From: Propionibacteriaceae bacterium
GTDB taxonomy: Bacteria > Actinomycetota > Actinomycetes > Propionibacteriales > Propionibacteriaceae
NCBI GenBank assembly: GCA_031256725.1
Contig: JAIRQE010000018.1
Span: forward strand, 81,561 to 113,560
Reading direction: 5' to 3'
Length of the DNA: 32,000 bases
Shown here: positions 1-32,000 of the stretch, piece by piece
Position numbering within the stretch: the first letter of the stretch is position 1
How the letters are laid out: every line of letters starts with the position of its first letter
Translations under genes and position numbers: made by a program
Notes under the pieces: model-generated
What the model was told of the DNA's origin: nothing
Database searches by the model: none
Seen by the model: the letters and a program-made list of their open reading frames with translations, nothing else

Positions 1-290
1 GACTGGGAAAGGCATTGCTGGACGGTGTCATCAGTCATGTCGAGCGGTTTTCTCAGCTGGAGCCGAATGAGCGGTGGATGATTCACCCTCATGTCTTGGT
101 TGCTGCTATCTCAGCCGATAATGAGGCCTCCTTGTCACTCCACCTCTCACGCGGATTTGTTGAGGTCGGGCGAATGCCTCAGGTTGGGCGCAAGTTTGGG
201 ACATGGCTGGACTTGGTCCTCCTTCAACGTATTCTTAACGATCAGTCTGGAAACGACCACTATGCGCGCACAGGTAGACTAGTTTCGTGA
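1..290 (+). CDS. GNAT N-acetyltransferase, PAT/MddA-like (phosphinothricin / methionine-sulfoximine acetyltransferase family); 5' end cut by the window edge
   Basis: The frame is open from nt 3 ([10 protein letters not shown], a CoA-binding-loop-like stretch) to TGA 288-290. The C-terminal block [39 protein letters not shown] is the typical tail of PAT-type GNATs. The stop overlaps the rpe start (GTGA). Confidence 0.7.
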
Positions 291-982
291 GAATCACTCC
301 CAGTATCCTCAATGCAAACTTCGCCCAACTCGGGGCGGAGATTGCACGAGTACCCTCAGCAGATGCCATCCATATCGATGTGATGGACAACCACTTCGTA
401 CCCAATCTGACTATTGGGCTGCCTGTTGTGGAGTCTCTGCGAACTACGACTGACCAGATGCTGGACATTCACCTCATGATTGCTGACCCTGATCGGTGGG
501 CGCCGGCCTATGCTGAAACTGGGGCTGAGTCCGTGACCTTCCACATGGAGGCCGCGAAGGCTCCTGTACGCCTGGCCCGTGAATTAAGGGCGAAGGGGGC
601 TCGTGTTGGGGCTGCACTCAATCCGGCAACACCGCCCATGGCACTGAAGATGATCCTCGGCGAGATCGACATGGTGACCATCATGAGTGTTGAACCGGGT
701 TTCGGAGGTCAAGCCTTCATGGATCTTGTACTACCGAAGGTCGCCGCAATTCGCCGGATGATCTCGGCGCAGAACCTAGACATCTGGGTTCAAATGGATG
801 GAGGGATCTCCCTAGAAACCATTGAGCGCTGTGTGGAAGCTGGCGCTGACACCTTTGTTGCTGGAGCCGCGGTTTTCCGCGCCGAGGATCCCGACCACAT
901 GGTACGCGACTTGCGCACTCTTGCTGAGAAAACGACCCCAGGTTTGGGGGCCCATGGATGCGGATGTGGGGGACATCGATGA
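287..982 (+). CDS. rpe: ribulose-phosphate 3-epimerase
   Basis: GTG start at 287. Conserved Rpe blocks are present: [49 protein letters not shown]. The C-terminal tail [13 protein letters not shown] is atypical. Confidence 0.9.
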
Positions 983-2409
983 AATATGTATCAACACGAG
1001 GCTCTGGCCCAATGTCCTTCACGGACATCCTCTTGGAGGGTCTTGCTCCTGACGGCGGGCTCTATGTGCCCCAGTCCTATCCTCAACTCTCTCTGGACGA
1101 CTTCAATGCTCTGGGTGAGATCCTCGTCAACGAGGGGTACGCACGCCTAGCAGCTCAGATTCTCGCACTCTTCATTGACGATATTCCCCTATGGGACCTT
1201 GAAGGGATCACGCGTCGGGCGTACACAAAAGAAAAGTTTGGTACAGACCTGATCGCTCCTGTGACGAAGATTGAGCGCAACCTGTGGCTGGCCCAGTTGT
1301 CTCAGGGCCCGACTGCGGCTTTCAAGGACATGGCTATGCAGGTCTTGGGTCAGTTCTTTGATTATGAACTGGCTCGCCGTGGTACGACGATGACCATCCT
1401 GGGTGCTACCTCGGGTGATACGGGGTCGGCGGCTGAGTTTGCCTTGCTGGATGCCTCACGGGTACAGGTCTTCATGCTGTCTCCCTTGGGGAGGATGACA
1501 CCCTTCCAGCGTGGGCAGATGTACGGAATCAACTCTCCTCGTATCGTGAATATCACTGTGCCTGGGTCTTTTGATGATTGCCAGGATCTCGTCAAGGAGG
1601 TCAACTCGGATGCTGAGTTTAAGTCGACCTATTCTATTGGTGCGGTGAACTCCATCAACTGGGCGCGTTTGGTTTCCCAGGTTGTCTACTATGTGTCGAG
1701 TTGGTTCCAGGTGACTCAGGGGCGCGGCGAGGTTTCCTTCTCTGTACCTTCAGGTAACTTTGGGAATATCTGTGCTGGGCATGTGGCTCGGATGATGGGG
1801 CTGCCCATCAAAGAGTTGGTATGCGCCACGAATGAGAATAACGTTTTGGCTGAGTTCTTCCGTACAGGTGTTTATCGTGTGCGCGCGTCCACGGAGACCT
1901 TCGTGACCTCGTCGCCATCAATGGATATCTCCAAGGCCTCCAACTTTGAACGCTTCTTCTACGATCTGGCTGGGCGGGATGCCGCAGAGATCCGCCATTT
2001 GTTTGGAGAGCAATTGGGCCACAAGGGTGTCATCGACATCCGAAAGAAGCCCTACGCCAAGGATCCCTATAAGGTGTACGGATTCCGTACGGGAGTCTCC
2101 ACCCATGCTGATCGTGTGGAAACCATTGCTGACTTCTATCGACGCCCTGGGTACCTCATGGATCCCCATACTGCTGATGGTGTCATGGTGGGTCGTGAAC
2201 TGGCTGGTGAGGAACCCATGATCGCCATGGAGACTGCACTTCCTGTGAAGTTTGGTTCTATCACCAAGGAAGCCATCGGCAAGGTACCCGAGATTCCGAC
2301 GAGGTTCGCCCATGTTCTAGATGCCCCACAGCATACGGTTCTGTGCGAAAACGGGGCTGAGCAGTTGAAGAAGATTATCGAACAGCGCAGCGTCTTTCCA
2401 CCTGAGTGA
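979..2409 (+). CDS. thrC: threonine synthase (long form)
   Basis: ATG 979 overlaps the rpe stop (ATGA). The MKYVSTRG N-terminus, the PLP-lysine context [12 protein letters not shown] and [11 protein letters not shown] all fit threonine synthase. The earlier in-frame ATG at 958 only adds non-conserved residues and a 25-nt overlap. Confidence 0.9.
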
Positions 2410-2868
2410 TTGAGTTTCTTGTGAACCGGGCTCGGGAAGATTCTGGGCTTAAGGATCGAGAGTCTGGGGTCCTAGCTCTTCTCACGTCAGCCATGGGGAT
2501 GGATTCGGTGGTTGTGGTGTCGGCTCCTGAGGTACCTGCTGCAGGAGACTTCTTCAAAGCCGCCACCGCCATCTTCCAAGGTTAGGATGACCAGGGTCGT
2601 GCCTACATTGAATATACGGATACTGGCGTGGGTATAGGCTTACCGAGATTCGTGGCGCCTTCTCTCAGGCAATGATGATCCGTTCTGCGGATCTTCCTGA
2701 GTATTTTGTCGACCCCCTGGATCCTCCCAGTCGAAAGGCCTGGAGACCATCCAGATTGGACCTAGTAGAACCATCATATTCATGCTTTCTAAATATTGTA
2801 ATGATGTGGTTATGCTGGTGAAGAAGTGGTAATGATGATCCACGAGATTGGCTCACCGCAAGGGTTGA

Positions 2869-2910
2869 ATGCATCAGTGATGCGCCCTCTATGCATCAGT
2901 GATGTAGACT
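2869..2910 (+). promoter_or_regulatory. putative vapBC operator plus -10 element: two copies of ATGCATCAGTGATG followed by TAGACT
   Basis: There are identical 14-mers at 2869-2882 and 2891-2904, spaced 22 bp apart. Each contains the palindrome CATCA-n-TGATG. TAGACT (2905-2910, a TANNNT-type -10) ends 6 nt before the vapB ATG at 2917, and no Shine-Dalgarno sequence is visible. Confidence 0.4.
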
Positions 2911-2916
2911 GGTTTT

Positions 2917-3150
2917 ATGCGTACTACTGTTCGACTTGATGAGGATGTTCTTGCTGCTGTATCGATGTTGCAACGTGAGCGTCATCTGAGCCTGTCTGAG
3001 GCAGTCAATTCACTTGCACGAGCAGGTCAGCAACGCTCCAGTGCTCCACAACGCCCTTTTGTACAGCGGACCACCAAGCTTGGAATCACTGTCGATATAA
3101 GTAATACTGCTGAAGCGCTTGAGTATCTTGATGGGGTGGATCATCAGTGA
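2917..3150 (+). CDS. vapB: type II antitoxin, VapB-like (ribbon-helix-helix type N-terminus)
   Basis: 77 aa. The N-terminus MRTTVRLDEDVLAAVSMLQRERHLSLSEAVNSLARAG is typical of actinobacterial VapB antitoxins. The stop overlaps the downstream PIN gene start (GTGA). Confidence 0.7.
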   Translation: MRTTVRLDEDVLAAVSMLQRERHLSLSEAVNSLARAGQQRSSAPQRPFVQRTTKLGITVDISNTAEALEYLDGVDHQ

Positions 3151-3566
3151 TCGTTGATGCAAATGTCTTACTCTATAGCGTTGATGAATTATCACCATTC
3201 CACATCGAAGCTAGAGACTGGATGGAGGTAGCACTCAATGGTCCAACTCGTGTTGGATTACCGTGGGCATCTTTACTAGCTTTTCAGCGCATCAGTACAC
3301 ATCCTCGTGTCCCCAACCCGTTGACTCCACGGGAAGCCTGGACGTTCATTGAAGACTGGCTAGATGCTGAACAGGTGTGGATTCCAGTTCCTGGGTTGCG
3401 GCATTCTGAGATTATGCGAGAGTTGATCCTCGGCCAGGATATACGTGGAAACTTGGTTGCTGATGCCCATCTTGCTGCCCTAGCCATCGAACTTGGAGTG
3501 GGTGTTTGTTCTTTCGATTCAGACTTTGCTCGGTTCTCGAAACTCATGTGGGTGAGACCAGCTTAG
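3147..3566 (+). CDS. vapC: type II toxin, VapC PIN-domain ribonuclease
   Basis: 139 aa with a GTG start. MIVDANVLLY carries the first PIN acidic residue. Later acidic positions lie in NLVADAHLAALA and SFDSDFARF. Size and the 4-nt overlap with the antitoxin fit vapBC architecture. Confidence 0.8.
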   Translation: MIVDANVLLYSVDELSPFHIEARDWMEVALNGPTRVGLPWASLLAFQRISTHPRVPNPLTPREAWTFIEDWLDAEQVWIPVPGLRHSEIMRELILGQDIRGNLVADAHLAALAIELGVGVCSFDSDFARFSKLMWVRPA

Positions 3567-4089
3567 GAGAAGGAGACCGCCTTCGTGGTGAGTTCTAGTC
3601 CAATGTCATAAAACCAAATCTCGTGGTTTTATGGACTGATCTTGGTCAGGATGGGTTCAATCCTGCAGCCAGACTGATGAGAGGGTTATCGCAACTCTAT
3701 GTGGTAGTGGTGAAAGTTGGTTTACAGATGTTCTCGCTCTGCCCAACGCAGCGACATTGGCCGTTGGTTTAACCAATTCGCGAGATGGTGATTTCGCGGA
3801 TTAGTCCACCGAGAACGGGATGTTTTTTTGGGTCAAGCCCGAGAGACTCTATCCGGGATTTGGACCTCCAGTCGACGAATCTATTACATGAAGGCAATGT
3901 CCTTGTCATAGAATCGACATTAGAATTAACGCGCTAGAAGGGTCCGCTGGTTGTGACCTAGTAAATAAGATTTATCATTCCGGCATTAGTACGCAGACCG
4001 TGGGGGCTTTCTTTGTGACATATACTATTGTCGTCACTGTGACCTGGATCTGGTTGTCAGTTGATCTCTAAACAAGTTGAGGAAGTGGT

Positions 4090-4782
4090 ATGAGTAAAAG
4101 CGGCAGGCCAAGCAGTCAGAAGGCCAAGGCATCAAGCAAACTATCAGTAAGCAAACCATCAGTAAACGAAGCATCAGTTACAGATCGTAAAAGAGTTCTC
4201 TCTGTAGTGGTTATAAGCGTGGTGCTAGTTGTGGGAGTTGTACTTGCCCTGCTTCTTGTGGATCGAGATAAGGGAGTTGTCGGCCCAGGAGGATCCTCAT
4301 TAACTGGATTTCTGGATATGACAATATCGGAACTGAACGAGGTCCTTGGAGCTACGCCTGAGTATGGGGATTATTTATATCTTGGTGCAGCGGTGCCCGT
4401 TTACTATGAATCGCTGCCTCTCACCCTTTATGCAATCGATACTGACGTTTCGGACGGTGCCGGTCCTATGACTGGCGATGAGCGGATATGCATCGCGGGT
4501 ATGGAGTCTAAGGCGGGTAAGCGGTACACCCTCGACGGAACCATTCCGGTTAGGACAACTCAGGAAGACATAGAAAGTACGGTGCCTGGTGGGATGTATT
4601 ATGACCCCAATAACCCCACTGACTATGGAATTACTTTAGAGTTTGGTGGATTTACGTACGAGGGAGTTCTTGAGGGTGATCTCCAGGTACGGTATTCATG
4701 GTACTACAAACCATCCCCGCGTTCCGTCAATGATATGGTGACGGTATGGTCCCAAAACTGCGTAGAAAAAGTCCTCGGATAA
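4090..4782 (+). CDS. hypothetical single-pass membrane-anchored protein
   Basis: ATG 4090 is preceded by GAGGAAG. The protein has a Lys/Ser-rich N-terminus, one hydrophobic helix (VLSVVVISVVLVVGVVLALLLV) and a C-terminal domain of about 170 aa with no motif I recognise. A sampled line in this gene is about 38% GC. Confidence 0.55.
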   Translation: MSKSGRPSSQKAKASSKLSVSKPSVNEASVTDRKRVLSVVVISVVLVVGVVLALLLVDRDKGVVGPGGSSLTGFLDMTISELNEVLGATPEYGDYLYLGAAVPVYYESLPLTLYAIDTDVSDGAGPMTGDERICIAGMESKAGKRYTLDGTIPVRTTQEDIESTVPGGMYYDPNNPTDYGITLEFGGFTYEGVLEGDLQVRYSWYYKPSPRSVNDMVTVWSQNCVEKVLG

Positions 4783-4808
4783 TATCTTTCTACGGTAATG
4801 GCGACAAT

Positions 4809-6284
4809 TTAGAAAGCAAAGGCTCTTCTTTCGGCATTATCCCAGTCGGATTGGGTGAGTCCTAGTACACCAGGGGTGTAGGTGTCGACTTGGCAGGAGG
4901 CTCGACTGACGTGGCGTAGGGCCATGAGGTCTCCTTGAAGTACACCGGTGGCTCTGGCTTGTACAAGGAGGCTGCCCAGGGCTGTACCTTCTGCAGGGCC
5001 GGCGATGACTTCTAGGCCGGTGGCTTCTGTTGTGAGTTGGTTGAGGAGACGGTTTCGGCATCCTCCACCAACGATATGGATGACTTCAACCTCGGTTTTA
5101 GCGAGGTTTTGGGCCTGGCGAATGACTCGACGATAGCCGAGGGCCAGGGAGTCGATGATGCAACGGGTGTACTCGACCGGAGTCTGGGGGATGGGTTGGC
5201 CTGTTTCCTGGGCCATGTCAGCAAGTCGGCTTGGCATATCTCCGGGGGGCATCAGTCTGGGGTCTTCCATATCGACTACGGTCACCAATGCGGGAAGATG
5301 GGCAGCGGCCTCAATGAGGGTTTGGAGGTCGACGTCAAGCCCCTCGGCTTCCCAATGTCGACGGGATTCCGTGAGTACCCATAGGCCCATGACGTTGCGG
5401 TGGTAAGTGAGAGTCGAATCTATTCCTAACTCGTTGGTGAAGTCTGCCTGGCGGGATTCTTCACTGAGGATGGGATGATCAAGCTCCAGACCAACCAGGG
5501 ACCATGTACCTGAGGAGATGTAGGCAAAGTTTCGCGTGGTTGTAGGGATTGAGGCGATTGCAGAAGCCGTGTCATGGGAACCGACAGCGATAACGGAGGT
5601 ATCGCAGTCAAGGATTTCTCGGTACAAGGATCCCACTACGGTTCCAGGCTCCACGAGTGGGGGGAGTACCCGTTCGCAATCAATGCCATAGCGTTGGTTC
5701 ATGTGGGCAAGAGTGGTCGCAGACCATTGCCTGGCCCCAACGTCAAGCAAACCTGAGGTCGAAGCAATCGTTATCTCGGCATTCTTTGCCCCGCACAGCC
5801 AATAGGTGAACAGGTCGGGGAGGAATAGACAGGTGTCCACCTCGGGCCATCTGGGATCCCCAGCACTACTCGCGTACTGAAAAACTGTGTTGAAATCCAT
5901 GACTTGCAAACCAGCTTGACCATAGAGTTTCTCGGGCCCGAAGTCGGCGAAGAAGGCTGCGGGGACACCTTGAGTTCTTGCATCCCTGTAATGGTGCGGC
6001 GGTTCGCTCAGGGTACCAGTTGCGTCGAGGCGGCCATAGTCTACACCCCAGGTGTCCACGGCGACACTGCGTAGGGGGCCAGATTCACCAGCAGCACGTA
6101 TCCCTGTAATGATGTGGTTCCTGATGGCCTCAGCATCCCAGTGAAGATGGCCATCATTCTCGAAGGATGGTGTTGGGAATCGATGGACTTCTGTGAGGGT
6201 GAAACGGCCATCATTGAGACGGCCAAGGATGACTCGCCCAGAGCTTGCTCCAAGATCGGCGGCGGCGAAAAGATGATCAATCAT
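4809..6284 (-). CDS. rhaB: rhamnulokinase (FGGY carbohydrate kinase family)
   Basis: The protein is colinear with E. coli RhaB as I recall it: DLGASSGRV, DTWGVDY, YRDARTQG, GSHDTASA, SSGTWSL, NVMGLW, IVGGGCRNRLLNQL, VIAGPAEGTALG. I place the start at ATG 6284, with AAGGAAG 7 nt upstream. The 43 codons further upstream in the ORF track are non-conserved and cover a palindromic operator. Confidence 0.85.
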   Translation of the reverse strand: MIDHLFAAADLGASSGRVILGRLNDGRFTLTEVHRFPTPSFENDGHLHWDAEAIRNHIITGIRAAGESGPLRSVAVDTWGVDYGRLDATGTLSEPPHHYRDARTQGVPAAFFADFGPEKLYGQAGLQVMDFNTVFQYASSAGDPRWPEVDTCLFLPDLFTYWLCGAKNAEITIASTSGLLDVGARQWSATTLAHMNQRYGIDCERVLPPLVEPGTVVGSLYREILDCDTSVIAVGSHDTASAIASIPTTTRNFAYISSGTWSLVGLELDHPILSEESRQADFTNELGIDSTLTYHRNVMGLWVLTESRRHWEAEGLDVDLQTLIEAAAHLPALVTVVDMEDPRLMPPGDMPSRLADMAQETGQPIPQTPVEYTRCIIDSLALGYRRVIRQAQNLAKTEVEVIHIVGGGCRNRLLNQLTTEATGLEVIAGPAEGTALGSLLVQARATGVLQGDLMALRHVSRASCQVDTYTPGVLGLTQSDWDNAERRAFAF

Positions 6285-6390
6285 GGTGGAACTTCCTTGT
6301 TGTCGCACTAGTCGGAGCCTATCATCCATGGGATGAATCTGGGGTCCCAGAGGGCCTTTTTTCCTTGACTCATGTCTAGGAACATCATAG

Positions 6391-6408
6391 AATTGAAACG
6401 ATTCAATT
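6391..6408. promoter_or_regulatory. LacI-family-type operator candidate (18-bp palindrome with central CG)
   Basis: AATTGAAAC|GATTCAATT has 8 of 9 symmetric pairs and a central CG, as in LacI/PurR/CcpA-type operators. It lies about 100 nt from both divergent starts (rhaB 6284, operon 6509). Confidence 0.4.
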
Positions 6409-6508
6409 TTCAAGATTAGGAACGCGATGGTCGCCCTTTGGGATCTTCGGTACCAAACCCAGATCGACGCCGAAAGAAACGGCAGTACCCAGGCCCCGTG
6501 GACGTAGT

Positions 6509-7681
6509 ATGTCGGTTATGACTCCCATTGTTAACACCCATGTTCATGTGCCGCCGAATTTCTCTGCCTTCACCACTGCGCGTCAGGTTGTCGAGGCTGC
6601 ACAGGCTGAAGGAGTCTCAATATTAGGGCTCTCCAATTTCTTTGATCAACAGGTCTATTCACAGATGGGCCAGATGATCACCGAGGCCGGAATCCTTCCC
6701 CTGTTTGGATTAGAGTTCATCACCGTCGTACCCGATCTAGAAGCCCAGGGAATTAGGATCAATGACCCGGCAAACCCGGGAAGGATGTACCTCACAGGCA
6801 AGGGGATCGACCCCTGCCGTACTCCGACGACCGGGGCTGCCCAGATTGCGGCAGAAATCCGTCGCGGCAATGATGACAGAGCCGAGAAGATGGTTGCCCG
6901 TGTGGCAGAACACTTCTTCAACACAGGATTCGACACAGGTCTGGATGCGGAAACAATCATCGCCCAGGTCGCCACACGAAGCGAGGTACCCACCACCTGG
7001 GTTTCCCTCCAGGAACGCCATATCGCCCAAGCCTTCCAAGAGGCAGTCTTTGGATTCACCGGCGAAAAGAGAACTCATGTTCTCACTCAAGCCTACGGAT
7101 GCCCTCCCCATGAACGTGAGGACCCAGTCGCCGTCCAAGCGGAGATTCGCTCGCGGCTGTTGAAGTCTGGTACCCCTGGATTCGTCCCCGAAGCTGGTCT
7201 CAGTTTCGAGGATGCCTACACCTATATCCTCGATATGGGTGGTATTCCCTGCTACCCAATCCTTGCCGACGGATCTGATCCCATCTGTCCCTTTGAGGCC
7301 TCGCCCTCCAAGTTGGTCGACCAAATCCTTGACCGTGGGATCTACGCAGCTGAACTGATTCCCATCCGCAACCACTCAGCTCTTGTTGATGAGTACGTCC
7401 ATGTCCTCAGATCAGCAGGACTCATCGTCATGGCGGGTACGGAGCACAACACATTAGACCGAATCCCCATTGATCCATCCTGCGTAGATGGCCCCATGAG
7501 TATCACGGCTCGCCAAGGGTTCTTTGAAGGTACCTGTGTGGTTGCTGCCCATGCCGACTTGATCTCAAGGAACCAGCCTGGCTATGTGGATTCGTCAGGC
7601 GCACGTGTCGGCGAGGTATCTACCCTTGCGGGGCACGGTAAAACAATGGTGCAAGTACTGTCCTATCCAGGCCGTACCTGA
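6509..7681 (+). CDS. PHP/amidohydrolase-like metal-dependent protein, function unknown
   Basis: 390 aa. The N-terminal NTHVHVPPNFSAF (HxH) plus later GLEF, AGTEHN and VAAHADL resemble the His/Asp/Glu metal ligand series of the PHP superfamily. This is the first gene of the operon divergent from rhaB. ATG 6518 is an alternative start. Confidence 0.45.
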   Translation: MSVMTPIVNTHVHVPPNFSAFTTARQVVEAAQAEGVSILGLSNFFDQQVYSQMGQMITEAGILPLFGLEFITVVPDLEAQGIRINDPANPGRMYLTGKGIDPCRTPTTGAAQIAAEIRRGNDDRAEKMVARVAEHFFNTGFDTGLDAETIIAQVATRSEVPTTWVSLQERHIAQAFQEAVFGFTGEKRTHVLTQAYGCPPHEREDPVAVQAEIRSRLLKSGTPGFVPEAGLSFEDAYTYILDMGGIPCYPILADGSDPICPFEASPSKLVDQILDRGIYAAELIPIRNHSALVDEYVHVLRSAGLIVMAGTEHNTLDRIPIDPSCVDGPMSITARQGFFEGTCVVAAHADLISRNQPGYVDSSGARVGEVSTLAGHGKTMVQVLSYPGRT

Positions 7682-7724
7682 AAGAATGGGTGACGAGTTA
7701 TGAGGAAAGAAAGAAGCTCCAGCA

Positions 7725-8972
7725 ATGCCTGTACGTCCTAAAAAGGTGGATGATGAAAACCGTCGCATCACGGAGGCTATTCACATCGCAGCGCCACTAT
7801 TACGAGGGCTGCTCGGGACTAACTCCAGTCTCGCAGTGGTGACCTCCGATTCTTCAGCATTGGTACGTACCGAGACCCACAGGGATAAGCCGATCATGTC
7901 TTTGGGGAGTCATGCATGCGTGGTGGAACCTCAGTACGCTTCCTTGGTTGACCAAGTCACTTCTGCTGTTGCTCAGTACAAGAAGACCTGGAACCGTGAT
8001 CCCAGGATCATTGTTCTTCCAGGCAAGGTGGTCTTTGCGGCGGGTCCCGATTATCGAAGCGCACGCAAATCCCTGGATCACTTCATTGATGCTCTGCAAA
8101 GCGGATCTGCTGACCCCCACACAGATGAGGAGGCTGAACCTCCAAGGGGGCGGATGCATTCGCGGGTTGTCATGGTGACTGGTGCTGCTCAAGGATTCGG
8201 TTTGGGGATAGCCCAAGGTCTCGTCGATGAGGGGGCCCACGTCGTACTTGCTGATCTCAACCTTGAACTAGCAACCAAGGAAGCTGAGTCCTTGCAGACC
8301 AAATTTGGCCCAGGGCGAGCGATGGCTGTTCGTATCAACGTCGCCGACGAGGATTCCCAGAAGCAGGCTTTAGAACAGGTACTCTCCGTCTATGGTGGCC
8401 TGGATCTGTTCGTCTCTAATGCCGGTATTGCCCGCGCAGGATCGATCACCGAACAGAGGATGGAGGACTTCGACCTCGTCACCTCTATCAATTACAGGGG
8501 ATACTTTCTGGGAGTACGTACGGTCGCCCCAATTATGATCGCCCAACATGAGGTACGCCCCGATCTTCTCTTCGACATCATCGAGATCAACTCCAAATCC
8601 GGTTTGGAGGGCTCGAAACGCAACTTTGCCTATGCCGGAAGTAAGTTCGGAGGGATCGGGTTAACCCAGTCTTTTGCCCTAGAACTGATTGATGTGGGTA
8701 TCAAGGTCAATTCGATTTGCCCAGGGAACTATCTGGATGGACCCCTGTGGTCGGACCCCGAGAACGGTCTCTTCGTTCAGTACCTGCGCGCAGGAAAGGT
8801 ACCAGGAGCCTCAACTGTGGCCGATGTTCGAGCTTCCTACGAGGCCAAGGTACCAATACATCGCGGATGCCTACCCGCTGACGTGGTCAGGGCTGTGCTC
8901 TATCTTGTTGAGCAACAATATGAGACGGGTCAGGCATTACCGGTTACTGGCGGTCAAGTCATGGTGAACTGA
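7725..8972 (+). CDS. short-chain dehydrogenase, SrlD / RhaW-type, with an N-terminal extension of about 150 aa
   Basis: The C-terminal 260 aa are colinear with sorbitol-6-phosphate dehydrogenase as recalled: VTGAAQGFGLG, INSKSG, YAGSKFGGIGLTQS (YxxxK), VPIHRGC, TGGQVM. The N-terminal part (IIVLPGKVVFAAGPDYRSARKSLDHFIDAL) resembles the inter-domain region of bifunctional aldolase/SDR proteins (YuxG/RhaEW), but no class II aldolase domain is present. Confidence 0.7.
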   Translation: MPVRPKKVDDENRRITEAIHIAAPLLRGLLGTNSSLAVVTSDSSALVRTETHRDKPIMSLGSHACVVEPQYASLVDQVTSAVAQYKKTWNRDPRIIVLPGKVVFAAGPDYRSARKSLDHFIDALQSGSADPHTDEEAEPPRGRMHSRVVMVTGAAQGFGLGIAQGLVDEGAHVVLADLNLELATKEAESLQTKFGPGRAMAVRINVADEDSQKQALEQVLSVYGGLDLFVSNAGIARAGSITEQRMEDFDLVTSINYRGYFLGVRTVAPIMIAQHEVRPDLLFDIIEINSKSGLEGSKRNFAYAGSKFGGIGLTQSFALELIDVGIKVNSICPGNYLDGPLWSDPENGLFVQYLRAGKVPGASTVADVRASYEAKVPIHRGCLPADVVRAVLYLVEQQYETGQALPVTGGQVMVN

Positions 8973-8997
8973 TTGAATGGTTGAATAAGGATTAAGA

Positions 8998-10623
8998 ATG
9001 AACTTACAAGCAATGGAACCCACAGTGACACAATATGCAATCCAGATCACGGCCAAGGACCACGTTGAGATTAACCCTGAGATGCCGATTCCTGACGTGG
9101 GGCCTACGCAGATTCTGTTAAAGATTGAGGCCTGTGGGATCTGCTTCTCAGATACGAAGCTGATGCATGCCTTCGAGAATCATCCACGCAAGACACCCAT
9201 TACTGGTGGGTTGACGGAGGCTGAACTTGCCGAGATTCTCACCTATCGCCCAGGTGGGGAACCAGTGGTACCAGGTCATGAACCAGTGGCGAGGATCGCC
9301 CGCGTGGGGACCGAGGTTACTCGGTTTGAGGTGGGTCAGCGTGTCCTAGTTCAAACCGACTATCGACATATTCCAACTGTTGCTTCTAACGCAGCCTTTG
9401 GGTATGACTTCGATGGTGCCTTAGCCGAATATGCTCTCGTAGACGAGAGGATGGTGATTGATCCTCGAACTGATGAATCCCTGCTGATTCCCGTGACAGA
9501 AATCCCCTCCTCCTCGGCTGTGGCCCTGATTGAACCATGGGCCTGTGTTGAGACTGCTTACGCATGGCCAGAGCGCCAAGGGCCTCTCGTGGGTGGATCA
9601 GTCCTGGTTGTCACTGATGGTTGCTGCGTGCTTGAAGGGTTGGATGCCCTGATCGCTGGTTATGGGTCTCGTACAGATGTGGTCGACCTAGCCGAGATCA
9701 AGGAAGGATCGATCTTCGACGACATCATCTACGTGGGTGCGGATGCGGATGTTCTGGAGAAACTGGGGCCACACCTTGCCAACAGGGGGATCATGAACAT
9801 CATCACCTGTGGTCGTGAATTTGAGCGTCCGGTGAACATTGATGTCGGCAGGATCCATTACGACCTGATTCGCTATGTGGGTACCACTGGTTGCAATCCG
9901 TATGACGGGTACTCCTGGATCCCCGAAACCTGCGAACTTCGTCACAATGAATCCATTGCCATCATCGGGGCTGCTGGTCCCATGGGATTGATGCATACCG
10001 TTCGGGCAGCAACCATGGGGATCGAGGGTATCACCATTGATGCAGTCGATGTCAGTGATGAGCGCCTCAAGCGGCTGGAGGAGGTACTAGCCCCCATTGC
10101 GGCCAAGGCCGGGGTAGCATCACGTGTACTCAACTCCACAGCAACCCCCTTAGTGGAGAACTCCTATTCCTATGTTGCACTCATGGTGCCTGCGACCCCT
10201 CTTATCACCCAAGCGGTGTCCTTAGCCAGTGAGGGCGCGATCATTAACGCCTTTGCTGGCTTCGCAATTGGTACCACTGCCGCGATGGATATGAATGCCA
10301 TGATAGCCAAGAGGCTGTATGCCGTTGGTACCTCTGGGTCCCGGGTCCAAGATATGGTGACTATGGTGAGGCGACTGGAGGCTGGTCAGGTCGATACAAA
10401 CATCTCCCTGGATGCCATCACGGGTATTGCTGGTGTACTAGATGCAATCGAATCGGTCAATAATCGTACCTCGCAGGGCAAGATCATGGTCTATCCACAG
10501 TTGAAGGATCTAGGGTTATTAAGGTTAGTCGAGATTCCTGACAGATTCCCTGAGGTGGGAGCCCTCATGGATGGGGGATCATGGACCAAGCAGGCAGAAG
10601 CCAAACTATTGTCAATCGCGTAG
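8998..10623 (+). CDS. zinc-type alcohol dehydrogenase / MDR superfamily protein, unusually long (541 aa)
   Basis: TAAGGA lies upstream of ATG 8998. The GroES-like part carries CGICFSD and PGHEPVARI. A degenerate nucleotide-binding-like segment (VLVVTDGCCVLEGLDALIAGYG) is followed by a canonical one (IAIIGAAGPMGLMHTVRAA...DVSDERL). Confidence 0.7.
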   Translation: MNLQAMEPTVTQYAIQITAKDHVEINPEMPIPDVGPTQILLKIEACGICFSDTKLMHAFENHPRKTPITGGLTEAELAEILTYRPGGEPVVPGHEPVARIARVGTEVTRFEVGQRVLVQTDYRHIPTVASNAAFGYDFDGALAEYALVDERMVIDPRTDESLLIPVTEIPSSSAVALIEPWACVETAYAWPERQGPLVGGSVLVVTDGCCVLEGLDALIAGYGSRTDVVDLAEIKEGSIFDDIIYVGADADVLEKLGPHLANRGIMNIITCGREFERPVNIDVGRIHYDLIRYVGTTGCNPYDGYSWIPETCELRHNESIAIIGAAGPMGLMHTVRAATMGIEGITIDAVDVSDERLKRLEEVLAPIAAKAGVASRVLNSTATPLVENSYSYVALMVPATPLITQAVSLASEGAIINAFAGFAIGTTAAMDMNAMIAKRLYAVGTSGSRVQDMVTMVRRLEAGQVDTNISLDAITGIAGVLDAIESVNNRTSQGKIMVYPQLKDLGLLRLVEIPDRFPEVGALMDGGSWTKQAEAKLLSIA

Positions 10624-10638
10624 GCAAGGAGAAAATCG

Positions 10639-12273
10639 ATGGCTGACGTTATAGTGATGCCCCAACTGGGGAACACTGTTGAATCCTGTCTGGTGACCTC
10701 ATGGAGGGTTGCCGTGGGTGACACCGTGACCCCGAATACGATCATCGCTGAGATTGAGACAGATAAGTCCTCAATGGAGGTACCAGCCGGTGTGACAGGG
10801 ACAGTCCTGGCCCTGTTGGCCAATCAGGGTGACGAGGTACCAGTCAAAGCTCCCTTCTTCATTGTCGGAACCCAGGGTGAATCCATTGAGGACTTGGTTG
10901 CACCACTCCAGGTTGATGAACCTGCGGCACCCCAAGAGTCTCCTGCCCCTGTTGAAGAGGTACCAGCTGTTCTCCATGAGGATGGAACTGCTGTAGCCAA
11001 TGAGGATATGGATACCCAGGACCCAGATGTCGGTGGTACAGCTTCCCCTCGCGCTCGTCGTGCAGCACAAGAGGCGGGCCTTGAGATTTCAGGGATTCCA
11101 GGTACAGGCCCCGAGGGTAGAATCCTCATTAGTGATGTGAAGGCAGTGATCGAAGCCCGCGCCGCCGCATCTGTACCTCAGGAGCCCCCAGTTGATGTGG
11201 TCGAAGCAGAGGAACCCACTCCACGATGGTCAACTGGTAAGTTCCCTGAGGAGGAAATTCCCAGAACCCGTGCCGCCCAGGAGCATCCAGGAAATGCACG
11301 CACAGGAACAGGGATCGGTGGCAGAATTACTAGAGATGACCTCACCGAGGTTGAGGTCCAGCCCCTCCATGCGATCGCCGAGGATGAGATAGAGCCACAA
11401 CCCGAGCCCACTGCTGTACCAGAAGCCATTGAGCCTGAACCTGAAATAGAAACCGCATCCCCTGAAGTAGGAACCGAAGCAGAACTTGAAGGAACTGAAG
11501 CAGAGCCTGAGGAATCCGAGGATTCTTCAGCAGTTGCAGAGGGGAATGATTTCCCTGGACCTGTGACCGAGATCCCCCTGAAAGGAATTCGTAAGCTCGT
11601 CGCAGAACGCATGTTGATCTCCATGTCCAACCATGCCCAACTCTCCTTCGACACCTCAGCACCAGCAGCAGCCCTTCTCTCCTTACGAGCAAGGCTGAAA
11701 GCAGGGGATGAATCCCTTGGGATGAATCAGATCACTATCGGTGATCTCGTAGCCTATGCCGCTGTGAAGACCGCAATGAGGTTCCCCTCTATCAACGCGA
11801 CCCTCCAAGACCAGGTTCTCCGCAGTTATGAGACGGTACACCTCGGGCTAGCTGTGGATACTCCACGAGGGCTCTTGGTACCCACAATTCGTTGGGCGTC
11901 AACCATGAGTCTTCGAGAGTTCTCAGCCGAGGTAAAGCCCTTGGTTGCCCAAGCCCAAGCAGGGTCCATCAACCCGGATCTGCTGGCTGGTGCGACCTTC
12001 ACAGTGACCAATTTAGGGGCCTTCGGAATCGAATCCTTCACCCCTATTTTGAACTCTCCGCAGATAGCAATCCTCGGAGTCAATGCCATCACTCCAAGGC
12101 CAGTGATCAACCCGGATGGTAGTTATTCTGTCGAACAAAGAATCGGGTTCTCGCTCACTGTGGATCATGCTGTGGTGGATGGAGCTGATGCAGCGCGCTT
12201 TCTGAAGGCTCTCGTGGCCTTCATCACCGATATCGACGTGGCGATTCTCGCAGAAGGGACACATAATGGCTGA
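10639..12273 (+). CDS. dihydrolipoamide acyltransferase (E2) of a 2-oxoacid/acetoin-type dehydrogenase complex
   Basis: AAGGAG lies upstream of the ATG. It has one lipoyl domain (EIETDKSSMEVPA), a subunit-binding domain (ASPRARRAAQEAGLEISGIPGTGPEGRILISDV), a long acidic Pro/Glu linker and a catalytic domain with DHAVVDGADAARF. Confidence 0.85.
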   Translation: MADVIVMPQLGNTVESCLVTSWRVAVGDTVTPNTIIAEIETDKSSMEVPAGVTGTVLALLANQGDEVPVKAPFFIVGTQGESIEDLVAPLQVDEPAAPQESPAPVEEVPAVLHEDGTAVANEDMDTQDPDVGGTASPRARRAAQEAGLEISGIPGTGPEGRILISDVKAVIEARAAASVPQEPPVDVVEAEEPTPRWSTGKFPEEEIPRTRAAQEHPGNARTGTGIGGRITRDDLTEVEVQPLHAIAEDEIEPQPEPTAVPEAIEPEPEIETASPEVGTEAELEGTEAEPEESEDSSAVAEGNDFPGPVTEIPLKGIRKLVAERMLISMSNHAQLSFDTSAPAAALLSLRARLKAGDESLGMNQITIGDLVAYAAVKTAMRFPSINATLQDQVLRSYETVHLGLAVDTPRGLLVPTIRWASTMSLREFSAEVKPLVAQAQAGSINPDLLAGATFTVTNLGAFGIESFTPILNSPQIAILGVNAITPRPVINPDGSYSVEQRIGFSLTVDHAVVDGADAARFLKALVAFITDIDVAILAEGTHNG

Positions 12274-13651
12274 ATACGATGTCATCATTCTAGGCGGTGG
12301 GCCAGGCGGGTACATTGCTGCTGAAAGACTCGGTCATGGGTGCAAGTCTGTACTCCTGATTGAGAAGGACACCCTGGGGGGTACATGTCTCAATGTTGGA
12401 TGTATCCCAACTAAGGCACTCCTCAACTCCGTTAAACTCTATGAACATGCTCGTGACTCCAGTCAGTTCGGGGTCGTCACCGAGTCAGCATCCTATGACT
12501 GGGCCACCGTCCAGGAGTGGAAAAACAAGACGGTAACCACCCTTGTTGGTGGGGTTGCCCAAATGATGAAGAGACTCAAAGTCACGGTGGTTAATGGCGA
12601 GGGTCACATGACCAGTCCCACAACAGTCGAAGTTAATGGCGAGGAACACAGTGCTCTCGATGTCATCATTGCCACAGGTTCGCTACCAGCAATGCCACCG
12701 ATTCCCGGATCTGTGGACAATCCTTCAGTAGTGGATTCGACCAGATTATTGTCCATTGACCAGGTACCACCACGGCTGACTATCATCGGTGGGGGAGTCA
12801 TCGGTGTGGAGTTTGCCTCCATCTTCTCTCGTTTAGGCTCACGGGTTACCATCGTGGAAATGATGGATGAGATCCTTCCCTTCATGGAATCCGATCTCGC
12901 TGCACGTCTGAGAACCCAGATGCCAGCAGTTGATTTCCGTTTGGGTGCCAAGGTTGAAGCCATTGAGGGTACGACCGTGGTCTATTCCCACGATGAGGTC
13001 ACCGATAGGATTGAGGGTGATCTTATCCTCATGGCTGTTGGTCGTCGCCCACTCGTGAATGGATGGGGTGCAGACACTATCGGCTTGGATTATTCACCCG
13101 CTGGCATCACTGTGGACGACCAGATGCGTACCAACCTTCCTCATGTTTGGGCTGTCGGTGATGTGACAGGACGATCCCTTCTTGCGCATGCGGCCTATCG
13201 AATGGGCGAGATCGCTGCGGCACATATCCTGGATGGAACCGCCAAAGATCGTGGTCAAGTCATGAGATGGGACACCATCCCGTGGGCTTTGTACTCCTCA
13301 CCTGAGGCTGCTGGAGTGGGGCTCACTGAAGAGGAATGTACCAAGCGTGGGATCGAGGTGAATGCAACCACTGTGCCTCTAGTCCTTTCAGGGCGTTTTA
13401 TCGCTGAACATGGCTTGAGCCGTGCAGGGATGGTCAAGGTTGTTGCCGAAACCGAAACCAGGGTAATCCGTGGCATCCAGGTCATGGGGCCCTATGCACC
13501 AGAAATGATCTGGGGTGCTGCTGGGGTACTCGAAATGGAATTCACGATCGAGGATGTACGCCAGCTTGTCTTCCCTCATCCCACAGTTAGCGAAGGAATA
13601 CGGGAGGCAGTGTGGGCCTTCCCAGATAAGAAGAGAAACGAACAACGATGA
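12266..13651 (+). CDS. lpdA: dihydrolipoyl dehydrogenase (E3)
   Basis: It shows the FAD motif [11 protein letters not shown], the redox disulfide [16 protein letters not shown], the NAD motif [12 protein letters not shown] and the C-terminal HPTVSEG. The start overlaps the E2 stop by 8 nt. Confidence 0.9.
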
Positions 13652-16104
13652 CTAAGTCACTAATAGTTAACCCCCTTGAGGTACGTGCGAAGGGTTCCAT
13701 TCGCCCACCCGAGATCCCTGTCAACGCCTATCAGCTCGACCTTCCCACAGAGGTGGGCCGCTATGGTACAGACACCCTGATTCATGTTCTTCACGACATG
13801 ATCGTGATCCGAGAGTTCGAATCCATGTTGAACTCAATCAAGACCACAGGAGCATGGCAGGGGATCTCCTATGACCACGCTGGCCCAGCGCACCTGTCCA
13901 TGGGCCAAGAGGCTGCCGCTGTCGGTCAGGCACTCGAATTAGGTCCAGATGACTTCATCTTTGGTTCCCACCGTTCCCATGGTGAAATCCTAGCCAAGTG
14001 TTTCTCTGCTGCGCGCACAATGCCTGAGACTGATGTACGAACGATCATGGAGGGCTTCCTCAGTGGGGAGACCCTCAAATACGCCGAACATCTTCCCAAT
14101 AGTTCCGAGGCTGAGGTCCAAGCCAACTTCATTCTCTTTGGTACCCTCGCGGAGATCTTCGCTCGCAAGGCTGGGTTCAATAGGGGTATGGGTGGGTCCA
14201 TGCATGCTTTCTTTGCTCCCTTCGGGTCCATGCCCAACAACGCCATTGTGGGCGGTTCTGGGCCCATCGCCCAAGGCGCAGCACTATTCAAAAGGATCAA
14301 TTCACGCCCAGGGATCGTCGTCGCGAACATCGGTGATGCCTCCATGGGATGCGGGCCTGTTTGGGAGTCTATGGTCTTCTCCGCCATGGATCAGTTCCGT
14401 CAACTGTGGCCAGAATCAGCGGGCGGGAATCCGCCGATCCTGTTCAACTTCTTCAATAACTTCTATGGGATGGGTGGCCAAACCGATGGGGAAACCATGG
14501 GGTACGACATCCTGGCTCGCGTGGGTGCTGGAGTAAATCCTCAAGCCATGCATGCTGAACGTGTGGACGGGTACAACCCCCTCGCTGTTGCCAATGCAGT
14601 ACGCCGCAAGAAGGAGATCCTTCTCGCTGGACAGGGGCCTGTACTCCTAGACACGATCACCTATCGCTATTCAGGCCACTCTCCCTCCGATGCTTCAAGC
14701 TATCGAGTCAAGGAAGAGGTGGATCTGTGGGAGCAGATGGATTCCATTGAAGCCTACGCTACGACACTGGTCAATGGGGGGATTCTGTCCCCATCTCAGG
14801 TGGGTGAGCTTCGAGCTCGTATCGTTGACAAGCTCGCTCAGGTGTTGACTCTTGCTAGTGATGACCAGAAGTGCCCCAGGGTGGACGTACAGTTCATCGA
14901 GTCGGTGATGTATTCCAATGGGAAAGCCGAGGTTATGGGTACTGGCACCCCTGAACTCAGCCAGCCCTTGGCCGAGAATTCGCGAGTCAAAGCGATTTCG
15001 GGCAAGATCCGTAAAAACGTTGATGAGCAGGGCAAGCCTGTGTCCAAGGTGAAGATGTACCAGTACCGCGACGGTCTGTTCGAGGCCATGGCACACCGCT
15101 TCGCTATCGATCCAACCATGGCAGCCTGGGGTGAGGAGAACCGTGACTGGGGTGGAGCCTTTGCGGTCTACCGTGGATTGACCGAGTTGCTTCCCTATAA
15201 TCGCCTCTTCAATTCCCCAATCTCCGAGGCAGCCATTGTGGGTGCTGGTGTGGGTTATGCCTTGTGTGGTGGGCGCGCTGTCGTTGAGTTGATGTACTGC
15301 GATTTCCTGGGTCGTGCCGGTGACGAGATCCTCAACCAGGTTTCCAAGTGGCAGTCCATGTCTGCTGGGATCCTGACCATGCCTTTGGTGGTACGTATCT
15401 CTGTGGGCAATAAGTACGGGGCTCAGCACTCCCAGGATTGGTCGGCCATCCTCGCCCATGTGCCCGGTCTGAAGGTCTACTATCCTGCGACCCCCACTGA
15501 TGCCAAGGGGATGCTGAATCTGGCCTTGGCTGGTACAGACCCGGTCATCTTCCTGGAGTCCCAAAAGCTCTATGACGTTGGTGAAGAGTTTGAAGCTAAT
15601 GGTGTTCCAGTGGGGTACTACGAAACCCCCGAAGGGGAACCTGCGATCCGTCGTGAAGGTACCGACCTTACGATTGCTACCCTTGGGCCTACTGTGTACA
15701 CCGCGATGGATGCAGCCAAGGTTCTCCAGGAAAAGTATAACCTCTCAGTCGAGGTCATTGATCTTCGGTTTGCTGTGCCGTTGAATTACGATCCACTCTT
15801 GGCCTCAGTCAAGAAGACAGGGCGCTTGGTGCTCGCTTCCGATGCTGTTGAGAGAGGCTCCTTCATGCAGACCGTCGCTGCGACCGTTTCCCAGGTCAGC
15901 TTCGATGACTTGGATGCTCCAGTGGTGGTTCTGGGTTCCAGAAACCACATCACCCCTGCTCCAGAATTAGAGGAACTATTCTTCCCTCAGGTCGACACTA
16001 TCCTTGATGCCATCCATACAAGGATTCTTCCGCTCGAGGGGCATGTGCCCACCACAGACCAGTCGAATACTGAGAGTCTGAGAAGGGCCAAGTACGGCGT
16101 CTAA
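13648..16104 (+). CDS. fused E1 alpha-beta, thiamine-diphosphate-dependent dehydrogenase component (818 aa)
   Basis: ATG 13648 overlaps the E3 stop (ATGA). The N-terminal half is alpha-type ([15 protein letters not shown], ThDP motif [13 protein letters not shown]...[11 protein letters not shown]). The half from about aa 480 is beta-type ([51 protein letters not shown]). Confidence 0.85.
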
Positions 16105-16141
16105 GAAGATATGGTCTACGTGGATACGGGGACTAAAGTAT

Positions 16142-16364
16142 TTAGGCTCCGAACCCAACTGGCTGGGCATGTTCTTGACCGAATTCCAGGTATCCGATGG
16201 TTTCTGGGGGGGATGAGCATATGTCGGCCTGAGGCGTCGTCTAGGGTAAAAAGGGTGTCGGCCTTGCGGGCTTGCTCATATGCTTTGACCACGTCAGCAA
16301 TGGTGAGGTCAACAGTGAGTGTGACCTCGCGGGCAACATTGCGGATTCCGATCTTGATTTCTAC
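16142..16364 (-). pseudogene. DUF3107-family pseudogene (start codon lost, +1 frameshift)
   Basis: The minus strand reads GTA-EIKIGIRNVAREVTLTVDLTIADVVKAYEQARKADTLFTLDDASGRHMLIPP, then goes out of frame. The run is CCCCCCC here versus CCCCCC in the intact copy. The ATG of the intact copy (cat at 20568-20570) is tac here (16362-16364). Confidence 0.75.
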
Positions 16365-16399
16365 GGGGGTCCTTTTTAGATGATCAGCTGAAATCAGCC
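16142..16399. repeat. direct repeat, copy A (decayed) of the DUF3107 gene plus the last approximately 16 nt of the FHA gene
   Basis: Aligned by eye to 20349-20609, it shows about 15 differences over about 258 nt, including one extra G in a G-run and a 2-nt indel. Confidence 0.85.
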
Positions 16400-16433
16400 A
16401 TCCGACAACCTATGTGCATTATGTCAAGTCTGG

Positions 16434-17501
16434 TCAGCGGTACTTAAAGAAAGTGAATAGTTGGCTTTCTCGAATCAGTGAACAACCAATGACCGTTCCC
16501 ATGATAGCTCCTGATACGGCGGATACTAGGACTCGGACCCCTGTAAACATCACGCAAATGGTATCACTTAAGCTTCCCCAGCTTGTGACTATTACAATCG
16601 GAATACAAAAGATAGTAGCGATCGCCACCCAAGATATAGATTCGAATAGTAATTGCAGATGAAGAAAGAAGTGAGACACTCCAGCATGAAGGTTGCTGGC
16701 ATGTTCTAAGCGGCGTGTCCATACCGTAGTAACGGCCAATATTAGGCTAATGACGAGACTAATCAGAGGGGTCCATCGGGTTAACCGGTGATCATATCGG
16801 CCCACATCGTACACTGATGCATGTTGTGGGTTTAATTGAAAAATCTGTGTTTGTCTAGATGCATAATGAGGTATTAATGATAAATAGAGAAGCGACTTCG
16901 TTTGCTCAATTGTTGGCCACATCGTCACCCAACACTCATCAAATATCTCATCGGATGTGACCACCTGAAGTGCAGCAAAACCTAAACCTGATCGTCGCCC
17001 ATCTTCTGGATATCTATACATGCCGCTGATTGGAACCTCTCCCCGAGTTGTGTGAATTCTACCTTCGACAGCTAACCCGTATCGGTCAAAGACTTGATCG
17101 GAAACAACCAAACCAGGATCAAAGCCATGGTTGGCATTGACAACAAGAAAGAAACCAGGGGTAACTGAATACAACGGAATCGTTGTGCGTGGAAGAAGCA
17201 CATCAGTTAACCCACTGTGATCGTCCCGCAACGAACCCGATGCCAAGACACCTTCGACTGTACTCAGGGCATCACATGCATTCCCTGAGATCGCTTGCGG
17301 AGATTGGAGTATCCAGGTGGCACCTCCCTCGTTGAGATACGTATTCGCCTCATTGACAAACCCCCGCACGGTTGATTCTTCCACCCAAGCTAAAGTTCCA
17401 GTCAGAGCAACAAAGATAATAACCAACCTGATGAGGCGCGTTGTGCTAGATGTAATGTTTCGAAAGGCTTCGCGACCTGCTTCCTGCCAGTGTAGATTCA
17501 C
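16434..17501 (-). CDS. ABC transporter permease, FtsX/MacB-type
   Basis: 355 aa with a GTG start overlapping the ATPase stop (GTGA). The topology is one N-terminal TM helix (LVIIFVALTGTLAWV), an extracytoplasmic domain of about 200 aa, then three C-terminal TM helices. That is the MacB/FtsX layout. Confidence 0.65.
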   Translation of the reverse strand: MNLHWQEAGREAFRNITSSTTRLIRLVIIFVALTGTLAWVEESTVRGFVNEANTYLNEGGATWILQSPQAISGNACDALSTVEGVLASGSLRDDHSGLTDVLLPRTTIPLYSVTPGFFLVVNANHGFDPGLVVSDQVFDRYGLAVEGRIHTTRGEVPISGMYRYPEDGRRSGLGFAALQVVTSDEIFDECWVTMWPTIEQTKSLLYLSLIPHYASRQTQIFQLNPQHASVYDVGRYDHRLTRWTPLISLVISLILAVTTVWTRRLEHASNLHAGVSHFFLHLQLLFESISWVAIATIFCIPIVIVTSWGSLSDTICVMFTGVRVLVSAVSGAIMGTVIGCSLIRESQLFTFFKYR

Positions 17502-18175
17502 GATTCCTCCGTCAATAATTTCTGCTTCGCTAGCCGAGAACTCATCATAATGACGGGATTTGCTTCCCCAAGATCAAGCACATCGGTACATACATCTCGA
17601 GTCTCTCTGTCATGAGTAGCAACAACTACAATTGTTCCACTTCTTGCCAATCCTTCCAATGCACTATTAATCTCTTGGGCTGTTCGACGGTCTAATTGAG
17701 CTGTTGGTTCATCAAGTAATAGCAAGTCAGGATCGGAAGCCAAACCTCGCACAAGCATCAGCCGTTGAGCCTCTCCACCCGATAAAGAGCCAAACGGATT
17801 ATCTGCGACATGGCGAAGGCCAAATTGAGCCATCAAATGGAGGCTCGCTTCTTCTGCTTCGCGGCGTAGATATCCCTGGGCGATGAATGCAATCGCTACA
17901 TGATCGAGTGCTGTTCGCCGGGGCACTCCATACGGATTTTGGAAGACCCACCGTGTAGTGGAGATCTGATGTTGACAGAGAGTCCCGGTGATTGGCTCCA
18001 GCCAACCTGCAAGCATGGATAGGAGTGTCGATTTGCCCGAACCAGAAGGACCCACCAGGGCATAAACCCGGTTGGGTATTAGGGTGAATGATAGATCCTC
18101 AAAAAGTAGCCGATCTGGAGCAAAGCCAAATGCAATTCCAGCCGCTTCCACATAGAGTTCAGGCGTCTTTATCAT
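17498..18175 (-). CDS. ABC transporter ATP-binding protein (MacB/LolD-like)
   Basis: It has Walker A GPSGSGKST, the signature LSGGEAQRL, Walker B LLLLDEPT and the H-loop ATHD. Confidence 0.85.
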   Translation of the reverse strand: MIKTPELYVEAAGIAFGFAPDRLLFEDLSFTLIPNRVYALVGPSGSGKSTLLSMLAGWLEPITGTLCQHQISTTRWVFQNPYGVPRRTALDHVAIAFIAQGYLRREAEEASLHLMAQFGLRHVADNPFGSLSGGEAQRLMLVRGLASDPDLLLLDEPTAQLDRRTAQEINSALEGLARSGTIVVVATHDRETRDVCTDVLDLGEANPVIMMSSRLAKQKLLTEES

Positions 18176-18254
18176 AAGAAAGCCATACGTTTCCCATGGA
18201 CCACGATCCTAGGAAGGCAGAATATCCAATAGAAAAAAGATATTTTATAACTCA

Positions 18255-19316
18255 TTATTCGGAGCACTTCAGATCATGTGGGGGGTTGATGGCAACCTCA
18301 TGCGGTTGTTTTCCAGCGAAGGTGACGAAGGACTGACCCAACTCGGAAGATACGATAGTTACTGGCATTGGCTTGCCATCCCCAATAACGCATCCCAATG
18401 AAGCTCCTTGGGGTCGAATGGAAGCCGGTGGAATCACAGATACGTTGAGAGGTTCAACAAGTGTGTAGATTACTTGAATAGAATCAGTCGATCCCTGAGT
18501 GATACTTGCATCGACTATCGGTGAACTCGCCAAATCAAGCAAGGCTTGAGAATCAGTAATTGAACCATCGGAATTGACAGACAGAGTGACATCATCAATA
18601 GTGATATTTCTAGCTCCTTGGACGAGACGGGTTGAGCTGATGGCGATTCTAGCCGACACTATGTGTGGCTCGAATATCGCAAGAACTTCCCCTTGCGTAA
18701 TTGAAGCACCCATGCCAACGGGGCAACTTGCCAGGCGCAAAGAATCGGAAGGCAACCAACTCACATTATTCATATATATAAATCCGTCGGATAGGTTATT
18801 ATTTGGAGTTCCCGCTTCTTTGGCCATCTGTTTGAAGGCTCTTATTAGGTTCCGTGTTGCAAGTTCACTAACATCACCCTTAAACCATCCCAACCGCACT
18901 AACTCGTGAGACATAGCCTGAACATCAATTCCAGAATCACCCATACCAATGTCCCGCCACATTGGTATGGAGGTAGCCATCGAAATCGACGGGACGCCAT
19001 TAATAGCGAATAAGGACTGCCCAGAATTCACTGTATCGCCAACTGCACAACTGGAGTTGGTAATAATCCCAACTCCGGTCGACAAGAGCGCTCGCTCGGG
19101 ACCAAAGTCCAGCGAAAGACCAACCAATTGCCTATCATCAAACAATCTCTGAGTTACCGGGGCTGTCCCTGCGTTCACAGTTCCTGACAAAACATTCGGT
19201 GTTTCATTCCATAGTATGGCCCAAGCACCAGTGGCACCAACTATGACCAAGCATAAACCCAACATCAAACCCAGTATCACCCGATTTATCCTCCCCTTGT
19301 GTGAAGACGATGCCAT
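18255..19316 (-). CDS. membrane-anchored periplasmic-adaptor-like protein (HlyD/MacA type) with an inserted peptidoglycan-binding-like segment
   Basis: It has an N-terminal TM helix (VILGLMLGLCLVIVGATGAWAIL) and a lipoyl-like hairpin motif (VGDTVNSGQSLFAING...; later ITQGEVLAIFE). GIDVQAMSHELVRLGWFKGDVSELATRNLIRAFKQM resembles a PG_binding_1 repeat. It sits directly upstream of the ABC pair. Confidence 0.5.
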   Translation of the reverse strand: MASSSHKGRINRVILGLMLGLCLVIVGATGAWAILWNETPNVLSGTVNAGTAPVTQRLFDDRQLVGLSLDFGPERALLSTGVGIITNSSCAVGDTVNSGQSLFAINGVPSISMATSIPMWRDIGMGDSGIDVQAMSHELVRLGWFKGDVSELATRNLIRAFKQMAKEAGTPNNNLSDGFIYMNNVSWLPSDSLRLASCPVGMGASITQGEVLAIFEPHIVSARIAISSTRLVQGARNITIDDVTLSVNSDGSITDSQALLDLASSPIVDASITQGSTDSIQVIYTLVEPLNVSVIPPASIRPQGASLGCVIGDGKPMPVTIVSSELGQSFVTFAGKQPHEVAINPPHDLKCSE

Positions 19317-19366
19317 GTAAATCTCCTCTTAGGCTCCTAAGTCATTCTGTAACATGAAAATAACGA

Positions 19367-20002
19367 CTACCGTGTATTTGTTGGGTCGCTGTTGCATGCC
19401 CAGAACTTGTCAGCGTCCTCCGAAGGGTTTAAGGAACTGTACTCCTGAAAAAAAGCCCCTGTCTCAAATTCTTGAGCATAATCATCTGCAGAATATCCAT
19501 CAGGGCGAATTCCTACTCTAACAAGACATTCAGCCATGATGACATAGGGATCAATGTTGTTAGGATTAATTCTTACACCGTTGTAAAGGCCAGCAAGGGT
19601 GGTCCAGTCGATGTTTTTCTCGCAGACTTCAGTTAGTTTTTGGGCCCGTATCCCAGTTTCTTCAACTGATTCTCCAGTTAAAGAAGGCAAAAAGGTGTCC
19701 AGACTACCGTCAGTTCCAATTTTGTAGACTGTCAACCCAGAAGCCTGCAAACAATCACGAAGTGTGTCTTTAGCTTGGAGTATCTCTTCATCAGTTATGT
19801 TTCCATCTGCAAGTATCGCCTTCGCAAGATCAGATAATACTTCGGCTGACGCTTTTTCAAACTCTGCCACCCAGGGACCAGTCGTTTGAGCCTCACCATT
19901 GTTCATACTTGAAGGCTTTTGGGGGACTTCCGAGCAGGCGCACACAAAGACAAGCGCCATAAACACCATGACTACTTTCGCCAGACTATTGATCGAACCC
20001 AT
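19367..20002 (-). CDS. putative lipoprotein, function unknown
   Basis: It has a signal peptide with a lipobox-like VFVCAC|S, followed by an acidic domain with several Cys residues. It is the first gene of the islet cassette. Confidence 0.55.
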   Translation of the reverse strand: MGSINSLAKVVMVFMALVFVCACSEVPQKPSSMNNGEAQTTGPWVAEFEKASAEVLSDLAKAILADGNITDEEILQAKDTLRDCLQASGLTVYKIGTDGSLDTFLPSLTGESVEETGIRAQKLTEVCEKNIDWTTLAGLYNGVRINPNNIDPYVIMAECLVRVGIRPDGYSADDYAQEFETGAFFQEYSSLNPSEDADKFWACNSDPTNTR

Positions 20003-20028
20003 ATCTTTCTCTCCTACTATCAGTAAAA

Positions 20029-20077
20029 AAGAAGGATCAATGCCTCCTGATTACTCAAGAAAACAATGATCCTTCTT
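20029..20077. promoter_or_regulatory. inverted repeat upstream of the islet cassette (AAGAAGGATCA ... TGATCCTTCTT)
   Basis: Perfect 11-bp arms lie at 20029-20039 and 20067-20077, separated by 27 nt. The nearer arm is about 27 nt upstream of the lipoprotein start on the minus strand. Confidence 0.3.
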
Positions 20078-20348
20078 ATAGGTTGAAATCTTGTTCTTAT
20101 CTATACAGATAATACACACGAACTAGCAACCCTACCGAATTTCTGGCTTGCCTCCCAGATGCTTTCGCACCACATAGCATCCTTGGTGATGCGAGCCAGG
20201 GCTAAGCTCACCCAGACTGGATCATCAACTTCGCCGAAGGTCCTCGTGGGGAAGAAAGGGCACACGATTCTGGCCCCTTGTGACGGCTTTGGGGTTAGTT
20301 CTTCGTATTAATGCTCGAAGCCATAGTGCGACGGTCTTGTACGGTATC

Positions 20349-20570
20349 TTACGCTCCGAACCCTACTGGTCGGGCATGTTCTTGACCGAATTCCAGGTAT
20401 CCGATGGTTTCTGGGGGGATGACCATATGACGGCCTGAGGCGTCATCTAGGGTAAAAAGGGTGTCGGCCTTGCGGGCTTGCTCATATGCTTTGACCACGT
20501 CAGCAATGGTGAGGTCAACATTGAGTGTGACCTCGCGGGCAACATTGCGGATTCCGATCTTGATTTCCAT
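20349..20570 (-). CDS. DUF3107-family small protein
   Basis: 73 aa: MEIKIGIRNVAREVTLNV...YLEFGQEHARPVGFGA. This matches my recollection of the actinobacterial DUF3107 pattern (MEVKIG...VGFG). AAAGGA lies upstream of the ATG. Confidence 0.7.
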   Translation of the reverse strand: MEIKIGIRNVAREVTLNVDLTIADVVKAYEQARKADTLFTLDDASGRHMVIPPETIGYLEFGQEHARPVGFGA

Positions 20571-20609
20571 GGGGGTCCTTTTTCTAGATGGGGTCAGCTG
20601 AGATCAGCG
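20349..20609. repeat. direct repeat, copy B (intact)
   Basis: This is the partner of 16142-16399. It covers the intact DUF3107 gene, the 23-nt spacer and the last codons plus stop of the FHA gene. Confidence 0.85.
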
Positions 20610-21361
20610 GCAACAGCCGGGCGTACGACGATGCGGGTCCATGCGCCCACATAGATACGCATGTCTGGGGTTATTTGGGTACGAGCAGCAATAGGCTCAT
20701 CCGGTAGAGAGGCGCTTGACGAGGCCACAAAGGTACCATTGGCGGATTCAAGGTCGTTGACATACCAGTACCCATCAGCCCAGGTGAGAAAGGCTTGCCG
20801 GCGGCTACATCCAACATCAGGCTCGCAATCAATATCAGGGAAGATATTCCTTGATGCAGAGTGGCGTCCGATCAGCGCTCGATCTTTCAGACGGACAATC
20901 CTGGGAGGACCTTGGGCCGGAATAGGATCAGTGGACTCCTGGAAGGCGTACCACTGTGGGTCTACCCAGACCTCGGCAACCCATGCGCCGAACTTCGATG
21001 AGGGTGATGCAGGTATGGCTAAGGGAACCTCAGGAGTGGAGGAATCCTGCTCAGGTTGAGAAGCTTCTGGAGTCTCCTGCGCTTCTGGCATCGGATCCTC
21101 GACCTTCTGTGGGGTATCCGAAGCAGTCGGTGGGAGCCCCAATTCTGAACGCAGATCCTGGTCTGGAAGAGCACCTGTGGTGTAGTCATAACCACAGGAT
21201 TCACAAAAGAGTGCTGCTCCTGGGCGAGGGGATTCACAGTTGGGGCACACCGTCACCTCGACAGGTGTGGGCTGGGCCTGGGGAGCCTCCACAACGGGCA
21301 TGCCACATTGATCACAGAAATCTTGTGCCTTAGTTTCATGGCCTTCGCTACATAGTGCCAT
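20594..21361 (-). CDS. FHA-domain protein with an N-terminal double zinc ribbon
   Basis: The zinc-ribbon residues are C4/H8/C16/C19 and C39/C42/C53/C56. A Pro/Glu/Ser-rich linker follows. The C-terminal FHA carries LIGRHSAS, GCSRRQAFL and ESANGTFV. Confidence 0.8.
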   Translation of the reverse strand: MALCSEGHETKAQDFCDQCGMPVVEAPQAQPTPVEVTVCPNCESPRPGAALFCESCGYDYTTGALPDQDLRSELGLPPTASDTPQKVEDPMPEAQETPEASQPEQDSSTPEVPLAIPASPSSKFGAWVAEVWVDPQWYAFQESTDPIPAQGPPRIVRLKDRALIGRHSASRNIFPDIDCEPDVGCSRRQAFLTWADGYWYVNDLESANGTFVASSSASLPDEPIAARTQITPDMRIYVGAWTRIVVRPAVAADLS

Positions 21362-21363
21362 CT

Positions 21364-22644
21364 CTATCCCCTAATCCTTGTTGTCTTCGTGGAGGCTGTA
21401 TCAAGAGCCATCTCATCAGCCTTATCGATATTCTTCTTCAACTGAACTCGACCAGTAACTGGGTCATCAATGTCGACAACCCGCCCCAATCGTGTCGTCG
21501 CCTCCGCATTACCCGTTTCGGCGGCTAACTGTACTGCTCGCCCGAGTTTCTGGGTGGCTGTACGATCATCACCTTGGGCATGGGCAGCTAACCCCTCCTG
21601 GATGGCGGAAGCCAACTCTGTTTGACCCGTGTAATGGGCAACCTCAGGGCTGATCCTCGTTGTCAACCCAGCATCGGCTGACCATTTGGCCTTCACCAAT
21701 CCTTGGGTGAGGATCGAAGGACCTGTACTGAGCTGTACACGTGCAGCCAACTGTTCCGTACCTACAGCCTTAGCTGGAAGTCGTACACAGATGTGATAAT
21801 CGCGGGACTCATCCCCCCAAGCGCCTGTTGGGAAGGTGGCTGTCAAAGCATCCACAGGTGTACCCCTATGGGTGAGATCCTCAACAGTGGGTGAGACCTG
21901 GCGTACGAAAGAAATCTGAGCATTCTGCGGAATCCAAACACGCAACTGCGCGTCGGGAACACCTCGGCCCATGGAGCGGGCAATGAGTTCCTGGAAGATG
22001 CGGGGGAGATCCTTGGGGCTAGGAATTACGTCAACTGTCCCCAGCAGAGCCTGGGCAATCTTGCGGATCTCTGAGACCTGCCATTCAATCCCGATCCCTC
22101 GGCAATCAGCTTGGAATTCGCCCAAGCATTGACGAATCGAGGATTCAAGCTGGGTCACCGACTCATTGTGGTTCTCACCATCAGTGAGAAGGATGGCATG
22201 CTTGCCTGCAAGGGAGGGAATCGACGCAAACAGGGAACGAGCCAACAGAAGCCAGGATCCCATGGCTGTACCTCCATCAGCGCGGAATGCTGCAATGGCA
22301 GTCTTGGCCTCAGTCCTCGTTTGGGGGGACATACGTACCATGCCAGGCCCCGAGGTCACACGCGGATAGGCGAGGTAGGCACGATGGTTTCCAGCAATGA
22401 TGGAGAAGAAGGTGCCGTCAAGGATCGTATCCACAGCAACCATTGCGGCATCTTTGGCAGCCTGCATATTGACAAGACCCATGGATGCCGAGGTATCCAC
22501 GATGACGATCTCGCCGACATCGCCCACTCCAGTTTGACCAGCAGCACCTGCTTCTGAACAGTCGATTCGTACAATTGCATTGACATCGGTACTACCATCA
22601 GCGAGGAACTCGTTTTGGTAGACCATCGAGGTAAAGACAGCCAT
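21364..22644 (-). CDS. von Willebrand factor A (vWA) domain protein with a complete MIDAS motif
   Basis: MIDAS elements are IVIVDTSASMG (DxSxS), DGGTAMGSWL (Thr) and ILLTDGENH (Asp). The C-terminal approximately 200 aa are unassigned. Confidence 0.8.
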   Translation of the reverse strand: MAVFTSMVYQNEFLADGSTDVNAIVRIDCSEAGAAGQTGVGDVGEIVIVDTSASMGLVNMQAAKDAAMVAVDTILDGTFFSIIAGNHRAYLAYPRVTSGPGMVRMSPQTRTEAKTAIAAFRADGGTAMGSWLLLARSLFASIPSLAGKHAILLTDGENHNESVTQLESSIRQCLGEFQADCRGIGIEWQVSEIRKIAQALLGTVDVIPSPKDLPRIFQELIARSMGRGVPDAQLRVWIPQNAQISFVRQVSPTVEDLTHRGTPVDALTATFPTGAWGDESRDYHICVRLPAKAVGTEQLAARVQLSTGPSILTQGLVKAKWSADAGLTTRISPEVAHYTGQTELASAIQEGLAAHAQGDDRTATQKLGRAVQLAAETGNAEATTRLGRVVDIDDPVTGRVQLKKNIDKADEMALDTASTKTTRIRG

Positions 22645-22653
22645 AGATCAACC

Positions 22654-23853
22654 TTAGTCCGTAGGTCCAGATTCGCGACCATTATCATCATTGGTCGCCA
22701 GTATTTCAGTGTCAGATTGGGTAGTACCCTGAGCCGAACGATTCAATGCGACAGTGGGAGCATCAAGACTGATCGGAGTTGGATTGGGAGCCATGACGGG
22801 TACAGTCGGGTTATCGAGAACATCCATGGCCTCAGAGACGACCTGGGTCAAGGGTACCGATGGTATAGCAGAGGATTCAATACGCGCACAGGCGACGGTG
22901 ATATTGTCATGGCCGCCCTTCTCATTCGCCCAGGCAACCAAATAACCCGCCAGAGCTAAGGGGGAGGAGTGATCAAGGAAGTCAACAAGCTCCTTGATTG
23001 CCGTGGGTTCTGAAGCATAGTTCCACAGACCATCGGTACACGCGATCACCCATCCAGGATTTGTGACCCTCAAGGTGGATAAATACGGATCAAGATCAAC
23101 GGCATCACGCCCAAGCCATTTTGTGATCGTATGTGCGTAGACCGATGATTCCGCTTCGGCTCGTCCAGCACCAGAATCGATACCCACTTGTGCGAGGGAA
23201 TGATCCTTGGTGAGCAGGAGGGGCTGCGAATTGTCGGGTATCCAGTAGACGCGCGAGTCACCCAGATTGGCGCAATATATGGCATCCTTCTCAACGATGG
23301 TCATAGCAATGGTTGAGGCAGCTGAGTTTGTTGATGCGGGGTTCGTCTTGTCAATGACAGCCTGGTTTGCCGCCAGTACTGCTTGGGTCAAGGCCCCATG
23401 AAGGGCTGCTTCACGCGAGGAAGTGGTACCCGTACCCTGAGGGTTATTGGCCCACAGAAGTTCACAAGCAATATGGGCTGCCGCGAGGGAGGCGACATCT
23501 GAGTCTTCGGATGTGGTGACACCATCACAGACCACGAGTACTGCACGATCTCCTTCAGCCATACAGGCCATGGCATCTTCATTGCGGGCATGGGATATGC
23601 CAATGTCGCACACGGCTCCCACCCACTCGGCTGGTTCCAACTGAAAGTGTTCACGCAGACTCTTGGCCTTCTGACCGCATTGAAGACAGTAGGCATCTAT
23701 CCCCAGTTCGCCACCACAGGCTGGGCATGTGGAGGGATAGGCTGTGAAATCCTCTCGATGGGGGTTCGACGAAGGGGGATCCTGTGGTTGGGTTGCTTCT
23801 GGATCACCAGGATTCCACTCAACTCCGGGGGCGCCGCGATTAAACAGTGTCAT
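22654..23853 (-). CDS. PP2C-family Ser/Thr phosphatase with an N-terminal zinc ribbon
   Basis: The ribbon is CPACGGELGIDAYCLQCG. PP2C blocks present are ARNEDA, VVCDGVTTS, TDGLWN and GGHDNITVA. I chose ATG 23853, which overlaps the kinase stop (ATGA). A GTG at 23865 is the alternative. Confidence 0.85.
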   Translation of the reverse strand: MTLFNRGAPGVEWNPGDPEATQPQDPPSSNPHREDFTAYPSTCPACGGELGIDAYCLQCGQKAKSLREHFQLEPAEWVGAVCDIGISHARNEDAMACMAEGDRAVLVVCDGVTTSEDSDVASLAAAHIACELLWANNPQGTGTTSSREAALHGALTQAVLAANQAVIDKTNPASTNSAASTIAMTIVEKDAIYCANLGDSRVYWIPDNSQPLLLTKDHSLAQVGIDSGAGRAEAESSVYAHTITKWLGRDAVDLDPYLSTLRVTNPGWVIACTDGLWNYASEPTAIKELVDFLDHSSPLALAGYLVAWANEKGGHDNITVACARIESSAIPSVPLTQVVSEAMDVLDNPTVPVMAPNPTPISLDAPTVALNRSAQGTTQSDTEILATNDDNGRESGPTD

Positions 23854-26180
23854 AGTATGGACCACTTTCTCAAGGAATTAGCTTGGTCAATGAGTGCCGC
23901 TCGTTTGGCGGGGTCATGTTCGAGGGTTGCCTGTTGACGTAATATCGTCTCAAGTTTGGCTCTGACGTCGGCTTTAGTGATGGGTACTTCACCTATCATC
24001 GGAATTGTTGCTCCGCGGGCAGCCTTTCGATTGGCGAGACTCACGAGAGGCAGTACACGTTGGAAGATCTCCAGTTCCTGTTTGAGGCGATCCTCGGTGT
24101 TTGCTCCAGCAGACCGAATGGCCTCGTAGGCTCTCACAAGATCAGGGAGACCTTGACCAGCTTGGGTCAGGTAGGAAGCAGCGAGACGACGAGACTGAGA
24201 CCATCCACCTGAAGTTGTTGGAACAAGGTCGAGAGCATCCAAGACCCGTCGAGGATCATTGGAGCTTCCAGTCTTCTTGGCTCTCACACGGGCGAGTCCG
24301 AAGGCAGCACCAGCAACATAGGCTCCATCAGTGACTGAACAGATATGGTACAACTGTTCTGCTATCTCTAATTCTCCGCCCATTTCGCAGGCGACAGCGA
24401 GAGCAAACTTGGGGGCCAGTTCCCCAGGAATCTGCCCATAAACGGCATTGAAACAGGATTGGGCCTTCGTCCAATCAGCAGTATTGAGTGCAGCTAGCCC
24501 TTCAATCCATGCAGCCCGCCATTCCCAGGGATCCTGGGTGAGGATCTCGGATACCGTTGAGGTGACAGTGTCTGGTACTCCATTTTCTATGGCAGCCAGA
24601 CACAGAGCTAGTTGTACCTCTTGGGTCTTCGTGGGTGAGTTCAGCAGAGCTTGGTAGCGTGCGCGTGGTTCCATCGAAGGATCGATGGATGCCAGCATGA
24701 CCAACCCAGGATCTGAGGGTTCAGGCTTGAGTTTTGGTAGATGCTTCCAGGTGAAGACATCCGAGACCACTGTGGGTGCCTCAAAGAGATCCGAAGGGGC
24801 AGAGGTTGTCGCAGCAGTACCACGGGTAATGGCGACAGCCTCCCGCAGCACACCAAGCATCTGGTGTCTCATCTCATCCATGGATTGGAAACGATCAGAG
24901 GCATTGGTGGCACAGGCCTTGGCGATCAGTCTGTAGATAGAGTCGTACTGGGCGAAGATTGGTATCTCTTCAATGGGGGGCAGCGAGGTCTTGTAGGTTG
25001 TTTGGTACCCCTTCACCTCAGCACAACAGATGAGCAGGGTACGACCCACTGTGTACACATCGGAAGTGATCGTACAGCCCTGTGTTGATACCTCAGGAGC
25101 CTGATAACCGACGGTACCAAAGATCACAGAATCATCATCATCAATGGGACGTACCCCACCAAGATCAATGAGTTTCACGGAATCCTGGAGATGCATGAGA
25201 TTATCTGGCTTGAAATCGCAGTAGAGCAATCCCTGGTTGTGGAGGTAACTCATTGCAGGAAGGATCTCAAGAACATAAGCCAGAGCATGTTCCACGGGCA
25301 GAGGATCGTAAACCCCCTTGGCGGCCTCCATACGAGCCTTGAGAATCTGCTTGATGGAGCGACCACCCACGAACTCCATCACAATATAGGCCCCACCTTC
25401 ATGGGTGACAAAGTTATAGATTTCGACGATGAGGGGATGCTGGACTGTGGCGAGGAATCTTTGCTCAGTCATGGCAGCTTGCATGGATGCTTCATCGCCC
25501 ACATTCAACAGCCCTTTGAGTACCACCCAGCGATCCGAGACATTACGATCAGTGGCCAAGTAGATCCACCCCATACCACCGTGAGCAAGACAGCCTTTGA
25601 CTTCGTACTGCCCAGCAACGATGTCACCTTTGGAGAGCTTCGGGGTGAACGAGAAGGGCTTACGGCAGCTGGGGCAATACCCTTCAACTCGACCAGGTGA
25701 ATCCTTGGTTGAACGACCGACCTTCGCTTCGCAGTGGGGACAGAACCTCTTGTCTTCGGGTACCTCGGGATTCTTTAAGATTGCCGATTGGGGATCGACC
25801 ACAGGCTCGGGTGGGATTGTTGTGTACCCTGCTCCCAAGTGACCAGCGGCCCTTCGAGTATCGGCTAAGCGTGAGCGTGTTACGTCAGTACCTACGCGTG
25901 CTGATCCAAGACTCACTGTTCCTATACGACTGGTGGTTGCACCTAAGGCCGCCGATGGTGGGGTGGCTCCTGCTGGTGATCCGCAGGTGTCGCAGTACCC
26001 ATCTACGATACGCCCACGACAATCAGGCATCTGACAGGGACCTGAGGGTTTGAGAGTTGGTACATGTCCTGGTATACCACGCCCGGAGGGTGTTTGAGCA
26101 GCCTCACGTGGTGGCATACCGCAGACATTGCAGTAGCCATCGGAAATCTGTCCGGAACAACCAATTCGTGTGCATTTCAT
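23850..26180 (-). CDS. pknG: PknG-type Ser/Thr protein kinase (two extra N-terminal zinc ribbons, rubredoxin-like module, kinase domain, TPR domain)
   Basis: It is colinear with M. tuberculosis PknG as recalled. The rubredoxin module is CPHC...CPSC. Kinase blocks are GDIVAGQYEVKGCLAHGGMGWIYLA, VVLKGL, YVLEILPAMSYLH, the non-RD loop YCDFKPDN, DLG instead of DFG, and GYQAPE. The TPR region carries GELAPKFALA and AFGLARV. ATG 26180 overlaps the upstream stop (ATGA). Confidence 0.85.
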   Translation of the reverse strand: MKCTRIGCSGQISDGYCNVCGMPPREAAQTPSGRGIPGHVPTLKPSGPCQMPDCRGRIVDGYCDTCGSPAGATPPSAALGATTSRIGTVSLGSARVGTDVTRSRLADTRRAAGHLGAGYTTIPPEPVVDPQSAILKNPEVPEDKRFCPHCEAKVGRSTKDSPGRVEGYCPSCRKPFSFTPKLSKGDIVAGQYEVKGCLAHGGMGWIYLATDRNVSDRWVVLKGLLNVGDEASMQAAMTEQRFLATVQHPLIVEIYNFVTHEGGAYIVMEFVGGRSIKQILKARMEAAKGVYDPLPVEHALAYVLEILPAMSYLHNQGLLYCDFKPDNLMHLQDSVKLIDLGGVRPIDDDDSVIFGTVGYQAPEVSTQGCTITSDVYTVGRTLLICCAEVKGYQTTYKTSLPPIEEIPIFAQYDSIYRLIAKACATNASDRFQSMDEMRHQMLGVLREAVAITRGTAATTSAPSDLFEAPTVVSDVFTWKHLPKLKPEPSDPGLVMLASIDPSMEPRARYQALLNSPTKTQEVQLALCLAAIENGVPDTVTSTVSEILTQDPWEWRAAWIEGLAALNTADWTKAQSCFNAVYGQIPGELAPKFALAVACEMGGELEIAEQLYHICSVTDGAYVAGAAFGLARVRAKKTGSSNDPRRVLDALDLVPTTSGGWSQSRRLAASYLTQAGQGLPDLVRAYEAIRSAGANTEDRLKQELEIFQRVLPLVSLANRKAARGATIPMIGEVPITKADVRAKLETILRQQATLEHDPAKRAALIDQANSLRKWSIL

Positions 26181-27274
26181 CGATCTCCACCTGTTGCTTC
26201 AAAAGCGTTGATAAGGGGCTCCACGACCGCAATAGGGGTGGGAGACTGCCCCATGAGGTCGCGGATCTGTGTGGCAAGTGAGGCTGTGAGAGGGTCGGCG
26301 GATCCTAGAGTTGCATAGGCTTTCTCGAAGCGAGCCGTCAGGGAACTCTTCGCCGCCAAGGCTTGCTGATTTGCCTGTTGTACCACATCAAAGGCAGCAT
26401 TCACCTGGTCTAGTCGCTTCATGTACTCCTCAAGTTGGCCCTGGGTTGTAGGTATCTCACCCAAGGCCTCTACGCTGGGGACTGCGTACTTGGGTGCAGG
26501 ATCCACACTTGAGCGAGTTTTTCGTACGATCTCAGTTACTGCGTGTTCTCGTTGAATCATGGAGGTACGTCGCTGGCTGGCTAAACCCACCTTCTGAGCC
26601 AGCATAGCTCTTTCTGCGTGACTCACAATGAGGTCACGTTCCATGAGGGAGGCGCGTACCTCCAAGGGTCCAAGGAATCCGCCTATGTCACCTCCACGGT
26701 TGGCTTTCTCGACGAGATCCTTGACCCCACTTGCGAGATTAGCCACCTGAGCTTCAGTGGCCTCGCGGATACCTGGGGGATCAAGCTTGGCTTGCTCCCT
26801 GATGCGCTCAACCTGTGCGAGTAATTGGGTGATACGAGCAGTGGTTTCCGTGGAGACTGGCGCTAGCTCGTACCTGGAAGAAAGCTGGGAGATGAGGGCT
26901 TCAAGCATCCGGCAAGCCTCAGGGAGGGAGACTGCCAGCCCCCCGCCGCTGGAGATGGTTGTACCAGGGGTCAGCATGTCGTTGAGGTTTGCCCAGATCA
27001 TGACAGCTATCTTCTTCAAGTCAATGTCAAGTACGCGTCCGGAATCCCAGACCTTCACCAGATCTGTGTAGCGATCCTTGATGGCCTGCCAGACCGTCAA
27101 GGTCATAGCTATGTCTGTCACACCCTGGGGACTGGTAGCCTGGACCTTTCGATCAAGACGGTCAAGATCCTGACGGCGATCATTAATCCAGTTACCACAA
27201 TCATCAAGGTATGTCAGCATTTGATTGTGAGTGGGCGGCTGTGTCGCGGAACCTTCGGGCCACGGTACTGTCAT
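26177..27274 (-). CDS. hypothetical cytosolic, predominantly helical protein (365 aa)
   Basis: I moved the start to ATG 27274, which has AAGGAA upstream and an ATGA overlap with the upstream stop. There is no signal peptide or TM segment. The sequence is rich in heptad-like Leu/Gln/Glu/Ala stretches. It occupies the position held by glnH in glnX-glnH-pknG operons. Confidence 0.55.
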   Translation of the reverse strand: MTVPWPEGSATQPPTHNQMLTYLDDCGNWINDRRQDLDRLDRKVQATSPQGVTDIAMTLTVWQAIKDRYTDLVKVWDSGRVLDIDLKKIAVMIWANLNDMLTPGTTISSGGGLAVSLPEACRMLEALISQLSSRYELAPVSTETTARITQLLAQVERIREQAKLDPPGIREATEAQVANLASGVKDLVEKANRGGDIGGFLGPLEVRASLMERDLIVSHAERAMLAQKVGLASQRRTSMIQREHAVTEIVRKTRSSVDPAPKYAVPSVEALGEIPTTQGQLEEYMKRLDQVNAAFDVVQQANQQALAAKSSLTARFEKAYATLGSADPLTASLATQIRDLMGQSPTPIAVVEPLINAFEATGGDR

Positions 27275-28557
27275 AGGTATTCCTTGGTACGAGAATGCAA
27301 TCCACTCAGAAGGAAGACAACCGCTACGACGCACAGGAGCGCCAAAAGGGCTGTGTACCACATGGCGGGGACAACGAGGTTGTCTTCGGTGAGGCGTTCG
27401 TCATCAATCAAATTCGACAGAGTCTGTGCCAGGTCAAGCCAGGGGAGATTCGATGACAGAGTATGGGGCGCTGAGGATGAATCTGTGACGAGGGAATCCA
27501 CTGCCGAAGAGAGGGTGGTGAATCCTTCCTCAAGATCCGAATCAATGAAAGCCACGACCTTCATAACGGTTGGCTGGATTGAGTGGGCTGTGGTCTGAGC
27601 CTGGGTGAGATGGGTCGACCATTGATCTGGATCAAGGACACCCATAGCGACCTGGGCGCGTGAGGTCCAGGTATCGGCTTGAGCTTGAGAGAAGGCCGAA
27701 ATCCGCGAATCGACCACCGAGATTTCAGCGGACTTTGACGCATAGAATCCGACAGTCACGATGGCGGCAATGACTGCTAATAAACCGATCGTGAGCCCAG
27801 GATTGATGATTCGGCGACTACGACGAGCAGTGACCACCGAAACCATAACGAATCCCAGACCGCCAAGAACCGAGGCGATGATGCCAATGATGATGAAAGG
27901 AGTCGTTGATGTGGCATCAACTGAGACCGAGGAATAGGCCTGGTCGATTGCTGTGGTTACATTACGGAATTCAGTGTCAAGGAGGCTCACCCGCAATGGG
28001 TCCACAGAGCCATTCGAGATGATATGAAGTGAGACAGCCAGATCGTCTTGCCAGGTACGGATTGATGAGATAACCGACCCCATGTCGCCATGACCGACAT
28101 AGCTTCCCGCTGAGGCAAGAATCAAGTGATCCGTGGTTGAACGGACCTGGTCATAGGCAGCGATGAGGTCACTATTCATAGGCGAGGTCATCAACGAGAG
28201 TCCTGTAGCATGGGTTTTAGCTACTGCAGATCGCAGATCGCGTAGATCCTGTGCGTGAAGCATCGTTGCAGCACTCGACTCCTGCTGGGTCTGGGTTGCC
28301 AGGACCGATCCGATACACAATGCCGTGGCTAAGAGTGTCCAGATGACCAGCCCTGTTCTCATGAATCGGTACAAGCGCGGCCCTGATGTTTTCGGTGCGG
28401 CCGTGGAGGTTGGACGTGGGGGAGTCGCTTCAATGGCTGTTGGAGCGGGTACTGCTTGGGCAACCTTGGGGGGAGGTGCTGCTTGGGTTGCCATAGCAGT
28501 CTTGGCGCCAGACGACTTGGCTACGCCTGCCGATCTGGTGGGTTTTGCTGTAGCCAT
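27271..28557 (-). CDS. four-TM membrane protein with two extracytoplasmic helical domains, GlnX-like by position, size and topology
   Basis: The N-terminus is Ala/Pro-rich and basic. TM helices fall at about aa 70-90, 215-240, 250-272 and 400-420, with a positive cytoplasmic loop (TARRSRRI). The two intervening domains of about 125 aa are helix-prone. The gene lies directly upstream of the pknG module and its start overlaps the AAA+ stop by 1 nt. Confidence 0.5.
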   Translation of the reverse strand: MATAKPTRSAGVAKSSGAKTAMATQAAPPPKVAQAVPAPTAIEATPPRPTSTAAPKTSGPRLYRFMRTGLVIWTLLATALCIGSVLATQTQQESSAATMLHAQDLRDLRSAVAKTHATGLSLMTSPMNSDLIAAYDQVRSTTDHLILASAGSYVGHGDMGSVISSIRTWQDDLAVSLHIISNGSVDPLRVSLLDTEFRNVTTAIDQAYSSVSVDATSTTPFIIIGIIASVLGGLGFVMVSVVTARRSRRIINPGLTIGLLAVIAAIVTVGFYASKSAEISVVDSRISAFSQAQADTWTSRAQVAMGVLDPDQWSTHLTQAQTTAHSIQPTVMKVVAFIDSDLEEGFTTLSSAVDSLVTDSSSAPHTLSSNLPWLDLAQTLSNLIDDERLTEDNLVVPAMWYTALLALLCVVAVVFLLSGLHSRTKEYL

Positions 28558-29846
28558 CAGTCCTCCTGGGTGGATTTTGTATTGCCCTCGCTCTGATCGG
28601 CTTCCTGCGTGAGCCTGGCAAGAATCTCGTCAACATCATTGAGGGTGTCGAGGTCAGCGTTTTTTTCTTCACGCTGGAGGTCGAGTGGTACGGGGGGTTC
28701 GCGGCGAGGTTCAGGTTCTGGGGCAATATCTTGAGGCAGGATCTCGCGAAGCTGCTCTAGGGTTGGTTCCTCGACATCTTTGAGTCTCCATGCCATCTTT
28801 CCGATGGCTGCCTCGAAGACATTACGCGCGAAACGACCATTGCCGAAGCTTTCGTCGCGGATTTGGAGTGCCAAGAGGGCCCGGAATGCACTCACGCTCT
28901 CCTGAGGTACATCAAAGTCACCCTTGGTTGCCATGGACATGAAGATGTCCACCAACTCATCATCGGTGTAATCCGGGAAGAGAATCGTTGTTCTGAATCG
29001 GGATTCAAGTCCAGGGTTCTCAGCGATGAACTTCGCCATGGGTACGGGATATCCGGCAACCATGACAACCAGATCTGCTCGACGATCTTCCATCTCTTTA
29101 ACGAGGGTGTTGATGGACTCTTGGCCATATTGGTCACCGGAGAGAGAGTAAGCCTCATCAATGAAGAGCACTCCGCCAGCGGCTTGCTCAACAACCTCAG
29201 CAGTCTTCATCGCTGTCTGGCCAAGGTAGCCAGCAACCAACTCCGAACGGTCAACCTCGACAAGATGTCCCTTCGACAGCAAACCCAATGCTCGATAGAT
29301 CCCTCCAACGAGACGAGCCACAGTTGTTTTTCCTGTACCTGGGTTGCCAACGAAAACAAGGTGACGGGTGACAGTGGCATCTTTGAGGCCTGCCTGCTGA
29401 CGTAAACCCTGGATCCTCAAGATGGCTGACTGTCGATGAATCTCCTCTTTTACGGTTTTCAAACCAATGAGTTCATCAAGTTCTGCGAGCCACTCTTCGA
29501 GGGTTTTCTCTTCCTCTTCAGGTTCATCTATGGTCTGGGGGAGCTCACCTTGGGTTGCAACCTGGGGAGGTTCAGCTGCAGTGTGATCAGCGGAATCAAC
29601 AGCCGATGGGGATGCTGTAGCTCCATGAGCGGGATCTCCTGGTGTACCTAGAAGTCCACCCAAAGGGCCAAAGGCTCCAGGAGTATGGGGGTCTAGGGCT
29701 GAGATGTCGAAAGGATTCAGTGTTTCGATCTCGGCTGCTTGTTCGGCAGAGATTCCCCTCAATTTGGCGAGAACCTCACCGAGAAGCTCGGGTGCTCTGC
29801 GCGTGAACTCTTGCATGATGTCTTGGTTGTCGCGATCCTCGCTCAT
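28557..29846 (-). CDS. AAA+ ATPase, CbbX/SpoVK/EccA-type
   Basis: It has Walker [10 protein letters not shown] and Walker [11 protein letters not shown], plus the family-typical [34 protein letters not shown] and [20 protein letters not shown]. The N- and C-terminal tails are acidic and look disordered. Confidence 0.85.
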
Positions 29847-29850
29847 ATGT

Positions 29851-30384
29851 TTATCCCAGGTCTAGTGGTGATGTGGAAACTGAAGGTTTGGGTTTGGGTA
29901 CAGCCATGGGAACACGCCCTGGTGAAAACTTCTCAACCAGGAAGCGACCATGGACAACCAAGGCCTCGGCATCCTTGGCTAAGACAGCGTCATAGATCTT
30001 GTCTACTGTTTCCCCAAGAAGATCCAATTGGTCGATGAGAACCAACAAGGAGGAGCGGCCTGCATCCACTGGTCGAGAATCAGCCCAGTCCCGTGGCAGG
30101 CGAACATAGCTTCCCACAGTTTGGGGAAGATAGCTAGTTGCAGTCGCGATCAAGGAGTACTGATCCACTGAGGTGAGACCTGTGTTATCCATTCTCGGAA
30201 GGGTTTCTCGAAGCCTCTTAGTGATCCTGTTGACTCGAGAAATGACCGCGCTCGACAGCGCCGCAGAGACCACTTTCTCGTCCATCATATCGAGGGCAGT
30301 GGCAATCTCTTCGGGGGTCGGTGCTGAGGGAGTCTCAGGAGCGGTCTGCTCGTGATCCTCTCGAAACCAATCAAATAGTCCCAC
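29851..30384 (-). CDS. hypothetical small cytosolic protein (177 aa)
   Basis: GTG start at 30384 with GGGAG upstream. It sits tightly between the TelA-like and AAA+ genes, with gaps of 12 and 4 nt. I recognise no motif. Confidence 0.5.
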
Positions 30385-30396
30385 GAAATACTCCCG

Positions 30397-31686
30397 TCAG
30401 GCTCCAGTATCGACGCTCAATTGACCTTCAACAATTGGCTGCGGAGAGTTTTGTACCCGATCAAGGTAGACACGAGACTTCGCGACCTCGCCTTCGAGAA
30501 CTGTAATCGTCTGAGACATATTGTTGAGAGCCTGCGCCTTGAAGGTATCGATGGAATCCATTGTTTCATAGATATTCGAGAAAGCTGCTTGGAGTTGTTC
30601 TAAACCGATGGTGGAACTGGCAGCCTGCTCTTGGATGGAGACCGACTGTTCTTTGAGCATCTCGGAGGTACGCTGGATGAGCCCTGAGGTTGTTGTATTC
30701 AGAGCTGTGATCTGATCAAGGACGAGTCGCTGGTTGTTGAGCGCCTGGGCGACGATCACCGCAGTACGCAAAGCAGCTACTGTTGTCGTTGAAGCGCGGT
30801 CAACACCCTTAATGAGTTCAATGTTGTTCTTCACAATGATATCGATACTCAGATAGTTCTGGATGGACACAGCCAACTGGGTGAGAAGATCCTGATGCTT
30901 TTGGCGTACATAGAAAAGAACATCTTCGGAGAGTACTTTGGCGCGCTCGGGATCGGTCACAGCTAATTCAGAGATGCGTGCAGCCAACTGGGCGTCCAAG
31001 CGCTCAGCAATGTAGACGTACTGGTTGAGCCTGCCCATGGTCTGCCACAGGTTCTGCTTTTCCATACCAAGGGAGACATTGTCGCGGGTGAGTTCATCCT
31101 GGCCTGAACGCAAGGCATGAAGGATCGCATTGAGGTGGTCTTGACTGGATTGGTACTTGCGGAAATAGTTCTCCACGGAACGACCCATGGGGATGAGGCC
31201 GAAGAGCTTTTTCGTGAAGCCCTGGTCCTGGTGGGGGTCAAGGTCTTCAACGGTACGTCTGAGGTCCATGAGGGTCTTACCCACTGTTGATCCCTGGGAG
31301 AGCCCGCCTTCTTTCATCGCTCGTACCGGAGTGGTCAAAAGACGATTGGAGGCCTCAGCAGCCTTGCGGATATCGGCATCCCCCATAGCGCGTACAGCAT
31401 CAGCTTGGGCGGCAAGTTGGGGGGATTTGGTTTCTGCCTGCTCAATCTGGGCTAGGAAGGCTGCAACCTTTTCGTCAAGGATGGGTACCTGTGCAGCTTC
31501 AACCTGAGGTGCCATCGCTGGTGCCTGGGTTGTTGCAACCACTTCCATGGGTGCGGGAGCTTCAAGAGTGAGGATGGGAGCCTGCATTGCTGTTGCTGCT
31601 GGTGCGGCAGCGGAGGCTGCGGCTTCAGGAACCTGGGGTGCAGGTGGTGCAGGTGGCGTGGGCTGAGCAGGGGAAAACTCGGACAT
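30397..31686 (-). CDS. TelA-like toxic anion resistance family protein with an Ala/Pro-rich N-terminal extension
   Basis: The TelA-family core is KKLFGLIP...YFRKYQSSQDHLNAILHALRSGQDELTRDNVSLGMEKQNLWQTMGRLNQYVYIAERLD. I prefer ATG 31686, with GGAGG 5 nt upstream, over ATG 31698. Confidence 0.75.
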   Translation of the reverse strand: MSEFSPAQPTPPAPPAPQVPEAAASAAAPAATAMQAPILTLEAPAPMEVVATTQAPAMAPQVEAAQVPILDEKVAAFLAQIEQAETKSPQLAAQADAVRAMGDADIRKAAEASNRLLTTPVRAMKEGGLSQGSTVGKTLMDLRRTVEDLDPHQDQGFTKKLFGLIPMGRSVENYFRKYQSSQDHLNAILHALRSGQDELTRDNVSLGMEKQNLWQTMGRLNQYVYIAERLDAQLAARISELAVTDPERAKVLSEDVLFYVRQKHQDLLTQLAVSIQNYLSIDIIVKNNIELIKGVDRASTTTVAALRTAVIVAQALNNQRLVLDQITALNTTTSGLIQRTSEMLKEQSVSIQEQAASSTIGLEQLQAAFSNIYETMDSIDTFKAQALNNMSQTITVLEGEVAKSRVYLDRVQNSPQPIVEGQLSVDTGA

Positions 31687-32000
31687 TGAAACCTCCATTA
31701 GTGTTCATCTAAGACCAATGTAGCGGGAATAAGCTAGTTCAGGGTAGTCGGCTCATCGTAGATGGGACATTGGAAAGAAATATGGGTGAAGAATGGGGGT
31801 TTTTCGCAGGCTTTTTCCTCCAAGCGGAGGTTGGGTTCCATGAGATGAGGATATGGCAACTGATCGGTTTTCTTTGATTAGGAGGCTGAATAGTAACCAA
31901 AGATTCGAGGCGTCAAAAAAATGTCGTAGGTCCATGATGAGATAGGACCATGACAGTTTCGTACCGATTAGTTCGTCAGAGGAATCATTTCGATCATCCT

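Follow-up and report, generated by a model that had tools for sequence, protein, structure and literature searches.

The window, the 32,000-nucleotide stretch of a Propionibacteriaceae genome analyzed here, contains a kinase gene that diverges from six co-oriented open reading frames (ORFs) in the order PHP-fold protein, SDR, MDR, E2, E3, and E1, with gaps of 43, 25, 15, −8, and −4 nt (Table 1). The longest ORF of the kinase spans 4809–6413 on the minus strand, and reading of the sequence pointed to a likely start at the ATG at 6284. A preliminary description of this DNA had proposed a rhaB-like kinase divergent from a six-protein operon, including a 541-aa MDR dehydrogenase (ORF 8998–10623) and a lipoamide-dependent ThDP complex in the order E2, E3, and fused E1. 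Our analysis supports this layout: all seven ORFs are real, and their catalytic motifs are intact.

Table 1. Genes and other features of the locus, in window positions.
Feature	Position	Strand	Basis or remark
RhaB-like FGGY ketose 1-kinase (rhamnulo/fuculokinase type)	4809..6284	-	491 aa from ATG 6284
18-bp near-perfect palindrome	6391..6408	.	Likely operator, divergent promoters (predicted)
PHP-fold metalloprotein, altered metal site	6509..7681	+	AF2 model, fold comparison, motifs
SrlD-like alditol-phosphate dehydrogenase (SDR) with ~140-aa N-terminal linker domain	7725..8972	+	PRK12384 best
Divergent SorE-family MDR, 541 aa, ~120-aa insertion	8998..10623	+	Profile comparison; putative ketose-1-phosphate reductase
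E2 dihydrolipoamide acyltransferase	10639..12273	+	Pfam: lipoyl domain, E3-binding domain, catalytic core
E3 dihydrolipoyl dehydrogenase	12266..13651	+	TIGR01350
Fused alpha-beta ThDP E1, distinct sugar-linked clade	13648..16104	+	Tree, motifs

The best family of the kinase was TIGR02627 (RhaB), at 399 bits against a cut-off of 528, which none of the relatives' kinases reached, including those adjoining rhaI. The kinase is 57–70% identical to those of congeners, and the same type adjoins true FucI in relatives. The gene had been called unmistakably rhaB; a RhaB-like FGGY kinase is indeed present, but the score below the cut-off and the occurrence beside true FucI remove that certainty. The 14-bp core of the palindrome gave a single match in the genome at ≤ 1 mismatch (expected, 0.02 exact and 0.8 one-mismatch) and also lies upstream of rhaI/rhaB or the PHP gene in six relatives.

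The SDR matched SrlD (PRK12384) best, at 229 bits against a cut-off of 307, and RhaEW at 165 bits, so that SrlD is the better fitting of the two names in the earlier label “SrlD/RhaW-type”. Its catalytic motifs are intact, and the SrlD structure 5o3z was the top PDB match of an orthologue. The first ~140 aa correspond to the linker domain of an aldolase–SDR fusion, whose class II aldolase domain (GGGN, Glu, HxH, and NHG) is intact in congeners and absent in the window. The possibility that the SDR is a broken pseudogene was rejected because it has its own ribosome-binding site and its N-terminal boundary is that of natural aldolase-less forms in other phyla. Elsewhere, the same slot holds SrlD-like or SorD-like proteins (52% to Serratia SorD), which are two glucitol-6-phosphate dehydrogenase subfamilies. 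For the MDR, a profile of the long forms matched Serratia SorE at E 1.6e-14, the MDR–SorE identity being a remote 21–27%, and SorE is 49–52% identical to the 420-aa proteins that take this slot in other loci. These comparisons suggest a divergent member of the SorE family, which may be a ketose-1-phosphate reductase.

E1, E2, and E3 form a textbook assembly. E2 retains the lipoyl-lysine and catalytic His motifs, E3 scored 451 bits with TIGR01350 (cut-off 409), and lipoate-ligase-family and transketolase genes are present in the genome. We placed E1 in a FastTree phylogeny of 48 rows with Pdh (four), Bkd (two), and AcoAB references; the labels of six references came from annotation or genomic context. 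E1 formed its own clade (SH-like 100, stem 0.79), which grouped with neither the pyruvate nor the branched-chain enzymes and was also not nested among AcoAB. Its identity was highest to acetoin-type references (33–37%), R499 and K589 are family-invariant, and the alpha motif is His-Arg as in AcoA, versus Tyr-Arg in PDH/BCKDH. The designation “acetoin-type E1” therefore fits the motif but not the tree. The clade also includes the E1 of Rhizobium pRL80079–88 (52% identity), a cluster reported to be required for homoserine use (PMC8416774), which we counted against the reading preferred below. This phenotype and a probable fuconate dehydratase gene near E1 in L025, recognized by eye, would suit a 2-oxo-acid dehydrogenase whose substrate bears a hydroxyl or phosphate group and which does not cleave ketols. 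Such a role is highly improbable: the motif is not Tyr-Arg, sugar-acid-forming genes are absent from the window and congener operons, and the partner genes would yield ketose phosphates. Rhizobial members of the clade have AcoC-type lipoyl and hydrolase partners.

The genome is 2.1 Mb and 97.7% complete. The lack of a rhamnose isomerase and of a RhaD/RhaE aldolase, reported earlier for the operon, extended to the whole genome: RhaA/RhaI was not found (PF06134, no match; TIGR02635, 38 bits against a cut-off of 531), nor was RhaD, RhaE, or FucA, and the only class II aldolase-family gene was AraD, above its cut-off and in an ara operon. The reported lack of a transporter holds within the window but not genome-wide, because an intact operon on contig C18 (G000:C18:29323-36365) encodes a transporter, a FucU-like mutarotase, and a FucI-fold isomerase. 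This isomerase is weakly FucI-like (Pfam E 1e-5, below the cut-off; weak N1 and C matches, no N2), its C-terminal ANH motif aligns with FucI, and its type is often paired with xylulokinase; the weak likeness and this pairing were counted against the preferred reading. The nearest structures to the C18 binding protein are 28–35% identical, and the same family (51–55% to the L014 protein) heads true fucI–kinase operons. No solved structure close to the isomerase or the MDR was found. The search for an operator shared by the window and C18 operons found none, the window palindrome differing from the C18 LacI site, and no DeoR regulator of the module was found in the genome; both observations bear on co-regulation of the two operons and were counted against the preferred reading. 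Also counted against this reading was that the genome yielded no transaldolase that could take up tetrose phosphate.

The AF2 model of the PHP-fold protein (pLDDT 96) was closest to RNase AM and Cv1693 (Foldseek E 2e-11; Z 24.0, rmsd 3.5, 277 aligned), with the same PHP barrel and helical insertion. The ligand residues H11, H13, E69, and D/E312 are kept, and R170 and R287 are invariant. Tyr94 aligns with the canonical motif 3 His in 35/35, and, judging by motif position, Tyr249 and Asn314 presumably also occupy canonical His-ligand positions. The trinuclear metal site thus lacks part of its His/Asp ligands, one site being kept, so that the “PHP-like metalloprotein” described earlier has the barrel but not all of the canonical ligands. 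The search for plasmid relatives found none. The protein had been proposed to replace the missing aldolase, which we reject: it has no aldolase fold, and many relatives, most congeners among them, encode it together with an intact aldolase. A role as the missing isomerase is disfavoured, RhaI or a C18-type isomerase being found in every PHP-positive family genome. We regard the protein as a candidate sugar-phosphate epimerase/isomerase.

We also compared the locus with those of related genomes. The congeners G380, G332, G446, and L001 share the order rhaB / rhaI-PHP-[aldolase-SDR]-MDR(-E2-E3-E1), the aldolase being an intact class II enzyme, and the window operon differs from these four only by the missing rhaI and aldolase. 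In these congeners, the six genes accompany rhaI and the RhaE-type aldolase; they do not take their place, as had been supposed. It is improbable that the locus is a non-working remnant of a rhamnose operon after a perhaps very recent loss of this pair, an idea favoured by the reduced genome (most congeners have 2.7–3.1 Mb), by the missing DeoR, and by a 1.6-Mb congener (G415) that keeps only the SDR, E2, and E1. Against it, the distance of the window proteins from those of congeners matches that among the congeners themselves, with saturated synonymous sites (the RhaB-versus-G380 row was left out for misalignment), so there is no sign of relaxed selection. The intact ORFs and motifs, the SDR boundary and ribosome-binding site, and the intact C18 operon argue the same, as does G438, a genome of a different genus in which this design recurs.

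In three further near-complete genomes of the family, the module occurs together with a fucose-type isomerase and a RhaB-like kinase, without RhaD/FucA. In two (G323 and G409, 100% complete), true FucI lies next to the kinase and no class II aldolase match was obtained; in G438 (99%), RhaB diverges from a C18-type operon and one AraD-like match was obtained. Among the 21 other E1-positive genomes of the family, 17 had one of the two isomerases (FucI in 6, the C18-type in 11) and none had both, compared with 6 of 129 E1-negative genomes that had one; related genomes are not independent in these counts. The module with rhaI but without a fucose-type isomerase in G431, G446, and G324 was counted against the preferred reading. 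The arrangement was also seen in Actinomycetota, Chloroflexota, Verrucomicrobiota, and Kiritimatiellaceae, as well as in Caldicellulosiruptor according to published annotation, and is therefore not due to chance. Across phyla, it is repeatedly linked to RhaA, RhaI, and FucI. Sugar-catabolic neighbours were found at 20 of 26 well-flanked metagenome loci, and no aldolase lay in the locus at 7 of 12 full modules. In Actinomyces, Opitutales, and Kiritimatiellaceae, E1 is presently annotated as 2-oxoisovalerate dehydrogenase. The E1 clade elsewhere adjoins xylulokinase, polyol dehydrogenase, PfkB kinase, or transaldolase genes.

Based on gene content, families, co-occurrence, and motifs, we consider, with a probability of roughly 55%, that the operon encodes the lower half of a 6-deoxyhexose pathway that needs no aldolase and whose likeliest sugar here is L-fucose; a fucose-type substrate is more likely than rhamnose in this genome. 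The C18 operon would import and mutarotate the sugar and isomerize it to L-fuculose, which RhaB, by homology, would convert to L-fuculose-1-phosphate. Speculatively, the PHP-fold protein might invert C3 to give 6-deoxy-L-sorbose-1-phosphate, or correct that carbon at the later tetrose stage; given inversion at C3, no homologue would have to depart from its textbook stereochemistry, as reasoned from the known specificities of RhaB, SorE, and SrlD. By homology with the SorE/SorD sorbose route, the MDR would reduce C2 and the SDR would oxidize C5, giving 1-deoxy-D-fructose-6-phosphate (1-deoxy-D-tagatose-6-phosphate without prior inversion), which carries a CH3-CO-CHOH end. E1 would cleave this ketol bond on ThDP, E2 would transfer the acetyl group to CoA, and E3 would reoxidize the lipoamide, yielding acetyl-CoA, NADH, and D-erythrose-4-phosphate (or D-threose-4-phosphate). 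In congeners, rhaI and the RhaE-type aldolase, the pair missing here, would add an entry for rhamnose. The preliminary description had speculated that a 6-deoxy-ketose phosphate oxidized at C5 is split into acetyl-CoA and a C4 fragment, and this remains the best-supported mechanism, with a fucose-type sugar a likelier substrate here than rhamnose.

The same flip and ThDP cleavage could instead serve another sugar entering via the FucI-fold isomerase and RhaB, such as D-arabinose, L-galactose, or a 5-deoxy or branched pentose; a pentose would give (1-deoxy-)D-xylulose-5-phosphate, cleaved to acetyl-/glycolyl-CoA and glyceraldehyde-3-phosphate. By stereochemical reasoning, RhaB, SorE, and SrlD would map L-xylulose-1-phosphate onto D-xylulose-5-phosphate without an epimerase, E1 homologues adjoin xylulokinase and polyol dehydrogenase in Agrobacterium and Pleomorphomonas, and the C18-type isomerase occurs with XylB in L014 and G327. 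We nevertheless judge this unlikely, given that G323 and G409 combine true FucI and the kinase but have no aldolase, given the repeated RhaA, RhaI, and FucI linkage, and because ordinary pentulose or hexulose phosphates require no dedicated E1. It would explain the stoichiometry in Caldicellulosiruptor saccharolyticus, in which the cluster is induced on rhamnose and 1,2-propanediol, acetate, H2, and CO2 appear at 1:1:1:1 (PMC4187192); these products imply flux through an aldolase route and were counted against the L-fucose reading.

For Caldicellulosiruptor, the cluster was guessed to oxidize lactaldehyde (PMC8579813), and SrlD/SorE were filed under “sorbose?”; the guess is close to the conservative route of the preliminary description, from lactaldehyde through lactate and pyruvate to acetyl-CoA. 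That the complex disposes of lactaldehyde, or its C3 product, after ordinary aldolase cleavage would agree with the many relatives in which this SDR carries a fused, intact aldolase of the RhaE type (the RhaEW architecture), and FSA/transaldolase genes close to some modules might combine hydroxyacetone with glyceraldehyde-3-phosphate into 1-deoxyfructose-6-phosphate, the reverse of a known reaction (PMC13450708). However, the module is kept in four near-complete genomes without RhaD/FucA, the SDR is SrlD-like (RhaW is 22% identical to SrlD; PMC3870299), the SDR and MDR are homologues of alditol-phosphate dehydrogenases, E1 is not a PDH, and no TAL/FSA was found in the window genome. We hold this disposal role to be improbable, and the conservative route was not upheld.

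Several known systems resemble the operon most closely. Caldicellulosiruptor Csac_0865–0876/Athe_0695–0706, compared by published annotation, shares the gene set of a hypothetical protein, SrlD, SorE, E2, E3, a single-gene E1, and DeoR, which adjoins rhamnose isomerase and aldolases; it differs in having FucA, RhaD1, and RhaA. In the L-sorbose pathway of Klebsiella, E. coli, and Serratia, the carbonyl shifts from C2 to C5, as proposed here, through the ketose-1-phosphate reductase SorE and the alditol-6-phosphate dehydrogenase SorD/SrlD, whereas the window has no PTS, would obtain its phosphate from an FGGY kinase, has an MDR with a 120-aa insertion, and couples a ThDP/lipoamide complex. Acetoin dehydrogenase (AcoA/AcoB/AcoC/AcoL) shares the His-Arg E1, E2, E3, and the proposed ketol cleavage to acetyl-CoA and an aldehyde; in contrast, the window E1 has fused chains, ThDP-motif insertions, and a beta half with invariant basic residues, and its operon has a sugar-kinase context without butanediol dehydrogenase or AcoX. 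RhaEW, a bifunctional rhamnulose-1-phosphate aldolase/lactaldehyde dehydrogenase, resembles the fusion of class II aldolase and SDR that congeners carry within a rhaB–rhaI operon, but the SDR half is SrlD-like, and the aldolase half is absent from the window as it is from several other lineages. Anhydroglycolysis shares 1-deoxyfructose-6-phosphate, a known bacterial metabolite (PMC13450708), which it makes by glycyl radical enzymes (YbiW/PflD) and splits by an aldolase (FSA) into hydroxyacetone and glyceraldehyde-3-phosphate, unlike the oxidative cleavage proposed here.

The module has already been noted in Caldicellulosiruptor transcriptome work, with a guessed function. In the literature searched for pathways through glycolyl-CoA, fucitol-1-phosphate, or deoxytagatose (most subscription journals lay outside it), we found no description of this route, and none of a lipoamide dehydrogenase complex with a sugar phosphate as its substrate. 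To our knowledge, the known fucose and rhamnose routes either use an aldolase that releases lactaldehyde, and hence 1,2-propanediol or propionate, or are non-phosphorylating and oxidative. That this is a new L-fucose (and rhamnose) route, in which a PDH-like complex cleaves 1-deoxy-D-fructose-6-phosphate after a PHP-fold epimerase and a sorbose-type flip, without aldolase or lactaldehyde, has in our view slightly less than an even chance. More generally, this widespread gene set probably breaks down fucose-type sugars without an aldolase, releasing acetyl-CoA. If the proposal is correct, it would add a further route carrying all six carbons into central metabolism and a lipoamide dehydrogenase complex that acts on a sugar phosphate, and it would explain the aldolase-less fucose genes of bacteria living in the mouth, the gut, and the sea (Actinomyces, Opitutales, and Kiritimatiellaceae).

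The seven open reading frames of the kinase and the operon divergent from it were all intact and correctly placed in the preliminary description. Family scans assigned a RhaB-like FGGY kinase, an SrlD-like SDR, an MDR, E2, E3, and a fused E1, and gave a faint PHP-type match and nothing else for the PHP product. The six plus-strand genes (the module) overlap or are tightly spaced. The nearest relatives were Propionibacteriaceae MAGs. In four same-genus genomes, the adjacency of rhaB is conserved, and this gene lies back to back with rhaI-PHP-[aldolase-linker-SDR]-MDR; E2-E3-E1 come next wherever the contig is long enough. The aldolase domains of these relatives retain every catalytic motif, and the pieces missing from the window are exactly rhaI and the aldolase domain. 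Because the same-genus loci hold both alongside the module, the six genes are companions of the rhamnose genes, not substitutes for them, contrary to the earlier view that the operon stands in place of the usual isomerase and aldolase. The shortened SDR of the window begins at the same boundary as naturally aldolase-free forms in other phyla, and a ribosome-binding site of its own precedes it. The divergence of the window proteins is not in excess and synonymous sites are saturated, which argues against long decay.

The search extended to the host genome, G000 (2.1 Mb, 97.7% complete), in which no RhaA, RhaI, true FucI, or RhaD/FucA was found; the sole class II aldolase-family gene is AraD, within the ara operon. 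The usual isomerase and aldolase are thus missing as described, but a CUT2 ABC importer is encoded in an operon on contig C18, outside the window. The C18 genes are 60–78% identical to genes directly divergent from PHP in two relatives (L013 and L014). The family of the C18 isomerase has the FucI fold but is uncharacterised, and its Deinococcus and Sinorhizobium members adjoin FGGY kinases; the C18 protein is a candidate fucose-type isomerase.

Features of the window, its host genome (G000), and relatives (L numbers denote loci)
Location	Feature	Remarks
Window 3147-3566	VapC-like gene with a PIN domain	Flanked by thrC and rhaB
Window 4809-16104	Kinase and module
Window 6391-6408	Palindrome	Common to rhaI/PHP promoters of relatives
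Window 16111-16383	90-aa ORF 3' of E1	Match in G380, no Pfam match; may be a repeat rather than a gene
Window 16434-20002	Minus-strand block: ABC ATPase, unassigned ORFs	GC lower (46-49%); between the 90-aa ORF copies; other genes there in a congener contig
Window ~20330-20583	Second 90-aa ORF copy (83% identical)	4 kb downstream
Window 20594-31698	FHA/zinc-ribbon, vWA, PknG-type kinase, TelA genes	String also in congeners
G000:C18:29323-36365 (L026:5321-12423)	FucU-like mutarotase, CUT2 ABC importer, LacI, 548-aa FucI-fold isomerase	14-bp LacI-type palindrome, two perfect copies
G000:C16:135500-148100 (L028)	LsrF-like gene, two FGGY kinases, TRAP transporter, HpcH-like aldolase, TIM-barrel isomerase	Recognised by eye as another sugar cluster, no assigned substrate
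L013:17445-19899; L005; L008	Frameshifts splitting E1 or SDR reading frames	May be sequencing errors
L128 (G415:C13:10000-29999)	Same locus, 1.6-Mb congener: only SDR, E2, more diverged E1 (63%)	RhaB, PHP, MDR, E3 missing there
L106:2686-16490; L093; L098	Opitutales variant: PfkB kinase, mannitol-dehydrogenase-family gene, SorD-type SDR, 604-aa MDR-like protein	MDR-like protein very divergent
L009:8103-20649	Rhizobium pRL8 cluster reported to serve homoserine catabolism: FucU, CUT2 ABC, psicose-epimerase-like gene, PfkB kinase, E1 of the clade	Separate homoserine dehydrogenase/kinase cluster a few kb away

The E1 formed its own clade in the tree, apart from the Aco, Pdh, and Bkd references, and its named carriers are Actinomyces, Opitutales, and Kiritimatiellaceae. 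Among 80 metagenome loci of this clade, 26 had at least 4 kb on each side; 20 of these 26 had sugar-catabolic neighbours, and 12 had the full PHP, SDR, and MDR set, with no aldolase within the locus in seven of the 12. In seven loci (L074, L077, L085, L088, L097, L108, and L021), the E1 is accompanied only by E2, a gene of the transaldolase family and, in some, E3, and no PHP, SDR, or MDR is present. Neighbours of the metagenome loci include RhaA, RhaI, and true FucI. Of 150 family genomes, 21 have the E1, and of these 11 have the C18-type isomerase, six true FucI, and none both, compared with either isomerase in six of the 129 E1-negative genomes; the genomes are kin, so this co-occurrence should be read as a pattern and given no statistical weight. 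RhaI and RhaE-type aldolase are mostly co-present or co-absent in the family. The case for a route from fuculose-1-phosphate that needs no aldolase is best supported by the following genomes: G323 and G409 (both 100% complete) have ABC-fucI-kinase-LacI and the full module, with no class II aldolase match in either genome; in G438 (99% complete), which has the module, RhaB faces a C18-type operon and an AraD-like gene is the only class II aldolase match; and in G392, the fucI operon continues directly into the module. In G000, the sugar is more likely to be of the fucose type than rhamnose.

The window MDR is a divergent SorE relative carrying a 120-aa insertion, and elsewhere this slot holds 420-aa proteins ∼50% identical to SorE, while the SDR is SrlD-like in the window and SorD-like in Opitutales. 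Three proteins, P0098 (909 aa), P0244 (886 aa), and P0279 (842 aa), are fusions: one joins an MDR to E2 domains, and two long ones join the PHP domain to another partner. SorE with SorD/SrlD is the known means of shifting the carbonyl of a ketose-1-phosphate from C2 to C5, which on a 6-deoxy sugar yields a methyl-ketol end. The E1 shares the His-Arg motif of AcoA, not Tyr-Arg; R499 and K589, invariant within the family, lie in beta-half loops that, judging from the fold, would border the active site and might serve to bind phosphate. The PHP fold resembles RNase AM and Cv1693, but the full trinuclear metal site is absent; one metal site is retained, which places PHP outside the trinuclear phosphoesterases, and tyrosines and arginines are conserved.

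ThDP cleavage of a deoxy-ketose phosphate, first offered as speculation, is the best reading, its chemistry being inferred. The more conservative route, from lactaldehyde through lactate and pyruvate to acetyl-CoA with PHP as aldolase, is not supported, since the E1 has no Tyr-Arg and falls outside Pdh, and PHP occurs beside intact aldolases in congeners. RhaB products and L-sorbose-1-phosphate have opposite configurations at C3. Under ThDP cleavage, C3 inversion of L-fuculose-1-phosphate would give 6-deoxy-L-sorbose-1-phosphate, which SorE-type and then SrlD-type steps would convert to 1-deoxy-D-fructose-6-phosphate, a known metabolite (PMC13450708), and ketol cleavage would then release acetyl-CoA and D-erythrose-4-phosphate. 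Without the inversion, D-threose-4-phosphate would form, with the same carbon to be corrected later. We speculate that PHP catalyses the inversion, because it is the sole conserved module member without an assigned role.

Several observations count against the proposed route: the window and C18 palindromes differ, and neither the module's DeoR nor a transaldolase was found in G000. The same module, matched by annotation, lies in a rhamnose-induced Caldicellulosiruptor cluster, for which lactaldehyde oxidation was guessed (PMC8579813); the 1:1 yield of 1,2-propanediol from rhamnose (PMC4187192) fits neither this guess nor a major rhamnose flux via the proposed route. According to one report (PMC8416774), the Rhizobium pRL80079-88 cluster is needed for homoserine use; its E1, which is pRL80083 if numbered onward from pRL80081 and pRL80079, falls in this clade, and the proposed route gives no explanation for the homoserine role. 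By gene content, the corresponding locus (L009) looks like a sugar cluster. On rhizobial plasmids, the same E1 clade occurs with xylulokinase, polyol dehydrogenase, PfkB kinase, psicose-3-epimerase-like, and AcoC-type lipoyl and hydrolase genes.

The gene set has already been noted in the literature, where its function is a guess. The module is real, conserved, and uncharacterised, and what is new here is the congener comparison revealing the loss of rhaI and the aldolase in G000, the complementary distributions of FucI and the C18 isomerase, the absence of the aldolase at the whole-genome scale in four genomes, and the altered metal site of PHP.

Follow-up and report, generated by a model that had tools for sequence, protein, structure and literature searches.

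Campbell-type integration is seen with suicide plasmids and with some natural circular DNAs. The locus described here lies in a 32-kb stretch of DNA (the window) on a MAG-type contig from the metagenome assembly of an uncultured Propionibacteriaceae bacterium. It resembles the outcome of such integration in that an islet of low GC content sits between direct repeats of a host segment, one copy of which is functional, but differs from it in that neither a circular replicon nor donor-specific alleles are in evidence and both repeat copies are of the host lineage. The copies are termed L (left, proximal to the E1 dehydrogenase gene) and R (right, proximal to the FHA gene), with the islet being the DNA between them. 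The two joints between islet and repeats are termed junction A and junction B, the latter joining the islet to a 15-nt FHA tail.

The Rhs, CDI and T6SS effector-immunity displacement arrays share two features with this locus, as a short 3' remnant of the upstream gene persists in L and the operon end recurrently gains genes (PMC5361080). Unlike in these arrays, the islet genes are not toxin-immunity modules and there is a single displaced copy. Furthermore, the old module of a displacement array gives way to the incoming one, while at this locus the intact gene and the orphan are copies of one gene. Johnston et al. 2013 (PMC3784515) describe transformation-triggered merodiploidy, in which a single incoming fragment becomes paired to two chromatids, at positions offset from each other. 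Such offset pairing, in merodiploidy or in unequal sister-chromatid exchange, gives the topology proposed for the islet. However, the duplications documented in that account span 100–900 kb and require homologous repeats, while that of the islet is 260 bp with non-homologous joints (PMC3784515).

The gene content of the islet is closest to the MacAB-like pumps of monoderms. Spr0693-0694-0695 of Streptococcus pneumoniae and YknWXYZ of Bacillus are described as protecting against antimicrobial peptides or SDP toxin in the accounts cited here (PMC5768738, PMC4887032). Like these pumps, the islet operon is predicted to consist of a separate ABC ATPase, a four-helix permease of MacB/FtsX fold, an adaptor, and one accessory envelope protein. 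In Foldseek searches the permease matches Spr0694-0695 (5xu1, E 5e-11) and the adaptor matches MacA/AcrA types (E 1e-9). Unlike known MacAB-like pumps, the islet permease is recognised by neither Pfam nor NCBIfam models, and the adaptor family carries a peptidoglycan-binding domain. The accessory protein also differs from that of YknWXYZ, being lipoprotein-like, without a known family and not YknW.

Direct repeats and native flanks

The repeats and their surroundings comprise the following features, in window coordinates:

13648–16104, plus strand: gene for a fused alpha/beta E1 dehydrogenase of 818 aa (Pfam E1_dh, Transket_pyr, Transketolase_C), the native left flank, convergent with DUF3107
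16105–16141, no strand: native 37-nt spacer from the E1 stop to the stop of the (pseudo)DUF3107 gene, read from the sequence
16142–16398, minus strand: left repeat copy L (alignments; repeat families D1, D2 and D14)
16142–16364, minus strand: DUF3107 pseudogene in L, with its start ATG changed to GTA at 16362–16364 and one G gained at ~16206
16365–16383, minus strand: spacer in L, from the alignment
16384–16398, minus strand: duplicated 3' terminus of the FHA gene in L, 15 nt, including the stop codon
20349–20608, minus strand: right repeat copy R (Pfam and alignments)
20349–20570, minus strand: intact DUF3107 gene in R, 73 aa (Pfam PF11305, E 5.8e-22, residues 1–72 of 73)
between 20570 and 20594, minus strand: spacer in R, 23 nt, followed by the true FHA 3' end at 20594–20608, from the alignment
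20594–21361, minus strand: FHA gene, with its 3' end inside R
20594–26180, minus strand: native right flank of FHA/zinc-ribbon, VWA, PP2C and PknG genes (Pfam; order conserved in L084–L091)

Pairwise alignment and a repeat finder revealed one long direct repeat, with copies of 257 nt (L) and 260 nt (R). Either copy contains the whole DUF3107 gene, a spacer, and the final 15 nt of FHA, amounting to four codons and the stop. The copies are ~94% identical, differing by 12 substitutions and three indel events, which gives 15 events in 18 alignment columns. One indel is the extra G in a G-run of L and the other two, of 2 nt each, are both in the spacer. At 16362–16364 L reads tac where R reads cat, which turns the ATG into GTA on the coding strand. 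Having lost its start codon and acquired a frameshift, L is therefore a pseudogene. A preliminary description had recognised these repeats and their content, counted about 15 differences by eye, and reported an intact right copy and both lesions of the left one. The alignment and the full-length PF11305 ORF of R agree with it throughout, except that the repeat ends it gave, 16399 and 20609, were each one base too far.

Judged by outgroups that are only ~70% identical at the DNA level, the disabling and non-synonymous states are all derived in L. There are four synonymous and six non-synonymous substitutions between the coding sequences, a ratio in keeping with neutral decay of L. Differences are somewhat denser at the repeat ends, with ~10% in the spacer versus ~5% in the coding sequence; this contrast is not significant at these numbers and would also fit two diverged functional alleles. 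The GC contents of the copies, 0.535 and 0.536, are host-like, and the copies are 94% identical to each other versus ~70% to the nearest other lineages at the DNA level. Both therefore come from this lineage. The R stop codon borders the islet on one side and the 'FHA tail of L on the other, which places the islet precisely at the duplication joint, with no duplicated base missing at either end. In the alignment of the repeat copies, junction B shows no microhomology and junction A shows GTAT only. A palindrome, TCAGCTGA, is situated at the FHA stop, at junction B.

The relatives used for comparison are contigs or loci numbered L081, L084–L091, L097, L100, L102, L105, L106, L108 and L109, and at least 80 related loci were surveyed for their FHA/DUF3107 context. 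The PknG-PP2C-VWA-FHA operon terminates with DUF3107 in all relatives, and the E1 protein is 74–78% identical to the E1 encoded directly after DUF3107 in L085, L088 and L090. L keeps the native spacing to E1 (37 nt) and R keeps the native spacing to FHA (23 nt). In most relatives with an empty site the gap between E1 and DUF3107 is a few tens of nt, and it is larger in L100 and L106 (up to ~230 nt). The end of this operon is a recurrent place of gene gain among the relatives.

The empty site anticipated by the preliminary description, with FHA, a single DUF3107 and a convergent E1, occurs in at least eight related contigs (L088, L090/L109, L097, L100, L102, L105, L106, L108). No second DUF3107 copy was found in any surveyed related locus carrying the gene, within the DNA present around each. 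The islet is therefore an insertion, and the comparison supports an ancestral order of E1, one DUF3107 and FHA, into which the foreign islet was inserted.

Composition and gene content of the islet

The islet consists of four co-oriented genes and a leader:

16399–20348, minus strand: inserted islet, 3950 nt, with low GC and foreign tetranucleotide composition and GC3; absent at this site in at least eight related contigs
16434–17501, minus strand: permease, 355 aa, of predicted MacB/FtsX (type VII ABC) fold (AlphaFold2 pLDDT 83.6 and Foldseek)
17498–18175, minus strand: ABC ATPase, 225 aa (Pfam ABC_tran PF00005, E 5.3e-27)
18255–19316, minus strand: predicted membrane-anchored homologue of periplasmic adaptors (membrane fusion proteins), 353 aa (AlphaFold2 pLDDT 93.4 and Foldseek)
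19367–20002, minus strand: lipoprotein-like protein, 211 aa, with the N-terminus MGSINSLAKVVMVFMALVFVCAC... read from the sequence
20003–20348, minus strand: non-coding islet leader, 346 nt, with a hairpin inside

The islet is compositionally foreign. Its GC content is 0.469 versus 0.538 in the remaining window, the islet value being the minimum over all 3.9-kb windows and 6.6 sd under the 196 windows that lie outside it. Its tetranucleotide distance is ~2x that found elsewhere (0.021–0.024 vs. 0.010–0.014), and GC3 is 0.40–0.45 in the four islet genes versus 0.51–0.62 in neighbouring genes. The AT-richness noted earlier thus holds as a contrast across the full GC and k-mer scan, with the islet differing from the core, although the 43% GC that the preliminary description took from two lines was slightly low. 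Of the two outcomes which that description named as refuting it, native sequence between two copies in related genomes and a core-like islet, neither was seen.

Searches for mobility features were negative. Pfam and NCBIfam identified no integrase, transposase or recombinase domain in any islet ORF, nor any rep, mob, partition or transfer domains among them. No tRNA or tmRNA is present across the 32 kb, and the islet ends, as judged by the repeat finder, are free of terminal inverted repeats. These searches agree with the earlier view that integrase, transposase and tRNA are lacking and that a transposon target duplication does not account for the repeat. The suggested comparison of the islet with plasmids and phages returned no blastn match in 72,556 plasmids and 50,697 phages, and no related element bearing an integrase was found at FHA/DUF3107 in at least 80 loci. 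An IS element or transposon was rejected as a candidate, as there is neither a transposase nor terminal inverted repeats and the duplication is ~260 bp rather than the short one (2–14 bp) expected.

The start of the permease gene overlaps the stop of the ATPase gene by 4 nt. The AlphaFold2 model of the permease has a layout of TM1, a big extracytoplasmic domain and TM2–4, with a helix at 20–57, a mixed alpha/beta domain at 61–237, and helices at 240–261, 277–307 and 314–342. Foldseek matched it to MacB (5gko/5lil), Spr0694-0695 (5xu1), LolCDE and HrtBA with E 4e-11 to 1e-8, and with a probability of 1.0 to MacB, Spr0695, LolC/E, HrtB and FtsX. The sequence matches no family in Pfam (E up to 0.01) or NCBIfam (E up to 1), including FtsX PF02687 and MacB_PCD PF12704, and has no match among PDB sequences; 8 homologues only were found. 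Judging from the model, the relation of the permease to MacB/FtsX is visible at the fold level only.

The ATPase match spans positions 2–137 of the 137-position PF00005 profile, by which the protein qualifies as a cytoplasmic ABC ATPase carrying the Walker A/B and signature motifs, and it scores under every NCBIfam equivalog cut-off. The adaptor model matches CusB, AcrA, MexA, MacA and BesA (E 4.5e-10 to 1e-4). Its family profile weakly matches lipoyl and PG-binding chains, and 19 of the 50 family members match PF01471 PG_binding_1, a peptidoglycan-binding domain in place of the hairpin of Gram-negative adaptors. The assignments of permease and adaptor come from predicted folds, with TM-scores of 0.3–0.4 reflecting domain orientation, and not from sequence-family membership. 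The lipoprotein-like protein matches no Pfam or NCBIfam family. In the leader, a stable hairpin with a U-run at 20077–20029 (minus strand) lies 25 nt ahead of the lipoprotein start; its RNA fold has -34.7 kcal/mol (z -3.6), it was also found by a terminator-like scan, and the leader matches no Rfam family.

A homologous four-part cassette with the same gene order is present in L081, another Propionibacteriaceae MAG, in a different genomic context and without flanking repeats. The two ATPases are 60% identical, and three paralogues of the lipoprotein-like protein precede the L081 cassette. The islet genes are predicted to form a monoderm version of a MacAB-like, tripartite-type ABC exporter. 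Judging by YknWXYZ and Spr0693-0695, its substrate is probably an antimicrobial peptide or other envelope-active compound, which the presumably expressed cassette would be predicted to expel in an ATP-driven manner.

Origin of the islet

The explanation favoured as a whole, to which we give about an even chance, is one illegitimate capture that duplicated its target and brought in a MacAB-like cargo, followed by decay of L. It would have started from a PknG-PP2C-VWA-FHA-DUF3107 operon ending a few tens of bases from the convergent E1 gene. A donor of lower GC content, probably a further actinobacterium, would have supplied a 3.95-kb fragment. Its capture at the operon end would have been a single, non-site-specific event that duplicated 257–260 bp of target, namely the complete DUF3107 gene, the spacer and the terminal 15 nt of FHA. 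Both fragment ends would have been joined illegitimately to positions ~260 bp apart, which would place the insert exactly on the duplication joint. Sister chromosomes, template switching or staggered-break repair are possible settings. R would have stayed in the operon and would remain functional, while L, severed from it, would have decayed by losing its start codon, acquiring the frameshift and changing three amino acids. A single event most likely accounts for both duplication and insertion, and for this event we infer an illegitimate mechanism. To our knowledge, a ~260-bp target duplication through illegitimate capture is rarely documented in bacteria.

The preliminary description had instead proposed Campbell-type insertion of a circular element, in which a circle of the islet plus a ~260-bp 'FHA-spacer-DUF3107 homologue would have recombined with chromosomal DUF3107 via RecA. 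Direct repeats bracketing an insert are the exact topology of a single crossover, 260 bp at 94% identity suffices for RecA, and differences somewhat denser at the less conserved ends are expected of alleles that diverged while functional. However, such an insertion appears unlikely, as the islet resembles no replicon or mobile element, having no replication, transfer or integration genes and no plasmid or phage similarity. A foreign element natively bearing its own DUF3107 homologue is unlikely because both copies have host composition and are mutually closest (94% identical versus ~70% to all other lineages). The circle would therefore need to derive from a sister strain in whose chromosome the islet was already located beside DUF3107. 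From such DNA a double crossover via FHA/DUF3107 and E1, leaving no duplication, would be far likelier, and the crossover of a circle takes two rare steps where one is enough. Homology-facilitated illegitimate recombination with displacement is similarly doubtful. Linear sister-strain DNA (...FHA-DUF3107-islet) would have been anchored in PknG/FHA/DUF3107 homology and its non-homologous end joined 15 nt before the recipient FHA stop, with the recipient 'FHA-DUF3107 pushed downstream, orphaned and decayed. Orphan arrays of Rhs, CDI and T6SS genes arise comparably. Displacement would account for the decayed copy being operon-distal and retaining a short stretch from the 3' end of the upstream gene, a hallmark of displacement arrays (PMC5361080), and it agrees with the repeated gene gain at the operon end in relatives. 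Yet it requires a donor with the islet immediately after the DUF3107 stop, of which none is known among the genomes searched, and the duplication requires two chromosome copies or replication. In addition, junction B lacks microhomology, and no evidence on conjugation or natural transformation of this lineage emerged. The nearest FHA homologue is 66% identical and the collections searched hold no same-species or sister-strain genome, so the L and R alleles are not assignable to donor versus recipient; duplication in situ is consequently not separable from the Campbell-type or displacement models.

The remaining alternatives carry little weight. An integrative element frequently brings along a second 3' end of the gene it targets and gives rise to direct repeats, and the palindrome TCAGCTGA sits on junction B, which would suit the remnant of an integrase-driven island or prophage with att sites within the repeat and its integrase deleted. 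This is very improbable, however, given that the searches yielded neither an integrase fragment nor a tRNA nor any similarity to phages or plasmids, that the islet is fully occupied by its four genes and 346-nt leader with no room for decayed genes, and that a repeat spanning a whole upstream-oriented gene is unlike the usual 3'-end reconstitution. The preliminary description had also offered a 260-bp 'FHA-DUF3107 tandem duplication that was later invaded by foreign DNA. Tandem duplications are common, a redundant copy tolerates damage and the end state is compatible, but we attach almost no credence to these two events because an independent insertion would hit the exact joint with a chance of roughly one in several hundred. 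Tandem duplications, when short, are also unstable and usually soon lost, and the bare tandem state was seen in no relative surveyed. Equally slight is the chance of an assembly artefact fusing strain variants. The contig is of MAG type and 94%-identical repeats can confuse assemblers, but junction B joins the islet to a 15-nt FHA tail, far below an assembler k-mer. L also has private lesions (start loss, frameshift, spacer indels) and continuous flanks on both sides, and a two-strain chimera would not yield such a pseudogene.

Under the favoured single illegitimate capture, the locus would represent a clear, if rather ordinary, acquisition of genes with no mobility gene present. A more far-reaching and rather improbable reading is that the islet is a minimal non-autonomous cassette whose carried DUF3107 and FHA stop region act as a RecA-dependent homing module, letting it enter by a single crossover where the PknG operon ends and leave again via the 260-bp repeats. 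If true, the islet would be a mobile cassette that is targeted by homology, has no integrase and circulates among termite-gut-type Propionibacteriaceae.

Repeat copies and the DNA between them

The DUF3107 gene at the end of the PknG operon lies in one long direct repeat, verified both by pairwise alignment and by an independent repeat search of 15900-20900, in which all other repeats were ≤31 nt. The repeat had been claimed in a preliminary description made from the sequence, and its coordinates were correct to within one base; alignment places the inexact ends at 16398 and 20608. The features of the region are as follows.

4809-16104: dehydrogenase block FGGY kinase-SDR-ADH-E2-E3-E1 (~12 kb), common to the related contigs L085, L088 and L090
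16142-16398: left repeat copy (L), with the decayed DUF3107 gene
16434-17501, minus: permease, 355 aa, overlapping the ATPase stop by 4 nt
17498-18175, minus: ABC ATPase (PF00005)
18255-19316, minus: adaptor homologue, 353 aa, with an N-terminal membrane helix
19367-20002, minus: lipoprotein-like protein, 211 aa, without known family
Start of the islet, downstream of R: leader, 346 nt
20349-20608: right repeat copy (R)
20349-20570, minus: intact DUF3107 gene in R, 73 aa (Pfam DUF3107 over its full length, E 5.8e-22)
Between the DUF3107 and FHA genes: spacer, 23 nt in R
20594-21361: FHA/zinc-ribbon gene, its last four codons and stop inside R

L and R differ by 12 substitutions, one 1-nt indel and two 2-nt spacer indels, 15 events in all, giving ~94% identity against ~70% to any other lineage. 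L has GTA in place of the ATG start codon (tac at 16362-16364), and one additional G within a G-run, the 1-nt indel, shifts the DUF3107 frame; the lost start and the frameshift had both been described correctly. Polarisation with five outgroups found both disabling lesions to be derived in L, along with the non-synonymous states N to T, V to L, and R to Q. The outgroups, at ~70% identity, are too distant to polarise the four synonymous differences, and only non-synonymous and disabling states were called. The substitutions comprise 4 synonymous and 6 non-synonymous changes and the density of differences is ~10% in the spacer versus 5% in the coding region, both small numbers for telling functional alleles from duplicate decay. 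Within that limit, the 4:6 ratio is compatible with L decaying neutrally while R gained a few silent changes.

The islet between the copies (3950 nt) had been described as AT-richer than its flanks, which computation bore out. Its GC content is 0.469 versus 0.538 in the rest of the window, the lowest among all windows of the same size and 6.6 sd below the 196 windows that share no base with the islet. Its tetranucleotide distance from the remaining sequence of the window is about double the background, and GC3 is 0.40–0.45 in the four islet genes versus 0.51–0.62 in their neighbours. The repeat copies themselves are host-like (GC 0.535 in L and 0.536 in R). Each retains one native neighbour, as L lies 37 nt from the convergent E1 gene and R 23 nt from the FHA gene.

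The closest relatives by FHA protein search are uncultured Propionibacteriaceae, none more than 66% identical over the whole length, with 77–78% identity for the C-terminal FHA domain alone. We infer from sample names that they derive largely from termite-gut metagenomes. No genome of the same species was found by the FHA search, by a metagenome scan with FHA, which gave no sister strain above ~65% whole-length identity, or by exact look-up of the DUF3107 protein, which had no match. Contigs of the FHA-search relatives and the metagenome-scan loci were surveyed for an empty site by tblastn. The gene order TelA...AAA...PknG-PP2C-VWA-FHA-DUF3107 is conserved across related loci, and no second DUF3107 copy was detected at any locus surveyed. 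The empty site predicted in the preliminary description, with FHA, a single DUF3107 gene and convergent E1, is present in L088, L090/L109, L097, L100, L102, L105, L106, and L108. DUF3107 and E1 are separated by a few tens of nt in most of these, and by up to ~230 nt in L100 and L106. An E1-protein scan of genomes matched operons of Propionibacteriaceae, Actinomycetaceae, and many spirochaete MAGs; none of its 80 loci with the dehydrogenase operon had DUF3107 or FHA nearby, hence they were of no use for this comparison. Since relatives show the empty site and each repeat copy keeps its native neighbour, the islet is an insertion. The empty sites and the composition together confirm insertion into an ancestrally contiguous site.

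The exporter cassette and its possible expression

Four genes and the leader fill the islet. The adaptor has 1924 homologues in a search of 1.8 billion representatives, with a PG_binding_1 domain in 19 of 50 sampled family members. Its AlphaFold2 model (pLDDT 93.4) matches CusB, AcrA, MexA, MacA, and BesA in Foldseek (E 4.5e-10 and weaker). The permease has no Pfam, NCBIfam or PDB sequence match and only 8 homologues were found. In its model (pLDDT 83.6) a large extracytoplasmic alpha/beta domain separates the first helix from three further ones; the model matches MacB, Spr0694-0695, LolCDE, HrtBA, and FtsX (E 4e-11 and weaker). With permease and adaptor assigned by predicted fold, the four genes together appear to encode a MacAB-like pump of a monoderm.

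The same parts occur in the same order in L081, a contig of a Propionibacteriaceae MAG, as three lipoprotein paralogues, adaptor, ATPase, and permease with 39–60% identity. That cassette is placed between unrelated genes and has no flanking repeat; hence it moves as a module without an insertion signature of its own. The islet permease has its closest homologue (51% identical) on a short contig, L083 (1-3691), which apparently holds two consecutive ATPase-permease units, the first ATPase being truncated in the contig-start region. This arrangement hints at tandem paralogues within the permease family.

R is still the last gene of the PknG operon, and the leader follows it. Leader ORFs 20101-20265 (minus) and 20159-20311 (plus) match no family; we took them to be non-coding. 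Only 25 nt separate the lipoprotein start codon from a stable hairpin with a trailing U-run (20077-20029, minus strand; -34.7 kcal/mol, z -3.6). A sigma-70 scan, which covers actinobacterial promoters poorly, found no promoter on the leader minus strand. The hairpin could be a terminator or attenuator gating read-through from the PknG operon, and we infer that the islet may be expressed by such regulated read-through.

Junctions and possible routes of insertion

Searches of the islet found no integrase, transposase, replication or transfer domains, no Rfam family, and no terminal inverted repeats, and no tRNA or tmRNA was detected in the whole 32 kb. The reported absence of integrase, transposase, and tRNA therefore holds by domain and tRNA searches. 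Nor did blastn detect similarity to 72,556 plasmids or 50,697 phages. Junction A, at the R side of the islet, has a 4-nt microhomology (GTAT). Junction B, where the islet meets the 15-nt FHA tail of L, has none and falls in the palindrome TCAGCTGA, which contains the FHA stop codon (20594-20608 and 16384-16398). The palindrome is flanked by a TCAGC direct repeat, with one islet junction exactly at the end of the motif.

The simplest reading, to which we give roughly an even chance, is illegitimate capture in a single event. The two ends of a foreign fragment would join the chromosome ~260 bp apart, or alternatively join two sister chromosomes or a switching replication fork, and this offset joining would duplicate the ~260-bp interval. 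The same final structure would follow from Campbell-type integration, the model of the preliminary description, with a circle derived from a sister strain; this is possible but not the best-supported option, and we consider it rather unlikely. Homology-facilitated illegitimate recombination that displaces the resident copy, a model put forward for Rhs and T6SS arrays (PMC5361080), would also produce this structure and is doubtful to a similar degree. Both are less parsimonious than single-event capture because they require a donor strain in which the islet already lay next to DUF3107.

The alternative offered at the outset, a tandem duplication invaded later by independent insertion, is improbable as the insert sits exactly on the duplication joint. 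It is also unlikely that a foreign element brought in a DUF3107 homologue native to it, since both copies are host-like in composition and closer to each other (94%) than to other lineages (~70%). All other explanations together are left with only a slight probability.

Other gains at the operon end and significance

The end of the PknG operon is a plastic site at which other lineages hold different DNA. In the relative L096, ~8.9 kb (7631-16565) separates DUF3107 from convergent E1, the same position as the islet, and encodes an epimerase/DUF1731 protein, a HAD hydrolase, a glucosamine-6-P-isomerase/6PGL-like protein, a LacI regulator, and a sugar ABC importer. GC is lower in its 8.5–9.5 kb stretch. 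In L085 (10807-13198), and also L086, L087, and L094, 2.4 kb carrying an M4 peptidase lies between FHA and DUF3107. The L085 insert, in a relative with GC ~0.67, has a weak Emfourin match on the peptidase and a 115-aa ORF; DUF3107 still adjoins E1 there. None of the other insertions at the operon end, including that of L085, has a flanking duplication. The target duplication is therefore specific to the islet event and, as none flanks the L081 cassette or the L085 insertion, not a property of cassette or site.

In L084 and L091, DUF3107 is directly followed by a PIN toxin-antitoxin pair, Rce1-like, ThrS, and Rpe genes. Because Rpe, ThrS, and PIN lie at 287-3566 in the window itself, the ~12-kb dehydrogenase block looks as though it was gained earlier at this same operon end. 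Its fused 818-aa E1 (13648-16104; alpha and beta in one chain) has 63–72% identical homologues in many Treponema/Spirochaetia MAGs (loci L014-L080), several from termite guts, which suggests that phyla sharing a habitat have exchanged the dehydrogenase operon. A second, weaker GC dip (0.47–0.50) spans 2501-4500, around the PIN-domain gene (3147-3566) and an unannotated 230-aa ORF (4090-4782). Elsewhere in the window, two long minus-strand ORFs without a Pfam match, 26177-27361 and 27271-28557, share ~90 nt; their counterparts upstream of PknG are conserved in all relatives.

Overall, the islet is a well-resolved gene gain without integrase, whose target duplication is unusually long and whose cargo is a divergent MacAB-like exporter. 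As a clean natural case without any mobility gene, it shows the two junctions together with the duplicated target, a dated pseudogene and, in relatives, several empty sites. Such cases help gauge the share of horizontal acquisition owed to illegitimate or homology-assisted capture as against dedicated elements. Repeats of 260 bp give RecA enough length to delete the islet precisely; such a loss could restore a single DUF3107 gene, and hence the locus may be polymorphic in the population. None of these findings overturns current understanding; they add a very divergent, rarely seen permease family (8 homologues, no Pfam model) to the MacB/FtsX superfamily, and its pairing with a peptidoglycan-binding adaptor bears on tripartite-type pumps in bacteria lacking an outer membrane.
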